The notes below the pieces were generated by a model. That model was not told the DNA's origin, searched no databases, and saw only the letters and a list, made by a program, of their open reading frames with translations. A stretch of DNA of 64,000 nt from Elusimicrobiota bacterium. GTDB lineage: Bacteria; Elusimicrobiota; Elusimicrobia; UBA1565. A program made the translations under genes and the position numbers. The stretch is from the NCBI GenBank assembly GCA_003450735.1, contig DMEZ01000072.1, positions 39,846 to 103,845 on the forward strand, given 5' to 3'. Shown one piece after another: positions 1 through 64,000 of the stretch. Positions within the stretch are counted from its first letter, which is position 1, and each line of letters opens with the position of its first letter.

Positions 1-3000
1 GGACGCCGGAGAAATCCGCCTGGGTGGAGGCCTGGAGCAGGTAGCCTTCCGAGGTGTTGGAGGAGCCTTCCAGCGCCGCGCCCGGCAGGGGCACCCAGTT
101 CACCGTGACGCTGGTGATGAAGACGCTCGCGATGTCCGGCCCCGAGGCGGCGTTGGCGAGGGTCGAGGTGGAGGCGGGCCCGGCGGGCGCGGTGGAGGCC
201 TCGCCGTCCCAAAGGGCGCCGGTCCGGAGGAAATAGGTCGTGTTCGGCTCCAGCCCTTCGAGCGCCAGCGCCGAGAGCAGCCCGTTCGTCGTGGCGGAGG
301 AATGGACCGCCTGGGAGAAGTCCGCGTAGGTCGAGGCCTCGACCACGTACCCCGAGGCGCCGACGGGCCTGAAGGAGACCGTGAGGCTCGACAAGAACAC
401 GACCGAGGCCGCGCCCGCGCCTGGGGCCGGGCCGATCGGGGTCCGCGTCGAGAGCCCGCTTGTGAAGTTGAGCCGCTCGGTCCAGTTCCGGGTCCCCAAG
501 CGCAGATAGTACGTCTTCTGCGTCCAGAGGCCCGAGACGCTCAGGGTGCTCGACCAGGCGCTCGCCGATGCCGTCGAGAAGACCGTGCCGGAGAAATCGG
601 CCGCGGTGGACGCCTCGAGCAGGTAGCCTTCGCAGGTGTTGGACGACCCCGCCACCGACGGCGGCGGGAGCATGCTCCAGGAGGCCGTGAAGCTCGTGAT
701 GTGCGTCTGGAGCACCGCGAGGTTCGCCGCGAGGTTGGTCAAGGTCGCCGTCGAGAGCGGCGCCCCCGGGACGTAGCTCGGCGTCCCTCCCCAGAGGGCC
801 GCCGAGCGCAGGTAGTAGGTCGTGTTCGGCAGGAGGTCCCGGACCGTGAGGGTCTGGAGGAGCGCCGAGGGCGTCTCCGATGAGCGCACGGTCCCGCTGA
901 AATCGAGGGCCGTGGAGGCCTCGACGCGGTACCCGGTCCCATCCGTGAAGCCGTAGCTCACCGCGGCGCTCGACACGTACGCGTCCACGAGGGCCTGGAC
1001 CGCTGGAGCCGGCCCGCGCAAAGTCAAGGTGGAGCCCGCCGCCGCGAAGTGGGCCGCCCCGGGCCAGTTGAGCGTCCCGAGCCGGAAGTAGTTGGTCGTG
1101 TCGCCCGGCATGAAGCGGACGGTCAGCGTGGTCACCGCGACGTCGGTCGTGACGGAGGAGAACACCAGCCCCGTGAAATCCGCGGCCGTGGACGCCTGCA
1201 GGACGTAACCCTCCGACGTGCTCGTGGAGCCCGCCTGGGCGGCGGTCGGCATGGGGGTCCAGTGGAGGGTTGCGCTCGTGATGAACACCGCCGCGAAGCC
1301 GAAGCCCGAGGCGGGGTCGGGGAGCGTCGAGGAGGAGGAGGAGGCCCCGTAGCTGGTCGCGGCCCCCCAGAGGGCGCCGGCCTTGAAGTAGTAGGTCGTG
1401 TTGCGCTCGAGGGAATGAAGAGTGAGGCTGCCCGCGGACGCGCTCGCCGAGGAGAACACCGTCCCGCTGAAGTCCGCGGCGCTCGAGGCGCGGACCTCGT
1501 AGCCGTCCGCGCTCATGAGGCTGAAGCGCACGCTCAGGCTGGCCCCGAAGGCCTCGTACACGGCGGCGGTGTCCGGCGGCGGGCCGGGCGCCATCCAGGT
1601 CGAGTCGGCGGCCTCGAAGGAGGGGGTGCCGTTCCAGTTCAGCGTCGCCACCCGGAAGTAATAGGTGGTCTGGGTCGCCAGGCCGGAGAGCGTCAGCGTG
1701 CTCTGGAGGACGCTCTCCGTGGCCGAGGAGAAGACGACTCCCCGGAAGGCCTGGTCGGTCGAGCCCTCCAGGCGGTAGCCCTCGGCCGTGCTGGAGGAGC
1801 CGGCCTCCTCGGCGCTCGGCAGGCGGTCCCACGCGATCGCGGCGCTCGTGATGAAGACGCGGGCGAAGCGCAGGCCGGCCGGGAGGTTCGCGAGGGTCGC
1901 CGTCGAGCCGGCGACCGAGGCGTAGAGGGTGGTACCGCCCCAAAGCGCTCCGGCCCGCAGGTAGTAGGTCGTGTTCGGGAATACGGTCGGGCTCAGCTGG
2001 GCGGGGGAGGCCGGCGTCGCGGAGGAGTGCACCAACCCGAGGAAGGAGGCGTCCGTGGAGGCCTCCACCACGTAGCCGTCGGCGCCGACCGCGCCGAAGG
2101 AGACGGTGAGGCTCGAGACATGGACGGCCGCGGCCTGCGGCGAGCCGGGGACGGGGCCCGCCAGCATCAGCGCCCAGAGGCTGTCGTCGAAACCGGGGGT
2201 CGAGGCCCAGTTCAAGGTGCCGACTCGGAAGTAGTAGGTGACGCTGGAGGAGAGCCCGCTCAAGGTCAGGGTGCTCAGGGCGATGTTCGCCGTGAAGGAG
2301 GAGGTGAGCGTCCCGCTGAAGTCCGGCGCGCTCGACGCCTGGAGGACGTAGCCCTGCGCGCTGCTCGAGGAGCCTTCCTGGGCGGCCGAAGGCAAGGCGG
2401 CCCAGTTCAGGGTCGCGCTGGTGATGCCCAGCAGGGCCACCTGCTGGGCCCAGACGGCTCTGGCCAGGGTGGGAGTCGAGAGGCTGGAGGCGTAGCTGGG
2501 CGCCCCCTCCCATAGCGCCGCGGCCCGCAGGTAGTAGGTCGCGTTGGGATCGAGGCCCTGCACCGCCAGGGCGTTGACCCAGGGCGAGAGGGTCGTCTCG
2601 GAATGGAGCGTCCCCCTGAAGGCGGCGTCGGTGGAAGCCTCGAGGGCGTAGCCGGCCGCCCCGACGGTGGAGTAGGCCACCATCACGCTCGAGCGGTGCA
2701 CGGAGAACACGGAAGGGCTCCCGGGCGGAGGCCCGATCGCGGTGAGGGTCGAGCTGATGCTCGAGTGGTTCTCGCGCCCGCCCCAGTTCCGGACGCCCAC
2801 GCGCAGGTAGTAGGTGGTGTGGGTCGCCAGGCCGGTCAAGGTGAGGGTGCTCTGGAACACGCTCGGCGTGGCCGAGGAGAAGAGCACACCCCGGAAGGCG
2901 GGGTCGGTCGAAGCGCTCAGCAGGTAGCCCGAGCAGGAGCTCGAAGAGCCTTCCTCCTCGGCGGTCGGCAGGCGCCCCCACGATACGGTGAGGCTCGAGG

Positions 3001-6000
3001 GGAACACCTCGAGGGTGTGCCCCCCCAGGGCCAGGCGCGCCAAGGTCGAGGTGGAGCCCGGGACCGCGGCCGCGTAGGTGGTCACCCCGGACTCGAGGCC
3101 GCCGACCCGGAACCAGTAGGTCGTGTTCCGGTCGAGCCCGGTCACGGCGAGCGCGTTGAGCGCTGGATTGGGCGTCGCCGAGGAGGGCCCGGCGGCCTGG
3201 AAGTCCGGATCGGTGGACGCCTCGACGACGTAGGCCTCGGTCGCCACGGTCCCCCAGTTGAGCGTGACGCTGCTTTCGTAAACGGCCGCGACGACCGGGT
3301 CGGCGGGCGGGGTGCCCGCGACCGTCAGCGAGTCGACCGGAGAGGTGGGGTTCTCGGCCGAACCCCAGTTCAGGGAGTTGGCCCGGAAGTAGTAGTGGAC
3401 CCCGGCGCCCAGGCCCGCCACCGTCAAGGTGCTCAGGAAGACGTTGGGCGTCCAGGAGGATCGGACGATCCCGGTGAAATCGGGCGCGGTGGAGGCCTGC
3501 AGGAGGTAGCCCTCCGCCGTGCTCGCCTGCGGGCCCGCGGGCAGAGGCGCCCAGCTGAACGTGGCGCTGGTGTAGAACACGACCTGGGCCTGGAACCCCT
3601 CAGGGGCGTCGGCCAGGGTCGAGGCGGGCGCCGCGGCCGTCGAGTGGATGTAGGCCCCGTCCCACCAGGCCCCCGCCCGGAGATAGTACGTCGTATTGGC
3701 GTCGAGGCCCGTGAGGACCAGGGAGGCCAGCGACGGGCTCGCCGTGGCGGAAGAGACCAGCGTCCCGGTGAAGTCCGCCGCCGTGGAGGCCTCCGCGGAG
3801 TAGCCCGACGCGCCGACCGGCCCGTAGACGACGCTCATGCTCGTCAACGACACCTGAGCGGCGGCCGGCGCCAGCGGGCCCAGGCCCGGGGCCGTGCGGG
3901 TGGAGGTGGGCCCGACATAGCCGGGGCGATCGCCGAAGTTGAGCGTCCCCACCCGGAGGTAATAGGTCGTCCTCGTCGAGAGGCCGGACACGGTTAGGGT
4001 GCTCAAGGATACGTTGAGCGTCGCGGAGGAGTAGACCGCGCCGCTGAAATCCTCCTCCGGGGAGGCCTGCACCAGGTAGCCCGACGCCGAGCTCGACGAC
4101 CCTTCCGCGGCCGCGGCCGGGAGGGGCACCCAGCAGACGGTGAAGCTGGTCACGTGCACGGCCTTGAACTCGACCCCCGAGACCAGCCGAGCCTGGGTGG
4201 CGATCGACTCCGGGGTCGCCGCGGCGTAGGTGGTCGCCCCCGCCTTCACCGAGCCGGCGCGGAAATAATAGGTCGTGTTCGTGTCCAGCCCGAGGACCGC
4301 CAGCGAGCTCTGGGCCGGGTTCGCAGAGGCCGAAGAAAGGAACGCGCCGGTGAAGTCCGGGTCCGTGGAAGCCTCCACGACGTAGGCCTCCCCGTCGCTC
4401 AAACCCCAGGCCAGGGAGGCGCTGGAGTAGTAGACGGCGGTGACCGTGGGGTTGGCCGGCGGCGAGCCCCCCCTCGTCCAGGAGGAGACCCAGAGCTCGA
4501 AGTCGGGCGCCGACTGCCAGTTCAGCGAGCCGGCCCGGAAATAGTAGGTCGTGCCCGCGTTGAGGTTCCGCACCGTGAGGGTGCTCTGCGCGACGTCCGA
4601 GGTCGACGAAGAACGCACGATCCCGGAGAAATCGGGAGCGGTGGAGGCCTGGAGGACGTAGCCCTCCGCCGTGAAGGACTGTCCCGCGGATGCGTCGGGG
4701 AGGGCCGTCCAGTCGAGCGTCGCGCTGGTATAGTGCACGGCCACGAGGCGCAGGTCGCTGAGCGGCCGCGCCAGCGTCGAGCCGGGTGAGGCGGCAAGCG
4801 CCGCGACCTGCCCGTCCCAGAGCGCGCCCACCCGGATATAGTAGGTCGTGTTGTTCTGCAGACCGTCCACGATCAGGGACGCGCCCGCTCCGCTCTCCGT
4901 GGACGAGGAGAAGAGCGTCCCGCCGAAGTCCTGCGCGGTGGACAAATCGACCACGTAGACCTCCGCGCCCACGGGCGTGTAGGTCACGCTCATGCTGGAG
5001 CGGAAGGGGGCGCCCATGGCCGGGCTGCCCGGCGCCGGGCCGGCCACCGTCGCCGTCGATTCGCCGCCTGCGTAGTGGGCGCGCCCGTCATGGCCCAGCG
5101 TGCCGACGCGGTAGTAGTAGGTCGTGCGCGTGGACAGCCCCCCGACGCTGAGGGAAGCCTTCAGCGCGCTCGGCGTGGCCGAGGAGAAGACGGCCCCGCC
5201 GAAGTCGGCGTTCTGGCAGGCCTCCAGCAGGTAGCCTTCCGCCGTGTTCGAGGAGCCCGCCTCGGCCGCCGTCGGCAGGCGCGTCCAGGACACGGTGAAG
5301 CTGGTCGCGTAGAGCGCGGCCGTCTGCACGTTCGAGACCAGGTTCGCGAGGGTCGGCGAGGAGAGGAAGGCTCCGGCGTAGGTGGTCACCCCGTACTCGA
5401 GACCGCCCGCGCGGAGATAGTAGGTCGTGTTCGGATAGAGCCCGCCCACGCTCAGCGCGGCGAGCGCGGCGTTGGGGGTGGAGGAGGAGAGGAGGAGGGC
5501 CTCGAAGTCGGGGTCCGTCGAGGCCTCCACCACGTAGCCCTGCGTCGCGGCGGGCAGCCAGCTCACCGTGGCGCTCGAGAGCCCAGCGGCGGAGACGGCC
5601 GGGCTGCCCGGGGGGTTCCCGCCGGAGGTGCGGACCCAGCCGCCGGAAGCCGGGTTGGAGACCGACCCCCAGTTCAGGGACCCGACCCGGAAGTAATAGG
5701 TAGCGCCCGCGTTGAGGCCCCGCACCGTCAGGGTGCTCAAGGAGACGTTGGGCGTCCTGGACGAGCGCAGGAGGCCCGAGAAGTCGCCCGCGGTGGAGGC
5801 CTGCAGCAGGTAGCCCGACGCGGAGTTCGAGGAGCCCTGCTGGGCGGCCTCGGGCAGGGCGGCCCAGTTCAGGGTGACGCTCGTGTAGAAGACCGAGGCC
5901 TGCTGGACGCCGGAGGGAGCGTTGGCGAGGGTGGCCGCCGCCTGCGCGGAGGCGTAGCTGAAGGTCGAGCCCCAGACGGCGGCGGCGCGCAGATAGTAGG

Positions 6001-9000
6001 TGGTGTTCGGGTCGAGCCCCGCGGGGGAGAGCACGTCGAGCTCCGGGGAGGCGGTGGCGGAGGAGACGACCGTCCCCGAGAAGTCGGCGGCAGTCGAGGC
6101 GTCGACCCGGTAGCCGTCCGCGCTCACCAGGCCGTAGCTCACCGTGGCACTCGTGCGGTGCAGCGACGCGGCCGGAGCGGCGGGAACGGGGCCGTTGAGG
6201 GTAACGCGCGAGGAGAGGTTCCTGAAGTTCGCTCCGCTCGACCAGTCCAAGGTCGCCAGGCGCAGATAATACGTGGTCTGGACGGCCAGGCCCCGGAGCG
6301 TCAGGGCCGACGCGCTCACGTCCAGGGCGGCGCTCGAGAAGAGGACCCCCCTGAAGCCGGGGTCGGTGGAGGCCTGCAGGAGGTAGCCCTCCGCGCTGTT
6401 GGAGGAACCCGCCGCCGCCGCGCTCGGCAGGGGCGTCCACGCGGCCGTGATGCTCGTGATGAAGACGGAGAGCGCCGGCGTCCCCCCCACCGGGTTGGCC
6501 AGGGTGGAGCTCGAGAGCACGATCCCCGAGAAAAGGAGCGTCCCTCCCCAGTTGGAGGCCGCGCGCAGGTAGTAGGTCGTGTTCGGGAGCAGGTTCTGCG
6601 GGGCGAGCTGGATCGTCTGGCCCGAGGAGGCCGAGGAGAGCACGGTCGAGAAGTCCGCGGCGGTGGAAGCCTGGACGGCGTAGCCGTCGGCACCGACGGC
6701 GCCGTAGGAGACCGCGGCGCTCGAGAGCCCGATGCCCGCGAGCAGCGGGCTGGCCGGGGCGGGGCCCGCCAGGGTATGGAAGGTGAGCACACCCGGGAAG
6801 TTCGGGGTGCCGTTCCAGTTGAGCCCGCCGACGCGGTAGCGGTACTCCACGTCCGAGGCGAGCCCCGTGAGCGTCAGGGTGCTCAAAGAGACGCTCGGGG
6901 TAGCCGAGGACTTCACCCCGGAGGAGAAGTCGGAGGCCTGGGACGCCTGTAGAAGGTAACCCTCCGCCGTGTCCGCCTGCGGCCCGGCCGGGAGCGGCGT
7001 CCAGTTGAAAGTCGCGCTGGTGATGAAGATCGAAGCGGCCTGCGCGTTGGTCACGTCGGCGCTCAGCGTGGAGGTCGAGAGCGCGGACGCGTAGACCGTG
7101 CTCGTCCCCCAGAGGGCGCCGGCCCGGAAGAAATAGGTCGTGTTGGCCGCCAGGCCCGCGGGGGTGAGGCGGTCGGCCGAAGGGGAGAGGGAGGAGGCCG
7201 TGAAGAGCGTCCCGCTCAGGTCCGAGGCCGTCGAGGCGTCCACGGTGTAGCCGTCCGCGCTCACAAGCCCCCAGGCGATGGTCGCGCTGCTCTTGAAGGA
7301 GGCGTAGGCGGCGGGCGAGACCGGAGCGAGGCCGGCCAGGGTCGCGCCCGAGCCGGCTGGGACGAAGTTCGCCGCGCCGGCCCAGTTGAGCCCGCCGACC
7401 CGCAGGTAGTAGGTCTTGGAGGTCGAGAGCCCCGTCACGCTCAGCGTGCTCTGGCCCACGGCCGAGTTCCTGGACGAGAACAGCGCGCCCCGGAACAGGG
7501 AATCGGTGGAGGCCTGCAGGAGGTAGCCCTCCGAGGAGTCCGCCTGCGGCGCCGCGGGCAGGGCGTTCCAGTTCACCGTCACGCTCGTGAAGAAGATCCC
7601 CGCGCCCTGGGGATTGGCCGCGAGAACCGTCAAGGTGGGGGTCGACACCGGCGTCGTGAGGGCGTAGCTCGTGACCTGGGAGGCGATGGCGCCCGCCCGC
7701 AGGTAGTAGGTCGTGTTGGCGGAGAGGCCGGTCACGGTCAGGGGAGAGACGACGCCGTTCGCCGTGAAGAGCGTCCCGAAGAAATCCGGGTGGGTGGATG
7801 CCTGGACAAGGTAGTTGGGAGCTCCTGAGAGTCCGAAGGAGACGGTCGCGCTCGTCCGATAGACCGCCGAGGGGACTGGACTCAGGGGAGGATCGTTGCC
7901 GTTGGTCCGGGTCGAATAGACGGCCGTATAGAAGTTCGCCTGAGACTGCCAGTTCAGGGAGCACGCCCGGAGATAGTAGGTCGTGACGGCGCTCAACCCC
8001 TCGACCGTCAAGGTGCTCAAGGAGACGTTGGGGGTCGAGGAGGAATAGACGATCCCGCTGAAATCGCTCATCGTGGACGCCTGAAGGAGGTAGCCCTCCG
8101 ATGTGCTCGTGGAGCCCTGCTGATCCGCCGTGGGACGAGGGACCCAGTTCATCGTGACGCAGGTGGTGAAGTTGACGCCGTAGAGCTGCTCGTTCGACAC
8201 CGGGTTCGCCAGCGTGACGGCCGACCGGCTCGAGGCGTAAAGGATGTCGTAGCCCCACATGGCCCCGGCGCGGAGATAGTAGGTCGTGTTGGGATAGAGG
8301 TCCGATGGAGTGAGAGCCGCAAGGCCGGGGTTGTCCGTTGAAGTGGACGTCAGCGTCCCGCTGAAATCGGAGGCCGTGGAGGCTTGCACGACGTAGCCCG
8401 AGGCCCCGACGAGGCTGTAGGAGTAGGTGAGGCTCGAGTTGAAGACCCCGGTCACTTCCGTACTGGTCGGCGCGGAGCCGGTCAGGGTGATGGTCGACAC
8501 CAGGGGGGCGGTGCTGGACGCCGAAGCCCAGTTCAGCGAACCCACCCGAAGGTAATAGGTCGTCCTGCCCATGAGGCCTGTTAAAGTCAGGGTGCTCAGG
8601 TCCACGTTCATCGTCTTCGTCGAGAGAATCGTCGCGGTGAAGTCCGTCTTGCTGGAGGCCTCGAGCAGATAGCCCTCGCAGGACATGCTCGCGAGGGCCA
8701 TGTCCGTGTTCGGCAAGGGCACCCAGTTCACGGTCATGCTCGTCCCGTATACCCTATCGACCTGGAGTCCCGTCGGAGGGAGGGCGAGCGTGGACGTGCT
8801 GAAGGGGGCGACGTCCGCGAAGTTCGTGGCTCCCATATTGATCGCCCCGATCCTCAGGTAGTAGGTGGTGTTGGGGAAAATAGTCGATGTGGGGCTATTG
8901 ACGAGGGAGAGCCGGGTCAGGAACGTGCCGGAGGTGGCCGAGGTGCGGATGTGCTGAAAATCCTGGTCGGTGGAGCCTTGCAGGACGTAGCCCTCCGCCA

Positions 9001-9650
9001 CGACCGCGAGGTAGCCCACCTGGATGGTTCCGGTCGAGACCCCTCGGACCGTGGGCAGACCCGGGGGCGGCACCCCGTTGGAGAGGGTGACGCCCGAGCC
9101 GCCGCCGACGTGGTTGGGAACGCCGCTCGCGTTCAGGCCGCCGGCCCGGAAGTAGTGGGTCTTGTTGGGGTTGAGCCCATACACCGTCACAGTGCTGACC
9201 AGGGGGTCCTGACTCACCGCCACGGAGGTGAGGCCGCTGAAATCCGGGGCGGTGGAGGCCGCGAGCTGGTAGCCGAAGGACGAATCCTTCTGGGGCGCCG
9301 GGGACAGGGCGTTCCAACAGAGGGTCGCGCTCGAGATGTGGACGGCCTTGATCTCGATGTTCGCGACCTCGCGGGTCAGCGTCCCCAGGTTCGTCGGGTC
9401 CGTGCTCTGATAGTAGGTCGTGCCTCCCCAGACCGCCCCGACCCGGTAGTAGTAGAGGGTGTTCTGGTCGAGGCCTTGCAAGGAGAGGCGCTCGAGCGCG
9501 GGGTTGTCCGTCGAAGAGGAGAAGCGGGTGCCGCTGAAGTCCGCCATGGTCGAGGCCTGCGCGACGTAGGCCACGGCGTCCGTGAGCTCGTAGGTGAGGG
9601 TCACGCTCGTCTTGGCGAGCGCATAGATGCTCGGGGAATCCGGAGGGCCC
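1..9650 (-). repeat. Intragenic tandem array: 17 di-domain units (two alternating FN3-like flavours), spacing 564-591 bp, mean about 576 bp (about 192 aa)
   Basis: The invariant Trp codon of the A-type unit (plus-strand cca inside ...cccagttcaccgtgacgctggtgatgaa...-like strings) recurs at 95, 677, 1259, 1829, 2402, 2978, 3551, 4130, 4709, 5285, 5864, 6437, 7001, 7568, 8144, 8723 and 9314. Every spacing is a multiple of 3. The array continues past the left edge. Confidence 0.85.
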
Positions 9651-12085
9651 ACGGGGTCCCAGGTGACTTTGCCGTTGGGGTCGTACTCGCGCCGCCGCCC
9701 CCGGTAGGGGCCGGAGGGAGCGCTGAAGTACCAGCTCAGGGCTGAATCCTCCTCCATGACCCGGACGTTGTAGGCCGCGCCAGCCCCGGCCGTGCTGCGG
9801 CTCATGGCGAACTGCACCCCGTAGAAGGTGGCCGCCGACGTGAGCGCCCGCGCGGTGATGAAGGACCCGGTGGTCCTCTCGACCATCCCGAAGAGGTCGA
9901 AGGTGCTGCTCGCGAGGCTCACTCCTCCCGAGCCCGAGAGCTGGAGCCCGTCCGGGTCGAGGTTGCTCATCGTGGCGTAGGCCGCGGTGAAGGCGCCGGA
10001 ACACACGAAGGAGTAGTAGGGGACGGTGCCCTCGAAGCTGTCCAGGAGGGCGTAGGCGGTGGCCATCCCGCGCAGGACGAGGCCGGCGCCCGGGGCCACG
10101 GTCAGCTTGCTGCGGCCGCGGTTGGACGAGGCGGCCGAGCCCGCGAATAGGAGGCGCTTCTGGCGGTTCTGGTCGGCGGTGGCCGCTCCGAGCACGAATT
10201 CGAGCCGGTCGCCTTCCGCGGGAGCCGGGCCCTGGGTGAAGCGGAGGGTGAACTGCGTGTTGGAGGCCGGCACGGCCTTGCCGCTCTGATCCCCCGTGAA
10301 CGAGACGAGGTTCGCGCCGCTGCTGGAGCCGTCCACGCGCCACTGCCCTGAGCGGTACACGATGCTGACGAGCTGGGTGAGAGCGTTCGCGTCGCTGAGA
10401 GCGCTGACGCTGGCCGAATGCCCGCTCCCCCGCACGAGGGCGGGGACGGTCGCCGTCGAGACCAGCAGGCGCTGGGAATGATCGAGGGTCAGGGTGCTGC
10501 CGGAGAGGAGGTAGTCTCCCCAGAGCCGGAGGGCGCCGAGCTCCTGATTGTGGCCGAAGGAGAGCAGGCTCTTGCCGGGGGCGTCGTACTCGTCGATGGC
10601 CGGGAGGCCCGTCAGGTTCACCCGGCGCAGGGAGAGGCTGGCGGAATGGGCCCCCGTGTCGATGCTCACCGAGGCCCCGTCCGGCGCGGACGCGTCGCCC
10701 AGGTCGCCCTCGAAGACGTCCGCGGAGGAGCCGGCCGCGGAGAGGCCGGCCCCGACGTTGGCGTAGGTGAAGTTCCCCGCCAGAGGCTTCTGGACGCCCG
10801 AGAGAAGATGGAAGCCGTCCCCGCCGTTGCCCGAAGCGCTGTTCTGCGCCAGGAAGTTGCCCGACGAGGCCCTCACGATGAAGCCGTCCCCGCCGTTCAG
10901 GTACGATTCGTTCTGGAGGAGCACGTTGGCGTCGGACGCCGCGTCGAGCCGCAGGCCGCTGCCGTTCTGCCCGAACACGAGGTTCTGGACGAGGAGGTTG
11001 TAGGGCGAGGCGCTCAGGAAGAACCCGTCGCCTCCTCCGGCCCTGCCGTTCGAGAAGAGCGCGTTGCCGCGGAAGGTGGAGCTCGAGGCGCCGAGCAGGT
11101 GCACCGCGGGGCCCGAGGAGAAGCTGATGGAGTTGTACGAGAAGGTCGCGTCGGAGGCGCCGAGCAGGGTCAGGCCCGTGAAGCCGCCCCGGAAGGTGGA
11201 GCTCGAGATGACCGCCCTCGCCCGGGTGGCGATGCAGACGCCGAACTTGTCCGGGGAGGAGGGGTCTCCGAGCTCCTGGAAGAGGGCGTGCGCGGCGTAG
11301 AAGCCGGTCGCGTGGCTGCTCAGGCTGCGGAGGAAGGAGCTCTTCGCCAGGTTCCGGGAAGCCACGCGGACGTTCCTCGTCAGGTTCACCAGCCTGAGCG
11401 TGCGGCTCGCGTCGTGATCGTACTCCAGGCCCTGCCCCCAGGAGATCGTCGCATTGTCCCAGAAGGTGATGATCCCGTTGAGGGAGCGGAACTCGGTCTG
11501 CTCCCCTTCCCCGAGCTCGGTGCGGGTGACGGCGATGACGTCGCCGGGCTTCCAGCCGTTCACGTCCGCGATGGGGAGGCTCGCCTGGGTGGCGTTCCTG
11601 GGAAGGCTCGCCTGGGGGATGCCGAACGGGGCCCGGGCCGCCCCGCGCAGGGTGAGGTTCCCTCCGTCCTGGACGACCAGGCCGTACTGGCCCGAGACCG
11701 TGCCGGAGGCCAGGACGATGCCGGCTCCGATCCCCGCGGGGATGGGGTCCGCGTCGGTGCCTGCGTCGAGCAGGCCCCCCGGCATGATGGTCAGATCGCC
11801 CGCCGTCAGGGTCAGGCTGCTCGAAGCGACCCGGCTCATCTTGAGCGTCCCCTTCACGCTCAGGCTCGCCGCGGTGGCCGCCAGGTTGTCGACCGTGACG
11901 ATGTGGGTGTTCTGGACGGTGACCGTGTCGCCGGCGCCTGGGACCACCCCGCCGACCCAGGTGACGGCCAACGACCAGTTGCCGCTCTGCGAGGACTGGA
12001 TGGCCGCGCTCTGCGCGCCGACCGCGCAGAGCGCGAGCGCCGCGAGCGCACCAGCCAGGGAGTTTATTCGGCGCCGTCTATCCAT
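1..12085 (-). CDS. Giant secreted adhesin/surface-fibre-like protein, partial (start codon at 12085, no stop before the window edge, at least 4028 codons): signal peptide + parallel beta-helix region + about 34 FN3-like domains
   Basis: Absent from the ORF track because the frame never reaches a stop inside the window. Reverse-complement reading from ATG 12085-12083 gives MDRRRRINSLAGALAALALCAVGAQSAAIQSSQSGNWS (signal-peptide-like). PbH1-like repeats follow (STFRGGFTGLTLLGASDATFSYNSISF, GNGGDGFHLL), then repeated FN3-like units (EGYLLQAST..DFSG...TLTVxGL...TTYYFRVGxLNW alternating with GADGYVVEAST..F.G...L.PNTTYYLRAGALWG). Codons checked at 10420, 9757, 8572, 5092 and 4 are all in register with 12085. 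Confidence 0.88.
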   Translation of the reverse strand, partial: MDRRRRINSLAGALAALALCAVGAQSAAIQSSQSGNWSLAVTWVGGVVPGAGDTVTVQNTHIVTVDNLAATAASLSVKGTLKMSRVASSSLTLTAGDLTIMPGGLLDAGTDADPIPAGIGAGIVLASGTVSGQYGLVVQDGGNLTLRGAARAPFGIPQASLPRNATQASLPIADVNGWKPGDVIAVTRTELGEGEQTEFRSLNGIITFWDNATISWGQGLEYDHDASRTLRLVNLTRNVRVASRNLAKSSFLRSLSSHATGFYAAHALFQELGDPSSPDKFGVCIATRARAVISSSTFRGGFTGLTLLGASDATFSYNSISFSSGPAVHLLGASSSTFRGNALFSNGRAGGGDGFFLSASPYNLLVQNLVFGQNGSGLRLDAASDANVLLQNESYLNGGDGFIVRASSGNFLAQNSASGNGGDGFHLLSGVQKPLAGNFTYANVGAGLSAAGSSADVFEGDLGDASAPDGASVSIDTGAHSASLSLRRVNLTGLPAIDEYDAPGKSLLSFGHNQELGALRLWGDYLLSGSTLTLDHSQRLLVSTATVPALVRGSGHSASVSALSDANALTQLVSIVYRSGQWRVDGSSSGANLVSFTGDQSGKAVPASNTQFTLRFTQGPAPAEGDRLEFVLGAATADQNRQKRLLFAGSAASSNRGRSKLTVAPGAGLVLRGMATAYALLDSFEGTVPYYSFVCSGAFTAAYATMSNLDPDGLQLSGSGGVSLASSTFDLFGMVERTTGSFITARALTSAATFYGVQFAMSRSTAGAGAAYNVRVMEEDSALSWYFSAPSGPYRGRRREYDPNGKVTWDPVGPPDSPSIYALAKTSVTLTYELTDAVAYVAQASTMADFSGTRFSSSTDNPALERLSLQGLDQNTLYYYRVGAVWGGTTYYQSTDPTNLGTLTREVANIEIKAVHISSATLCWNALSPAPQKDSSFGYQLAASTAPDFSGLTSVAVSQDPLVSTVTVYGLNPNKTHYFRAGGLNASGVPNHVGGGSGVTLSNGVPPPGLPTVRGVSTGTIQVGYLAVVAEGYVLQGSTDQDFQHIRTSATSGTFLTRLSLVNSPTSTIFPNTTYYLRIGAINMGATNFADVAPFSTSTLALPPTGLQVDRVYGTSMTVNWVPLPNTDMALASMSCEGYLLEASSKTDFTATILSTKTMNVDLSTLTLTGLMGRTTYYLRVGSLNWASASSTAPLVSTITLTGSAPTSTEVTGVFNSSLTYSYSLVGASGYVVQASTASDFSGTLTSTSTDNPGLAALTPSDLYPNTTYYLRAGAMWGYDILYASSRSAVTLANPVSNEQLYGVNFTTCVTMNWVPRPTADQQGSTSTSEGYLLQASTMSDFSGIVYSSSTPNVSLSTLTVEGLSAVTTYYLRACSLNWQSQANFYTAVYSTRTNGNDPPLSPVPSAVYRTSATVSFGLSGAPNYLVQASTHPDFFGTLFTANGVVSPLTVTGLSANTTYYLRAGAIASQVTSYALTTPVSTPTLTVLAANPQGAGIFFTSVTVNWNALPAAPQADSSEGYLLQASTDSLFRGALFSSRNSAVGQSTLSVTGLSTSKTYYLRVGGLNWAGAANFVPAGSGATLAGLAPVSPAAYASFKSSATIAWGLVSADGYTVDASTASDLSGTLFTASSLSPSADRLTPAGLAANTTYFFRAGALWGTSTVYASALSTSTLSADVTNAQAASIFITSATFNWTPLPAGPQADTAEGYLLQASQASDFSSGVKSSATPSVSLSTLTLTGLASDVEYRYRVGGLNWNGTPNFPGVLTFHTLAGPAPASPLLAGIGLSSAAVSYGAVGADGYAVQASTAADFSTVLSSASSGQTIQLAPQNLLPNTTYYLRAASNWGGTLLFSGIVLSSSTLANPVGGTPALSVFITSITAAWTPLPSAAAAGSSNSAEGYLLQASTDPGFRGVLFSSAALDVSASALTLRGLAVQTTYYLRLATLDWSSGANFRNLSSRVTLNGPVPAAPAASLHRTSATVSYGLVSADGYRVDASTAADFSGTVVSSATASPELDVLSPAGLDPNTTYYLRAAAVWGSTFSYASAQAAATLANAPSGVQQASVFYTSVTLNWAALPEAAQQGSSNSASGYLLQASTAGDFSGLLRSSRTPNVSLSTLTVRGLNAGATYYFRVGSLNWGSVSNPASGGWVRTSGGNPPGSPAVSAAGLSSATVSWLPAATQGYVVEASTDPDFEALLLSSSTPNAALAALSVGGLYPNTTYYLRAGGLEYGVTTYAGAFLSSPTLANLVSNVQTAALYATSFTVSWTRLPTAAEAGSSNTAEGYLLEACQNADFGGAVFSSATPSALKASLSVGGLSTRTTYYYRVGTLGHDGRAHYAGGESTATVAGPAPGSPAMGAPFRSSMSVTYTPVGAEVYVVDLSTAQDFGGTLFSSSTESGAGASLIVDGLQNNTTYYIRVGALWDGQVAALAASPGSTLARPLSDLRLVAVHYTSATLDWTALPDASAGQSFTAEGYVLQASTAPDFSGIVRSSSTSDVAQSTLTVRNLNAGTTYYFRAGSLNWQSAPDFELWVSSWTRGGSPPANPTVTAVYYSSASLAWGLSDGEAYVVEASTDPDFTGAFLSSASANPAQSSLAVLGLDTNTTYYFRAGSVKAGATTYAAATPESIATQARLVSGVEFKAVHVTSFTVCWVPLPAAAAEGSSSSASGYLVQASPEEDFSGAVYSSATLNVSLSTLTVSGLSTRTTYYLRVGTLNFGDRPGYVGPTSTRTAPGLGPLAPAAAQVSLTSMSVVYGPVGASGYSAEASTAADFTGTLVSSATASPSLASLVLTGLDANTTYYLRAGAWWDGAYIHSTAAAPASTLADAPEGFQAQVVFYTSATFSWAPLPAGPQASTAEGYLLQASTAPDFTGIVRSSWTPNVFLSTLTVAGLGAGVHYYFRANSLNWGSAENPTSPVDSLTVAGTPPADPVVAAVYESSVTLNWGTVATEAYVVEASTDPDFQAAGPSSATPNPALNALAVTGLDRNTTYWFRVGGLESGVTTYAAAVPGSTSTLARLALGGHTLEVFPSSLTVSWGRLPTAEEEGSSSSCSGYLLSASTDPAFRGVLFSSATPSVFQSTLTLTGLATHTTYYLRVGVRNWGGRENHSSISSTLTAIGPPPGSPSVFSVHRSSVMVAYSTVGAAGYALEASTDAAFRGTLHSETTLSPWVNALAVQGLDPNATYYLRAAALWEGAPSYASSLSTPTLARAVWAQQVALLGITSATLNWAALPSAAQEGSSSSAQGYVLQASSAPDFSGTLTSSFTANIALSTLTLSGLSSSVTYYFRVGTLNWASTPGFDDSLWALMLAGPVPGSPQAAAVHVSSLTVSFGAVGADGYVVEASTDASFLGLVHSSATPASPAQLSPTVFPNTTYYLRAGALWGGTTLYASVAGSTATLANLPAGLRFARVFITSAAIAWDRLPSAEEAGSSSTAEGYRLEGSTDQAFRGVVFSSATESVLQSTLTLSGLATQTTYYFRVATLNWNGTPSFEAADSTWMAPGPPPDTAAVYEAFGASLSVRFSLMSADGYEVRASSAADFSGTVFSSASASAGSLTLHSLERNTTYYFKAGALWGAATSYGASSSSSTLPDPASGFGFAAVFITSATLHWTPMPTAAQAGSTSTSEGYVLQASTAADFTGLVFSSVTTDVAVTTLTVRFMPGDTTNYFRLGTLNWPGAAHFAAAGSTLTLRGPAPAVQALVDAYVSSAAVSYGFTDGTGYRVEASTALDFSGTVRSSETPSALLQTLTVRDLLPNTTYYLRSAALWGGTPSYVPGAPLSTATLTNLAANLAVLQTHITSFTASWSMLPPPSVAGSSNTCEGYLLEASTAADFSGTVFSTASASAWSSTLSVSGLWTQKTYYLRLGTRNWTERLNFTSGLSTRTPIGPAPGAGAASVVFLSSLTVSFRPVGASGYVVEASTYADFSQAVHSSATTNGLLSALALEGLEPNTTYFLRTGALWDGEASTAPAGPASTSTLANAASGPDIASVFITSVTVNWVPLPGAALEGSSNTSEGYLLQASTQADFSGV

Positions 12086-12128
12086 GCGGGGACAGGTCTC
12101 TATTAGGGAAATAAACCGTTCCCCCCGT

Positions 12129-12157
12129 TATGTAGCCCTAAAACCCCGGAAAGTCAA
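12129..12157 (-). promoter_or_regulatory. Putative sigma70-type promoter of the giant gene (TTGACT-N17-TACATA)
   Basis: The minus strand reads TTGACTttccggggttttagggcTACATA in the AT-richer 94-bp gap between the mtgA stop (12180) and the ATG at 12085. Confidence 0.3.
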
Positions 12158-12179
12158 TAACAGAAAGGTTACAGACTTT

Positions 12180-12914
12180 TCAGGGCTGTTCGGGCTCCGC
12201 GGGAGGCGGGAGGCGCCCGGCGCGGCGCATGCGCTGGAGGTACACGTCGATCTTCTGCAGGGTGACGGGGTCGGGCTGGGTGGGGTTGAGGCGGTAGGGG
12301 CTGGGCAGGGCGGCGACGAGGGCCACGGCCTCCTCCGGGCTGAGGTCGGCGGCGTGCTTCTCGAAATAGGCGAGGCTGGCCGCCTCGGCGCCGAAGATGC
12401 CCACCCCCCACTCCACGATGTTCAGGTAGATCTCGAGGATGCGGTCCTTGTCGAGGGAGCGGTCGATGTGGCGCGCGATGAGCAGTTCCCTCAGCTTGCG
12501 CATGGGCGTCCTACTGGGAGACAGGAAGAGGTTCCGCGCCACCTGCTGGGTGATGGTGCTCGCGCCGCGGGAGAGCCTGCGCCTCTTGAGGTTGTAGCCG
12601 GCCGCCTGCCGGAGGGCCTCCCAATCCACTCCCCGGTGGGAGTAGAAGCGGTCGTCTTCGGCGATGAGCACCGCGTAGCGCAGGTACGGAGAGATCCCTT
12701 CGAGCGGGACCCAGACCATGGAGACCGCGGGATGCCCCCCCTTGGACAGCACCCGCCGGACGTAGAGCTCCACGTACTTCGTCGTTCGCGGGTTGTCCAT
12801 CCGCAGGACGGAGACGTCCGGCAGCCACGCCTGGTAGGCCGCCGCGACAGCCGCGGACAGCAGGAAGGCCGCGAAGACGGCGGCGAAGGTCTTTCCGGTC
12901 AGCTCGTTTCCCAA
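12180..12914 (-). CDS. mtgA: Monofunctional peptidoglycan glycosyltransferase (GT51)
   Basis: 244-aa ORF with a TTG start 4 nt after the addA stop and an N-terminal TM helix. GT51 motifs present: EDDRFYSHRGVD, GASTITQQVARNL, RKLRELLIA. Confidence 0.9.
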   Translation of the reverse strand: MGNELTGKTFAAVFAAFLLSAAVAAAYQAWLPDVSVLRMDNPRTTKYVELYVRRVLSKGGHPAVSMVWVPLEGISPYLRYAVLIAEDDRFYSHRGVDWEALRQAAGYNLKRRRLSRGASTITQQVARNLFLSPSRTPMRKLRELLIARHIDRSLDKDRILEIYLNIVEWGVGIFGAEAASLAYFEKHAADLSPEEAVALVAALPSPYRLNPTQPDPVTLQKIDVYLQRMRRAGRLPPPAEPEQP

Positions 12915-12918
12915 AAGC

Positions 12919-15900
12919 TCAGGGCTCCCTTAAGAGGATAAGCTCGAAACGCACTTTCCGCAATCCCAGGGCCCCCTCGACCGCCTTCGAGTAGAGCTCC
13001 CCCTGCGCCCCCTCCTTCGGGGCGCGGCCGGTCTTGTAGTCGTAGACCACGACCCCCTGCTCGTCTTGGCAGACCAGGTCCATGACGCCCCGTACGGTCG
13101 CAGTCCCCCGCCTCATGACGAAGGGCAGTTCCCGGCCAAGGATCTCGCTGGCCGCGATGCGCTTCGCGGCCTTGGACGCGAGGAACTTCTCGAGGAGCCC
13201 CCGGGCTTCCATGACCAGGGCCTTCTCGTCCTGCCCGGGCGCGTCGAGGCAGACGGCGCGGGCGGCCTCGGAGACGGCCTTCCCGAGGTCTGCGCCCTTC
13301 CGGTAGTCCCAGCGCTCGAGGACGGCATGGCAGAGGCTGCCCAGCAAGGCGGCGCGCGCCGACCGGGGCCCGCGCTCGCCGGATTCGCTCGCGTCCTCCC
13401 CGGCGGCGCTGGGCCGGAGGAAGAGCGGGGCCTTGGACAGGGCCTCCTCCCTCTTCCGGCGGGCCTCCCAGGCCTTGGCGAAGGCCTCCCCCTCGGGCAG
13501 GCGGAACCCCTCCAGGACCGTCCTGGGGAGGGACCTGCGGTCCTGCTCGGGGGCTGGGAGGGTCCTTCGAGGCAGGGCGCCGGCATCGTCGAGGAGCCCG
13601 GCGAAAGTGCCCTTGGAGCCCGGCCCGCCCAGGAGGATGAGGCGCTCCTTGGGCCTCGTCATGCCGACGTAGAGGACGCGGAGCTCCTCGGCCTTCTGCC
13701 GGACCTTCTCTTCGGCCGCGAGGACGGCCATCGCGGCGTTCTGAACGCCTCCCTCGCCGAGCCGCAAACCCACCGTCCCGTCGGCCCAGCGCACGAAGAC
13801 GGCGCCGCCGCCCCCGCCCCGGGGCGCCGAGGCCAGGTTGGGCATGAGCACGACGGGATACTCGAGGCCCTTGGCCTTGTGCACCGTGAGCAGGCGCACC
13901 GCGTCGAGCCCCTCGTCGGCGAGCGGGCTTTCCCCTTCCTCGTGCAGCTCCCGAACGGACTCCTCCACTTCCGCGATGAACTCCTTGAGAGTCGCCCCGC
14001 GCTCCCCGGCGTCCCAGGCAAGACGGCTGAACTTGAGGAGGTTCGAGGCGGTCTGCTGGTGGTGGTAGGCGGCCGCGGAGAGCTCCACGAAGGGCGTCTC
14101 CTCCATGACCAGGCGCACGAGCTCCGGCATGGGGCGGCGCCCCGCGGCCGCGTTGAGGCGCCGAAGGAGGGCGTAGAGCGGCTCCGCGACGGTGCCTCCC
14201 TTCCGATAGTCAAGCTTCCCAGCGCGGGCCAGCCGGCAGACCTCCTCGTCCTCGAAGCCGGCCAGCGGCGAGCGGAGCAGTCCGACCAGCGAGAGCGCGT
14301 CGTCCGGGTCGTCGGCCGCGCGCAGGAGGTTCAGGAAGTCCACGACCTCCTGCGCCGCGTAGAAGCGCCGCTCCCCCTCCACCACGTAGGGGATGCCCCG
14401 CCGGCGCAGGGCGTCGAGGTAGACGGGCAAAGGGCTCGTGACCCGCAGGACGATGGCGATGTCCTTGAGCGGCATGCTCGGGGGCCGCTTCTCGATCCAG
14501 CCGGCGATCCACTCGGCCTCGGCGGCCCGCGCCTCGTCGGCCTTGAGCTTGGAGCCCTCCGCGGCCTGGAAGCCCACCCACTCCACCGCGCCGGGAGCCT
14601 CCCCCTGGGCCGGGCCGGGATAGATGGGCAGGTAGCCCGGCTGGAGCCCAGCCCGCGCGCGCATGAGCGGCTCAAAGCAGCGGTTGACCGCCTCCACGAC
14701 TTCGGGGCGGCTGCGGAAGTTGGTCTGCAGGGCGCAGGAGAGGGCCCCGTGCCTCTCCAGGTGCTCCGTGAACGACTCGAAGGCGAGCATGTCGGCGCCG
14801 CGGAAGCGGTAAATCGACTGCTTGGGGTCGCCCACGACGAAGAGCTTCCCCTCGGCCGGCTTCGAGCGGCGCCACTCCTCGGCCGAGCTCTTCTCCCGCT
14901 CGCCGAGGAAGAGGAGCAGTTCCCCCTGCAGGGGGTCGGTGTCCTGGAACTCGTCGATGAGCAGGGCCTTGAAGCGCCGCTTGAGGTCCTCCCGGACGCC
15001 CGGCTGGCCCCGGACGAGGTCGCGGGCCGAGACGAGGAGGTCGTCGTAGGAGAGGAAGCCCCGCCGGCGGTAGAGGACGCGGAAGGCCTCGACGAAGGGG
15101 CGCACGAGGGCGACGGCGCAGGCGAGGAGTTCCTCCGCCGCCGGGTCGAGCTTGACGGCGACCTCCGCGAGGGCGTCGTACTCCTCCTCCCCCTCCGGGG
15201 GCCAGCTTTTGGGCCAGCTGGCCGGGTTCTTGGTGGGGCGGGGCGGACGCTCATGCGTCCGCCCCGCGGCGGCCGCCTCGAAGGCGCCCTTCATCCAGTC
15301 CAGGTACGCCAGGATGCTGCCCTTCGGCTTCGGGCCCGACCCCTTGAGACGCTCGCAGGCCGCGGCCATCTGCTTGAGCCGGTCCTTCATCTCAGGACCT
15401 AAGCCGGTCTTGTCCAAATCCACCCGTGGGCTCGCGAGGCCGCGCGCGAGGTCGTGCAGGACCTCCACGGAAGCCCCGGCCAGGGCCTTCTTCCAGAGCG
15501 CCTTGCGGGGAGGGGCCTCCCCGAGCTCCCGGTCGAGCCAGAGCGCCCACTCCCCCTCGAAGAGCTCGTCGAAGGCGGCTTCGTCGGCGTCTACCTGGAA
15601 GTCCGGCGCCACCCCGGCCTCCAGCGGGTAGAGCCGCAGGAGGGAGGAGCAGAAGGAGTGGATGGTGCCGATCTCGGCCCGGTCGAGTTCCTTGAGGGCG
15701 GTCTGGGAGAGCGCGAGAACCTGCTCGGGCGTCCGCTTGAAGCGCTTCCGGAGCTCCTGGAGCAGGTCGTCCATTCGCGCGCGCCGCTTCTCGTCGAGCT
15801 CGCCGCCCTCGATGCGGGCGGAGAGGTCGCCCAGGGCCTCGGCCAGGCGCAGGCGGATCTCGGAGGCGGCCTTGTCGGTGAAGGTGAGGGCGACGATCTC

Positions 15901-16062
15901 CTCGACCTTCGCGGGGACGCCGCCGCGCCCGCCGAGCAGAAGGGAGAGGACGCGGTCGATGAGCAGGGTCGTCTTGCCGGTGCCGGCCCCGGCCTCGACG
16001 ATGACGTTCTTCTCGAGCTCGAAGCGGGCGAGCTCCCGGGCCGCGGCGTCGCGCAAACTCAC
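12919..16062 (-). CDS. addA: ATP-dependent helicase/nuclease AddA (UvrD/PcrA-type SF1 helicase with C-terminal PD-(D/E)XK nuclease)
   Basis: Walker A EAGAGTGKTT, DEFQDT, VGDPKQSIYRFRGA, TVHKAKGLEYPVV, and C-terminal MDLVCQD...VVYDYKTG nuclease motif. The track ORF (to 16650) has an Arg/Pro-rich 196-codon extension. GTG at 16062 overlaps the addB stop as GTGA and starts VSLRDAAARELARFELEKNVIVEAGAGTGKT. Confidence 0.9.
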   Translation of the reverse strand: MSLRDAAARELARFELEKNVIVEAGAGTGKTTLLIDRVLSLLLGGRGGVPAKVEEIVALTFTDKAASEIRLRLAEALGDLSARIEGGELDEKRRARMDDLLQELRKRFKRTPEQVLALSQTALKELDRAEIGTIHSFCSSLLRLYPLEAGVAPDFQVDADEAAFDELFEGEWALWLDRELGEAPPRKALWKKALAGASVEVLHDLARGLASPRVDLDKTGLGPEMKDRLKQMAAACERLKGSGPKPKGSILAYLDWMKGAFEAAAAGRTHERPPRPTKNPASWPKSWPPEGEEEYDALAEVAVKLDPAAEELLACAVALVRPFVEAFRVLYRRRGFLSYDDLLVSARDLVRGQPGVREDLKRRFKALLIDEFQDTDPLQGELLLFLGEREKSSAEEWRRSKPAEGKLFVVGDPKQSIYRFRGADMLAFESFTEHLERHGALSCALQTNFRSRPEVVEAVNRCFEPLMRARAGLQPGYLPIYPGPAQGEAPGAVEWVGFQAAEGSKLKADEARAAEAEWIAGWIEKRPPSMPLKDIAIVLRVTSPLPVYLDALRRRGIPYVVEGERRFYAAQEVVDFLNLLRAADDPDDALSLVGLLRSPLAGFEDEEVCRLARAGKLDYRKGGTVAEPLYALLRRLNAAAGRRPMPELVRLVMEETPFVELSAAAYHHQQTASNLLKFSRLAWDAGERGATLKEFIAEVEESVRELHEEGESPLADEGLDAVRLLTVHKAKGLEYPVVLMPNLASAPRGGGGGAVFVRWADGTVGLRLGEGGVQNAAMAVLAAEEKVRQKAEELRVLYVGMTRPKERLILLGGPGSKGTFAGLLDDAGALPRRTLPAPEQDRRSLPRTVLEGFRLPEGEAFAKAWEARRKREEALSKAPLFLRPSAAGEDASESGERGPRSARAALLGSLCHAVLERWDYRKGADLGKAVSEAARAVCLDAPGQDEKALVMEARGLLEKFLASKAAKRIAASEILGRELPFVMRRGTATVRGVMDLVCQDEQGVVVYDYKTGRAPKEGAQGELYSKAVEGALGLRKVRFELILLREP

Positions 16063-19001
16063 GGGGCCCTCCGGGCGCGCACCAGGGTCATGGCGTGGTT
16101 CTTGCGGCAGACCGCGGGGAACGGGCACCAATCGCAGTAGCCCTGCTCGCCCTCCTGGGGCTTGATGACGAAGCGGCCCTCGGCCACGGCTTTGAGGAGC
16201 GCTCCGATGCGCTCCAGGACGGCCTTGCGCAGGGCGGCGTGGTCCTGCGCCGTGTAGGGGTCGGGCTCGGGCTCCTCTAGGAAGGACTCGACGGGGTAGA
16301 AGACCGCGCCGCCCTGGGCCTGCCCCGCGAACTCCTTGCGCTGGGCGGCCAGCTCGAGGTAGACTGGCGGCTGGAGGGCCTCGCCCTCGCTCACGCGCTT
16401 GGCGAGCTTCTTGCTCTTGGCCGTCCGCTTGTAGTCCACGACGCGGAAGCTCTTGCCGTCCGAGTCCAGGCGGTCGGCGCGGCCGTGGAAGCGCATCCCC
16501 TCGAGCGCCTTCGGGAGGGCGACCTCGAGCTTCCCGTCGAGGCCCTGCTCGAAGAGCTCGGGGACGAAGCCGCTTTGCGCCTGCTCGGCGAGGTCCCACC
16601 GGAGGAAGGCCTCCAGGGCCCTGGCCATGCGCTCCTTCTCGAACTCCCATAGCAGGGGATAGAGGCCCATCGCGCGCCAGTCCAGCTTCCCGAAAGAGGC
16701 GTCCACGGCCGCCCGGACGTCGCCTTTGGCCTTGGGGTGCCGGTAGAAGGCCTCGAGGGCTTCGTGGTAGAGCGTGCCGGCGCGGGCGGGGTCCACCTTG
16801 CTGGCCTCGCAGGGCTCCTCGGGCTCGGCGAGCTTGAGGACCTTCGAGGCCAGATAGCGGAAAGGGCAGGCGGCGAGGTTCTCCAAGGTCGAGGGCGAGA
16901 GGCCGTGCCCCTTGAGCCAGGCCAGGTGCTCCGCGAGCGGGCCGACCACGCCGTCCTTGGGGCCGGGCGCGCCGTAGCGGTCGAGTTCCAGCGCCCCCTC
17001 CCGCAGGGCCTTCAGAGCGCCCGCTTCCCAGCCGAGGGCCTTGTGCAGGCTCCAGGGGTCGGCGCCGGCGAGCGCCGCGGCGAGGGACGCTTCGCGCGGG
17101 GTGAGGTAGGGGGCGAGCGCATTGGAGCAGAGCCGGCGCTCCGGCTGGCGCGGGACGTCCTCGCGCAGGGCCAAGCGCTTGGGGTCGAGCCCCGCCGCCC
17201 GGAAGAGGTCGAAGAGGTAGATTGAGGGCACCTGCGAGCGCCCCTCCTCGTCCGAGCGGGGCCAGCAGCAGTAGAGGCGCTCCCGGGCGGAGGAGACGAG
17301 GAGGTGGAAGAGCAGCTTCTCTTCGTCGTAGCCGTCCTTCTTCTGGCCGATCCAGTAGCCGCCCGCGTCGCGCAGGGCCTTGCGGGCCCGGTCGCGCAGG
17401 AGGGGGTCCTCGCGGATGACGCGCGGGAAGAGCCCCTGCTTGAGCCCGACCAGGAAGAGGACGCGGAAGCTCGAGCCGCGGGCCTCCATGGCGTCGAGCA
17501 CAGAGACCCCCTGGTTCGGCTCGTCCGTGACGGGCAGGCCGGCCGAGTGGAGGCGGTCATCGAGGGCCTCGAGGAACTCCGGGAACTCGGGCTTGCCGCC
17601 GAGGAGGTCGAGGACTTCCAGGGAACAAAGCTCGTCGAGGACGGCCTTGAACGCCTCGTCGCCGCCGGCGTCGAAGCGGCGGTCCAGCAATGCGGCCGCG
17701 TATTCCGCCCACTCGCCCCAGCTGCGCCGCCCCTTGGGCTCGAGCTCGGCCTTGAGCTCCTTCAAGAGCGTCCAGAGGGCGGCGTCCTCCCCGGGGAGGC
17801 GCCCTTCCCACTGCAGCCAGCCGCGATGGATGCGCAGGCGGCGGACCAGGGCGCTCCAGCGTCCGGCCGAGGCGCCGGGCGGGAGCTTGAAGAAGGGCGA
17901 GGCGGTCAGGTCGAGCACGGAGAGGGCCGGGAACTCGCGTCGGGCGAGGGCGAGGAGCGTCCAGCAAGCCCTCGCGGCCGGCCGCTTGAGCAGGGGCTCC
18001 TCGGCGCTCATGTGGAAGGGGACGGCCGAGGCGCGGAAGGCGTCGGCCAGGGCGGAGCGGTAGGGGTCGAGGGCCCGCGCGACGACGCCGATCTCCGAAG
18101 GGAGGACGCCTTCTTCCTCGACGAGCCGGAGGATCTCCTTGGCCACCCGCCAGGCCTCGTCGCTCGCCCCGGAGGCGGTGAGGAAGCGCAGGAAGCCCTC
18201 CGGCGCCTTGGCCGACCGGCCGGGGACGAAGAGAGCGTCGCCGAGGGGCTCGGCGGGGGCTTCGACCGGCTCGGGGACCGTGCCGCCCTGGTGGAGCTTG
18301 GTCTCGAAGAAGCGGTCGGCGAAGGCGTAGGCGGGATGGCCTTTGCGGTAGGGGAAGTAGAGGGTGACGGGGAACTCACCGGCGACGGCTTCGAAGAACT
18401 CGGCCTGGAGGCCGACGAGGTCGTAGAAGCCGTAGTAGAGCAGGGCCTTGAAGCGGCCGAGCGCTGCGGACTTCGGGGCGAGCTCCGCCGCCCGCCGGAC
18501 GAGCCCCGCCGGGGTGAGCACGCCGAGCTGCTCCAGGCTCTTCTCGTAGCGCGCGAGGAGGTCGAGGAGGCCGCGGAGGCGCTCGGCCTCCTCCTTGCCG
18601 CTCAGGAGGCCTTCGTCGACGAGCTCGCCCGCCCGGGGCTCGACGCCGGCGTCGATGAGGTCTTTCAGAGTCGAGCGGTAGGAGGAGGCGAGGCCCTTGG
18701 GGCGCGGGCCGGAGCCGAGCAGGGAGTCGACGAGGCGGTCGAAGAGCAGGGGGTCGCCTACGAGCTTGCGGGACTCTTGGCCGTCCTCGCGCACGAGCTG
18801 GAGGGCCAGGCTGTGGAAGGTGTGGAAGCGGACGGCGAGGCGGGGCCTGCCGGCGGCGAGGCGCTCCAGGCGTTCGGCCATGCGGCGGGAGGGCGCGACG
18901 ACGGCGATGGGGGTGAAGGGGTCGTCCTTTTGGAGTGAGTCGAGCTGCCTCAGAAAGGCTTGTTCGAGGGCGGCGTAGGGGCCGCAGCGGACCTTCAGCA
19001 C
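16059..19001 (-). CDS. addB: AddB-type helicase-nuclease subunit (inactive helicase-like N-part, PD-(D/E)XK nuclease with Fe-S cysteines)
   Basis: 980 aa, coupled to addA. C-terminal RADRLD...VVDYKR nuclease motif plus Cys pattern ACPFRY ... CDWCPFPAVC (C-x2-C-x5-C), as in Fe-S AddB. Confidence 0.85.
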   Translation of the reverse strand: MLKVRCGPYAALEQAFLRQLDSLQKDDPFTPIAVVAPSRRMAERLERLAAGRPRLAVRFHTFHSLALQLVREDGQESRKLVGDPLLFDRLVDSLLGSGPRPKGLASSYRSTLKDLIDAGVEPRAGELVDEGLLSGKEEAERLRGLLDLLARYEKSLEQLGVLTPAGLVRRAAELAPKSAALGRFKALLYYGFYDLVGLQAEFFEAVAGEFPVTLYFPYRKGHPAYAFADRFFETKLHQGGTVPEPVEAPAEPLGDALFVPGRSAKAPEGFLRFLTASGASDEAWRVAKEILRLVEEEGVLPSEIGVVARALDPYRSALADAFRASAVPFHMSAEEPLLKRPAARACWTLLALARREFPALSVLDLTASPFFKLPPGASAGRWSALVRRLRIHRGWLQWEGRLPGEDAALWTLLKELKAELEPKGRRSWGEWAEYAAALLDRRFDAGGDEAFKAVLDELCSLEVLDLLGGKPEFPEFLEALDDRLHSAGLPVTDEPNQGVSVLDAMEARGSSFRVLFLVGLKQGLFPRVIREDPLLRDRARKALRDAGGYWIGQKKDGYDEEKLLFHLLVSSARERLYCCWPRSDEEGRSQVPSIYLFDLFRAAGLDPKRLALREDVPRQPERRLCSNALAPYLTPREASLAAALAGADPWSLHKALGWEAGALKALREGALELDRYGAPGPKDGVVGPLAEHLAWLKGHGLSPSTLENLAACPFRYLASKVLKLAEPEEPCEASKVDPARAGTLYHEALEAFYRHPKAKGDVRAAVDASFGKLDWRAMGLYPLLWEFEKERMARALEAFLRWDLAEQAQSGFVPELFEQGLDGKLEVALPKALEGMRFHGRADRLDSDGKSFRVVDYKRTAKSKKLAKRVSEGEALQPPVYLELAAQRKEFAGQAQGGAVFYPVESFLEEPEPDPYTAQDHAALRKAVLERIGALLKAVAEGRFVIKPQEGEQGYCDWCPFPAVCRKNHAMTLVRARRAP

Positions 19002-19378
19002 CGGCCGTTCCTGAGCCGGTCTTCGAACTCGGTGAAGCCGATGACGCGGGCGCCTTCGGCCTGGGCTTCCTCGGCCAGGCCGCCATCGCCGGTGACGACG
19101 ACGGCGCCGCGGTTCACCGAGACGAGCAGGCGCACGGAGCCGAGGATCATGTCGTCGGCCGTGCCCTCCATGGGGAAGCGGATGCGCAGGCTGGGGTAGG
19201 CGCCCATGGGGCGGCGCGGGCCGTCGAAGTAGATCTCGATGCTGACCTTGCGTCGGGATGCGAGCTCATCGATGCGCGTCAGCCAGCTCTCGCCGCGGGC
19301 TTCCTCGACCGAGGGGAAGCGGGGGTCGAAGCCGCCGCGGCGCACGGCGTTGGAGCCGTCCACGAGGTAGGTCCTCAT
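18995..19378 (-). CDS. NYN/PIN-like domain protein (YacP-like predicted RNase)
   Basis: 127 aa starting MRTYLVDGSNAVRR, later VVVTGDGGLAEEA. Normal amino-acid composition. Overlaps the addB start by 7 nt. Confidence 0.65.
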   Translation of the reverse strand: MRTYLVDGSNAVRRGGFDPRFPSVEEARGESWLTRIDELASRRKVSIEIYFDGPRRPMGAYPSLRIRFPMEGTADDMILGSVRLLVSVNRGAVVVTGDGGLAEEAQAEGARVIGFTEFEDRLRNGRC

Positions 19379-19521
19379 GCGGGGTCCATGATATCAAGTG
19401 TGCGGGGCGGGTTGGTCGGCCTTTTCCGGGTTCGGCGGCCAAGTAATCATGTATCAATGACGCAGCATCATGATAGAATCTATATGATGGTCGTCGAGAA
19501 TCCGTTGCGACGGAGTACAGA

Positions 19522-19773
19522 ATGCCCACGGTTTTGATGGTTGCTGGCTGGCGATTTTTCTTCTATTCAAACGAGAGGAACGAGCCTGTCCATATCCATT
19601 GTCGAAAAGCCGATGCCGAAGCGAAATACTGGCTGGACATCGACTCTTTTGAAGCAGTTGAGGCTCATAGCTACAACATGAGTCCCGCCGACAAGAGGGC
19701 CGTCAGGAAGATCATCTTCGAGCATTTCGACTATATCGTTGCCGAATGGAAACGGTGGGAGGGGATGAAATAA
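19522..19773 (+). CDS. DUF4160 family protein
   Basis: MPTVLMVAGWRFFFYSNERNEPVHIHCRKADAEAKYW is the hallmark DUF4160 N-terminus. GGAG sits 8 nt upstream. Local GC is far below the window average. Confidence 0.85.
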   Translation: MPTVLMVAGWRFFFYSNERNEPVHIHCRKADAEAKYWLDIDSFEAVEAHSYNMSPADKRAVRKIIFEHFDYIVAEWKRWEGMK

Positions 19774-20030
19774 TGGATAAGGCACACGAAGTGTCGAAGG
19801 TCTCAATTTCCGGCAACAATATCCACCTGCTGGTTGATGGGCGGGAATACGATATCGACCTTTCAAAGCATTCCGAGAAACTTGCCAACGCGTCAAAGGA
19901 GCAGAGACAGCATTTCGTTGTTTCGCCATCCTGCTACGGAATTCATTGGCCTGCAATCGACGAAGATCTCTCGATTGACGGTTTGATTGGCGTTACCCAC
20001 ACAAGCCCGCTCGCCAAATCAACGAAGTAG
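19773..20030 (+). CDS. DUF2442 family protein
   Basis: MDKAHEVSKVSISGNNIHLLVDGREYDIDL...YGIHWPAIDEDLSIDGLI. The ATG overlaps the DUF4160 stop (TAATG). The track start at 19746 lies inside the upstream gene. Confidence 0.8.
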   Translation: MDKAHEVSKVSISGNNIHLLVDGREYDIDLSKHSEKLANASKEQRQHFVVSPSCYGIHWPAIDEDLSIDGLIGVTHTSPLAKSTK

Positions 20031-20104
20031 TTATGCCGTCGAGCATCCGATCGACCCGACCGCGCCTCGCGGGTCGGGCTTCGAGGCGCGGCGGGTCACC
20101 GTCA

Positions 20105-20160
20105 CGTTGAACACACGGACGAAAGGCCCCGGCATCGCCGGGGCCTCGGGGTGTTCAACG
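20105..20160 (+). terminator. Nested hairpin downstream of the first DUF4160/DUF2442 pair (10-bp outer stem, 8-bp GC inner stem)
   Basis: cgttgaacac (20105-20114) pairs perfectly with gtgttcaacg (20151-20160). Inside it, ggccccgg-catcg-ccggggcc (20125-20145). No U-tract follows, so terminator function is an inference. Confidence 0.3.
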
Positions 20161-20333
20161 ACAGCTGACTGTCAACGATAGGTTAACAGGGCGAACCCGC
20201 GTCGTCAATACGACGTAGTGATCCCCTGCGGACTCCGTTGACGGGCCAGTATCGCTTCAACAGCCCGGCCTCTGAGAGCCCGATCCGGATCCGCCGTCTC
20301 GAAAACTGATAAAATCCATACTCGACGAGGAAT

Positions 20334-20468
20334 ATGCCTGCCATCTCCAGATTCTTCGGCCTTACCGTGTACCTCTATTTCATCGAGATACACCGCCATG
20401 AGCTTCTGGCTGACTGGAAGCTCGCGGCCAGCGGGAAGACTCCCTTCAAGATCCCCCCTCTGAGGTAG
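20334..20468 (+). pseudogene. Internally deleted DUF4160 remnant (44 codons)
   Basis: MPAISRFFGLTVYLYFIE/IHRHELLADWKLAASGKTPFKIPPLR retains the DUF4160 N-terminus and C-terminal helix but lacks the central ~40 residues (including the PPH(F/I)H segment). GAGGAA sits upstream. Too short for the ORF track. Confidence 0.55.
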
Positions 20469-20471
20469 AAG

Positions 20472-20762
20472 ATGAACCCCCGCGTCCGCTCCGTCGAACC
20501 CTTGGAAGATTTCTTCCTGAAGCTCACCTTCACGAACCAGGAGACCCGCCTCTACGACTGCAAGCCCCTCCTCGGATTCGGAGTCTTCAAGGAGCTGAAA
20601 AAGCCGGCCTATTTCCGGAAAGTGAAGGCCGTCGACGGCACGGTGGCCTGGCCCCATGCCCAGGACATCTGCCCGGATACGCTGTATCAGTGCTCCATGG
20701 AACTGCACTCGATGGTCGCATCGCCATCGAAACGCTTTGGCCGCCGCTCGAAGAGGCGATGA
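20472..20762 (+). CDS. DUF2442 family protein (second copy)
   Basis: MNPRVRSVEPLEDFFLKLTFTNQETRLYDCKPLL...VDGTVAWPHAQDICPDTLY. Starts 3 nt after the DUF4160 remnant stop. Confidence 0.75.
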   Translation: MNPRVRSVEPLEDFFLKLTFTNQETRLYDCKPLLGFGVFKELKKPAYFRKVKAVDGTVAWPHAQDICPDTLYQCSMELHSMVASPSKRFGRRSKRR

Positions 20763-21106
20763 TCCGCAGCGACTGGTTCAAGCGCCAGCTCGACGTCCTC
20801 GTCGCGGCTCTCGCCGCCGCCATCGGCCTCAAGCAGAAAGGCGACGTCCCGGGCGCCCTCGCGGCCCTGGACGCCTCCATCCGGCAGGCCTTCGGCATGA
20901 GCGGCCAGCTCGCCCTCGGCCTCCCCCTCGAGGATTTCCTGAACTTCGCCACCCGCGGCGTCGCCCCCACCCCCGAGCTCCTCGACGCCCTGTCCGGCCT
21001 CTTCAAGGAGTGGGCCTCCCTCCTCCAGGCGCAGGGCCGCGCGCCCGAGGCCGAACTGGCCCTCGCGCGCTCCCAGGAGCTCTCCGAGCGGGCGAAGCCC
21101 TCATGA
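20759..21106 (+). CDS. Hypothetical helical protein (115 aa)
   Basis: MIRSDWFKRQLDVLVAALAAAIGLKQKGD... ATGA overlaps at both ends (with DUF2442-2 and glpK). No family recognised. Confidence 0.5.
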   Translation: MIRSDWFKRQLDVLVAALAAAIGLKQKGDVPGALAALDASIRQAFGMSGQLALGLPLEDFLNFATRGVAPTPELLDALSGLFKEWASLLQAQGRAPEAELALARSQELSERAKPS

Positions 21107-22596
21107 GCTACATCCTCGCCATCGACCAGGGCACGACCGGGAGCCGCGCGGTGGTCTACGACCGGCTTGGCCGGAAGGCCGCCTCCGCGTACCAGGAGTT
21201 CCCCCAGCACTTCCCCAAGCCCGGCTGGGTGGAGCACGACCCGCACGACCTCTGGAACAGCGTGAACGCCTGCCTCCAGCGCGTTTTGAGGAAAGTCCCG
21301 CCCTCGTCGATCGCCGCCCTCGGCATCACCAACCAGCGCGAGACCACCCTCCTCTGGGACGCCCGCACCGGCCGTCCGGCCCACAACGCCATCGTCTGGC
21401 AGTGCCGGAGGACCGCCGCGCGCTGCGACGAGCTCAAGAGGAAGGCGGGGCTGGCGGCGCTCATCAGAAGAAGGACCGGCCTCCCCATCGACGCGTATTT
21501 CTCCGCCACGAAGATCGAGTGGCTCCTGAAGAACGTCCCCGGCCTGATGAAGCGCGCCCGGCGCAAGGAAGTCCTCTTCGGGACCCCCGACTCCTGGATC
21601 CTCTGGAAGCTCACGGGCGGCCGCTCGCACGCCACCGACTACACCAACGCCTCGCGCACGATGTGCTTCGACATCGGCCGGCGCGCATGGGACGAGGGCC
21701 TCCTGAAGCTTTTCGGCATCCCCCCTGCGATCCTTCCGGAAGTCAGGCCCTCATCAGGCCTCTTCGGCCGCACGGTCCGCATCGGGCGGCTTGCGGCCGG
21801 CATCCCCATCACCGGGATCGCGGGCGACCAGCAGGCGGCCCTGTTCGGGCAGGCCTGCTTCGCGCCGGGGACGGTGAAGAACACGTACGGCACCGGCTGC
21901 TTCGTGCTCCTGAACGCCGGCGGGCGGAGGCCCGTCTCGAGGCATGGGCTCATCACCACGCTCGGCTGCGGCGCGGACGGGAAGCCCGTCTACGTCCTCG
22001 AAGGCTCGATCTTCATCGCCGGCGCCGCCCTCCAGTGGCTGCGCGACGGACTGAAGCTGCTCAAGCGCGCCTCCCGCTCCGAGGCGATGGCCGCCTCGCT
22101 GGCGGGCAACGCGGGGGTGTATTTCGTGCCGGCCCTCGTCGGCCTGGGCGCGCCGTACTGGGACCCGGACGCGCGCGGGGCGATCTTCGGCCTCACCCGC
22201 GGGACGCGCGCGAGCCATCTCGTCCGGGCGGCGCTCGAGGCGATCAGCTACCAGACCCGGGACGTCGTGGACGCGATGCGCAAGGACTCAGGATTGAGGA
22301 TCAGAAGCCTCAAGGTCGACGGCGGAGCCGCCGCGAACGGCTTCCTATGCCAGTTCCAGGCGGACCTGCTCGGAGCGCGGGTGATCCGGCCGAGGACCCT
22401 CGAGATCACTTCGCTCGGCGCCGCCTATCTGGCCGGGCTCGCCGTCGGATATTGGAAGGACGCGCGCGCGATCGAGAGGCGCTGGGCCGCGGAACGGATT
22501 TTCTCCCCGAGGATCCCGCGGAAGGACGCCGCGCGCCTATACGCGGGCTGGCGCGACGCCGTGAAGAGGACTCTGGGCGCCGGTTCCGTGCTATGA
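21103..22596 (+). CDS. glpK: Glycerol kinase
   Basis: MSYILAIDQGTTGSRAVVYD, GWVEHDP, ITNQRETT, GDQQAALFGQ, KNTYGTGCF, VDGGAAAN. 497 aa. The track ORF has a spurious 149-codon Arg/Pro-rich N-extension. Confidence 0.95.
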   Translation: MSYILAIDQGTTGSRAVVYDRLGRKAASAYQEFPQHFPKPGWVEHDPHDLWNSVNACLQRVLRKVPPSSIAALGITNQRETTLLWDARTGRPAHNAIVWQCRRTAARCDELKRKAGLAALIRRRTGLPIDAYFSATKIEWLLKNVPGLMKRARRKEVLFGTPDSWILWKLTGGRSHATDYTNASRTMCFDIGRRAWDEGLLKLFGIPPAILPEVRPSSGLFGRTVRIGRLAAGIPITGIAGDQQAALFGQACFAPGTVKNTYGTGCFVLLNAGGRRPVSRHGLITTLGCGADGKPVYVLEGSIFIAGAALQWLRDGLKLLKRASRSEAMAASLAGNAGVYFVPALVGLGAPYWDPDARGAIFGLTRGTRASHLVRAALEAISYQTRDVVDAMRKDSGLRIRSLKVDGGAAANGFLCQFQADLLGARVIRPRTLEITSLGAAYLAGLAVGYWKDARAIERRWAAERIFSPRIPRKDAARLYAGWRDAVKRTLGAGSVL

Positions 22597-22607
22597 TACC
22601 CGCCGCC

Positions 22608-22925
22608 ATGGCCTGGGTGTATCTCGCCGTCGCCGGACTCCTGGAGATCGTGTGGGCTCTCAGCCTGAAGCACACCCACGGCTGGTCGAGGCTCGGGCCC
22701 AGCGTTCTCACCGTCTTCGGGATCGTCGCCAGCCTCTTCTTCCTGGCCCAGGCCGCGCGCACCATCCCCATCGGCACGAGCTACGCGGTCTGGACCGGCA
22801 TCGGCGCCCTGGGCACCGCCGCGCTCGGCATCCTCTTCTACGAAGAGCCCGCCACCCCCGCCCGCTTCGCCTGCATCGCCCTCATCGTCGCCGGCATCGT
22901 CGGCCTCAAGCTCACGAGCCGCTAG
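22608..22925 (+). CDS. sugE: SMR-family small multidrug/guanidinium exporter (SugE/Gdx-like)
   Basis: MAWVYLAVAGLLEIVWALSLKHTHGW... 105 aa, four TM helices, conserved membrane Glu in LLEIVWA. Confidence 0.85.
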   Translation: MAWVYLAVAGLLEIVWALSLKHTHGWSRLGPSVLTVFGIVASLFFLAQAARTIPIGTSYAVWTGIGALGTAALGILFYEEPATPARFACIALIVAGIVGLKLTSR

Positions 22926-24534
22926 GCCCGCACGCCATCTCCTTCGCGCTCCCGGTCTCCGACGCGTAGCCCCTGAACCGCTCCCGGGTGAAGAACGCCG
23001 AGACCGGCGACCAGCCCCCCGCCGTCTTGGATCCGCCCGTCTTCCTCGGCTCCGGCGAGAGCGCCCGGCGGAAGACCGTGTAGGTCTCGTCCTCGTGCGC
23101 GGTCTTCCACGCCGGCGAGGCCTTCAAGGCGTCGTAGAGCTTCCCCTGGCGCCCGATGAGGACCCAGTCGGCGGCCTTCACCGCCGGGCTCTCGAGGTCC
23201 CCCTTCGCGCCCGCCTCCAGCTGGCTGCGGAACACGTCCATCGGATACGCGCACTCCAGGCGGCCGTCGTTCGAGACCCGGAACCGCGGATAGAGCCGCC
23301 AGTAGATGAACTCGCCCGTGTTGAAGGGCGTCAGCACGTTCCCGCAGCCGCCCGACTCCTCCAGGAACTCGACCGCCTCGACCGGATAGACCCCCGCCCC
23401 CTGGCGGTAGCCCTTCGGGAAGCCGTTGTCCCGGACCGTCACCTGCCAGGGCTGGAACCGCGGGCGCATGTCCACCCAGTTCCCCACCGTCCACACGAGG
23501 GCCCCGGCGAAGCCCAGCACCGCCAAGGTCCACCCGTCCTCGTCTTCCTCCAGGCGCCCCGGCAGGGCCCAGGCCAGGAGGGGCGGGACGCAGCAGGCCG
23601 CGCTCAGCACGCCCAGCGGGGTGAGCTTCACCGCCCGGAACGACTGCCAGAACGCGGCGACCAGCGCCAGGATGAGCGGCCAGGGGAGCTCTCTCCACGA
23701 GAGCCGCTCCCGGCGAGCGCGGTCGAAGGCGAGGAGGATGGCGGCGGCGGCCGCCAGGATGCAGAGCTTCACGCTCCAATCCTCCGAGCCCCACAGGACG
23801 ACGTGGTGCCACTCGGTGATCTCCGGGCGCGGCAAGGTCAGGGCGTAGGCCAGGTAGCGCCAGTACTCGAAGCCGTAGGGGTTGAGCGCCGTCCCCGCGG
23901 CCCACGCCCCGGCGGCCAGGAGATACGGCAGCCAGGCCTTCCCCCGAAGGGCCTCCCCCAGCGCGTAGCACAGCACCATCCCCAGCCCCGCCACGAAGCC
24001 GCCGTGCAGGTTCGCCCAGACGACGCCGACGGGTAAGACGAGCCAGAGCGCCCGATGACGTCCCTCCTGCCGCGTCCACTCGAGGAACGCCAGCAGGCCC
24101 GGCAGGAGGCAGAAGGTGAACAGCTGGGGCCGGCCCGTCGAGACGAGCCCGTTGAAGAGGTGCGGCAGACCCAGGAGGAGGATCCCCGCCGGCCAGAGCG
24201 GGGAGAGGCGCTTCAAACGCGCCGACCAGACCACGCCCGCGGCCAGCAGGGCGACCATCAGCGCCTTGAGCAGGCTGAGGCCCAGGTCGCCCAGCTGCAG
24301 CGAACCGTAGAAGACGACTCCCGCGAGCCACTCGTGGTCGATCCAACGCTCCCCCCAGGCTGTGTAGCTGAAGCGGTCGACATACGGGAAGCGGCCGGTC
24401 GAGAGCCAGACGGCGGGGATGGAGAGCTTGCCCCAGAGGTCGTCGCAGGCGTAGTTGTCGCGCCCCAAGGGGCCCAGCAGAGCGAGCCAGGCGCTGGCCC
24501 CGACGAGCCAAACGGCTAGCTTGGAACGGCTCAT
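22912..24534 (-). CDS. Polytopic membrane protein, GT-C-like (putative glycosyltransferase; family not recognised)
   Basis: 540 aa from MSRSKLAVWLVGASAWLALL, about 12 hydrophobic segments, first loop with CDDLW and WIDHEWL, soluble C-terminal about 150 aa. The ATG overlaps the helicase stop (ATGA). Confidence 0.6.
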   Translation of the reverse strand: MSRSKLAVWLVGASAWLALLGPLGRDNYACDDLWGKLSIPAVWLSTGRFPYVDRFSYTAWGERWIDHEWLAGVVFYGSLQLGDLGLSLLKALMVALLAAGVVWSARLKRLSPLWPAGILLLGLPHLFNGLVSTGRPQLFTFCLLPGLLAFLEWTRQEGRHRALWLVLPVGVVWANLHGGFVAGLGMVLCYALGEALRGKAWLPYLLAAGAWAAGTALNPYGFEYWRYLAYALTLPRPEITEWHHVVLWGSEDWSVKLCILAAAAAILLAFDRARRERLSWRELPWPLILALVAAFWQSFRAVKLTPLGVLSAACCVPPLLAWALPGRLEEDEDGWTLAVLGFAGALVWTVGNWVDMRPRFQPWQVTVRDNGFPKGYRQGAGVYPVEAVEFLEESGGCGNVLTPFNTGEFIYWRLYPRFRVSNDGRLECAYPMDVFRSQLEAGAKGDLESPAVKAADWVLIGRQGKLYDALKASPAWKTAHEDETYTVFRRALSPEPRKTGGSKTAGGWSPVSAFFTRERFRGYASETGSAKEMACGPSGS

Positions 24535-26570
24535 CGGATCCTCTTCATAGGCGTCTTGCTCAGCCGCGGGATGAGTGTCCTCGTCCGGCCGTCCTGGAAG
24601 CGGATCTCGTTGACCCATTCGCTGACGCGGTCGATGACCTGGATGCTCTTCCGGACCACCACGCCCGGCCCGAAGTCCTGGTGCTCCACCTGGTCGCCCG
24701 GCTCGAAGACGATCGTCCCCAGGCCCTCCGCCTCCGGGGCCGCGGCCGGCGCGAGGGCCGGCAAGGCGCTCCCATCGGCCGGGTGAGCCCTCCCCAGGAG
24801 CTTCAGGAAGATGCCGAGGCCTTCCGCCTGGGGCGAGTCGGCGTCAGCCTGCTCGGCCGCCCGGGAGAGGGCCTTGCGCGAGCCGAGGAGCACCACCTTG
24901 GTGCGGGCCCGGCTGATGGCCACGTTCAGCCGGTTGGGCTCGAAGAGGAAGGCCGCCAGGCGGGCCAGGTAGGAGGGCAGGGAGCTGGTCAGGGAGATGA
25001 CGACGAGCTCGCGCTCCTGGCCCTGGAAGCGCTCGACGGTGGAGCAGAGGATGCGCGGATCCTCGAGCAGGAAGCGGATGCGGTTGCACTGCGCCCGGTA
25101 GGGCGCGATCACCCCGACCTCCTCGGCGCGCAGGCCGCAGCGCACGGCCTCGCGCGCGAGGGCCGCGGCCCAGTGCGCCTCCTTCTCGGAGCTGGAGCGG
25201 CAGTCCTCGTGCGGCACGTCCAGGAACAGGAAGGAATGCTCCGGGCCTAGCAGCTCCTCGAACTCGGGCCGGGGCTTGCGGGGCAGGGCGAAGCGGCGCT
25301 CGGCGGCTTCCGGGGTGGAGCCCAGGCGGCCTCCGTAGAAGCAGTCGCTGATGACCGAGCAGAGCTCCTCGTTCAACCGGCGGCTCTCGGCAAGCAGGAA
25401 GGGCTCCTCGTAGGCCCGGCGCAGGTGGGCGATCACGGACTGCCGGGCCTTCGGTCGGTCCTCGTCGGGAGGCAGCTCCACGATGGGCGGCATCTGCGCG
25501 TCGTCTCCGATGAAGACGGCCTTCTTGCCGAGCAGGCGCGCCCCGAGGGCCAACGTCAGCGGCGCCTGGCCGGCTTCGTCGAAGAGCACCACGTCGAAGG
25601 GCGGCTTCCTCGAGGCCAAGTCCCCTCCGGGGAGGCGGGCGGCCGCGTAGGCGGCGGCGTACACCGTCGCGCCGACGATGAGGGGGCTCTTCTTGACCGC
25701 GAGGCGGCCGGTCGGCCGGACGCCCTCGGGCAGGCCTTCGTTGTGCCCCTTCGAGGCGCCGAGCTTGAAGAAGCCCTCCGCGAGCAGGTCGTCTGTGCCG
25801 CGCTCGGAGCGCATCTTGCGGCCCACGAAGTAGGTCTCGGCGAGGGCGTTGTGGATGGCCTGGTGCGAGACCGCGGTGATGAGCACGCGGGCGTGCTCGT
25901 CCAAGGCGTAGTGCAGGGCGATGCGGGCCAGCAGGTGCGTCTTCCCCGTCCCGGGCGGCCCCTGCACGGCGAACCAGTCCCGGGCGGCCAGGGAGCGCAT
26001 GAAGCCCTCGAGCATGCTGTCCTCGAGTCCGCGCGCGAAGGGCGACTCGTGGTCCGGCGGGAGGGGGTCTCGCACCGGCTCGCCGCCCGAGAGCCAGCCG
26101 GCCAGACCGACCTTCTCCGCGCAGCGCAGGAGCTCCACCTGGGCCTCGTAGAGGTCGAAGAGGTCCTCGTCTAAAACCCAGGTCTCCTCGGTGTCGAGGG
26201 AGGCCGGGTCCTCGACTTGGCCGGAGAGGCGGAACTCGTAGCGCTGCCCGTCGAAGCGGTCGCTGACGAGCTCGAGGAGGGCCGCCGCCTTGCGCGGGTC
26301 GCCCCGGCTCAAACGCAGGCGCGCCCCGGGGCGCAGGCGCGAGTCGTTGCGCGGGCCGTGGAAGAGCAGGAGGACGCCGGCGCGGTCCTCGACGGCCCCG
26401 GCGAAGCGCAGGTCCTGCAGGGCCAGCCCCGCGGCCACCCGCTCCTCGAGGGGCCGGTCGTAGACGGCCTCGCGGCTCTCCCGGCGCATCTGGTGCTCCT
26501 GCTCGACGACCGAGAGCAGGGAGCCGACCTCGGAGGTCTCGGGCTGCCAGGTTACTTCGTCTTCGTCCAT
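24531..26570 (-). CDS. SF1 helicase, Upf1/DNA2-like (AAA_11/AAA_12 type) with C-terminal PcrA/UvrD-like Tudor (DUF3553-like) tail
   Basis: 679 aa from MDEDEVTWQPE. Motifs: GPPGTGKTH, DEAGQ, GDDAQMPP, APYRAQ, TVERFQGQERELVV, RLNVAISRAR. Tail: FEPGDQVEHQDFGPGVVV...IRFQDGRTRTL. The track ORF (to 27110) has a spurious extension in a frame overlapping the upstream gene. Confidence 0.85.
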   Translation of the reverse strand: MDEDEVTWQPETSEVGSLLSVVEQEHQMRRESREAVYDRPLEERVAAGLALQDLRFAGAVEDRAGVLLLFHGPRNDSRLRPGARLRLSRGDPRKAAALLELVSDRFDGQRYEFRLSGQVEDPASLDTEETWVLDEDLFDLYEAQVELLRCAEKVGLAGWLSGGEPVRDPLPPDHESPFARGLEDSMLEGFMRSLAARDWFAVQGPPGTGKTHLLARIALHYALDEHARVLITAVSHQAIHNALAETYFVGRKMRSERGTDDLLAEGFFKLGASKGHNEGLPEGVRPTGRLAVKKSPLIVGATVYAAAYAAARLPGGDLASRKPPFDVVLFDEAGQAPLTLALGARLLGKKAVFIGDDAQMPPIVELPPDEDRPKARQSVIAHLRRAYEEPFLLAESRRLNEELCSVISDCFYGGRLGSTPEAAERRFALPRKPRPEFEELLGPEHSFLFLDVPHEDCRSSSEKEAHWAAALAREAVRCGLRAEEVGVIAPYRAQCNRIRFLLEDPRILCSTVERFQGQERELVVISLTSSLPSYLARLAAFLFEPNRLNVAISRARTKVVLLGSRKALSRAAEQADADSPQAEGLGIFLKLLGRAHPADGSALPALAPAAAPEAEGLGTIVFEPGDQVEHQDFGPGVVVRKSIQVIDRVSEWVNEIRFQDGRTRTLIPRLSKTPMKRIR

Positions 26571-27124
26571 CACTCCACCGGATAGCCGCGCAGGCGCAAA
26601 AAGCCGGCCACCTTGTCCTTGGGGGCCATCCCCGACACCTTCAGGGTCTCCCCGGTCGTCTTCATGGACAGCGCGCTCAGGAAGTCGAACGAGATCCCCG
26701 TGATGTCCTGTTTGGGGATCTTGAAGAAATACTCGCAGGAGACGATCTCCGGCGCGTCGTCCAAGGCCTTTTGGAAGAAGTCCGCGATGGTCGAAGTCTT
26801 CTGCTTGACCGCCTGCCCCGGCGGTCCGTCCTCGCCGGCCATGGACTCGATGCCGGCCACGACCAAGGCTCCGACCAGCCCGCCCTGTCCCCCCGCCGCG
26901 CGCATGGCCGCCTTCTCGCGGTCGAAGAACTGCTTGAGGAAGAAATAGAACCCGTCCTCGCGCACCATCACCGGCCCGAGGGCCGTCCACTTGCCGATGT
27001 TCGTGGTGGTCTCGTTGAAGGCCAGCACCGGCCCGGAGGAGGGCTTGGCCACGAGGTTCTCGTAGCAGAGCGTGCAGAACTTCGCGTCGTCGGGGTTGGG
27101 CGTCTTGCACTTGGGGCAGTCCAT
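26570..27124 (-). CDS. Zinc-ribbon domain protein (184 aa), hypothetical
   Basis: MDCPKCKTPNPDDAKFCTLCYENL (CxxC...CxxC), then a globular domain of normal composition. GGAGG lies 9 nt upstream. Its stop overlaps the helicase ATG by 1 nt. Confidence 0.7.
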   Translation of the reverse strand: MDCPKCKTPNPDDAKFCTLCYENLVAKPSSGPVLAFNETTTNIGKWTALGPVMVREDGFYFFLKQFFDREKAAMRAAGGQGGLVGALVVAGIESMAGEDGPPGQAVKQKTSTIADFFQKALDDAPEIVSCEYFFKIPKQDITGISFDFLSALSMKTTGETLKVSGMAPKDKVAGFLRLRGYPVE

Positions 27125-27133
27125 GACTCAGAG

Positions 27134-27152
27134 CCTCCGCTCGGTACGGAGG
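27134..27152 (-). promoter_or_regulatory. Hairpin whose 3' arm contains the Shine-Dalgarno of the Zn-ribbon gene
   Basis: Minus-strand RNA CCUCCG-UACCGAG-CGGAGG, then cucugaguc, then AUG. It lies in the 57-nt gap after the histidine kinase stop. Confidence 0.25.
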
Positions 27153-27181
27153 TATACTTTACCATGTCGGAGCTGCTTCCT

Positions 27182-28993
27182 TCAGGCCGCGGAGGCGACC
27201 GGCAGGGTGAAGCGGAAGGCCGCGCCCTTCCCCGGCTCGCTCTCCACCCAGAGCTCGCCCTTGTGCAGGCTCACCAGGTCCTTCACGATCGACAGGCCCA
27301 GCCCGACCCCTTCGCGGCGCTGCCCGTGGGGCACGACCTGGACGAACTTCTGGAAGATGCGCTCCTGGTCCTCCTTGGCGATGCCCGCACCGGTGTCCTG
27401 GACGCAGAACACGACGAAGCCGGGGCGCTCTGCCCCGCCGGGCGAGGCCGAAACGGTGATGCTCCCCCCCGCGGAGGTGGACTTGATGGCGTTGGCGACG
27501 AGGTTGGTCAGGATCTGCACGGCCCTCTTCGGGTCGGCCAGGACCTTCCTGGAGGCCTCGTCCAAGGCCTGCACCGAGTAATCCAGCCGCAGACCCCTCG
27601 TCGAGGCCCACGGGCGCAGCCCCTCCACCGCCTCCTGCACGAGCCCCGACACCTCGGTCGGGCCCGGCCTCATCGGCATCTGCCCGGCCTGCAGCTTCGA
27701 GAAGTCCAGCATCTCGTCGATCAGCTTCCCGAGCTTGAGGCTGTTGCGCTTCGTGATGTCGAGGAAGCGCTTCTCGTCGGCCCCCAGCTTGGAGGAGGCC
27801 AGCCGCTCCACGAGCTCCAGGGCGGAGCAGATGGAGGCCAGCGGCGCCTTCAGCTCATGGGTCACCTGCGAGATGAAATCCTCCTGCAGCTTCGCCGCCT
27901 CCTTGTACTTCGCGGCGGAGGGCAGGACCCCGTAGGTGCCGACGACGCGGCCCTCCTCGTTGTGGAGGATGGCCATGGAACTGCGGAAGGCCTCGGTCAC
28001 CTCGTCGATCCCCATCACGTCCACCTTCGCGTCCGCCGAGTCCGAGCCGCTGCCCAGGGAGAGGGAGATCATCTGCTCGCCCGAGTTGATGCTGTCCTGG
28101 ATCGGCTTGCCCGCGAGGTCCGCCAGGCGCTTGCCCACGATCTTCTCGGCGGCGGGGTCCATCATCAGGACGCGGCCCTCCGAGTCCACGACCACCTTCC
28201 CCTCCCCGAGGGCGTCCAGGACCTGCTCGGTGCGCTGCCGCTCCGCCAGGATCCGCTGGGACTCCTCCTTCAGCAGGCGCGTCTGCTCGGCCACGCGCTG
28301 CTCCAGGGCCTGCTTGACGGTCTTCACCGCCTGCCCGTAGATGCGTGCCTGCTCCTGCGGGTCGGAGACGGCGCCCTCCACGAGGCCCTTGAGGAGCGAG
28401 CTGAAGGTCGCGGCCTCCGCGCGCTCGACGGCCGGCGGCTTCTGCGAGCGGGGGCGCTGCGGGACGGGACTCTGGACCGTGCGCGCCTGGGGCTGGGGCT
28501 GAGCCTCCTCGGCCCGGCTGCGCGAGTAGCGCAAGCTCTCGACGCGGATGCGGACGACGCCCTTCTGCCTGAGGGCGTTGCCCACGTCGACGCCGCCCGA
28601 GCGGCTCAGCGGGGCCGCGGCGAGCTCGCAGAAGGATTCCAGCTCATAGGACTGCACGCCCGCCAGGATGTCGACGCTGTCGAACAGGCGGCCCTGGAAC
28701 ACCGCCGCCAGGTTCTCGCACAGGTGGGTCTCGCCCAGGGGCGCGCCGTTGACCAGCCAGCGCCCCTCGGTGAGGGCGAAGGAGGCCTGGCGCCATTGCG
28801 TCCGGGCGAACAACTCGGCCAGGCACTTGCGGCACTCCTGGAGCGCGATGGTGGGGACCGGGTGGCCGGGGTTGTAGAGGGCCCGCAGCTTGACGGCCTG
28901 CCCGAGGGACTGCAGGGCGGTCTTGGCCAGCGGCAGGGCCTCGCGCGAAGCCCCTCGCGACTCCTGCTCGATGGATCTCTCAAGCGGCGTCAT
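27182..28993 (-). CDS. Cytoplasmic sensor histidine kinase (N-terminal unknown domain, PAS-like, HisKA, HATPase_c)
   Basis: H-box FISQVTHELKAPLASI, N-box LTNLVANAIKST, G1 VQDTGAGI, G2 GVGLGLSIV. No TM segment seen. Confidence 0.9.
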   Translation of the reverse strand: MTPLERSIEQESRGASREALPLAKTALQSLGQAVKLRALYNPGHPVPTIALQECRKCLAELFARTQWRQASFALTEGRWLVNGAPLGETHLCENLAAVFQGRLFDSVDILAGVQSYELESFCELAAAPLSRSGGVDVGNALRQKGVVRIRVESLRYSRSRAEEAQPQPQARTVQSPVPQRPRSQKPPAVERAEAATFSSLLKGLVEGAVSDPQEQARIYGQAVKTVKQALEQRVAEQTRLLKEESQRILAERQRTEQVLDALGEGKVVVDSEGRVLMMDPAAEKIVGKRLADLAGKPIQDSINSGEQMISLSLGSGSDSADAKVDVMGIDEVTEAFRSSMAILHNEEGRVVGTYGVLPSAAKYKEAAKLQEDFISQVTHELKAPLASICSALELVERLASSKLGADEKRFLDITKRNSLKLGKLIDEMLDFSKLQAGQMPMRPGPTEVSGLVQEAVEGLRPWASTRGLRLDYSVQALDEASRKVLADPKRAVQILTNLVANAIKSTSAGGSITVSASPGGAERPGFVVFCVQDTGAGIAKEDQERIFQKFVQVVPHGQRREGVGLGLSIVKDLVSLHKGELWVESEPGKGAAFRFTLPVASAA

Positions 28994-29747
28994 GGGAGTC
29001 CCCCCTCAGGAGCAGTTCCCCCGCCTTGAGCAGGGGGTCGTTCGGACGCGCCTTGAGGGCCCGAGCCAGCAGCTCTCGCGCAGCCCTCCGATGACCCTGG
29101 CGGTAGACGACCATGGCCAGATCGTAGTGGACGAGGGAGTTGCGGGGATTGATCTTCAGCGCGCAGACCATCTCCGTGAGCGCTTCGGCCAGGCGGTCGG
29201 CCTCGCAGTAGGCCACGCCCAGGTCGATATGGGCGGAGCAGAGCTCGGGGTCGAGCTCGAGGGTCCTGCGGATGCTCGCGTCGTCCGGGTCGTAGCCGAA
29301 CGCCCGCCATTTCTCGCACCAGTTCTCCGCATCGTTGGGGTCGAGGTCGAGGGCGGCCAGGGCCTCGTCCTTCCTGCGCTCGGGATCGCCGGCAGCCCCC
29401 CGCCGCAGCGCGACGGCCATCGCCCGGTGGGCCTGCGCGCTCTTGGGCGCGCGGGCAAGGGCCTTGCCCGCGCTGTCCAGGGCCAGGGCGTAGAAGCTCT
29501 CGTGCTCCTCGCCGTTGAGCTCGCGGCGGAAGCCCCAGTAGGAATAGGTCTCGGCCAGGGCCGCGTAGGCCGCCGCGCTGGACGGGTCGGCCTGGACGGC
29601 CTGGATGAGCTCCACGGTCGCGGCTTCGTAGCCTTCGATGTCGAAGGAGCGCATGAGCCTCCTGCCCCGGACGAAGCACTCATGCGCCCTGCCCGGGTCG
29701 GTGGCCGGGGCTGCGACGGTCGGCATCCTTTCAAGCAGTGTGTTCAT
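28980..29747 (-). CDS. TPR repeat protein (255 aa)
   Basis: From MNTLLERMPTV. Repeated A..Y..LA..Y.....A helices (AAAYAALAETYSYWG, AHIDLGVAYCEADRLAEAL, VHYDLAMVVYRQGHRRAA). The track ORF has an Arg-rich extension into the upstream gene. Confidence 0.75.
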   Translation of the reverse strand: MNTLLERMPTVAAPATDPGRAHECFVRGRRLMRSFDIEGYEAATVELIQAVQADPSSAAAYAALAETYSYWGFRRELNGEEHESFYALALDSAGKALARAPKSAQAHRAMAVALRRGAAGDPERRKDEALAALDLDPNDAENWCEKWRAFGYDPDDASIRRTLELDPELCSAHIDLGVAYCEADRLAEALTEMVCALKINPRNSLVHYDLAMVVYRQGHRRAARELLARALKARPNDPLLKAGELLLRGDSHDAA

Positions 29748-29749
29748 GA

Positions 29750-31789
29750 TCACTCCACGAGGATGATCTTCAGCGCCTCGGGCAGGGAGGTCTCCCCCCG
29801 TGCGACGAGGTCCATGGCGGCCTCGCGCAGGGTGACCATCCCTTCCCGCACGGCCTGCTCCGCGATGCGGTCCCCGCTGTTCTCGGTGAGGATGACCTGC
29901 CGCATCCCGGGGCTCTGGACGGGCATCACTTCGAAGACGGGCTGGCGGCCGGCGTAGCCGGTCTGGTGGCATTTCCTGCACCCCGCGCTCCGGTAGACGC
30001 GCTGGAGGCGCGAGAGTTCCCCCTCGTTGAGCAGGCGCCGCTCCTCTTCCCCGATCGGCACTTCCGTCTTGCAGTCCGGGCAGAGGACCTTGACCAGCCG
30101 CTGCGCCACCACGAGCTTGACGCTCGCGGCCACGAGGTAGGGCGCCAGCCCCATGTGGGTCAGCCTCGCGATGGTGGCCGAGGCGCTGTTCGTATGGAGG
30201 GTCGAGAGCACCAGGTGCCCGGTGATGGAGGCCTTCACCGCGATCTCGGCCGTCTCCAGGTCGCGGATCTCGCCGACCAGCATGACGTCCGGGTCCTGGC
30301 GCAGGAACGAGCGCAGGATGGCCTCGAAGGTGAGCCCGATGCCCGGCTGCACGTGCGTCTGCGTGATGCCGGGCAAGCGGTACTCGATGGGGTCCTCGGC
30401 GGTCACGATGTTCACGTCGGGCTGGTTCAGCATGCCCAGCATCGTGTAGAGGGTGGTGGTCTTGCCGCTCCCCGTAGGTCCGGTGACCAGGATGAGGCCG
30501 TGCGGGGTGCGCAGGGCCTTCTCGATGAACTGCGAGTTCTTGTCCGACAGTCCCAACTCGCCAAGGCCCTTCTTGATCTTGGTCCCTCCCAGGATGCGCA
30601 GGACGATCTTCTCGCCGTAAGCGCTGGGCAGGATGCTGACGCGGAACTCGATCTTCTTCCCGTTGATCGTCGCCCGGAACTGCCCGTCCTGGGGCAGGCG
30701 GCGCTCCGTGATGGAGAGCTCGGCCATGATCTTCACCCGCGCGCTGACCCGCGCGCTCAGCGAGGCGGGCATGCCGGTCATGCGGCTCAGGGAGCCGTTC
30801 AGGCGCACGCGCACCACGAGCTCGCGTTCCTGCGGCTCGATGTGGATGTCGCTGGCCCCCATCTCGACGCCCCGCACCAGGATGCGGTTGAGCTGCTTGA
30901 CCAGGGGGGAGTTCTCGTCCATCTCGTCGAGGCCGTGGGCTTCCTCCTGCTTCTTGTCTTCCTTATCCACGTCGACGAGCAGCTCCCCCTCCGGGCCGAG
31001 GTCCGCGCGCTCGAGGTCCTCGAGCTGGGGCATGTCCTCGAGCTTCACGGCGGGGCGCTCGGGCGCGGGAGCCGGGGCTTCCAGCAGCGGCTCCGGGACG
31101 GGGAGCGGGGCCTCCTCGACCGGCTCGGGCAGCGGCGGCAGAACGGAGAGCGGCGGCAGCGCGAGCTGGGGGACGGGCTCCGGGACGGCGGCCAGCTCCG
31201 GCTCGGGAGGAGGCGGGAGGGCCGGAGCCGGCGGGAGCTCCTCCGGCGCCGGGATGTCCCAGCGCTGCCGGATGGCCCGGTCCACCGCTTCCACGAGCTT
31301 CGCGTTGGAGATGGGCTTCTCCAGGAAGTCGTCGAGCGCGAGGCCCATCTCGCGCAGGTGCCGTCGATGGGGCGCCCCGGTGAACATGATGATGAGGGTC
31401 TTGCGGAGGTCGTCGTCGCCGCGAAGCTCCTGCAGGACCTCGTAGCCGTTGAGGCCGGGCATGTTGAAGTCCAGGAGGATCAGGTCGGGCCGCTCCCGGC
31501 GGGCCGTTTCCATGCCCTGGATGCCGTTCTCCGCGGTGAGCACCTCGTAGCCGCGCTCGTTGAGGAGGTACTGCACGACTTCCCGGTAGTCCTTCTTGTC
31601 GTCGATGACCAGCACGCGCGGCTTGCGCGTCAGCCGGGGCTGTCCGTTCCCGGGCGCGAGCGGCGTCTGCGGCGCCGCGGCACTCTCCGCCTGCGGCCAG
31701 TCGGCGGCCGGGCTCTCCACGCCCGCCCCCAGCAGAGCGTCCAGTTCACCCAGCAGGCTGAGCGTGCTCGCCGACCCTTTGCCGGTCAT
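29750..31789 (-). CDS. GspE/PilB-family secretion ATPase with N-terminal response-regulator receiver domain and Pro-rich linker
   Basis: REC domain: VLVIDDKKD, LILLDFNMPG, IIMFTG, LEKPI (all phospho-acceptor residues present). Linker: PAPEELPPAPALPPPPEPE... ATPase: GASDIHIEP, GPTGSGKTTT, LRQDPDV, tetra-Cys CPDC...CRKC. Confidence 0.9.
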   Translation of the reverse strand: MTGKGSASTLSLLGELDALLGAGVESPAADWPQAESAAAPQTPLAPGNGQPRLTRKPRVLVIDDKKDYREVVQYLLNERGYEVLTAENGIQGMETARRERPDLILLDFNMPGLNGYEVLQELRGDDDLRKTLIIMFTGAPHRRHLREMGLALDDFLEKPISNAKLVEAVDRAIRQRWDIPAPEELPPAPALPPPPEPELAAVPEPVPQLALPPLSVLPPLPEPVEEAPLPVPEPLLEAPAPAPERPAVKLEDMPQLEDLERADLGPEGELLVDVDKEDKKQEEAHGLDEMDENSPLVKQLNRILVRGVEMGASDIHIEPQERELVVRVRLNGSLSRMTGMPASLSARVSARVKIMAELSITERRLPQDGQFRATINGKKIEFRVSILPSAYGEKIVLRILGGTKIKKGLGELGLSDKNSQFIEKALRTPHGLILVTGPTGSGKTTTLYTMLGMLNQPDVNIVTAEDPIEYRLPGITQTHVQPGIGLTFEAILRSFLRQDPDVMLVGEIRDLETAEIAVKASITGHLVLSTLHTNSASATIARLTHMGLAPYLVAASVKLVVAQRLVKVLCPDCKTEVPIGEEERRLLNEGELSRLQRVYRSAGCRKCHQTGYAGRQPVFEVMPVQSPGMRQVILTENSGDRIAEQAVREGMVTLREAAMDLVARGETSLPEALKIILVE

Positions 31790-32904
31790 GAGAGCACCGC
31801 CTTGAGGTCTGCCGCCAACGGCTGCCCGGCTACCCGCAGCGGGTCGCGCGCCTTCGAGACGGCCTCCGCGGGCGATATGATCCCGCGGGTCGCCAACTCG
31901 TGCAGGACCTTGTCCATCGAGTGCATCCCGAGCTTCCCGCTGGTTTCGATGACGTTGGGGATGAGGTGGGTCTTGCCCTCCCGGATGAGGTTCGACACCG
32001 CCGGCGTCACCAGCAGCAGCTCGCGCGCCGCGATGAGCCCTCGGCCATCGGCCCGGCTCACCAGCACCTGGGAGAGGACCCCCTTTAGGGAATCGGCCAG
32101 TTGGACGCGCACCTGCTGCTGTTGGCTGCCGGGGAAGACGTCCACGATGCGGTCCACCGTCTGTGCGGCGTCGGAAGTGTGCAGGGTCGCCAAGCAGAGG
32201 TGGCCCGTCTCGGCTGCGGTCAAAGCCAGGGCGATGGTCTCGGCATCGCGCATCTCCCCCACCATCAGCACGTCCGGGTCCTGCCGGAGCGCGCGCCTCA
32301 GGGCCTCCTGGAACGAGCGAGTATCCGTGCCCACCTCCCGCTGCCGGATGACGCTCCGGCGGCTCTTGTAGACGTACTCGATGGGGTCCTCGATGGTGAT
32401 GATATGCTTGCGGGCGTTGAGGTTGATGTGCTCGATCATGCAGGCGAGCGTGGTGGATTTCCCGCTGCCGGTCGGGCCGGTGACCAGCACCAGCCCCCGG
32501 GGCAGATCGGCCAGGCGCATCGCGACGGGGCCCAGCCCGAGGAACTCGGGCGAGGGGATCGCGGAGGGGATGACGCGGAAGACCGCCTCCATCTGCCCTC
32601 GCTGCTGCAGGACGTTGATGCGGAAGCGCGAGAGGCCCGGGATGGCGATGGAGCAGTCCAGCTCCAGGCTCTCCTCGAAGCGGGCCCTCTGGGCGTCATA
32701 GAGGAGCGACAGGATCATCCGGCGGCAGGTCTCCGCGTCGACCGGGGGGAAGCCGGGCAGCTCCGAGATGGAGCCGAGCGCCCGGACGAGCGGAGGGCTG
32801 CCCGTCGTCAGGTGGATGTCGCTGGCCTTCGCCGCCATCGCCGCCTTCAAGATCGCCATCAGTTCCATGGGGTTCACCGCCCTATGCTCTCTAACAACAA
32901 CCAT
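31786..32904 (-). CDS. pilT: Type IV pilus retraction ATPase PilT
   Basis: ASDIHL, GPTGSGKSTT, LRQDPDVLMVGEMRD, TGHLCLATLHT, PilT signature AVSNLIREGK. A start at 32868 (MELMAILK) fits typical PilT N-termini better; GAGGGG precedes 32904. The stop overlaps the next ATG (ATGA). Confidence 0.9.
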   Translation of the reverse strand: MVVVREHRAVNPMELMAILKAAMAAKASDIHLTTGSPPLVRALGSISELPGFPPVDAETCRRMILSLLYDAQRARFEESLELDCSIAIPGLSRFRINVLQQRGQMEAVFRVIPSAIPSPEFLGLGPVAMRLADLPRGLVLVTGPTGSGKSTTLACMIEHINLNARKHIITIEDPIEYVYKSRRSVIRQREVGTDTRSFQEALRRALRQDPDVLMVGEMRDAETIALALTAAETGHLCLATLHTSDAAQTVDRIVDVFPGSQQQQVRVQLADSLKGVLSQVLVSRADGRGLIAARELLLVTPAVSNLIREGKTHLIPNVIETSGKLGMHSMDKVLHELATRGIISPAEAVSKARDPLRVAGQPLAADLKAVLS

Positions 32905-32940
32905 AACCCGCAGCCCCTCAATTCCGGCTCAAATGCGGCT

Positions 32941-32969
32941 CTGGCAGCCCTCAAATGTTGTGGTACAAT
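32941..32969 (+). promoter_or_regulatory. Putative promoter of the OmpR-type regulator (CTGGCA-N17-TACAAT)
   Basis: TACAAT at 32964-32969, 15 nt before the ATG at 32985. The first ATG of the track ORF (32955) lies upstream of this -10. Confidence 0.3.
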
Positions 32970-32984
32970 ACCCGCAGGCCCTCC

Positions 32985-33692
32985 ATGCCCGAGAACACCC
33001 GCTACAAGATCATGGTCGTCGACGACGACCGGGACATCACGGAGTCCACCGCCCTCTTCCTGCGTCGGGCCGGCTACTCGGTCATCACCTGCTTATCGGG
33101 CGACGAGCTGCTCCGCAAGGTCAAGACCTCCCAGCCCGACCTCATCCTCTCCGACGTCCTGCTGGGGGATTCCAACGGAGTGGCCCTCTGCGCGCGCATC
33201 CGGCAGGATACGGCCACGCGCCACATCCCGATCATCCTGGTCTCCGGCTCCCGCATCAGCGAGCAGGACACCGCTTCAGCCCTCTACGAGGGCGCCGACG
33301 ACTACATGGTCAAGCCCCTCTCGCCGCGAGTCCTCATCGCCAAGGTCTGCGCGGTGCTGCGCCGAGTGAAGGCGCCCCTCGAGCTCGAGGAAGTGCTGCG
33401 CAGGAGCGGCCTCGTCCTCAACGTCCCGGAGCGCACGGCGTCGCTGGACGGCCGCGAAGTCCAGCTGACGCGCAAGGAGTTCGACCTGCTCACCGTGCTC
33501 CTGCGCAAGGGGGGGAAGGTCCTCTCCTCGAAATTCCTCCTGGAGACGGTCTGGGGCTACGAACTCGAGGATTACAACGACACCCACACCGTCGAAGTGC
33601 ACGTCTCCAGCCTCAAGAAGAAGCTCGGCCGCAAGCTCGCCGCCATGATCACGAACATCATCGGGTCAGGCTACCGCTTCGACCCTCTCTGA
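32985..33692 (+). CDS. OmpR/PhoB-family response regulator
   Basis: MPENTRYKIMVVDDDRD, LILSDVLLGD, ILVSGS, MVKPL, then winged helix LTRKEFDLLTVLL...GYRF. Confidence 0.9.
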   Translation: MPENTRYKIMVVDDDRDITESTALFLRRAGYSVITCLSGDELLRKVKTSQPDLILSDVLLGDSNGVALCARIRQDTATRHIPIILVSGSRISEQDTASALYEGADDYMVKPLSPRVLIAKVCAVLRRVKAPLELEEVLRRSGLVLNVPERTASLDGREVQLTRKEFDLLTVLLRKGGKVLSSKFLLETVWGYELEDYNDTHTVEVHVSSLKKKLGRKLAAMITNIIGSGYRFDPL

Positions 33693-33718
33693 CCCCCTGT
33701 TTTTGCTTTAATAGCCCC

Positions 33719-34408
33719 GTGGAATTCAAGTACCGCTTCACCTTCCCCGACAAGTCCGAGCACGTCGTCGACATCGTGCTCGAGGACGACACCCTCAGCC
33801 TCCAGCTCAAGCCCCGCAAGGACCCGCCCGAGTGGACGAAGCTCGGCTACCACCAGTGCGAGGGCTGCCTCCTCAAGGAGAAGGAGCACCCGCACTGCCC
33901 CGCGGCCCTCGTCCTGCTGGAGATGGTCCTCCGGTTCAAGGACTGCAACGCCAGCCAGCTGGTGGACATCGAGATCCATACCGAGCGCCACACCTACTGC
34001 CGGCGCGGGCCGCTGTCCCTGGGAATGAGCTCGCTCGTGGCGGTCTGCCTGCCCGCCTGCGGCTGTCCCGTGCTGGACAAGATCCGGCCGATGGTCTTCA
34101 CCCACCTCCCCTTCGCCTCGCTCCAGCAGAACCTGCACCGCCAGCTGGCCAACTACATGCTGGCCCAGTACTTCCGCTCTCGCCGCGGACTCGAGCCCGA
34201 TTGGGAGATGAAGGGGATGGTGGCCCTCTCGGAGGACATCCACACGGTCAACCGCAACCTCTGCCAGCGCATCTCCTCGGCCTGCCCCAAGGACGCGACG
34301 GTCAACTCGGTCGTCCACCTGGACTGCTTCGCGGGGAACGCTTCGCTCGCCCTGAAGCGCAAGGGCCTGGCCCAGATCGAGCGATGCTTCGCGGCCTACT
34401 TCCGCTAG
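33719..34408 (+). CDS. Cys-rich hypothetical protein (229 aa, GTG start)
   Basis: VEFKYRFTFPDKSEHVVDIVL...YHQCEGCLLKEKEHPHCPAAL...CLPACGCPVLD. Normal composition, unlike the upstream 317 codons of track ORF 32768..34408, which are Arg/Pro/His-rich and overlap the regulator gene. Confidence 0.6.
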   Translation: MEFKYRFTFPDKSEHVVDIVLEDDTLSLQLKPRKDPPEWTKLGYHQCEGCLLKEKEHPHCPAALVLLEMVLRFKDCNASQLVDIEIHTERHTYCRRGPLSLGMSSLVAVCLPACGCPVLDKIRPMVFTHLPFASLQQNLHRQLANYMLAQYFRSRRGLEPDWEMKGMVALSEDIHTVNRNLCQRISSACPKDATVNSVVHLDCFAGNASLALKRKGLAQIERCFAAYFR

Positions 34409-35373
34409 CCCCCATGGGCGCCCTTCTCTGCCTCGCACTGTTCCGGCCGCCCCTTCTCCATGCGGCGGAGCGTCCTTCCTGGTTCGACCAGACGATCACC
34501 CAGCAGGACGGGCACTTCCTGGTCGTCGGGCATTCCGGGCCCCGGAAGGACAAGGCCCAGGCGAAGGACGAGGCGTTGGCCGACGCCATGACGCAGTTCG
34601 TGGGCTACTGCAAGACGGACGTGGACTCCCTGAGCCGGAGCTACGACGTCTATTCGGCCGTGGGCGGCGCGACCCGCAGTTCGTCGACCATGGAGATCCA
34701 CAGCCAGCTGCGCGTCAAGGCCTTCGTCCGGCGTGCGCTGCCGATGGATTGGTTCGTCCGCAAGGAGAAAGGCTCGACCTTCGCCTCCGTGCTGCTGAAG
34801 GTGCCCCAGGAGGAGTTCGAGCGCCTCACCCGGGAGAAAAGCATCAAGCTCTCGGTGGACATCGCCTTCTTCTACGAGGACGCGAAGAAGAAGATGCGCC
34901 CCCTCAAGGACGGGGACGTGCTCAAGTCGGGAGACGGCTACGCCCTCTACATCAAGCCCAGCGACACGAGCTTCCTCTACGTCTACCAGGTGGACGCGCT
35001 CGGGAAGTCGTTCCGCCTGTTCCCGAACCCGGAGTTCAGGACGGCCGAGAACCCGGTGGCGGCCGGGCTGGACGTGTGGGTCCCCAACCAGAAGGACGTC
35101 CTGTTCCTGGACGAGACGACGGGGAAGGAGTTTTTCTACGTGTTCGGCTCGCCGGAGGCCCTCCCGGAGTTCGAAGGCGAGAAGGCCGTGAATCTGACCC
35201 GCAAGGACCTCGACGCCGTGATAGGCTTCAAGAAGATGGGCGTGGCGGGGCTCCGGCAGAAGCTCGACGCCTCCAAGGTCGCCCTGCCCGAGAAGACGGA
35301 CGTCGTGGAAGTGAAGAAGAAGCTCCAGGCCGAAGGCGCGTTCGTCTACGAGACCTGGTTCTGGCACCGCTAG
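34384..35373 (+). CDS. DUF4384 domain secreted protein
   Basis: Signal-like MLRGLLPLAPMGALLCLALFRPPLLHA. DUF4384-like core LKSGDGYALYIKPSDTSFLYVYQVDALGKSFRLFPN. Alternative ATG at 34414. Confidence 0.75.
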   Translation: MLRGLLPLAPMGALLCLALFRPPLLHAAERPSWFDQTITQQDGHFLVVGHSGPRKDKAQAKDEALADAMTQFVGYCKTDVDSLSRSYDVYSAVGGATRSSSTMEIHSQLRVKAFVRRALPMDWFVRKEKGSTFASVLLKVPQEEFERLTREKSIKLSVDIAFFYEDAKKKMRPLKDGDVLKSGDGYALYIKPSDTSFLYVYQVDALGKSFRLFPNPEFRTAENPVAAGLDVWVPNQKDVLFLDETTGKEFFYVFGSPEALPEFEGEKAVNLTRKDLDAVIGFKKMGVAGLRQKLDASKVALPEKTDVVEVKKKLQAEGAFVYETWFWHR

Positions 35374-35391
35374 GCGCGGAGCCTCTCCCCC

Positions 35392-36588
35392 TCAGACCGC
35401 TTCCAGCAGGGCGAAGTGCAGGTACTCCGTCTCCGGCATCGCCAGGAGCACGGGGTGGTCCTGCGCCTGCCCCCGCACGGAGAGCACGCGGAAGCTCCGG
35501 CGCGCCTTCATGCCGGCGGAGCGGAGCATGTCCATGAAGTCCTTCCTCCCGACGTGGTGCGAGCAGGTGCTCGTCGCCAGCAGACCGCCCCGCGGCAGGC
35601 ACTTCATGGCCGCGGCGTTGAGCTTCGCGTAGGCCCGCAGGGCGGAGGGCAGGTGCTTGCGCGAGTGCACGAAGCTCGGCGGGTCGAGCAGGATGAAGTC
35701 CGGCTGGGTGGTCTGGGCCCCGCTCGCGAAGGACTCGAGCACCTCGCCCGCGTCGCCCTCGTCGAACTCGCAGGTCTCGTGGAGCCCGTTGAGCTTCGCG
35801 CTCTCCCGAGCCAGTTCCACGGCCGGCCCCGAGCTGTCGAGCCCCAGCGTCTCCAGGGCGCCGTTCTTGGCCGCGGTCAAGCTGAACGAACCGCTGAAGC
35901 AGAACAGGTCGAGGACCGTGCGCCCCTTGAAGTACGGCGCCAGGAAGGCGCGGTTCTCCCGCTGGTCGAAGTAGAAGCCGGTCTTCTGGCTCCCTCCGCC
36001 CACGGCGACCGCGTACTGGAGCCCGTCGACCGAGAGGGTCAGGCGGTCGGGCACCTCGCCCCGGGCGGTCCTCGTCTCGGCTTTCAGGCCTTCGAGGACG
36101 CGGGCGGGGTGGTCGTTCTTCAGGTAGATCCCCTTCGGCTTGAGCAGGCGCTCGAGCGCGTTCAGGACGGCGTCGAGGCGCTTCTCCATGCCCGCCGCGA
36201 GCACCTGGAGCACGAGCACGTCCTCGTAGCGGTCCACGACCAGGCCCGGCAGGTTGTCCGACTCGCCGAAGCAGAGGCGGTAGGAGCGCTCCCCCCCTAG
36301 GCGCGCCTCGCGCAGGGCGTTGGCGGCCTGCAGGCGCTCGTAGAAGAACTCCTCTCCCGCGTCCGTCAGACCGCGGGAGAGCAGGCGGAAGGAGATGAGG
36401 CTGTGCGGGTTGTAGAAGCCCGTCCCGACCAGCGCCCCGCCGGCGGTCTTGAGGACGGCGAGGCCGCCGGGCTCGACCTTCGGCACCTCCTTGAGCTCGT
36501 TGGAGAACGCCCACAGGTGCCCGGCGAAGAGCCGGTCTTCCTCCTTCGGCTTGAGCGTCAGCGTGAGAACGTCGGTTTCAGCCGGCAT
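35392..36588 (-). CDS. rlmI: Class I SAM-dependent 23S rRNA m5C methyltransferase (RlmI/YwbD-like, PUA + MTase)
   Basis: 398 aa. SQKTGFYFDQREN, VLDLFCFSGSFSL, ILLDPPSF. Confidence 0.85.
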   Translation of the reverse strand: MPAETDVLTLTLKPKEEDRLFAGHLWAFSNELKEVPKVEPGGLAVLKTAGGALVGTGFYNPHSLISFRLLSRGLTDAGEEFFYERLQAANALREARLGGERSYRLCFGESDNLPGLVVDRYEDVLVLQVLAAGMEKRLDAVLNALERLLKPKGIYLKNDHPARVLEGLKAETRTARGEVPDRLTLSVDGLQYAVAVGGGSQKTGFYFDQRENRAFLAPYFKGRTVLDLFCFSGSFSLTAAKNGALETLGLDSSGPAVELARESAKLNGLHETCEFDEGDAGEVLESFASGAQTTQPDFILLDPPSFVHSRKHLPSALRAYAKLNAAAMKCLPRGGLLATSTCSHHVGRKDFMDMLRSAGMKARRSFRVLSVRGQAQDHPVLLAMPETEYLHFALLEAV

Positions 36589-37339
36589 AGACAGCCTCCC
36601 CTACTCGGATGCCCGTCGAGGCAGCGAAGCTGCCCTCCCGGATGGACAACTCCACGAAGCCGTACGATCCGACGACCGCGAGCGGAGCGCCGCGCCGCGC
36701 GTCGGCGTAGCAGGACACGAGAGGCGCGCGCACGCCGCGGGCCCTCAACGCTCTCGCCCTCAGCCCTTCGCCGGAGAGGTTGGTCACGGCGTTGCCGAAG
36801 CGGTCGATGAGCACGACCTCCCCGGCGAGCCTCCCCCCCCTGCGCCGCGGCTTGGGCCACGGGAGCCGGATGAACGAGCTCTTCCGGGGTCCCAGCCGGG
36901 CGGGCGGCAGGCCGCAGGCGAGGGCCGCGGCCGTCGGCGCGAACACGTCCCGGCCGTGGAAGGTCGGGCTCGGGTCCTTCAGCCACAGCCCCCGGGCCGT
37001 GAGGGAGCGCACCTCGCGGAAGGGATCCGCCTCGGCGGCCAAAGTCAGCAGGCCGTTGTCCGGGGCCAGGTAGGTGTGGCGCCTCCCGCGGGCCCACAGC
37101 AGGGCCCGGCGGGAGCCCACCCCGGGGTCCACGACGCAGACGAAGAGCGTGTTCTCCGGGTAGTAGGGGAGGGCCGAGCGCAGGTGGAGCGCGGCGGCCC
37201 GGATGTCGTGGCGCGGCACGCCGTGGCAGAGGTCGACGAGCCGGGCCCGCGGGGCCCGGGAGAGCAGCACGCCCCGCATCACGCCGGCGTAGGGGTCGTC
37301 GTGGCCGAAGTCCGTGAGGAGGGCGATGAGCGCTCTCAT
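36578..37339 (-). CDS. SAM hydrolase / SAM-dependent halogenase family protein (DUF62)
   Basis: MRALIALLTDFGHDDPYAGVMRGVL, VVDPGVGS, TFHGRDVFAP. The ATG overlaps the purB stop (ATGA). The track fuses it to an off-frame 676-aa ORF. Confidence 0.85.
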   Translation of the reverse strand: MRALIALLTDFGHDDPYAGVMRGVLLSRAPRARLVDLCHGVPRHDIRAAALHLRSALPYYPENTLFVCVVDPGVGSRRALLWARGRRHTYLAPDNGLLTLAAEADPFREVRSLTARGLWLKDPSPTFHGRDVFAPTAAALACGLPPARLGPRKSSFIRLPWPKPRRRGGRLAGEVVLIDRFGNAVTNLSGEGLRARALRARGVRAPLVSCYADARRGAPLAVVGSYGFVELSIREGSFAASTGIRVGEAVYAG

Positions 37340-38646
37340 GCGAGGCCGGCCCGGCGGAACACCGCATCCAAAGACGCGCCGTAGGATTCCAGGTCGAAGC
37401 AGGCGTCGAGCCCCTTGACGCCCAGGAGCCGGCGCACGTCCGGGTCGGCCGCGAGGATCCTGCGAAAAGGGACGCGCCGGCGCCAGCACGCCATGGCGCA
37501 GCGCTGGACCACCGCGTAGGCCTCCACCCGGCCCAGGCCCTTGTCGATGAGGGCGAGCAGCACGCGCTGGCTGAAGACGAGGCCGTGGGACCGCGCCAGG
37601 TTCTCCTTCATGCGCTCGGGGTGCACCTCGAGGCCCTCGAGCACGCGGGCGAAGCGGGCGAGCATGAAGTCCAGCAGGATGGCCGCGTCCGGGAGGACGA
37701 CCCGCTCGACGGAGGAGTGGCTGATGTCCCGCTCGTGCCAGAGCGCGGTGTCCTCGAGGACGGCCGCGTGGTAGGAGCGGAGGAGCCGAGCGAGGCCGCA
37801 GAGGTTCTCGCAGAGGATGGGGTTGCGCTTGTGCGGCATCGCCGACGAGCCCTTCTGCCCCTTCCCGAAAGGCTCCTCGGCCTCCAGCACCTCGGTGCGC
37901 TGGAGGTGGCGGATCTCGGTGGCGAAGCGCTCGATGGCCCCGGCGCTCAAAGCGAGGGCGTGCAGGTACTCCGCGTGCCGGTCGCGCGGGACCACCTGCG
38001 TGGAGGCCGGCTCGGGGCGCAACCCTAAGCGCCGGCAGACCTCCTCCTCCACCTTGGGCGAGAGCTGGGTGTGCATCCCGACCGCGCCCGAGAGTTTGCC
38101 GAAGGAGACGGCCTCCTTGGCGCGGCGCAGGCGCTCCTGGCACCGCACGAGCTCCGCGTGCCAGCCGGCCAGCTTGAAGCCGAAGGTGATGGGCTCCGCG
38201 TGCACCCCGTGGGTGCGGCCCGCCATCCAGGTCCGCCGGTGGCGCAGAGCCAGCTCCGCCGTGAGCCGCCGGAGGCGCTCCAGGCCCTCGGCGAGGATGT
38301 CCGAGGCCTCCTTGAGCTGAAGGGCCAGGGCCGTGTCGAGCACGTCGGAGGAGGTCAGGCCGTAGTGCAGGTAGCGCACGACCGCGGGGGCCCGGGGTCC
38401 CAGGGCCTCGGAGACGGCCTCGATCATCGCGACCACGTCGTGCGCGCTCTGCTCCTCCTTCGCCTTCACCGCGGCGTAGAGAGGCCGCGAGAGCACCTTC
38501 CTCAGCTCGCGGATCTCGCGCGCGGGGATGCGCTTCGGCTCGGCTAGGACTTCGAGCAGCGCCGCCTCCACCTCCAGCATGCGCCGGATGCGGCGCTCGT
38601 CGTTCCACACGGCGGCCATCTCGGGACGGCTATAGCGTTCGATCAT
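37336..38646 (-). CDS. purB: Adenylosuccinate lyase
   Basis: MIERYSRPEM, HYGLTSSDVLDT, signature GSSAMPHKRNP. Confidence 0.95.
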   Translation of the reverse strand: MIERYSRPEMAAVWNDERRIRRMLEVEAALLEVLAEPKRIPAREIRELRKVLSRPLYAAVKAKEEQSAHDVVAMIEAVSEALGPRAPAVVRYLHYGLTSSDVLDTALALQLKEASDILAEGLERLRRLTAELALRHRRTWMAGRTHGVHAEPITFGFKLAGWHAELVRCQERLRRAKEAVSFGKLSGAVGMHTQLSPKVEEEVCRRLGLRPEPASTQVVPRDRHAEYLHALALSAGAIERFATEIRHLQRTEVLEAEEPFGKGQKGSSAMPHKRNPILCENLCGLARLLRSYHAAVLEDTALWHERDISHSSVERVVLPDAAILLDFMLARFARVLEGLEVHPERMKENLARSHGLVFSQRVLLALIDKGLGRVEAYAVVQRCAMACWRRRVPFRRILAADPDVRRLLGVKGLDACFDLESYGASLDAVFRRAGLA

Positions 38647-39856
38647 CGTAGAGCTCCAGGTCCTTGAGTCCTTCCTCGCGCGGGGTGAGCTGCCGCGCGA
38701 ACTGGGCGAAGCCCGCCGCCGCGAGCAGTCCGACGGCGCAGACAGCGAGCCAGGGCGCCGCCGGCCAGCGCGGGCTCAGGCTCTGCTGGAGGGCGCCCCC
38801 CAGCAGGGGCCCGAGGGCCACGCCGATCTGCTCCATGAAGCCCGCGAAGCCGACGTAGCGGCCCTTCAGGCCCTCGGGGGCCAGGTTGGCCATGAGCGCC
38901 TGCAAAGACGGGGAGACCGTCACCTCGCCCAGGGAGACCACGGTCATCGAGGCGGCGAGAGCGCCCAGGCCGCTGAAGAATCCCACCGACGCGTAGCCCG
39001 CCGCGTAGAGCAGACAGCCGGTTGTGAGCGCCGTGGTGAGGCGCCCCCGCGCGATGAGGCGCGTGACGAGGTTCTGGGTCGCGACGACGATCAGGCCGTT
39101 GAGCGAGAAGAGCAGGCCGACCTGCGCATCGCTCAAGCCCGCGTAGGTCACGGCGTGCACGGAGAGCGTGACCACCATTTGGGCCATGACCATCCCGATG
39201 AGCAGGGCATAGAGGGAGAAGCGCAAAAAACGCTCGTCGCGCGCGGCCGTGAACAGGTCGGCCGGGTGGAAGGGCGCCGCCGGCTGGCGGGGCGCCTCGC
39301 CGGCCTCCTTCAGGGCCCGGGTGAGCAGGCCGCAGACCCCGCAGACGAGGGCCGTCGCGGCGAACATCCCAGGATACGACCAGCCCGCCAGCCGCCCCCC
39401 GAGCGCCGGGCCGAGGGCCCAGCCGAGGTTGAGCGCGACCCTCAGCCAGCCGTAGGCGTGCAGGCGCTCGTCGGGGCCGGAGTGGTCGGCGATCCAGCTG
39501 CGGGCGGCGGGGGCGAAGGCGAAGCCCACCAGGCTCGCCCCCATGTGCAGGAGGACGAGCGCCCACACCGGCCCCTGCGCCCAGAGCGCCGCGCTGAGCG
39601 CCGCCGTCAACAAGCCGCGGCCCCAGAGCGCCGCCTCCATCACCCGCCGCCGGCCCAGCCGGTCGGAGAGGTCGCCGCCCCAGCCGTGGCTGGCGGCGGA
39701 GGCGAGCAGGGAGAGGGACAGGAAGGCCCCGACCCAGCCCATCGGGACGCCGCGGGTCTTGTTGAGGTACAGGGCGAAGAACGGGAACGAGAGAGCGAGC
39801 CCCGCGGTCAGCAGGCCTTGGCAGAGGCACAGGATCCACAGAGCCCGCCCCTTCAC
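38630..39856 (-). CDS. MFS transporter
   Basis: 408 aa, about 12 TM helices, GDLSDRLGRRRVM loop motif, GTG start. Confidence 0.85.
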   Translation of the reverse strand: MKGRALWILCLCQGLLTAGLALSFPFFALYLNKTRGVPMGWVGAFLSLSLLASAASHGWGGDLSDRLGRRRVMEAALWGRGLLTAALSAALWAQGPVWALVLLHMGASLVGFAFAPAARSWIADHSGPDERLHAYGWLRVALNLGWALGPALGGRLAGWSYPGMFAATALVCGVCGLLTRALKEAGEAPRQPAAPFHPADLFTAARDERFLRFSLYALLIGMVMAQMVVTLSVHAVTYAGLSDAQVGLLFSLNGLIVVATQNLVTRLIARGRLTTALTTGCLLYAAGYASVGFFSGLGALAASMTVVSLGEVTVSPSLQALMANLAPEGLKGRYVGFAGFMEQIGVALGPLLGGALQQSLSPRWPAAPWLAVCAVGLLAAAGFAQFARQLTPREEGLKDLELYDDRTL

Positions 39857-39859
39857 CTC

Positions 39860-40450
39860 TCACTCGCCTTGAAGGAAATCCAGGATGTCTTTGCGGCCGA
39901 GCCGGGAGAGCGGCACCTGGCGGGCGCACAGCTCGCAGGCGTCCGGCGGGGCGACCTTCACGGGGTAGCTGACCAGCGCGCGGATCGGCACGGGGATGGG
40001 CAGGGGCGTGGTGGAGCGGTCGAGGATGGCGGCGACCCCGACCACCTTGGCCCCGTAGGCCTGCGCGAGGGCGACGACCTCGGAGGTGGTGTGGCCGGTG
40101 GTCAGGACGTCCTCGACCACGAGCACCCTCTCGCCCGGCGAGAGCTGGAACTCCCGGCCGAGGGACATCGCCCCGCCGACCCTTTCGGTGAAGATGGAGC
40201 GGCACTTTCGCACGCGGGCGACCTCCTGCCCGATGACGACCCCGCCCACCGCCGGCGCGATGACCACGTCCGCCTCGGAGGGGAACTTCGCGCTCATAGC
40301 CTTGGCGATCTTCTGGGCCAGGTGCGGGTACTGGAGGACGACGGCGGCCTGGATGAAGGTCGGGCTGTGCAGCCCGGAGGGCAGGCGGAAGTGCCCGCTG
40401 ACGATCGCTCCGTGCTCCTGCAGGATGCCGATGACGTCGAGTTTGTTCAT
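39860..40450 (-). CDS. pyrE: Orotate phosphoribosyltransferase
   Basis: MNKLDVIGILQEHGAIVSGHFRLPSGLHS, PRPP loop VLVVEDVLTTGHTT. Only the last 196 codons of track ORF 39860..42769 are credible. The ATG overlaps the asmA stop (ATGA). Confidence 0.9.
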   Translation of the reverse strand: MNKLDVIGILQEHGAIVSGHFRLPSGLHSPTFIQAAVVLQYPHLAQKIAKAMSAKFPSEADVVIAPAVGGVVIGQEVARVRKCRSIFTERVGGAMSLGREFQLSPGERVLVVEDVLTTGHTTSEVVALAQAYGAKVVGVAAILDRSTTPLPIPVPIRALVSYPVKVAPPDACELCARQVPLSRLGRKDILDFLQGE

Positions 40451-42735
40451 GGTCTCCCCGCGGCTTGGATCTTCCCGCAGCCGGAGGCGCCGGCCAGGGG
40501 GTCGAACGGGACGGTCTTCTTCATGCTCTGGGTCAGGGCGTCCTCGATGTCGGAGGCGCCCATCTTGCGGAGGGTGAGCTCCGTGGTGGGCTTGTTGAGG
40601 TCGTCCTTGACGAGCAGCTCGATGGCGGGCCGTCCCTGCCCGTCCACCAGGCGCTCCGGCAGCTGCCCCCGCGACTTCGTCAGGCGCATGAGCACCCGGG
40701 CGTCCAGCTTCTCGCTGGCGAAGTCCACCTTCCCGTCGGCGAACGCCAGGAACTGAGGGCCGTCGGAATGGATGAAGCGGATATCCATCTTCCCGTCGTC
40801 CACCCGGAAGTCGCCGTACTGCCGGTTGAAATCGTAGGTCGAGGGCGTGGCCGTGTCGGGGCTGAGGACCGCCTTCGCGTTCATCTCGTGCATGTAGGTG
40901 TAGGGCAGGAGGAGCACGCTGAGGACCTTGTGCGCGGCGCGCACGGTCTGCACGTCGCTGACGATCCCCGGCCCGAAGGCGAGGCGGAACTCCCCGTCCA
41001 CGTCCTTGAGGCCGCGGGCGATCGACTTGAGGTCGAAGAGCAGCTCCAGGTTCTGGGTACGGAAATGCGGGCTGAAGGCCTCCGCGACGCGGATGCGCCC
41101 CCGGATGTCCGGGAACTTCTTGGGGATGGAGTGCTTGAAGACCTGCGACCACGGCCGCTGGGGCGGGGGCGGCTCGTCGGCGGCCTTGCGGCGCCGCTCG
41201 ATGGTCTCGAGGACGGAGACGTAAAAGGCGTCGGTCTGGAGCTTGTCCAAGCTCAAGTCGCCCACCACCTGGCGGGGAGCCTCCCAGCCCCGGACGCAAC
41301 CCTTGAAGCCCACCCGGCTGTCGTTCCAGAGCGCCGAGAAGCCCCGTATGTCGAGGTCCCCCTTGGCGGCGCGCGCGTCGAGCGAGACCTCGTAGAGCAC
41401 GTGGCCCAGGCCGATGTAGGTGCCCCGCTTGACCGCGAGGTCGACCGTCTTGAAGCCGTCGGGCGTACGCAGGGAGAGGACGGCGTTCGAGATGCCCTGC
41501 GCGGAAGAGATGTTGACCGCGAAGCCGTCGAGGTCCAGGGAGAGCGTCCCGACCTTCGGCTTGGCCAAAGGCCCCGAGACCGAGGCCGCGCCGCTCAGGG
41601 TGCCCGTGAGCGTGCGCCCCGACCAGGCGGCGTAGTAGCGCGAGGCGCGCTCGAGGTCGAAGCCCCGCAGGGAGGCGTTCATGCGCAGGGTCTTGGCGTC
41701 GACGCGGCCGCGGGCGCTGAGGAAGGCCCCTTCGAGCCCGCCCTCGAGCTGCTCCACCTGGTAGGCGCGCTCCATCCAAGACGTCCCCTCCGGCGCGGGC
41801 AGGGCCGCCATCTTCAGGCGCCATACGCTCGGCGGGACGTCGATGCCGGCGGGGACCTTGGCGAAGCGGGAGAGCAGTCCGGAATCGATGCGGGGGACCT
41901 GGACCTTCAGGTCCAGCCGGGGCTGGGCGAAGTTGCGCAAAGAACCGGAGAGGTCGGCCGTCGCGGGGCCCATCGAGACCGTGAGGCGCTTGGCCGCCAC
42001 GTAGGCCTCCTCCCTGCGCTTGAAGCCCGCCAGGGAGAGGACGCCCTTGAACGCCACGTCGGCGTCTATGCGGCGGCCGTCGATGAGGCTGTCCCAGCCG
42101 AAGGCGATCTCGGCCGGGAAGGGGGCCTCGAAGCTGAAATCGTCGAAGGCCATCCGCAGGTCGGAGAAGCGCAGTTCCGTCTTCTTCTTGAGGTCGCGCA
42201 CCCGCAGCTCGCCGCGCTCGATACGGATCGCGTCGGCGAACTGCAGGGGCGGCAGGGCGATGCGGCCCTGGGGCTGGGGAGTCGACTTGAAGACGTCCTG
42301 CAGGTTCCAGCGGCCGTCCTCCCGGCGGACGAGCTCGATGCGCGGGGAGAGCAGGCGGACCAGGCTCAGCTCCAGGCGCCCCGCCAGCAGGGCCGCCAGG
42401 TCGTAGCGGATGACGAGGGAGTCGCTGGAGAGGAAGGTCTCCCCGGGGAAGTCCGGGCTCTCGCGCACGACGAGGCCGTCCACCCGGAGGCCCTGGTGCA
42501 GCACCACGGTGACCCGCCGCACGCTCACGGGCCGATTGAAGGTGCGCTCGAGCTGCTGGGCCACGGACGACTGCAGCCACTCGGGCGTGAGGTAGCGCGA
42601 GGCGACCGCGATGCCGACCGCGGTGCCGACCACCGCCAGGAAGAGGGCGAGCCCGAGGGTCCAGACGAGGGACCGGCCGATGAGGCGCAGCGTCCTGCCG
42701 AGCCGACCGAGGGCGCGCGGCTTCTTCTTGGGCAT
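40447..42735 (-). CDS. AsmA-family outer-membrane biogenesis protein
   Basis: 762 aa, N-terminal anchor MPKKKPRALGRLGRTLRLIGRSLVWTLGLALFLAVV, then long beta-rich repetitive body typical of AsmA/TamB-like proteins. Confidence 0.7.
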   Translation of the reverse strand: MPKKKPRALGRLGRTLRLIGRSLVWTLGLALFLAVVGTAVGIAVASRYLTPEWLQSSVAQQLERTFNRPVSVRRVTVVLHQGLRVDGLVVRESPDFPGETFLSSDSLVIRYDLAALLAGRLELSLVRLLSPRIELVRREDGRWNLQDVFKSTPQPQGRIALPPLQFADAIRIERGELRVRDLKKKTELRFSDLRMAFDDFSFEAPFPAEIAFGWDSLIDGRRIDADVAFKGVLSLAGFKRREEAYVAAKRLTVSMGPATADLSGSLRNFAQPRLDLKVQVPRIDSGLLSRFAKVPAGIDVPPSVWRLKMAALPAPEGTSWMERAYQVEQLEGGLEGAFLSARGRVDAKTLRMNASLRGFDLERASRYYAAWSGRTLTGTLSGAASVSGPLAKPKVGTLSLDLDGFAVNISSAQGISNAVLSLRTPDGFKTVDLAVKRGTYIGLGHVLYEVSLDARAAKGDLDIRGFSALWNDSRVGFKGCVRGWEAPRQVVGDLSLDKLQTDAFYVSVLETIERRRKAADEPPPPQRPWSQVFKHSIPKKFPDIRGRIRVAEAFSPHFRTQNLELLFDLKSIARGLKDVDGEFRLAFGPGIVSDVQTVRAAHKVLSVLLLPYTYMHEMNAKAVLSPDTATPSTYDFNRQYGDFRVDDGKMDIRFIHSDGPQFLAFADGKVDFASEKLDARVLMRLTKSRGQLPERLVDGQGRPAIELLVKDDLNKPTTELTLRKMGASDIEDALTQSMKKTVPFDPLAGASGCGKIQAAGRP

Positions 42736-42754
42736 CGAAGGGGTATTTTAACTT

Positions 42755-42760
42755 TATAAT
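42755..42760 (+). promoter_or_regulatory. -10 box TATAAT placed 7 nt before the ATG at 42768 (leaderless-type arrangement)
   Basis: ctTTATAATatgccccATGccc, in a 32-bp divergent gap between asmA and the secreted-protein gene. No Shine-Dalgarno is possible. Confidence 0.45.
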
Positions 42761-42767
42761 ATGCCCC

Positions 42768-43694
42768 ATGCCCGCCGCCCTCCTCCTCGCTTTGCTCGTC
42801 CTCCCGGCCGGAGGCTACGACCTCGGCGGGCCCTGCGGCGCCGACGCGTCGAAAGCCCCGTCCCTGGCCGAGATCTCCGCGGCGGAGGAGGATGCGGATT
42901 GGAGCCGCGCCCTGAGCCTTCAGAAGGCGCACCTGCGGGCGCTCTGCTCGAGCGAATCCCGGTGGTCGAAGCTGGCCGACCTCCTGCTGAAGGCCGGACG
43001 GAAGGCCGACGCCCTCGAAGCCCTCGAGGAGATGGACCGCCGGGGCTTCGAAGTGAAGGCCTCGGAGTTCGCGGCCTACCCGGCCTTGAGGAAGTTCCTG
43101 GGCAGCGAGGCTTTCCAGGGATCCGCCGCGGGGAGGAGCGTCGAGGCAAAGCGGCGCGCGTCGCACGCGCGCAAGCGGGGATTCCGGGAGCGCCTCAAGA
43201 AGCTGCCCGCCTCCAGCCTCCCCCCGCCCGAGCACGTCTCGACGGGCGCCTGCCCCTTCGAGTGCTGCGCCTACCGCGAGTGGACCGCCCTCGCGGATAC
43301 GGAGCTCTTCGAGCGCCCGGGCGGCGGCGCGCTCTCCGTCAAGGCCGCCGCGGGGACAAAGGTCGCCGCCCTGACCGGCGAGGTCCGGGTCAAGCCCATC
43401 CCGCTCGGCGTCGCGGCGGACCGCCCGCCCTTCGCCAAGGGCGACCTCTTCTTCCTGCTCGACCCGCTGGGCGAGGGCTTCTACCACTACTGGAAAGACG
43501 GGCTGGTCGCCGAGGTCCTCGTCGAGCCGGACGACCACTGCCTGAACCCGGGGCCGGCCTGCTGGGCCGAGTTCGTCTACCCGGGCAGCGCGCTGCGCAG
43601 ATCGGCGTGGTGGGTCCAGCTCCGGCTGCCGGACGGCACGCTCGGCTGGACGGACCGCCCGGAGGACTTCGATGGGAAAGACGCCTGCGATTAG
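42768..43694 (+). CDS. Secreted hypothetical protein (308 aa)
   Basis: Signal-like MPAALLLALLVLPAGG, TPR-like helix region, then Cys-containing beta-rich C-terminal part (CPFECCAYREW...). Normal composition. Confidence 0.6.
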   Translation: MPAALLLALLVLPAGGYDLGGPCGADASKAPSLAEISAAEEDADWSRALSLQKAHLRALCSSESRWSKLADLLLKAGRKADALEALEEMDRRGFEVKASEFAAYPALRKFLGSEAFQGSAAGRSVEAKRRASHARKRGFRERLKKLPASSLPPPEHVSTGACPFECCAYREWTALADTELFERPGGGALSVKAAAGTKVAALTGEVRVKPIPLGVAADRPPFAKGDLFFLLDPLGEGFYHYWKDGLVAEVLVEPDDHCLNPGPACWAEFVYPGSALRRSAWWVQLRLPDGTLGWTDRPEDFDGKDACD

Positions 43695-44835
43695 GTACGG
43701 CCGCCCCCTGAGGCCGCTCTGGCTGCTCCGCGGCGGGATGGATTTCCTCAACCACGGCTCCTTCGGCGCGGCCCCGAAGAGCGTGCTCGCCGCGCAGGGC
43801 GCGTGGCGGCGCGAGATGGAGCGCCAGCCCGTCGTCCTGCTCGACGGCCGCCTGCCGAAGCTCCTTCGCGGACGGGCCTCCCGGCTCGCCGCTTTCCTCG
43901 GCGCGCGCGGGGAGGACCTGGCCTTCGTGGACAACGCCACGACCGGGGTGAACACCGTCCTGCGCTCCTTCCCCTGGCGCAGGGGCGAGGAGCTTCTCCT
44001 CGCCACCCACGCCTACCCGGCCGTGAAGGCCGCCTCCCTGCACGCCGCGCGCCGCGCCGGAGCCCGCGTGCGACTCGCGCGCATCCCGTTCCCTCCCAAG
44101 AGCGAGACCCAGCTCCTGCAGGCCTTCCAGGCGGCGCTCACGAAGAGGACGCGCCTGGCCGTCATCGACCACGTCAGCTCCCCGACCGCCCTCGTGTTCC
44201 CCGTCCGGGAGCTCGCCGCGCTCTGCCGGAAGGCCGGCGTGAAGGTCTTGGTCGACGGCGCCCACGCCCCCGGCATGCTCGACCTCGACGTGCCCTCCAT
44301 CGGGGCGGACTGGTACGTCGGCAACTGCCACAAGTGGCTCTTCGCCCCGAAGGGCTGCGCCTTCCTGTGGGCGTCCAAGGAAGGGAAGCGGGGGCTCCAC
44401 CCCCTGTCCATCTCGAGCCGCCTGGACGAGGGCTTCGCCCCCGAGTTCGACTGGTGCGGGACGAAGGACCCCACCCCCTGGCTGAGCCTGGACGCGGCGC
44501 TGGCCTTCTACCGATCCTTGGGAGGAGTGGCCCTGCGCCGGCGCAACCGGGAGCTCGCCCTTTCGGCCGGCCGCCGGCTGGCCGCGGCCTGGGGGGCCGA
44601 GCGGGCGCCGGAGGCGCTCTGCGCCTCGATGGTCTCCTTCCTCCTGCCCTTCCGCGGGAAGGCCGGTCCCGACGACGTGAAGCGCATCCACGCGGCGCTC
44701 TGGCGGCGGCGCATCGAGGTGCCGCTCTTCCACCTCGACGGCAAGCTGCTCATCCGCATCAGCGCGCAGGCCTACAACGAGCCGGGCGATTACGAAACGC
44801 TGGAGAAGGTTCTGCCGGGCCTGCTGAAGGGCTAG
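43672..44835 (+). CDS. Class V aminotransferase (isopenicillin-N epimerase / cysteine desulfurase-like)
   Basis: FLNHGSFGAAP, DNATTGVN, VDGAHAPG, PLP-lysine motif GNCHKWL. Alternative start at 43738. Confidence 0.8.
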   Translation: MGKTPAIRYGRPLRPLWLLRGGMDFLNHGSFGAAPKSVLAAQGAWRREMERQPVVLLDGRLPKLLRGRASRLAAFLGARGEDLAFVDNATTGVNTVLRSFPWRRGEELLLATHAYPAVKAASLHAARRAGARVRLARIPFPPKSETQLLQAFQAALTKRTRLAVIDHVSSPTALVFPVRELAALCRKAGVKVLVDGAHAPGMLDLDVPSIGADWYVGNCHKWLFAPKGCAFLWASKEGKRGLHPLSISSRLDEGFAPEFDWCGTKDPTPWLSLDAALAFYRSLGGVALRRRNRELALSAGRRLAAAWGAERAPEALCASMVSFLLPFRGKAGPDDVKRIHAALWRRRIEVPLFHLDGKLLIRISAQAYNEPGDYETLEKVLPGLLKG

Positions 44836-44964
44836 ACCTTCCGCAGGGCTTCGGCGAACGCCCGAGCCGAGAGGGCTGCCTCCAAGCCCGGTGGGAGCGT
44901 CCTCACTTCCGGGGCGGCTGGGCTGCGCCTTTCTTGAAGAACGGCTTCATGGCCGGGTCGAGGA

Positions 44965-46809
44965 TCACAGGCTCTTCAACCCCTCCAGGAACTCGAGGGG
45001 GCTCGCGATGCGCTTGTCCGGGTCGGGCTCCAGGGCGGCCGCGAGGAAGGTGTCGACGCCCGGGGGCAGGTCCGGGACGAGCCGGCGCACCGGCGCGTAG
45101 CTCCGCCGCCGCTTCTGCTCCAGGTAGTCCGGCCCCTGGAAGGGGCGCTCCCCGCCGAGGATCTCGTAGAGGGTGACCCCCATCGAGAAGATGTCCGAGC
45201 CCGGGCGGGCCTCGCCCTCATGCTGCTCCGGCGCCATGTAGGAGAGCGTCCCGCAGGACTCCCGCAGGGCGCGGTCCTTGGCCGAACGCGCCAGCCCGAA
45301 GTCCATCACCTTCGCGTAGCCTTCCCGGCAGAGCATCACGTTGGAGGGCTTGAGGTCGCGGTGCAGGACGCCGCCCCGGTGGGCGCAGTCCATCGCCTGG
45401 CAGACGAAGCCGAACAGGGTCCGGCACTCCTCGAGCGGCAGGCGGCCGCGCTCCTCGAGCTCCGCCGAGAGGGGCCGGCCGTCCACGAACTCGAGCACCA
45501 GGTAGATCTCCCCGCCCTCCTCCACGACGTCGTGCACGCCCACGATGTAGGCGTGCGTCAGCCTCGCCGCGACGCGAGCCTCCCGCAGGAAGCGGTCCCT
45601 CTCGCGGGCGTCGGTGCGGAGGTCCTCGCGCATGCGCTTGACCGCCACCTTGCGGTCGAGGTTCCGGTCGAAGGCCTCGTAGACGACCCCCATCCCCCCC
45701 TCGCCGACGGGCATGCGGAGCTCGTATTTCCCCGCGATCAGCGAGGTCGGCAGGGCCCTCACCCCGTCCTGCCGGGGGCGCTCCTTCTTCGGCTTGGGGC
45801 GCTCAAGAGCCCGGGGGGCCACGGGCAGGGCCGGCTCCTCGTCGAGGGCCGCCTTCGAACGCTCGTAGCGCTCCATCGCGTCCTTGAACACGAATCCTTC
45901 CGTCCAGAACCGGCCGAACACTTCCGCAGCGAGCCTCAGGTCTCCCGCCTCCTCGGCGCGCAGGGCGTACTCGTAGTACAGGTCGGGGTGCGCCTTGACG
46001 GGGCACTGTCCGCGGAAGACCGGCCAGGCTTCCTTCATCCGGTCCCAGAGCCCTTCCTCCAGGAACAGCCGGAACGCGGCGGAGTATTCCTCGGCCGTCC
46101 AGTCCAGCCGGGGCTTGGCATCGAGCGCCGCGACCGCCTCGTCGTTGCGGCCGGCCGCCGAGAGCGCCCGCACCCGCAGGGCGGCGTCCCGCGGCTCGGG
46201 GGCCTTCATGTCCAGGACCTCCAGCGTCTTCTCGGGCAGGCCCTGCCGGAGGAAGGCCTTGGCGTAGGCCCGCAGGAACTCGGGGCCCTTGCCCGGGCAG
46301 ACCGTCTTCACGAACTCGCCCGCCTTGAGCGCCCGCACCAGGACGCCGGCGGCCTTGTCGCAGTCCGTTTCCTTGCGCGCCGCGTACAGGAGGACCCGAG
46401 GCTCCAGCAAGGCCAGGGCTTCGGCGGGCTTGTTGGCGTCCGAGTAGCGGCGGGCGACCTCGAGCAGGTGCTCCTCGGGGAGGCGGCCGAGGAGGGAGCT
46501 CATCGGGCCGAGGGAGGCCAGCGTCCACGCCTCGTCGGCGGAGAGGCGGCGCGCGTCGCCTCCCGCGGCGAGGTACTCCACGCAGAGCCCGCACGCCTCG
46601 GGCTGGCGGGCGCGGAGGGCCTCGCGCAGGCGCGAGAGGAGGGCGCCCTGAGCCTCGAGCGAGCGCCGGGCCAGCAGGAGCAGGCCGGCCGCGGCCGACG
46701 CCGCCAGGAAGGCTCCGCCGAGCAGGAGGGTCAGCGCGCCCCCCCGGCGCGGCCGCAGAAATTCGGCGCCAGGATGGGATCGAGCCCCTGTTCGATGTCG
46801 GAGATCCAC
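44965..46809 (-). CDS. Ser/Thr protein kinase with N-terminal TM anchor and helical-repeat region, kinase domain C-terminal
   Basis: VGEGGMGVVYEA, VAVKRM, HRDLKPSNVML, DFGLA, YMAPEQ. The ATG at 46809 overlaps the upstream gene by 79 nt. Alternative CTG at 46734 (CTGA overlap). Confidence 0.85.
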   Translation of the reverse strand: MDLRHRTGARSHPGAEFLRPRRGGALTLLLGGAFLAASAAAGLLLLARRSLEAQGALLSRLREALRARQPEACGLCVEYLAAGGDARRLSADEAWTLASLGPMSSLLGRLPEEHLLEVARRYSDANKPAEALALLEPRVLLYAARKETDCDKAAGVLVRALKAGEFVKTVCPGKGPEFLRAYAKAFLRQGLPEKTLEVLDMKAPEPRDAALRVRALSAAGRNDEAVAALDAKPRLDWTAEEYSAAFRLFLEEGLWDRMKEAWPVFRGQCPVKAHPDLYYEYALRAEEAGDLRLAAEVFGRFWTEGFVFKDAMERYERSKAALDEEPALPVAPRALERPKPKKERPRQDGVRALPTSLIAGKYELRMPVGEGGMGVVYEAFDRNLDRKVAVKRMREDLRTDARERDRFLREARVAARLTHAYIVGVHDVVEEGGEIYLVLEFVDGRPLSAELEERGRLPLEECRTLFGFVCQAMDCAHRGGVLHRDLKPSNVMLCREGYAKVMDFGLARSAKDRALRESCGTLSYMAPEQHEGEARPGSDIFSMGVTLYEILGGERPFQGPDYLEQKRRRSYAPVRRLVPDLPPGVDTFLAAALEPDPDKRIASPLEFLEGLKSL

Positions 46810-47435
46810 CGCTCGACGCAGGGGTCGGACCAGGTTCGCGAGCAGAGCCGCAGGTAGTCCTGGACGACCCTCCGCTCACCCGCCGAGAGCAGCAGGCGGG
46901 CCAGCCCGAGCCGGGGCTGGCCGCGCCACTGCCCGGCCAAGAGCAGCTCTTCGCCCGCCTTCTTGCGGTCGCCCGCCTTCAAGGCGATGCGGCCGAGCAG
47001 CTCGTGCCCGTTGTGGAGCGCCCCCTCGTAGTACGGGTCGCCCTGGAACGACAGGGCGAGCGAGAGCAGCTCGTTGGCGAGCTGGCCGGATCTCTCGTAA
47101 TCGCCGGCGCGGAAGGCGTCCTCCGCGAGGTCGGAGAGCTGGAGGAAGCGCTCCCTGTGCTGCTTCTCGGGGGCGTTCTCGCCGCTGTTGGCCTTGGCGA
47201 GCATGGTCAGCGAGCCGTCCTTCGAGGCCGGGACGGCTTTGGAGCGCGAGGCCCCCGGGGCCGGCGCGGGCGCAGACACGACGACGGGAGCCGGCGCGGG
47301 GTCGGGAGCGAAGAAGACCTGGACGAGGCCCGCGCCGAAGGCCGCGCCTCCGGCCAGGCCGAGAGTGAAGAGGGCGGCGCCCGCCCGGGTGCCGACCACC
47401 CGGGGCACTTCGGCCAGCAGAGGGCCGAGCGTCAT
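46731..47435 (-). CDS. Hypothetical membrane-anchored protein (234 aa)
   Basis: TM segment AGAALFTLGLAGGAAFGAGLV, Pro/Ala linker, helical C-domain (AEDAFRAGDYERSGQLANELL). The ATG overlaps the upstream stop (ATGA). Confidence 0.6.
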   Translation of the reverse strand: MTLGPLLAEVPRVVGTRAGAALFTLGLAGGAAFGAGLVQVFFAPDPAPAPVVVSAPAPAPGASRSKAVPASKDGSLTMLAKANSGENAPEKQHRERFLQLSDLAEDAFRAGDYERSGQLANELLSLALSFQGDPYYEGALHNGHELLGRIALKAGDRKKAGEELLLAGQWRGQPRLGLARLLLSAGERRVVQDYLRLCSRTWSDPCVERWISDIEQGLDPILAPNFCGRAGGAR

Positions 47436-48031
47436 AGGAGGACTCCCCCCAGCCAGAAGTAGACGGCGCCGGGCAGGACGGGGAGCCAGAGGTTGTCGTC
47501 GAGCGGGACGGGAAGCAGCTCGACCGCCGTCGCGGCGAAGGCCGCGAGCCAGAGCGCCGGCCCGCGGAAGCCGCAGACCCAGCCCGCCAGGGCGCAGGCC
47601 GCCAGGCAGGCCAGGGAGCCCTCCAGCGTCTTCTTGCGGCCGAACAAGCCGATCTGGACGCGGCCGAGGCTCCGCCCCACGAGAGCGGCCGCGGTGTCGC
47701 CGAAGGCGAGGCAGAAGAGGGCCGCGCTCACCACGGCGGGCCGGGCTCCGAAGAACGCGATGGTCAGCCAGGCGCCCAGGCTCGTCCAGAGGACGCCGCT
47801 GACCTTGCTCGCCTCGCTCTCGCGGTGGATGCCGCCGAAGACGCGCATCAGGAAGCCGTTGACGGCGGGCTGGTTCAGGCGGAGCGCCTCGATCGCGGCC
47901 TCCAGGACGATCCAGGCCCCCAGAGCGATCAGAGCTTTGTCGCGTCCGAGCAGCAGATAGGCTCCCAGATAGAGGAGGCTCAGGAAGTGGAAGAGCTTTC
48001 GCAGGAGTTCGCGGCGCATCTCGGGGCTCAC
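47432..48031 (-). CDS. CTP-dependent polyprenol/diacylglycerol kinase family membrane protein (dolichol/phytol kinase-like, CTP_transf_1)
   Basis: RKLFHFL, FGDTAAALVGRSLG, KKTLEGSLA. GTG at 48031 gives a GTGA overlap with the upstream stop. Alternative ATG at 48019. Confidence 0.7.
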   Translation of the reverse strand: MSPEMRRELLRKLFHFLSLLYLGAYLLLGRDKALIALGAWIVLEAAIEALRLNQPAVNGFLMRVFGGIHRESEASKVSGVLWTSLGAWLTIAFFGARPAVVSAALFCLAFGDTAAALVGRSLGRVQIGLFGRKKTLEGSLACLAACALAGWVCGFRGPALWLAAFAATAVELLPVPLDDNLWLPVLPGAVYFWLGGVLL

Positions 48032-48738
48032 GCTCCGACCGCCTTCAGGCCGTGCCGGACCATCTCCCAGGCGCCGCCCCAGAACGCCCCCGTCCAGACG
48101 GCGGCCAGCTTCACGCTCTGCGCGAACGGGACGGTGCGGGGGAACAGGCATTTGAGCACCGCCAGCAGGAGGACGCCGTTGAGGAGCAGGATGAGGACGA
48201 TGCCGAGCACGGCGCCCGTGTCCTCCAGATCCCCCTGGCGGGCCGCCCAGAGGGACTCGGCCGTGTGGAAGAAATGGAACGAGAGGCTCGCCCCCATCGC
48301 GAGCAGGAAGGCTTCCCGCGCCAGGGGCGTGCCGGCCCAGAGGGCGGCGCGGTAGAGGAGCACCGCGGCGAGCGCATAGAGCGGCAGCCAATACGGAGCG
48401 AGGGCGATGAAGGGGTTCGAATGGGAGAGGTCCACGTGCCCGCTTTCGAGGCCGACCTTGATGCCGTGGACCTTGCCGCCCAGCATCCAGGCCGCCAGCG
48501 CGTGGGTGAGCTCGTGGGCGAACACGTAGGCGGGGCGCAGGCGCGCGAGGTCCGCGAGGTAGAGCAGGCCGTAGCCGGCGAAGCCGAGGAGGAACCAGCC
48601 GCCGATGGAGAGCCCCGAGGCCGGTCCGGAGGAGAAGGCGCGCTCAGCGACGAGGGCGAAGGCGCGGGCCGCGGCGACGGCGAGGCAGGCGGCCGCCGGC
48701 GCGAGGGCCAAACCGAGGAGCGGTCGGGCCAGCCTCAC
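48028..48738 (-). CDS. Membrane HExxH zinc-metallopeptidase-like protein (M50/DUF3267-like)
   Basis: VFAHELTHALAAWMLGG, six hydrophobic segments. GTG at 48738 overlaps the upstream stop (GTGA). The upstream 110 codons of the track ORF are Arg/Gly/Pro-rich. Confidence 0.6.
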   Translation of the reverse strand: MRLARPLLGLALAPAAACLAVAAARAFALVAERAFSSGPASGLSIGGWFLLGFAGYGLLYLADLARLRPAYVFAHELTHALAAWMLGGKVHGIKVGLESGHVDLSHSNPFIALAPYWLPLYALAAVLLYRAALWAGTPLAREAFLLAMGASLSFHFFHTAESLWAARQGDLEDTGAVLGIVLILLLNGVLLLAVLKCLFPRTVPFAQSVKLAAVWTGAFWGGAWEMVRHGLKAVGA

Positions 48739-49196
48739 TCGAACATCGCGGGTTCGTAGGGGATCTTCCTGGCGTCCAGCTCCTTTTTCCAGAGCGCCAG
48801 GGCCTCTTCTTTCCGCGCGCGGGAAAGCTTTGTCCAGCGGCTCTCCGGAGGGGCGAACAGCTCCGAGCCCGTCTTGAACCAGTGGTAGGCGTACTTGAGC
48901 GAGCTCTCGGCCGCGCTCTCGTCGGCCCGGAAGCGCTCGAGCTCCAGGCGCCGCTCGTACTCGGCCTCCGGCATCCGCCCCGCGGCCTTCTCCGCGTCGA
49001 GGCGGGCCTTCTCTCGGGAGAACTGGGTCTCGAAGAAGGCCTTCTTGGCCTCCGGGCGGGCATGCCACTGCATGTATTTCTCACCCTCGCGGTAGGCGGA
49101 GCGGGCCCGCAGGACGAGGTCGGCGGCGGCCAAAGCCGCCACGGCGGCGGCCGCCGCCAGGACCCAGGCCAGTTTCCGCAGGAGGGCGGAGCGCAA
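48735..49196 (-). CDS. Hypothetical membrane-anchored protein (153 aa)
   Basis: TTG start, anchor LAWVLAAAAAVAALAAA, charged helical body (EAEYERRLELERFRADE). Confidence 0.55.
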   Translation of the reverse strand: MRSALLRKLAWVLAAAAAVAALAAADLVLRARSAYREGEKYMQWHARPEAKKAFFETQFSREKARLDAEKAAGRMPEAEYERRLELERFRADESAAESSLKYAYHWFKTGSELFAPPESRWTKLSRARKEEALALWKKELDARKIPYEPAMFE

Positions 49197-49207
49197 CGGC
49201 GGGGCCT

Positions 49208-49681
49208 CTACCAGCTGCTCGAGAGCGGGCCGCGGTCGACGGAGCGGCGGATCTCCGGAGGCTGGGTCTTGAGGAGGCGGTGAAGGATCGAGGAGAGGAT
49301 GGCCGGCTTGATGGGCTTCTCGATGAACTCCCGGACGTTCGACTCCTGGCGCACCATCTCCACGGTCTGGCGGTCGATGCGGCGGCCCGTGATGATGAGC
49401 ACGGGGATGCCGCGAGCGTCGCCCATCTGCAGGCTCTTCAGGACTTCGAAGCCTCCCAGGCCGGGGAGCATGAAGTCGAGGATGATGGCGTCCGGGTTGA
49501 GCGCCTCGGCCTTCCTGAGGGCTTCCTGCCCGTCGGCGGCCCGCTCGACCTTGAAGCCTTCCTTCTTGACGACGTGCTCGAGCAGATCGAGGATGCTCTC
49601 GTCGTCGTCGACGATGAGGATGAGCTTGTTCTTGGGGTCCTCGAGGTTGGAAAGGATGGAATCCTGCGCTTCTTCGGTCAT
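49208..49681 (-). CDS. Single-domain CheY-like response regulator
   Basis: LILIVDDDES, IILDFMLPG, LIITG, IEKPI. GGAG lies 6 nt upstream. Confidence 0.9.
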   Translation of the reverse strand: MTEEAQDSILSNLEDPKNKLILIVDDDESILDLLEHVVKKEGFKVERAADGQEALRKAEALNPDAIILDFMLPGLGGFEVLKSLQMGDARGIPVLIITGRRIDRQTVEMVRQESNVREFIEKPIKPAILSSILHRLLKTQPPEIRRSVDRGPLSSSW

Positions 49682-49756
49682 GATGGCTCCTGCTCGAATC
49701 CCGTGTCCGGACAGTGTATCACGAATAGGCGAGCCCGGGCAAGCGGGCGAGCCTCC

Positions 49757-49987
49757 TCAGAGGTTCGTCGTGACGAGGGTCTCGGTCCCCTGCACCCCAT
49801 GGATGCCCCGGACTTCCCGCACGATGAGTCCGCTGAGTTTGTCGAGCGTGTCCGATTCGGCCGTGAGCACGACGTCCCAGGAGCCGAAGGTGAGGAACAC
49901 CTCGTTGACGCCCTTGATGCTCCGCATCTGCGCGACCGCCTTCTGCTCCAGCCCGGCGACGAGACGGCAAAGCACGAACGCTTTCAT
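49757..49987 (-). CDS. Stand-alone Lrp/AsnC ligand-binding (RAM) domain protein
   Basis: 76 aa: MKAFVLCRLVAGLEQKAVAQMRSIKGVNEVFLTFGSWDVVL...GTETLV. Confidence 0.7.
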   Translation of the reverse strand: MKAFVLCRLVAGLEQKAVAQMRSIKGVNEVFLTFGSWDVVLTAESDTLDKLSGLIVREVRGIHGVQGTETLVTTNL

Positions 49988-50003
49988 GATGCCTCCTGTG
50001 GGT

Positions 50004-50648
50004 CTAGCGCTTCCTGTTCCAATCGTCCGACCGATATCGCGAAGCCAGCTGCCGGGCCGACGCCTCGGCCTCGGGCCCCGGCCCGGCCGGGAGGAAGACC
50101 TCCCGGCTCTGCAGGGAGAGCCCCTCCGCGAGGGCTCGCCACAGCCGCTCCAGGGCCAGACCGAGGCCCTCGGGCCTCAGGGAGCCCTGGTAGAGCCCGG
50201 CCCCCCGGCGCTTCCTCAGCGCGCCGCCGAGGACCTTCGTCCCATCCTCCCGGGCGAGGTCCATGGGCTCGCAGCGGGAGAAGCAGAGGGAGGCCGTCCC
50301 GAAAGCGGCCTCGGGCCAGAGCGTCGTCCGCACGCCCGCGCCCCTGAGCCCCGCCTGCACCCCCTGGTGGATGCTCCGGTAGACCATCTTCGGGGTGAGC
50401 GGGCGCGGCCAGGGGAACACGAAAGAGAACGTCAGATCGCCGTCGTGGAAGACGACGCCGCCCCCGGTCGGGCGCCGCACCAGGGGCAGGTCCCGGCCGC
50501 CGAAGCGGGCCCGAGCCGCCGCCTCGGCGGCGGCCGCCGGCACGAAGTAGCCGAAGGTCGTCCCATAGGGGGGACTGCCGGCCCACCGGAAGCGCCGCAG
50601 CAGTCGGCGCCCGCCGGCGTTCTCGAGGAGGGCCTCGTCCATCGCCAT
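50004..50648 (-). CDS. Lipoate-protein ligase / octanoyltransferase family protein (BPL_LplA_LipB domain)
   Basis: MAMDEALLE, RRPTGGGVVFHDGDLTFSF, KVLGGALRKRRGAGLYQGSL. The coordinates use the first canonical start. The reading frame is open to 50762, and a CTG at 50705 (CTGA overlap with the gcvH stop) would add 19 plausible residues. Confidence 0.75.
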   Translation of the reverse strand: MAMDEALLENAGGRRLLRRFRWAGSPPYGTTFGYFVPAAAAEAAARARFGGRDLPLVRRPTGGGVVFHDGDLTFSFVFPWPRPLTPKMVYRSIHQGVQAGLRGAGVRTTLWPEAAFGTASLCFSRCEPMDLAREDGTKVLGGALRKRRGAGLYQGSLRPEGLGLALERLWRALAEGLSLQSREVFLPAGPGPEAEASARQLASRYRSDDWNRKR

Positions 50649-50701
50649 CTGGGCGGCGGCGTCGAGCTCCGGGGTCTCGACCTCGAAGGCTCCGCTTTGG
50701 G

Positions 50702-51091
50702 TCAGTGGGCCGCCGTCTTGAGGAACTCTTGGTAGGCGGCGAAGTCCATCAGGCTGTTCATCTCAGCCTCGCTGGAGGGCTTGATCTTGAAGAACCAGCC
50801 CTTCTCGTGGGGCGACTGGTTGACGAGCGCGGGGTTGCCCGGCAGATCCGGGTTGACCGCCGTGACCTCGCCCGAGACCGGGGCGTAGAAGTCGAAGGCC
50901 GCCTTGACCGACTCGATGACGGCCGCGGCCTCCCCCTGCTTGAGCTTGCGCCCGACCTTGGGCAGCTCGACGAAGACCACGTCCGTGATCTCCTTCTGGG
51001 CGTGGTTGGAGAGGCCCACGACGGCGGCGTCTCCCTCGGCCACGATCCACTCGTGGGATTTCGCGAAGCGGCAGGATTCTGGGTTCGCCAT
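50702..51091 (-). CDS. gcvH: Glycine cleavage system H protein
   Basis: 129 aa, lipoyl-lysine motif AAVIESVKAAFDFYAPVSGEV. GGAG lies 5 nt upstream. Confidence 0.95.
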   Translation of the reverse strand: MANPESCRFAKSHEWIVAEGDAAVVGLSNHAQKEITDVVFVELPKVGRKLKQGEAAAVIESVKAAFDFYAPVSGEVTAVNPDLPGNPALVNQSPHEKGWFFKIKPSSEAEMNSLMDFAAYQEFLKTAAH

Positions 51092-51099
51092 GTTGTCTC

Positions 51100-52224
51100 C
51101 TATTTGGTCAACGACGGGCTCTTGTAGAACGGCACGGCCGAGATCTCGGCCGCCATCCGGCGGCCGTGCAGCTCGACGCTCACCTTCGTGCCCGGCGCGA
51201 GGTCCGGCTTGGAAAGGTAGCCTACGCCGATGCCGGCCTGCAGGGTGGGCGAGAAGGTGGCGCTCGTGAGGGTCCCGAGCCGTTCCTCGCCCACCAGCAC
51301 CGGGGCGCCCGAGCGGGGCACGCCGCGCTCGAGGAGCTTCACGCCGAGCAGCTTGCGCTTGAGGCCCTCCTTCTTCTGGCGCTCGAGGGGCTCGCGGCCG
51401 ATGAAGCTCGGCTTGGCGAGCTTGACCACCCAGCCGTAGCCGGCTTCGTAGGGAGTGTGGTCGTCGTCCACGTCGCTCCCGTAGAGCAGGTAGCCGGCCT
51501 CCAGGCGCAGCGTATCGCGCGCGCCCAGGCCGCAGGGCACCAGTCCGTAGGACGCCCCCTCCGCAACCAGCGTCTCCCAGACGCGGGGGACGGTCTCGTT
51601 GGGGACGATGAGCTCGAAGCCGTCCTCCCCGGTGTAGCCCGTGCGGGTGATGAGGGAGTCCCGGTTGTAGAGCTGGAGCGGGAGGGCGCCGAAGCGCTTG
51701 AGCTTGGCCGCCTCCGGGGCGATGTCGGAGAGCAGGCGCTCGGCTTTCGGCCCCTGGAGGGCGACCATCCCGAAGTGCTCGCTGCGGTTCTCGAGGGTCA
51801 CGTTCATCCCCTCGGCGTGCTCGAGCAGCCAGGCGTAGTCCTTCGCGACGGTGGCCGCGTTGACCACGATGAAGACGTGCTGGGCCCCCAGGCGGGAGTA
51901 GATGATGTCGTCGACCACCCCGCCCTTCTCGTTGAGGATGTGGGCGTACATGGCATCGCCGTCCTTGAGGCGGGCGGCGTCGTTGGAGCTGACCTTCTGC
52001 ATGAAGGCGATGGCGTCGGGGCCCTTGACCTCGACCTGCCCCATGTGGGACACGTCGAAGATCCCGCAGGCCCGGCGGACGGCATGGTGCTCCTGCATGA
52101 CGCTGGAGTATTGCACGGGCAGCTCCCAGCCGTGGAAGTCCACCATCCTGCCGCCCGCTTCCTTATGAAGGTCGTAGAGCGCGGTGCGGCGCGGCAGGGT
52201 TGTGGTAGTCATGCGCATAGTCAT
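51100..52224 (-). CDS. gcvT: Glycine cleavage system aminomethyltransferase T
   Basis: RRTALYDLH, FHGWELPVQY, GIFDVSHMGQ, TGYTGEDGFE. Three in-frame ATGs lie at 52224, 52218 and 52212. Confidence 0.95.
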   Translation of the reverse strand: MTMRMTTTTLPRRTALYDLHKEAGGRMVDFHGWELPVQYSSVMQEHHAVRRACGIFDVSHMGQVEVKGPDAIAFMQKVSSNDAARLKDGDAMYAHILNEKGGVVDDIIYSRLGAQHVFIVVNAATVAKDYAWLLEHAEGMNVTLENRSEHFGMVALQGPKAERLLSDIAPEAAKLKRFGALPLQLYNRDSLITRTGYTGEDGFELIVPNETVPRVWETLVAEGASYGLVPCGLGARDTLRLEAGYLLYGSDVDDDHTPYEAGYGWVVKLAKPSFIGREPLERQKKEGLKRKLLGVKLLERGVPRSGAPVLVGEERLGTLTSATFSPTLQAGIGVGYLSKPDLAPGTKVSVELHGRRMAAEISAVPFYKSPSLTK

Positions 52225-52354
52225 ATCAAAAAATCAAGCCAGCGTAAACCGCGCCGAGGCCCGGGGCTTTCAACGTTCTGGGCCCTTGGGCCCAGACGCC
52301 TGCTGGGCCTTTCGGCCCTGTGTATCCGGGCCGTTCCGGCTAGACTCTACTACG

Positions 52355-53401
52355 GTGGTTTGCCGAGCACGCCTGACGTACTGCGCCGAAGCGCTCCTCG
52401 CTGGGGCGCTGCTTTTTTCCCCGCAAACCCCCGCGCTCGCCGCCGACAGCCTCGAAGCCCTCAAGGCCCGCGACGCCTTCGCCAGCCTCCAGTTCGGCCC
52501 CGCCCCGGCCCTCCTCGAAGGCTCCGCGGCGGACGCGGGCGAGGCCCGCAAGGTCTCCCTCGCCCCCGGCCTCAACATCTTCTTCATCAACGTGTTCCAG
52601 GGCGACGCGGAGCTCATCGAGCTGCCCAACGGCCAGAACCTGCTCATCGACGCGGGCCCCCCCGTCGCCCGCGACTCCCAGTTCACGACGCCCATCGTTT
52701 CGAACTTCCTGAAGAAGCGGGGCATCACGAAGATCGACCACCTGGTCTTGACCCACCCCCACGCCGACCACTACGGCGGGATGGAATGGGGCTTCGACAA
52801 CCTCCAAGTGGGGAATTTCTACGACACCCGCATCGACAACAGCGACGCCGCGGGGGACGACACCGTGCGGGCGAAGGCGAAGACGGAGCCCGGCTGCGCC
52901 GTTTCCTACCCCCGTGAAGGACAGCGCCTCGACCTCGCCCCGGGCGTCGAAGCCCAAGTCCTGCACAGCTGTCCGGACGTCTCCAAGTCCTCGGACTACG
53001 GACAGAACGCCGGCAACGCGCTCAACGATTGCTCCATCACCCTGAAGATCTCCTACCAGGGCGCCTCGGCTCTCTTCACCGGCGACATCGGGTCGGAGGT
53101 GGAGACCCGCCTGGTCAAGACCTATGGCAAGGCCCTCCAGTCCGACGTCCTGAAGGTCGGCCACCACGGCAGCGCCTACTCCTCGAGCGAGCCCTTCCTC
53201 AAGGCCGTGGCCCCGAAGGTCGCCTACATCGAGGTCGGCAAGTACAACGACTACGGCCACCCCACCCCCCTCATCCTCGAGCGCCTTGAGAAGCTGGGCA
53301 TCGCGCTGCACCGAACGGACAAAGAGGGGACGCTCGAGTACGCTCTGGGCCGCCTCGATTTCCAGGCCCTCGCCTTCCGACCTTCCCCCTACCCGAACTG
53401 A
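52355..53401 (+). CDS. Secreted MBL-fold hydrolase, ComEC C-terminal-domain type (paralogue 1)
   Basis: The GTG start gives signal-like (M)VCRARLTYCAEALLAGALLFSPQTPALA. VFQGDAELIELPNGQNLLIDAG, THPHADHYGG, KVGHHGS, GHP. Confidence 0.8.
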   Translation: MVCRARLTYCAEALLAGALLFSPQTPALAADSLEALKARDAFASLQFGPAPALLEGSAADAGEARKVSLAPGLNIFFINVFQGDAELIELPNGQNLLIDAGPPVARDSQFTTPIVSNFLKKRGITKIDHLVLTHPHADHYGGMEWGFDNLQVGNFYDTRIDNSDAAGDDTVRAKAKTEPGCAVSYPREGQRLDLAPGVEAQVLHSCPDVSKSSDYGQNAGNALNDCSITLKISYQGASALFTGDIGSEVETRLVKTYGKALQSDVLKVGHHGSAYSSSEPFLKAVAPKVAYIEVGKYNDYGHPTPLILERLEKLGIALHRTDKEGTLEYALGRLDFQALAFRPSPYPN

Positions 53402-53503
53402 GCGTCTAGGACCTTGGACCTATCGGACCTGGGCCTCCTGCCCCAGGACCTATCCGGGCCCGTAGGCCCTGCATATTTTTTGCTTTCCCTTTATACTCTA
53501 GGT

Positions 53504-54565
53504 ATGGCGGACTTAAAGGCGTTGAGAATCCTCGCGGCGGCGCTTCTCTCCTCGGGCGCGCTCGCCGTCTCGTGCCCGTCGTCCGCCGCCGATTCAGTCG
53601 AAGCCCTCAAGAGCCGCGAGCTGGACGCTTCCTACCGCCCCGCCGCCGCGGCCCCGGCCATCCTCGACGCCGGCGAAGTGGACACCCCCGAGTTCCAGAA
53701 GACCTCCCTGGGCCCGGGGCTGAACATCTACTTCGTCAGCGTGTTCCAGGGCGATGCGGAGCTCATCGAGCTGCCCAACGGCAAGAACGTCCTCATCGAC
53801 GCCGGCCCGGCCCCGGCCCCCGACTCCCAGTACAAGACCCCCATCGTCTCCTCCTTCCTCAAGAAGCACGGCGTCACCAAGATCGACCACATGGTCATGA
53901 CCCACCCCCACGCCGACCACTACGGCGGCATGCAGTGGATCTTCGAGAACCTCCAGGTGGACAACTTCTACGACACCCGCGTGGACAACTCCGACGCCGT
54001 GGTGGACAACTTCGTCCGGGAAGCCGCGAAGAAGGAGCCCGGCTGCGTGGTGCACTACCCGGCCGAGGGAGACACGCTCAACTGGGACCCCAGCGTCAAG
54101 ATCAAGGTCCTCAACGCCTGCCCCAACCGCGGCCGCTCGGCCGACCACAAGGACAAGGGCGCCTTCCTCAACAACTGCTCCATCATCCTCAAAATCAGCT
54201 ACCAGAGCTCCACGGCCCTTCTCATGGGAGACGCCCAGGACGAGGTCGAGGCCCGCCTCGTGGCCAGCTACGGGAAGGGCCTCAAGGCCGACGTCCTCAA
54301 GGTGGGCCATCACGGCAGCGCCTACTCCTCCACCGAAGCGTTCCTGAAGAAGGTGAAGCCGAAGAAGGCCTACATCGAGGTCGGCAAGTACAACGACTAC
54401 GGCCACCCCACCCAGGCCGCCCTCGGCCGGCTCGAAGCCATCGGCGCCGAGATCCACCGCACCGACAAAGAAGGCACCCTCACCTACGTGATGAAGCCCA
54501 CCAAGGAAGCCCCCCTCGGCGGCATCCAGAAGCTCACCCTCGGCCCCATCTTCTCCGCCAACTAA
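53504..54565 (+). CDS. Secreted MBL-fold hydrolase, ComEC C-terminal-domain type (paralogue 2)
   Basis: MADLKALRILAAALLSSGALAVSCPSSA. Same motifs as paralogue 1. The core is about 80% nt identical by eye. Confidence 0.85.
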   Translation: MADLKALRILAAALLSSGALAVSCPSSAADSVEALKSRELDASYRPAAAAPAILDAGEVDTPEFQKTSLGPGLNIYFVSVFQGDAELIELPNGKNVLIDAGPAPAPDSQYKTPIVSSFLKKHGVTKIDHMVMTHPHADHYGGMQWIFENLQVDNFYDTRVDNSDAVVDNFVREAAKKEPGCVVHYPAEGDTLNWDPSVKIKVLNACPNRGRSADHKDKGAFLNNCSIILKISYQSSTALLMGDAQDEVEARLVASYGKGLKADVLKVGHHGSAYSSTEAFLKKVKPKKAYIEVGKYNDYGHPTQAALGRLEAIGAEIHRTDKEGTLTYVMKPTKEAPLGGIQKLTLGPIFSAN

Positions 54566-55770
54566 GGCATCCGGAACAGGCTCGGCGCCTCCAGCACCCC
54601 GAAGCGCTCCGCCTCCAGCACCCCCGCCCGCTTGAGCGTCCCACGCCCGAACTCCTCATTGACCTCATCCATGGCTTGCGCGGCGAGGCGCCCCTTCTCC
54701 AGGTGCTCAAGAAGGAAGGGCGGGCTCTCCTGCAGGACGAGGCTCGAGACGCACACCCCGAGCTGGCGCAGGGGCCGCTCGGGGCGCATCTCATGGAGGA
54801 TGTCGAGCGCGACCCCGCAGAGGGCGGGCCCGTCGCAGAGCGGCTCGTCCAGGGTGCGGCTTTTGGAGAAGCCTCGAAAATCGTCGTAGCGGCAGCTCGC
54901 GCTCACCGTGCGGCCCATGAGTCCGCCCCTGCGCAGGCGCACGCCCACTTTCTCCGCGAGCAGGAGCATGAAGGAACGGACGACCTCGGGGTCGCTCGTG
55001 TCCTGCGGGAGGGTGGTGCTGTGCCCCACGCTCTTGACCGCCTCAAGCTCCGTCGAGCGCCGCACCGGGCTCTCGTCCTCGCCCCGCCCCCAGCGCCTCA
55101 TCCAGTACCCCCAGAAGCCGAACTCGGCCTGCAAAAGGTCGAGCGGGGCGGCCCCCAGCTGGCCGCAGGTGCGGATGCCGAGACGGTTCAGGCTCTCCTT
55201 GAGCCGGGGCCCGATGCCGCAGAGCTCCTCGACCGGCAGCTCCGCCAGCAGGCCCGCCACGTCCTCGGGCCTGATCTCATAAAGCCCCATGGGCTTGCGC
55301 AGGCCGGAGGCCAGCTTGGCCAAGAGCTTGTTGGGCGCGGCCCCCACCGAGCAGGGCAGGCCGAGCTCGTCTTTGATGCGCGCCTGGAGGCGGCGGGCCA
55401 CCCCGAGCCCATCCGTCTTGAAGAGCTTCAGGCTGCCGGTGACGTCCAGGTAGCCCTCGTCGATGGAGGCCACCTCGACCTGGTCGGAATAGTCCTCGAG
55501 GACGCGGACGATCTCGCGGGTCTGGGCGACGTACTTCCTGGGGTCGCCCACCACCGGGATGAGCCCGTGGCAGAGGCGCCGGGCGTCCCAGTAGAGGTTC
55601 CCGGTCTTCACCCCGAAGGCGCGCGCCTCGTAGGAGGCGGTCAAAACGATGCTCCGGCGCTTGAGGTCGCCCACCACCGCCACCGGCCTGCCGCGCAGCG
55701 CGGGGTTCGCCTTCTGCTCCACCGAGGCGAAGTACGCGTTCATGTCGAGGTGCAGGACGACGCGGCTCAT
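54562..55770 (-). CDS. dinB: DNA polymerase IV (Y-family)
   Basis: MSRVVLHLDMNAYFASVEQ, SIDEGYLDVT, GIGPRL. The ATG overlaps the orf82 stop (ATGA). Confidence 0.92.
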   Translation of the reverse strand: MSRVVLHLDMNAYFASVEQKANPALRGRPVAVVGDLKRRSIVLTASYEARAFGVKTGNLYWDARRLCHGLIPVVGDPRKYVAQTREIVRVLEDYSDQVEVASIDEGYLDVTGSLKLFKTDGLGVARRLQARIKDELGLPCSVGAAPNKLLAKLASGLRKPMGLYEIRPEDVAGLLAELPVEELCGIGPRLKESLNRLGIRTCGQLGAAPLDLLQAEFGFWGYWMRRWGRGEDESPVRRSTELEAVKSVGHSTTLPQDTSDPEVVRSFMLLLAEKVGVRLRRGGLMGRTVSASCRYDDFRGFSKSRTLDEPLCDGPALCGVALDILHEMRPERPLRQLGVCVSSLVLQESPPFLLEHLEKGRLAAQAMDEVNEEFGRGTLKRAGVLEAERFGVLEAPSLFRMP

Positions 55771-56015
55771 TCGGAGCAGACCTTCTCGAGGCGCCACTCC
55801 ATGGACTTGTGGTCGAGGCGCAGCTGCCAGACGCTGCCGCCGGAGGAGACGGAGAAATAGCTCAGGGGGGCCTCGCCGGCCTTCCCCTTCCAGACCATGT
55901 TCACGGACGAGACGTCATGGCGGACCCCGGCCCAGACGAACCACCTGGGGAGGACCTTCCCCCCCTTGAAGACCGCGCCCACCTGGACGGGCTCATCCAC
56001 CTCTTCGACGCGCAT
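55767..56015 (-). CDS. Small hypothetical protein (82 aa) between lexA and dinB
   Basis: MRVEEVDEPVQVGAVFKGGKVLPRWFVWAGVRHDVSSVNMVWKG...YFSVSSGGSVWQLRLDHKSMEWRLEKV. Trp-rich, beta-like, normal composition. Coupled to dinB. Confidence 0.55.
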   Translation of the reverse strand: MRVEEVDEPVQVGAVFKGGKVLPRWFVWAGVRHDVSSVNMVWKGKAGEAPLSYFSVSSGGSVWQLRLDHKSMEWRLEKVCSE

Positions 56016-56577
56016 AGTCCCTCAGGAGCCCGACGACCTTGCCGACCACCCTGAACGGCTTTCGGACCGGCGGGTAGGCGGGGTTGGCCGCCTCGAGCCA
56101 GGCCTTCCCCCCCCGCCGGCGCAGGCGCTTGAGCGTCGCCTCTGCCCCGTCGACGTGGGCGATGACGAGGTCGCCGTCCTGGGCGTCCGGCGCCTGGACG
56201 ACCAGCACGAGGTCGCCGGGCTTGAGCTCGGGGGCCATGCTCTCGCCCTTGACGCGCAGGAGGTAGTCGGCCTTCAGCTCGCGCAGGTCGAGGCGGCCTT
56301 CGGCGTCCTCGAGAGCCTCCGAGGGCGGCCCCGCGGGCACGCGGCCGAGGACGGGCAGGCCGGCCTCTTCGACCACCTGGAGGCCGCGGGCGATACGGTC
56401 CTTCAGCCGCTTGAGCGCCCCCTTGGCCAGGAGGGCGCGCACCTGCTTCTGCAGGCCGCCGGCGGTGATGGAGAAGTGCGCGGCGATCTCGCGCAAGGAG
56501 GGCGGCACGCCGGTCTCGCGGGAGCGGCGCGCGATGAAGTCGAGGAGGGTCTTCTGACGGTCGGTGAGGGGCCGCAT
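55993..56577 (-). CDS. lexA: LexA repressor
   Basis: MRPLTDRQKTLLDFI (wHTH), cleavage site VPAGPP (Ala-Gly), Ser in VKGESMAP, Lys in ATLKRL. The track start at 56604 lies inside the operator palindrome. Confidence 0.9.
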   Translation of the reverse strand: MRPLTDRQKTLLDFIARRSRETGVPPSLREIAAHFSITAGGLQKQVRALLAKGALKRLKDRIARGLQVVEEAGLPVLGRVPAGPPSEALEDAEGRLDLRELKADYLLRVKGESMAPELKPGDLVLVVQAPDAQDGDLVIAHVDGAEATLKRLRRRGGKAWLEAANPAYPPVRKPFRVVGKVVGLLRDYARRRGG

Positions 56578-56584
56578 GGGGATA

Positions 56585-56602
56585 GGATTACAGATGTAAT
56601 CC
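56585..56602. promoter_or_regulatory. Putative LexA operator: perfect 8+8 inverted repeat GGATTACA-NN-TGTAATCC (core TTAC-N4-GTAA)
   Basis: ggattacagatgtaatcc at 56585-56602, 8 nt upstream of the lexA ATG, spanning the -10 and spacer of the predicted promoter. Confidence 0.6.
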
Positions 56603-56612
56603 ATCCTGTCAA
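56585..56612 (-). promoter_or_regulatory. lexA promoter TTGACA-N16-TAATCC, -10 ending 7 nt before the ATG
   Basis: The minus strand reads TTGACAggatggattacatctgTAATCCtatccccATG. Confidence 0.45.
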
Positions 56613-56622
56613 GGGCCGGAGG

Positions 56623-57057
56623 TCAGGCGGGGAAGTATCTGTCCAGGAACTCGCGCGGAGTGAGGATCCGAACGCCCTGGAACTCGCCCAGGACGCGGAT
56701 GTGCTTCATGCTGCCGGTGACCAGCGCCTCGGCCTTGGCATCCAGGGCGCACTCCAGGATCCGGTCGTCATCCTCTTTGCCCGCGACACCCCGCACGCGG
56801 GAGGCAGGCTCGATCACCCAGAGGAAACCTTTGAGCTTCTTGCGCAGGGTGGAGATCCTCTCGGCGTCCCAGCCGGCCTTTCTGAACAGGTTCTTCTCGA
56901 GCTCCTTCAGGATGAAGCCCGACACGAACGCCTCGATCCTTCCGGTGCGCGCCAAGTCGAGGACGCGAGAAGGCGGACTGTCCTGCGGGAAGGCGACGGC
57001 TGAGAACAGGACGTTCGTGTCGATGACGACCCGGAGGAGCCTACTTCCGTCCGGCAT
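56623..57057 (-). CDS. PIN-domain toxin (TIGR00305-like)
   Basis: MPDGSRLLRVVIDTNVLFSAV, DDDRILECALDAKAEALVTGS. Overlaps the antitoxin stop by 17 nt. Confidence 0.8.
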   Translation of the reverse strand: MPDGSRLLRVVIDTNVLFSAVAFPQDSPPSRVLDLARTGRIEAFVSGFILKELEKNLFRKAGWDAERISTLRKKLKGFLWVIEPASRVRGVAGKEDDDRILECALDAKAEALVTGSMKHIRVLGEFQGVRILTPREFLDRYFPA

Positions 57058-57289
57058 CGACGAGCCGCTCGACGTCGGCTTCGCTCCGGATACCGGCAAG
57101 CTTCGCCTTGCGCCGGCCGTAGGCCAGGAGGTCCTGCCACTCCTGCTCGTCTCTCTGGTAGCGGCGCAGCGCCTCGCGGAAGAGCTCGGAGCGGGTCATG
57201 CCTTTTGCCCGAGCCAGCTCCATGGCCTCCTGGTAGAGCCCCGGAGGGAGGGAGATGGTCGTCGTTTTGCTGACTCTCTTGGTCTTCAT
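57041..57289 (-). CDS. Ribbon-helix-helix (CopG-like) antitoxin
   Basis: MKTKRVSKTTTISLPPGLYQEAMELARAKGMTRSELFREALRRY. Confidence 0.8.
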   Translation of the reverse strand: MKTKRVSKTTTISLPPGLYQEAMELARAKGMTRSELFREALRRYQRDEQEWQDLLAYGRRKAKLAGIRSEADVERLVDAGRK

Positions 57290-57314
57290 GGTTGTTATAT
57301 TGTGTTACAGATAC

Positions 57315-57343
57315 AGTATAGGCCGGAGCCGGACGCCCGTCAA
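57315..57343 (-). promoter_or_regulatory. Toxin-antitoxin operon promoter TTGACG-N17-TATACT followed by direct repeat CTGTA-T-CTGTA
   Basis: The minus strand reads TTGACGggcgtccggctccggccTATACTGTATCTGTAACAC. Confidence 0.5.
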
Positions 57344-57594
57344 GAGCCGGAGGCGGCCGCGCGCTCACGATCGCCCCCCCGGGACACATGCGCCATTCAT
57401 GGGCTCGTGAGGATGCGACCTCCCAGTTCACAAAACGGGGCGTTTTGTGCGTCCGGAGCTCACATTTCGCAGCAGCAAGAAAAATCTCATGTGCCCGGGG
57501 AGGGCGGCGCGGACGTCTACAGGCAGGGCCCCTTTCAGCGGCTACCGAGTCGCCCCGTCGGCCCGGCGCTCGCCGCCGGCCGCCGGGAGGCTCC

Positions 57595-57614
57595 GACTAT
57601 CCCCGGGGATAGTC
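57595..57614. repeat. Perfect 20-bp palindrome GACTATCCCCGGGGATAGTC
   Basis: Read directly from the sequence. It lies in a 378-bp stretch with no credible ORF, about 110 nt downstream of the PilZ-like gene stop. Confidence 0.9.
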
Positions 57615-57721
57615 CGGTCCCCGCTGTGTGTCTTCGAAGTCCGCGCGAGGCCGGATGTCCGATCCTGTTCTCGACGGGACCCGCCCTATTCCGAGTAGTT
57701 CAAGAAAGTCACGCGTGCCGG

Positions 57722-58027
57722 CTACGGCCTTTCGGCGAGCAGTCCGACCAGCGCGCGGCCGAGGCGGCCCCGCGTGTCCTCGTCCAGGAAGCGGACTTCC
57801 GCCACGAAGTAGCCGTCCCGGTCGCGCCAGGCCGTGAGCAGGTCGGCCCGCGCGAGCTCGAAGCGCTCCCCCTGCACCTCGAAGCCGAGCCTGAGCGTGT
57901 CCCCCTTGTTCAGCCTGGCCGTCGTCGCGAGCTCCCCCCCGTTGGCGGCCAGGCGCAGGAAGCGCCCCCAGGCCTCCGGGCGGCCGTCGCTGTCGGGGAA
58001 CTGCAGGGAGACGGGAAGGTGCCTCAC
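57722..58027 (-). CDS. Small PilZ-like protein (101 aa) with degenerate c-di-GMP motifs
   Basis: GTG at 58027 overlaps the upstream stop (GTGA). (M)RHLPVSLQFPDSDGRPEAWGRFLRLAANGGELATTARLNKGDTLRLGFEV...YFVAEVRFLDED. The rest of track ORF 57722..58882 is Arg/Gly/Pro-rich. Confidence 0.5.
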   Translation of the reverse strand: MRHLPVSLQFPDSDGRPEAWGRFLRLAANGGELATTARLNKGDTLRLGFEVQGERFELARADLLTAWRDRDGYFVAEVRFLDEDTRGRLGRALVGLLAERP

Positions 58028-59184
58028 CGGGGCTGGATCGCGACGAGGTGCTCGAAGAGGCGCGCGGGCTCCGAACCCTTGGGCGCCTGCTCGGCCACGG
58101 ACCAGAAGCGCTGGCCGTCGAAGGCGAGGCCCATGGGCTTCCAGCCGCCCTTCTTGTACTCCGGCAGGGCGATGCGGCGCAGGACCTTCTCCGGGTTCGC
58201 GATGTCGTGCTCCACGAGCTCGCGGCTGGCCGCGTCCAGCGACCACAGGGAGCGCCCATCGTAGGCCAGGGCGGCGGGTTTGAGGCCCGGCACCTTGTAG
58301 CTCGAGACGATGCTCAGCCGTTCGTCGAAGATGCGCTTGTGCAGACGGCCGTCCCGGCCCTCGCAGGTCCACAGATAGAGCCCGTCGTAGGCCATGCCCA
58401 CCGTCTGCGGCGCCAGGTCGTCCACCCGGGCCAGGACGCTCAGCTTGTCGTCGAGCATGTGCTTGACCAGGCCTCGGGGGCCCGAGGCCGACCAGAGCGC
58501 GTCCGCCGCGAAGGCCAGGGCGCCCGGGACCTCGGCCGGGAAGTGGACGGCGCGCGTCACGGCCATGCCGCGCGGGTCGTGCAGGTAGAGGGTCTGCGAG
58601 AACCAGTCCGACACCCACAGCTGCCCGCCGTGGAAGGCCAGGCCGGCGGGGTGGTTGTAGGGCAGAAGCCACTCGCTCGGCCGCGTCGGCGGCGGAGGCT
58701 TGGGCGAGGTGCGCACCGACCAGAGGGCCCCGGCCACCGCCATCACGGCCAGGACGGCCAGGAAGAGGACGAAAGGCTTGCGGCCGGAAGCCGCCGCGAG
58801 GCCCGGGCGCACCACCTCGAACTCGGTGCCCCGGGAACGGGCGGCCTTGTCGAGCGCCGCGGCCAGGTTCTCCGGCGTCCACGGGGAGCCCACCACCTCG
58901 AAGGCGCCCAGGCGCAGGAGCTCGAGCGCCCGCGCCGCGCCGCGGGGCTGGATGGCCGCGACCACCGGGAGCAGGGGCGCCTCCCTGCGCAGGTCGGCGA
59001 GGACGGGCGAGACGTCGTCGCCGCTCTCGACGAGAAGGGCCAGGTGGGGCCGCTGGCCTTTCACGATCTCGAGCAGGCCCGCCAGGTCCCCCGCCCAGAG
59101 CACCGAGTGGCCGCGCTCCTCGGCGGCGAGCTTGAGCTCGTCCCGGCTCCTCTCGTCCCTGGAGTAGAGCGCGAGGATGGCCAC
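58024..59184 (-). CDS. Pseudo-receiver / TM / beta-propeller protein
   Basis: The N-domain aligns to CheY, but Asp57 is Glu (LALLVES), Thr87 is Ile and Lys109 is Ser. TM segment FVLFLAVLAVMAVAGALW. Five blade-like repeats follow (GLAFHGGQLWVSD, LAFAADALWSAS, MAYDGLYLWTCE, LAYDGRSLWSLD, LAFDGQRFWSVA). Confidence 0.75.
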   Translation of the reverse strand: MAILALYSRDERSRDELKLAAEERGHSVLWAGDLAGLLEIVKGQRPHLALLVESGDDVSPVLADLRREAPLLPVVAAIQPRGAARALELLRLGAFEVVGSPWTPENLAAALDKAARSRGTEFEVVRPGLAAASGRKPFVLFLAVLAVMAVAGALWSVRTSPKPPPPTRPSEWLLPYNHPAGLAFHGGQLWVSDWFSQTLYLHDPRGMAVTRAVHFPAEVPGALAFAADALWSASGPRGLVKHMLDDKLSVLARVDDLAPQTVGMAYDGLYLWTCEGRDGRLHKRIFDERLSIVSSYKVPGLKPAALAYDGRSLWSLDAASRELVEHDIANPEKVLRRIALPEYKKGGWKPMGLAFDGQRFWSVAEQAPKGSEPARLFEHLVAIQPR

Positions 59185-59185
59185 G

Positions 59186-60535
59186 CTACCTGGGAGCCGG
59201 GATCGTCAGCACGGAGCCCTCGAGGGGCAGGCCGCGCTCGATCTTGTCCGGGTTGGCCTCGAAGATCCGCTCCCAGAGCGCCGCGTCGCCGTAGTGCTCC
59301 TTGGCGATGCCGCGCAGGGTCTCGCCCGCCTTGACGGCGTGCCGGCGCGGGAAGGCGGGGGCCGCCGGCGCCCTGGGCTTGGGTTCCGGCTTCGGCTTGG
59401 GCGGCTCCTCGACCTTGGGGGGCTTGGGCGCCGCGTGGGTGAGATCGTACTCCGCCTGCTCGAGCTGATGCTCGGTGTCGCGCGTGCGGTCCTGCAGCTC
59501 CTTGAGGCGCTCCTGCAGGGTGCGCACCTGGCTCTCCACGCTCGTGCGGTCGGTCTCGCCTGCGCTCACCTGCGCGTCGAGGTCATTCTTGCGCTGCTCG
59601 AGGTCGAGGATGTCGGTGCGCAGGTCCTCCGCGCGGCGGGCCGCCGTCCCGATGAAGCGGCCGAAGAAGGGCGGCGCGCCGAATTTATAGGTGCAGGAGA
59701 GCTGGGCGCCGCCGCCGGGGCGGTTGAAGCCGGCCCAAGGCACCTGCAGCGCGAAGTCGATGAAGACCGGGGAGAAGTTCGCGCCGAGCCCCAGGGCCCA
59801 CTGCCCCTCCCCGTCCAGCGGGAAGCCCCGGCCCAGGCGCACCTGCAGGAGCTGCTGGAAGAAGTCGGTTTCCACGCCGGGGTAGACCATGGTCAGGCCC
59901 GGGCGGATGCGCACGTCCAGCGCCAGGGTCGCGCGCTTCTTGAGGCGGTAGGCGCCCCCCAGGTTCAGGGAGGGGTTGCTCACGCCGAGGCTGGTGGTCA
60001 TGTCCGCGACCGAGAAGCCCGCCTTGAAGTCCTTGCCGGAGTCCAGCAGCACGCCCGCGTCGAGCCCGAGCCCGAACTTGCTGCCCCCATTGTCGTGGCT
60101 GACGTTCATGAACTTGAAGTTCCCGCCGAACTTGAGCGGCTGGCGCAGATAGATCTGCGGGAAGCGCATCTGGTGGGAGAAGTGCAGGAGGAAGCTGTCC
60201 TTGTCGCCGCTCTCGTTCTGGCGCATGCCGTAGAAGGCCGCGCCCACGGTCGAGCCCGGCAGGATGGGCAAAGGGCGGGTGTAGGCCATGAACCCGGAAG
60301 AGGCCAGGCCCACCGGCGAGATGAGGCGCCCCAGGCCCGTCTGCGCCTGCGTGAAGTCGCTGCCGGCCAGGCCGGCCGGGTTGAAGAAAAGGGCCTCGGG
60401 CCCCTCCGCGACGGCGGTATAGGCCATGCCCATGCCCATGGCGCGGGCCCCGGGGGTGAAATCGTTGAAATTGGCGGCCCCAGCCGGGACGGCCGGGAAA
60501 AGGAGGACGAGCGACGCAAAAGCGGCTCTCAGCAC
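59186..60535 (-). CDS. PorV/PorQ-like outer-membrane beta-barrel fused to coiled coil, Pro-rich linker and C-terminal LysM domain
   Basis: Signal (M)LRAAFASLVLLFPAVPAGA. ARAMGMGMAYTAVAEGPEALFFNPAGLA. Coiled coil DLEQRKNDLDAQV...LQERLKELQDR. PKPPKVEEPPKPKPEPKP. LysM HAVKAGETLRGIAKEHYGDAALWERIFEANP. GTG start. Confidence 0.75.
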   Translation of the reverse strand: MLRAAFASLVLLFPAVPAGAANFNDFTPGARAMGMGMAYTAVAEGPEALFFNPAGLAGSDFTQAQTGLGRLISPVGLASSGFMAYTRPLPILPGSTVGAAFYGMRQNESGDKDSFLLHFSHQMRFPQIYLRQPLKFGGNFKFMNVSHDNGGSKFGLGLDAGVLLDSGKDFKAGFSVADMTTSLGVSNPSLNLGGAYRLKKRATLALDVRIRPGLTMVYPGVETDFFQQLLQVRLGRGFPLDGEGQWALGLGANFSPVFIDFALQVPWAGFNRPGGGAQLSCTYKFGAPPFFGRFIGTAARRAEDLRTDILDLEQRKNDLDAQVSAGETDRTSVESQVRTLQERLKELQDRTRDTEHQLEQAEYDLTHAAPKPPKVEEPPKPKPEPKPRAPAAPAFPRRHAVKAGETLRGIAKEHYGDAALWERIFEANPDKIERGLPLEGSVLTIPAPR

Positions 60536-60542
60536 GTCGGGG

Positions 60543-60548
60543 ATTATA
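60543..60548 (-). promoter_or_regulatory. -10 box TATAAT 7 nt before the GTG start at 60535 (leaderless-type arrangement)
   Basis: The minus strand reads gtagTATAATccccgacGTGctg. Confidence 0.4.
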
Positions 60549-60645
60549 CTACATCCCTATTACGGGGCTGTTTCGTCGCGCCTCGAGGGGCGCGTCGCCC
60601 CTGGCGGGCAGCCGTTCTCCTCTCCCGCCGGGGGCCGGCCGGCTC

Positions 60646-63168
60646 TCAGCGCCTGTTCTTGCGCTTGCGCTCGAGCGTCGCCCTCATGTCGTCCTCGAGG
60701 TCCGTGAGCTCCTGGGACAAGGTCTTGATCATCTCCTCCGCCTTGAAGGGCCGCTTCGGCGTCAGGATGGCGGCTTCGGCCTTTTCCTCCGCGGCCGCCT
60801 CGTCTTCCGGTTCCGGAAGGGCGGCCGCCGCGGGCTTGACCGGGCGCGCCGCCGGGAGCTCTTCGGCCTGCTCCACGACGGCGAACTCGGCGGGCCCGCC
60901 CACCGAGTCCATCCAGCGCTTGGCCACGGCGGATTTGACCGAGAAGTTGACGCTCGTGATGGCCAGGCCGTCGGCGGCCTTGCGGGCGATGGAGGTGTTC
61001 ACGCCGATGAGGGCGCCCCGGCGGTCGATGAGCGGCCCGCCGGAGTTCCCCCGGTTGATGCTCGCGTCGGTCTGGAAGGCGTCCTTGCCCTTCACGCCGC
61101 CCAAGTCGGCGACGACGGTGCTCACGACGCCCTGGGTCAGCGTCCAGAGGCCGCCCTGCTCGGGGTGGCCGATGGCGACCACCGCCTCGCCGGGCTCGAC
61201 CGAATCGGAGTCCCCGAGCGGCAGCGTCCGCAGGTCCTCCGGCGCGTCCTCGAGCTCCGCGACGGCGAGGTCGAGGGCGCGGTCCCACTTCGCGACCCGC
61301 GCGAGGCGAGGCTCCCCGACGTCCTTCCTGGGGTCTCCCGTGAGCTTGGCGGGTTTGAGATAGACGCGGATCTCCTCCCAGGGCTTGCCCGTGGAGGCGC
61401 TGATGACCACGTGCGCGTTGGTCAGGATGCGGCCCTTCTCGTCGAGGATGCTCCCCGTGCCGATCTCGCCCTTCCCGTCCGGGCTCGAGCAGACGATGAG
61501 GACCACGGCCGGGGCCGCCGCCTTGTAGACCTGCTGCGGGGTCATCTCCGCCTTGGCCGGCACGGTCCGAGCGGGGGCCGGCCCGGCGTCCTTCGCCTCG
61601 TCCGCGGGGGCCTCGCCCTCCGTCCCTTCGACGGACGCGGCGAGCTTCTCGTAGGCCGAGCCCAGCTTGCCGTGGAGCTCGGCGCTCGCCTGCGTGGGAA
61701 GCTGCGCCTCCATCTCGTCGCGCGACTGATAGAGACTCACGGTCGTGGGCTTGATGACGCTCCCCGTCCCGACGAACAGCTTTTCATCTTCCGGATCCAG
61801 CCGCGCCACCTCGCACACAGCCCCCTTGAGACGGCCCTGCGCCACGACGCAGGACGCGACGCCCCGCCGCGGGTCGACCTTGAAGCAGCGGGTGAGGGCG
61901 GGGTGGTATGCGGACAGACAGTCGTCGCGCTCGACGGCGGGGATGCTCCGCATACCGGTTCCAGGACCCGTGCTGGGGATCGGCCTCTTATCGCACACGA
62001 GCTCCGGCTTCTTCTGGTATTTGACGCAGTGGCAATCCAAGCCCGGCGTGGCGCACTCCTGCCGCGGCTTGAGCCAGTGGCAGGGGAGGTCGTTGGGGTC
62101 GCATGGCGAGGGGACCGGCTTCTCGTTCGCGACCTCGGGAGCCGGCGCAGCGGCGGGCGCGGCCGGCGGCTCGCCGGCGCCGCCTCTCTTCTTGCGCTGG
62201 TTGTTGTAGATGAGGTAGGCGATGCCGCCGATGACCGCGAGGCCGAGCGTGGCCCAGCCCGCCTCCTGGAGGGTCTCGGGGTCCACGGCCAGGTCCGCCG
62301 AGGCGTCGCGGCTCACGCGCTGGTACTCCTGCGCGTAGCGGCTCCCGCCCTGGCGGGACGCCTCCTGGTATTCCAGGGCCGCGAGGGTGAGGTAGACCGA
62401 TCGGAGGGCCTCGCGGCGCGAGCGGACGCCGGCGGCGGCGGAGCCGTTCTTCTTGAGCGCCTCGTCGTAATCCTCGTCCGAGGCGGCTTCGAGCACCCCG
62501 GCCAGCTCACGCAGGCGCGCCCGCTTCTTCTCCGTCCGCGCGGCCTTGGATTCGGTCTCGGGGGCGGCGGCGGCCAGTTCTTCGTATACGGAGCCCATCT
62601 TGTAGTGGGCGTCGGCCTTCTCCTCCGGCTTGGCGTCGGGGCGGGAGAGGTTCGTCTCGATCTCGCCGATGGCCCCTTCCAGCTTCGCCGTCTTGGGGTC
62701 CTCGCCGGTCGAGCGGCCGACGGCGATCATGCCGCCGTAGAGCGCGAACTTCAGGGACGCCATGCCGAGCCACTTGAGCGCGTCGAGCCCCCAGCCGGTC
62801 TCCTGCAGGGTGTTGGGGTCGATCCCGACGGCCTGGGCGTCCTCCTGGAGCACGCGCTCGAGGGCCTGGTCGGCCTGAGGCTGCGAGGCTTGGCGGTACT
62901 CGAGCGCGGCGAGGGTGGTGTAGGAGGCTTTGATGGCCGCTCCCCGGGATGCCAGCGCGGGGGAGGCCGCGGCCTCTTTCGGGAGCTCCTTGAGAGCCTT
63001 GTCGTAGTCGTCGTCCGAGAAGGACTTGAGCAGCAAGACGAGCTGCTTCATCCGGGCGGCCTGCTCCTCGGGGGTGCGGCCCGACGCGTCCGGAGCCGAG
63101 CGGGCCGGCACCGGCAGGAGCGGGAACAGCAGGCCGAAGACGAGCAGGACCGAGATCGTTTTCTTCAT
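60646..63168 (-). CDS. S1C (HtrA/DegP-like) serine protease with long N-terminal region: duplicated unrecognised module, TM helix, Cys-rich insert; no PDZ domain
   Basis: 840 aa from MKKTISVLLVFGLLFPLL (GGAGAG lies 9 nt upstream). Triad contexts ILTNAHVV, ALDLAVAEL, TDASINRGNSGGPL. 12 Cys between PSPCDPNDLPCHW and GAVCEVARL. Confidence 0.85.
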   Translation of the reverse strand: MKKTISVLLVFGLLFPLLPVPARSAPDASGRTPEEQAARMKQLVLLLKSFSDDDYDKALKELPKEAAASPALASRGAAIKASYTTLAALEYRQASQPQADQALERVLQEDAQAVGIDPNTLQETGWGLDALKWLGMASLKFALYGGMIAVGRSTGEDPKTAKLEGAIGEIETNLSRPDAKPEEKADAHYKMGSVYEELAAAAPETESKAARTEKKRARLRELAGVLEAASDEDYDEALKKNGSAAAGVRSRREALRSVYLTLAALEYQEASRQGGSRYAQEYQRVSRDASADLAVDPETLQEAGWATLGLAVIGGIAYLIYNNQRKKRGGAGEPPAAPAAAPAPEVANEKPVPSPCDPNDLPCHWLKPRQECATPGLDCHCVKYQKKPELVCDKRPIPSTGPGTGMRSIPAVERDDCLSAYHPALTRCFKVDPRRGVASCVVAQGRLKGAVCEVARLDPEDEKLFVGTGSVIKPTTVSLYQSRDEMEAQLPTQASAELHGKLGSAYEKLAASVEGTEGEAPADEAKDAGPAPARTVPAKAEMTPQQVYKAAAPAVVLIVCSSPDGKGEIGTGSILDEKGRILTNAHVVISASTGKPWEEIRVYLKPAKLTGDPRKDVGEPRLARVAKWDRALDLAVAELEDAPEDLRTLPLGDSDSVEPGEAVVAIGHPEQGGLWTLTQGVVSTVVADLGGVKGKDAFQTDASINRGNSGGPLIDRRGALIGVNTSIARKAADGLAITSVNFSVKSAVAKRWMDSVGGPAEFAVVEQAEELPAARPVKPAAAALPEPEDEAAAEEKAEAAILTPKRPFKAEEMIKTLSQELTDLEDDMRATLERKRKNRR

Positions 63169-63326
63169 GAAGTGGGCTCTCCAGTGCGTCCGCCGAGTAT
63201 ATCCTCTTTCCCCGTCCCGCCACAAGCCGACGAGGCCGTGACTTGAATCACCCCGCTCTGCCGAGAGCTTGAAAAAGCATGAATAATGCTAATATCGGAA
63301 ACGGTGGATTTCCCGGAGGCCCTACG

Positions 63327-64000
63327 ATGACCCGACTCGTCCAGCGATGCCTGTGCGTCGCGCTCGCCGCCCTGCTGCTCCTGCCCGCGCCCGGCATCGT
63401 CAGGGCCACCCAGGACGATGGCGCATCGGCCGGCTCCACGAGCCAGGAGAAGAAGTCGAAGCTCAAGCAGCTGGTTTTGCTGCTCCTCTCCTGGACGAAC
63501 GAGGAGTACGCCAACGCCATCAGCCAGGCGCAGGACCAGAACGCCCCCTACCTCGCCTCCCGAGGGGCGGCGCTCCAGAACGCCTACTCGAGCTTGGCCG
63601 CGCTGGAATACAAGGACGCCGCGGCCGGCGCGCCGGAGAAGGACGACTACTCGAAGGCCTACGAGCAGGCCTCGAGGGCCCCGAATCTCGCCGTGAGCCC
63701 CGAGACCCTGCAGGAGACCGGGCTGGCCCTCGACGCGGTCAAGTGGCTCGGCAACGCGGCGCTCAACTACTGGCTCACCGGCGGCCCGACCCTGGTCGGG
63801 CGCGGCATGAACACGGATCCCGAGACGACCAAGCTGAACCGGACCATCGACGAACTCGAGCAGCAGCTGGCCGGCTCCGAGCTGGACCACGCCCAGCGCG
63901 CGGATGCGCACCACAGGCTGGGCCTCGCCTACGAAAAGCTGGCCAAGGCCGCGGCGAAGCCCGAATCCGCCGACGCCCTCGCCGCGAAGAAGAAGGCTCG
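63327..64000 (+). CDS. Secreted protein, partial (runs off the right edge), paralogous to the protease N-terminal module
   Basis: Not in the track (no stop). MTRLVQRCLCVALAALLLLPAPGIVRA...KLKQLVLLLLSWTNEEYANAI...LASRGAALQNAYSSLAALEYKD...PETLQETGLALDAVKWLGNAAL...RADAHHRLGLAYEKLAKAA. GGAGG lies 7 nt upstream. Confidence 0.75.
   Translation, partial: MTRLVQRCLCVALAALLLLPAPGIVRATQDDGASAGSTSQEKKSKLKQLVLLLLSWTNEEYANAISQAQDQNAPYLASRGAALQNAYSSLAALEYKDAAAGAPEKDDYSKAYEQASRAPNLAVSPETLQETGLALDAVKWLGNAALNYWLTGGPTLVGRGMNTDPETTKLNRTIDELEQQLAGSELDHAQRADAHHRLGLAYEKLAKAAAKPESADALAAKKKA

Follow-up and report, generated by a model that had tools for sequence, protein, structure and literature searches.

A giant Elusimicrobiota protein with a G8/beta-helix head and a long fibronectin type III array as a candidate surface fibre

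Introduction

What is encoded in the first 12 kb of a stretch of Elusimicrobiota DNA for which a program-made list of open reading frames (ORFs) offers Arg/Gly-rich products, and what might the true product do? Giant proteins are a common and recognised class in Elusimicrobiota (PMC11573180; bioRxiv 10.1101/2023.11.21.568195), which are among the phyla richest in proteins of >5000 aa, with function tested for none of them (PMC11573180). Our literature search on giant FN3 proteins of Elusimicrobia found nothing specific. The DNA analysed here, referred to as the window, is 64,000 nucleotides long and is a slice of a 125.8-kb (125,830-bp) groundwater-metagenome contig deposited in ENA (ERZ909578 / SRR2177954 k127_401475), whose record positions equal window positions plus 17,593. 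The contig was identified through PurB, and every named relative of this PurB, the best with 78% identity, comes from Elusimicrobia or Elusimicrobiota, in keeping with an uncultivated member of the phylum as its source. A sequence-only reading had proposed that a giant gene, encoding a secreted protein with a beta-helix head and an FN3 array, runs off its left edge on the minus strand.

Extent of the giant gene

Translation of positions 2–12085 on the minus strand, from the ATG at 12085 to the window edge, gave 0 stops over 4028 codons, just as had been claimed, and the remaining five frames contained 5–159 stops each across the same interval. The ATG at 12085 is the first possible start, as none of the 14 in-frame codons between it and the prior stop is ATG, GTG or TTG. 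GC3 ranged from 0.87 to 0.97 along the entire frame. The ORFs listed across 1–12.1 kb are shadow frames of this gene, and their content of Arg plus Gly (28–42%) agrees with their earlier description as off-frame, Arg/Gly-rich artefacts. ORF lists that drop edge-crossing frames can miss the largest gene of a window.

The gene had been described as having a start but no stop in the window, which was the case. It is not endlessly open, however, since the ENA gene table of the source contig calls a complete product of 5441 residues from the same ATG. The stop codon lies ~4.24 kb past the left edge, and the last 1413 aa (aa 4029–5441) are encoded beyond the window, at about 13,353–17,593 of the contig record. 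The full product is acidic, with a mass of about 555 kDa. Further, Logan assemblies from two other runs were 100% identical to window positions 7504–16784 and 8013–14961. The gene, on a contig whose assembly is thus independently supported, is a clean example of simple build, with a single head, a single uniform stalk and, probably, a single sorting domain (Table 1).

Table 1. Features of the giant gene and its upstream region, in window coordinates.
Feature	Position	Strand	Basis
Giant gene, first 4028 codons	2..12085	minus	stop-free frame, GC3 0.93 overall, ENA gene table
Predicted Sec signal peptide, aa 1–27	12005..12085	minus	sequence and hydropathy profile
Head module, aa ~28–797 (~770 aa)	9695..12004	minus	HMMER, module map of relatives, AlphaFold2 model
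G8 domain, aa 42–151	11633..11962	minus	Pfam PF10162, 43.2 bits (cut-off 22.9)
Right-handed parallel beta-helix (PbH1/CASH), aa ~282–454	10724..11242	minus	Pfam, NCBIfam, profile, Foldseek
Beta-rich C-terminal part of head, aa ~455–797	9695..10723	minus	model and conservation
FN3 array, 34 domains, aa 814–4028	2..9646	minus	profile built from the repeats
Intergenic gap to mtgA-like gene, 94 nt	12086..12179	minus	AT-richer than surroundings

The head module

The earlier proposal of an N-terminal head of ~800 aa with G8 and PbH1-like beta-helix parts was borne out by both family searches and structure prediction. Besides the G8 domain, which is also found in the ENA record of the full product as PF10162, Pfam searches of aa 1–850 matched Beta_helix (PF13229) at aa 282–432 with 59.9 bits (cut-off 25.9) and NosD (PF05048) on the head with 45.2 bits (cut-off 23.6). 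The NCBIfam repeat model TIGR03804 (para_beta_helix) also matched the head, at 35.6 bits (cut-off 19.45). The beta-helix carries an Asn/Gly ladder with a period of ~23–25 aa, including N341, N368, N392, N420 and N443. For the remainder of the head, aa ~455–797, no Pfam or NCBIfam family was found at E ≤ 0.1.

The conservation profile was determined over about 130 modules from related proteins. W37 and W43 recur in 99% of them, and the most conserved charged residues of the head (D626, D638, K643, D710 and D730) all lie in the beta-rich C-terminal part. Within the beta-helix, conservation is restricted to structural Asn and Gly, and the conserved polar residues of the head are mostly located outside the helix. 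All of the invariant module residues (W37, W43, D182, W582, D626, D638 and K643) are present in the window head, which departs from the consensus of its relatives at two conserved polar positions, R242 (Ala) and E268 (Leu).

Structure prediction of aa 1–850 from the single sequence gave a pLDDT of 35, and AlphaFold2 with an 11-sequence alignment yielded an all-beta head model with a pLDDT of 84.2 and a pTM of 0.82, confident up to about aa 730. When this model was compared with the PDB by Foldseek, matches included the Klebsiella K1 capsule lyase 7w1c (E 1e-13), phage depolymerases, tailspikes, AlgG/AlgE epimerases, GH110 and the beta-helix adhesins PfbA and Ag43, with the best query coverage shown by the TMEM2 ectodomain 8c6i (TMq 0.36, E 2.5e-10). 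The comparison with BFVD returned phage tailspikes and members of the pectate lyase superfamily. Many beta-helix proteins were matched with a probability of 1.0, at TM-scores of 0.2–0.4 and identities of 7–15%; since these TM-scores are low, the structural match denotes a fold class and no single enzyme family.

A sequence profile also matched AlgG over the PbH1 repeats (E 2.7e-15), and the FN3 domain of chitinase A1 was among its further matches. An AlgG-type epimerase was nevertheless rejected, as the DPHD motif is absent: in the profile alignment, the AlgG segment YGIDPHDRSHG stands opposite the non-conserved agvk.leeasg, and inspection by eye of the translated window head at aa 282–460 found no DPH. 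No catalytic residues could be assigned in the head. Taken with the model, the sequence matches suggest that the head may be sugar-binding or sugar-cutting, binding being the safer half of this proposal.

The FN3 array

After the head come 34 consecutive FN3 domains that occupy aa ~791/814 to 4028, with domain 34 truncated at the window edge; this number, obtained with the repeat profile, coincides with the previous estimate of about 34. They form 17 alternating pairs of a short A type (89–93 aa, with 99 aa in domain 3) and a long B type (98–103 aa, with an inserted loop LP..A.Q.GSS.S.EGY), with no linkers between them. Identity is 44% among A domains, 44% among B domains and 34% between the two types, with a maximum of 66%. 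Self-alignment additionally revealed a weak 4-domain super-period, at an offset of 1152–1164 nt.

Pfam searches of aa 851–1700 matched fn3 (PF00041) with 67.5 bits (cut-off 25) and Pur_ac_phosph_N with 76.9 bits. When domains were scanned singly at E ≤ 0.01, 15 of the 34 matched fn3 and 19 of the 34 matched Pur_ac_phosph_N. The profile of all 34 domains matched FN3 structures of titin and fibronectin, with E-values down to 7.5e-25. A fibre of >100 nm had been suggested; at ~3.5 nm per domain, 34 domains would amount to ~120 nm for the window part, a figure that is simple arithmetic.

At the DNA level, the repeats are only about 64–70% identical and their longest exact repeat is 31 nt, on which grounds a recent expansion or collapse of the array was rejected. 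The FN3 repeats are too diverged for Tandem Repeats Finder, which reported no array.

Relatives and the head-module family

An exhaustive HMMER search with the head gave 2094 matches at E ≤ 1e-3 and 115 proteins at E ≤ 1e-30, the best match (P0001) having E = 0, and many of them aligned as a single stretch over aa ~13–797. All named matches were from Elusimicrobiota, as were seven of the eight GTDB loci encoding the head, which lie in Elusimicrobiota MAGs. Relatives carry the NCBI title [quoted passage not shown] or, elsewhere in the family, "fibronectin type III domain-containing", with MBI4425856.1, MFH2203946.1 (7824 aa) and PCI36618.1 (4397 aa) as examples.

These giant relatives share with the window protein the ~770-aa head (33–43% identity) and an A/B FN3 pair directly after it. 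A module map of 150 relatives showed that the head recurs 1–4 times per protein: the window protein has one head, whereas others carry 2–4 heads, FG-GAP/VCBS-like, Kelch-like or Big_5 modules. Its A/B FN3 array is also longer than that of any of the 270 relatives examined: the part in the window already accounts for 33 full profile matches, and the next longest array has 29. The closest architecture was found in PCI36618.1, where the head is followed by about 29 FN3 domains, a further stretch of different sequence (about 370 aa) and a sorting domain. In sum, the protein is large for its family, an uncharacterised group of huge Elusimicrobiota surface proteins, but fairly typical of it.

Export signals and the C-terminus

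Proteins exported by the type IX secretion system (T9SS) have a standard layout of an N-terminal Sec signal peptide and a C-terminal sorting domain. As regards the former, the signal peptide proposed for aa 1–27 (MDRRRRINS, LAGALAALALCAVGA and QSA, in this order) is evident from inspection and hydropathy, which show an n-region with positive charge, a hydrophobic core of 15 residues and a c-region rich in Ala; the conserved head module begins directly after it, at SGNWS (aa 34–38). Two other export classes were rejected. A lipoprotein does not fit, as a lipobox is missing (the residue at -1 of Cys20 is Leu), and Tat export would combine a poor match to the Tat motif with a cargo of the full mass of the product.

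With 1413 aa outside the window, the C-terminal sorting part was indeed missing from it, as had been anticipated, and evidence on this part came from relatives, in which a sorting domain of T9SS type A closes the protein. TIGR04183 (Por_Secre_tail) scored above its cut-off of 23 in relatives P0022, P0028 and P0050 (26–31 bits), and the C-terminal columns of the sequence profile that matched AlgG also matched the C-terminal domain of PorZ (5m11) with E 1.5e-8. The sorting domain forms the exact C-terminal end in 43 of the 83 head-family proteins of ≥1000 aa and in 100 of the 120 FN3-array relatives, and complete Elusimicrobiota relatives combine it with an N-terminal Sec signal. From these sequence comparisons, we predict that the C-terminus of the giant protein carries a T9SS type-A sorting domain as well.

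The ENA record of the full product shows no strong Pfam match beyond the head and FN3 families, with two faint entries undisplayed. In JGI metagenome contigs, there was no exact match to the 46-mer at the window edge and no match to the last 330 aa of the window part. Among the Pfam families of the 64-kb window, no T9SS components were found, and our search of the literature on Elusimicrobia and T9SS returned nothing specific. To our knowledge, T9SS has been described for Bacteroidota and the FCB group and not for Elusimicrobiota.

Comparison with known systems

The order of a G8 domain followed by a parallel beta-helix is shared with TMEM2/CEMIP2, CEMIP/KIAA1199 and fibrocystin (PKHD1/PKHD1L1). 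In fibrocystin-type proteins, this unit is also combined with a long run of Ig-like domains. The TMEM2 ectodomain covers the query better than any other solved structure and also gave a weak sequence-profile match. Identity to these eukaryotic proteins is about 9%, the stalk is made of FN3 domains here and of IPT/TIG domains there, and the window protein has no GG domains, a bacterial host and a Sec export signal; hyaluronan would be unexpected as a substrate in groundwater.

Phage tailspikes, capsule depolymerases, the K1 lyase 7w1c and AlgG/AlgE share the right-handed beta-helix fold at a Foldseek probability of 1.0. However, TM-scores to tailspikes and CASH enzymes are only 0.2–0.3, the AlgG DPHD motif is not conserved, and the head is carried by a huge FN3 stalk, not by a phage particle.

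A parallel in overall organisation is SprB of Flavobacterium johnsoniae, reportedly a giant T9SS-secreted surface adhesin of Bacteroidota, 6497 aa in length, that forms ~150-nm filaments. It resembles the window protein in size, in its long repetitive surface filament and in having a Sec signal and a T9SS sorting domain, the latter deduced here from relatives. SprB differs in its type-B sorting domain, its repeats and its role in gliding motility, and the phylum of the window protein has no known T9SS or gliding.

The RTX adhesins of type I secretion (T1SS), such as LapA, SiiE and MpIBP, likewise have tens of Ig-like extender domains and ligand-binding modules at the far end. In contrast to the window protein, they have no Sec signal, are exported C-terminus first, and are retained by an N-terminal plug with the ligand end C-terminal, so that their polarity is the opposite. 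Assignment to this class was rejected on these grounds, namely a Sec-type signal, an N-terminal G8/beta-helix head and the wrong polarity, and no RTX family is among the recorded Pfam matches of the full product.

Proposed function and alternatives

To bring these observations together, we consider it fairly likely that the giant protein is a surface-anchored fibre of at least 120 nm that presents a glycan-binding or glycan-cleaving head. The protein would first be exported by Sec via its N-terminal signal peptide, and a T9SS type-A-like C-terminal domain, as found at the end of most complete relatives, would then take it across the outer membrane. It would stay tethered to the cell by its C-terminal end, with the FN3 array acting as a stalk of about 120 nm in the window part, perhaps about 165 nm if the remainder is also FN3, that keeps the N-terminal head at a distance from the cell. 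There, the head would bind, and possibly cleave, a polysaccharide; candidate targets are the biofilm matrix, the capsule or envelope of another cell, or a particulate glycan.

A more far-reaching version seems rather improbable to us. It states that the G8 domain, the beta-helix and the 340-aa beta domain with invariant D626, D638 and K643 constitute a distinct glycan-acting head, found so far only in genomes labelled as Elusimicrobiota, which is displayed >100 nm out on FN3 stalks and exported or anchored by a T9SS-type C-terminal domain. If true, it would imply either that a T9SS-like pathway outside the FCB group has gone unrecognised or that the sorting domain is put to a new use, and the small cells in groundwater might use the fibre to hold on to other cells or particulate polysaccharide. 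The giant protein is a reasonable test case for what the conserved head binds or cuts, for whether long FN3 arrays determine how far a surface enzyme or adhesin can reach, and for how T9SS-type sorting domains are handled outside Bacteroidota.

The structural matches of the head also allow for an extracellular polysaccharide depolymerase that is released and not kept on the cell, with an active lyase or hydrolase head and the FN3 array as a spacer or substrate-binding extension. The best of those matches are capsule and exopolysaccharide depolymerases and lyases, secreted glycoside hydrolases commonly contain FN3 modules (that of chitinase A1 is among the profile matches), and T9SS cargo can also be released. 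We regard this as unlikely, since no catalytic motif was found, AlgG DPHD included, the conserved helix residues are structural, an array of at least 34 FN3 domains is far above the 1–3 of secreted enzymes, and the sorting domain of the relatives typically goes with surface attachment.

Even on the cell, a long fibre could serve for attachment to, or attack on, other cells, a role that has been proposed for giant Omnitrophota proteins; its head would then recognise or breach a host or prey envelope, and the 1413 aa beyond the window could hold an effector. Elusimicrobiota are enriched in huge proteins, which published work connects with host-associated or predatory ways of life (PMC11573180; bioRxiv 10.1101/2023.11.21.568195), the fold of the head is tailspike-like, and giant relatives join several heads with FG-GAP/VCBS-like and Kelch-like repeats. 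However, there is no sign of an episymbiotic or predatory lifestyle, the neighbours of the gene are housekeeping genes (mtgA, addAB, purB and gcvT), and no effector domain is among the recorded Pfam matches of the full product, which makes such a role quite improbable. Hardly credible is an assembly artefact or pseudogene whose repeat array was inflated or made chimeric when short reads were assembled, for although the data are a short-read metagenome and two k=31 Logan contigs break in the array, at 7504 and 8013, the former break is accounted for by the sole 31-mer repeat, which sits exactly there, the contig name carries k127 (read as the assembler k-mer size, far above 31), the repeats are as diverged as described above and form no array for Tandem Repeats Finder, overlaps are fully identical in independent runs, and the frame is open with uniform GC3 over 12 kb.

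The upstream region

The giant gene had been credited with an AT-richer promoter gap of its own. The AT-richness was confirmed, with a GC content of 46.8% at 12086–12179 versus about 70% around it, but the promoter was not, as simple scans of 11900–13100 found neither a sigma-70 consensus nor a terminator. An Rfam scan of the window detected no RNA family. By eye, the gap contains TTGACT and TACATA separated by 17 nt, which amounts to only eight of 12 matches.

A 4028-codon frame open at the left edge of the window

On the minus strand, the frame that opens with the ATG at position 12085 runs to base 2 of the window through 4028 codons without a stop, as the sequence-only reading had claimed; over 2-12085, the remaining five frames contain 5 to 159 stops each. 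Since none of the 14 in-frame codons between the preceding stop and this ATG is ATG, GTG or TTG, position 12085 is the earliest possible start. GC3 is 0.93 overall and 0.87-0.97 across all 300-codon blocks, which fits a real gene at a GC content of about 70%. At 7500-9500, which codes for roughly fibronectin type III (FN3) domains 1-7, including the most divergent copies (domains 1-4), GC and GC3 are 0.63-0.65 and 0.87-0.89, respectively, vs. 0.70-0.73 and 0.92-0.97 in the rest of the gene. The frame is absent from the mechanical ORF list because it runs past the window edge; the ORFs of 190-1056 aa listed there lie in other frames and have Arg+Gly contents of 28-42%, in agreement with their earlier dismissal as off-frame artefacts.

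The PurB encoded in the window, whose named relatives are all from Elusimicrobia or Elusimicrobiota (top identity 78%), is also present on a groundwater-metagenome contig in ENA (ERZ909578, SRR2177954, PRJNA292723, k127_401475; 125,830 bp), as well as in JGI metagenome 3300009296, the Logan assemblies SRR6483009 and SRR5855239, and ERZ909575. The ENA contig has the same orientation (window position = ENA record position minus 17,593) and extends 17.6 kb to the left of the window. Its gene table lists a gene starting exactly at the window ATG with a product of 5441 residues (Pfam: G8, NosD, Beta_helix and fn3), and therefore the giant gene is complete within the contig. In line with the expectation that the C-terminal part was missing, 1413 residues (4.24 kb) fall beyond the left edge. 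The part in the window has a computed mass of 410 kDa and a pI of 4.95; the whole protein would be approximately 555 kDa.

Domain architecture of the giant protein

Features of the giant protein (aa) and of the genes directly upstream (window positions)
Feature	Position	Strand	Remarks
Predicted signal peptide	aa 1-27	-	MDRRRRINS-LAGALAALALCAVGA-QSA; charge, hydrophobic core, small-residue end; by inspection
Head	aa ~28-797	-	Conserved module
G8	aa 42-151	-	Pfam, 43.2 bits
Beta_helix	aa 282-432	-	Pfam, 59.9 bits
FN3 array	aa 814 to window edge	-	34 domains, no linkers
mtgA-like monofunctional peptidoglycan transglycosylase	12180-12914	-	Directly upstream of the giant gene
AddA/AddB-type helicase-nuclease pair	12919-16062, 16059-19001	-	Upstream of the mtgA-like gene

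The three parts proposed earlier, namely a signal peptide, a G8/PbH1 beta-helix head of about 800 aa and about 34 FN3-like domains, were all recovered. The N-terminus carries features of a predicted Sec signal peptide, in which inspection found no lipobox and only a poor match to a Tat motif. In the head, NosD and the TIGR03804 repeat match likewise, and aa ~455-797 have no family match in Pfam or NCBIfam. An AlphaFold2 model based on an 11-sequence alignment was all-beta and confident (pLDDT 84.2, pTM 0.82).

An exhaustive HMMER search over 1.84 billion cluster representatives retrieved 2094 proteins matching the head at E<=1e-3 (115 at E<=1e-30), in many of which aa ~13-797 align whole, as a single stretch. 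Several giant relatives (3100-7824 aa) hold two to four copies. Across ~130 module copies, only the Asn/Gly ladder is conserved in the beta-helix; (near-)invariant polar residues are located in the G8 region (W37, W43, D66, W178, D182, R237 and N238) and the unassigned C-terminal part (W582, D626, D638, K643, Y691, D710 and D730). The window head retains every one of these; where the consensus has R242 and E268, it carries Ala and Leu, respectively. NCBI relatives, all Elusimicrobiota-tagged, have the generic names 'right-handed parallel beta-helix repeat-containing' or 'fibronectin type III domain-containing'. Of eight GTDB loci that carry the module, seven belong to Elusimicrobiota MAGs and one bears only the title 'bacterium'. 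The complete 2.72-Mb Elusimicrobia chromosome OY969767.1 encodes, at 9677-16951 of the locus L009 taken from it, a 2424-aa homologue with the same head and DUF5122 beta-propeller repeats, without the FN3 array.

The array was assigned by Pfam and by profile matches to titin and fibronectin FN3 structures (E down to 7.5e-25). Short A-type domains (89-93 aa, except domain 3 with 99 aa) alternate strictly with long B-type domains (98-103 aa), forming 17 pairs with a faint super-period of four domains. Domains of one type share 44% identity and domains of different types 34%; the highest value is 66%. Among 270 relatives examined, this is the longest uniform FN3 stalk.

The C-terminus as judged from relatives

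Complete relatives close with a domain of ~80 aa which matches TIGR04183 (T9SS type-A sorting; 26-31 bits, NCBIfam cut-off 23), as well as Pfam FlgD_ig and CHU_C, and which resembles the C-terminal domain of Porphyromonas PorZ in a profile search (E 1.5e-8). A local HMM placed it exactly at the end of 43 out of 83 head-family proteins that are 1000 aa or longer, and of 100 out of 120 FN3-array relatives; many of those lacking it are truncated sequences. The nearest architecture, PCI36618.1 (Elusimicrobia, 4397 aa, N-terminally partial), comprises the head, ~29 like-type FN3 domains, ~370 aa of other sequence and the sorting domain. Judged by these relatives, the 1413 aa outside the window probably comprise ~13-14 further FN3 domains and a T9SS-type sorting domain. 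The Pfam list for the 5441-aa product has no strong additional family, which is compatible with a sorting domain since this domain scores weakly in Pfam. Elusimicrobiota are not known to have a T9SS.

The 120 FN3-array relatives form a strikingly uniform Elusimicrobia family of ~1,180-1,240 aa with ~10 FN3 domains of the A/B kind per member, generically named 'fibronectin type III domain-containing' or 'T9SS type A sorting domain-containing'.

Possible function

Foldseek against PDB matched the head to the Klebsiella K1 capsule lyase (E 1e-13), phage depolymerases, tailspikes, the AlgG and AlgE epimerases, GH110 and the beta-helix adhesins PfbA and Ag43, the TMEM2 ectodomain having the top query TM-score (0.36); against BFVD, it retrieved phage tailspikes and pectate-lyase-superfamily proteins. 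In a sequence-profile search, the match to AlgG had an E of 2.7e-15, and TMEM2 was a weak match. With TM-scores of 0.2-0.4 and identities of 7-15%, these matches therefore indicate the same fold class, not the same enzyme; the catalytic DPHD motif of AlgG falls opposite non-conserved columns of the profile. By the fold class of its model, the head appears to be a carbohydrate-binding or carbohydrate-processing beta-helix, either an enzyme or a pure binder.

We propose that the protein would be exported by Sec, given its signal peptide, and, as suggested by its family, would cross the outer membrane and be tethered C-terminally via a sorting domain, with the array as a stalk and the N-terminal head at the distal tip, engaging polysaccharide. 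At the textbook length of ~3.5 nm per FN3 domain, simple arithmetic would put the stalk at ~120 nm over the 34 domains in the window and at ~165 nm if the remainder is also FN3. This polarity is opposite to that of RTX/T1SS adhesins and like that of the giant T9SS adhesins of Bacteroidota, e.g., SprB. A depolymerase released from the cell, rather than tethered, is an unlikely reading, and a fibre for cell-cell attachment or attack, as proposed for Omnitrophota giant proteins, is more improbable still.

Elusimicrobiota are already reported to be unusually rich in proteins of >5000 aa without functional assignment (PMC11573180; bioRxiv 10.1101/2023.11.21.568195), and the giant gene thus adds a well-supported new member to a class that is recognised yet uncharacterised. 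Its interest lies in the role of the conserved head and in the handling of a T9SS-type sorting domain in Elusimicrobiota.

Soundness of the assembly

That the FN3 array is an assembly artefact is unlikely and largely excluded, as its domains are only ~64-70% identical in DNA, no exact direct repeat exceeds 31 nt, Tandem Repeats Finder did not detect the array, and two Logan contigs match 7504-16784 and 8013-14961 at 100% identity. Only two repeated 31-mer pairs occur in the gene (6363-6393 with 7503-7533, and 3487/6364). One Logan contig (k=31) stops at 7504, precisely at the 6363/7503 repeat, as expected, since this exact repeat truncates the gene in short-k assemblies; if 'k127' in the ENA contig name is the assembler k-mer size, it is far above 31.

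Genomic neighbourhood

The 94-nt gap between the mtgA-like and giant genes has a GC content of 46.8%, and is thus AT-richer than its ~70% GC surroundings, as noted earlier; however, a scan for promoter and terminator consensus sequences detected neither in it. With no terminator detected before it, the giant gene is possibly co-transcribed with the mtgA-like and AddA/AddB-like genes. No Rfam elements were found in the window.

Elsewhere in the window, a putative operon at 58024-63225 (-) encodes proteins of 859, 449 and 386 aa, the first with a C-terminal trypsin-like peptidase domain, the second with a weak TraF_2 match and possibly an outer-membrane beta-barrel, and the third without a family match. 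Adjacent T2SSE/PilB-type secretion ATPases (29750-31789 and 31786-32868, both minus), one with an N-terminal response-regulator receiver fusion, adjoin TPR and PAS-histidine-kinase genes. Tandem metallo-beta-lactamase-fold paralogues (52184-53401 and 53414-54565, both plus) are convergent to a Y-family DNA polymerase gene (IMS/DinB-like; 54562-55797, minus). A cluster of small genes at ~19522-20762 (+) comprises DUF4160 followed by two DUF2442 genes, a pairing often regarded as toxin-antitoxin-like.
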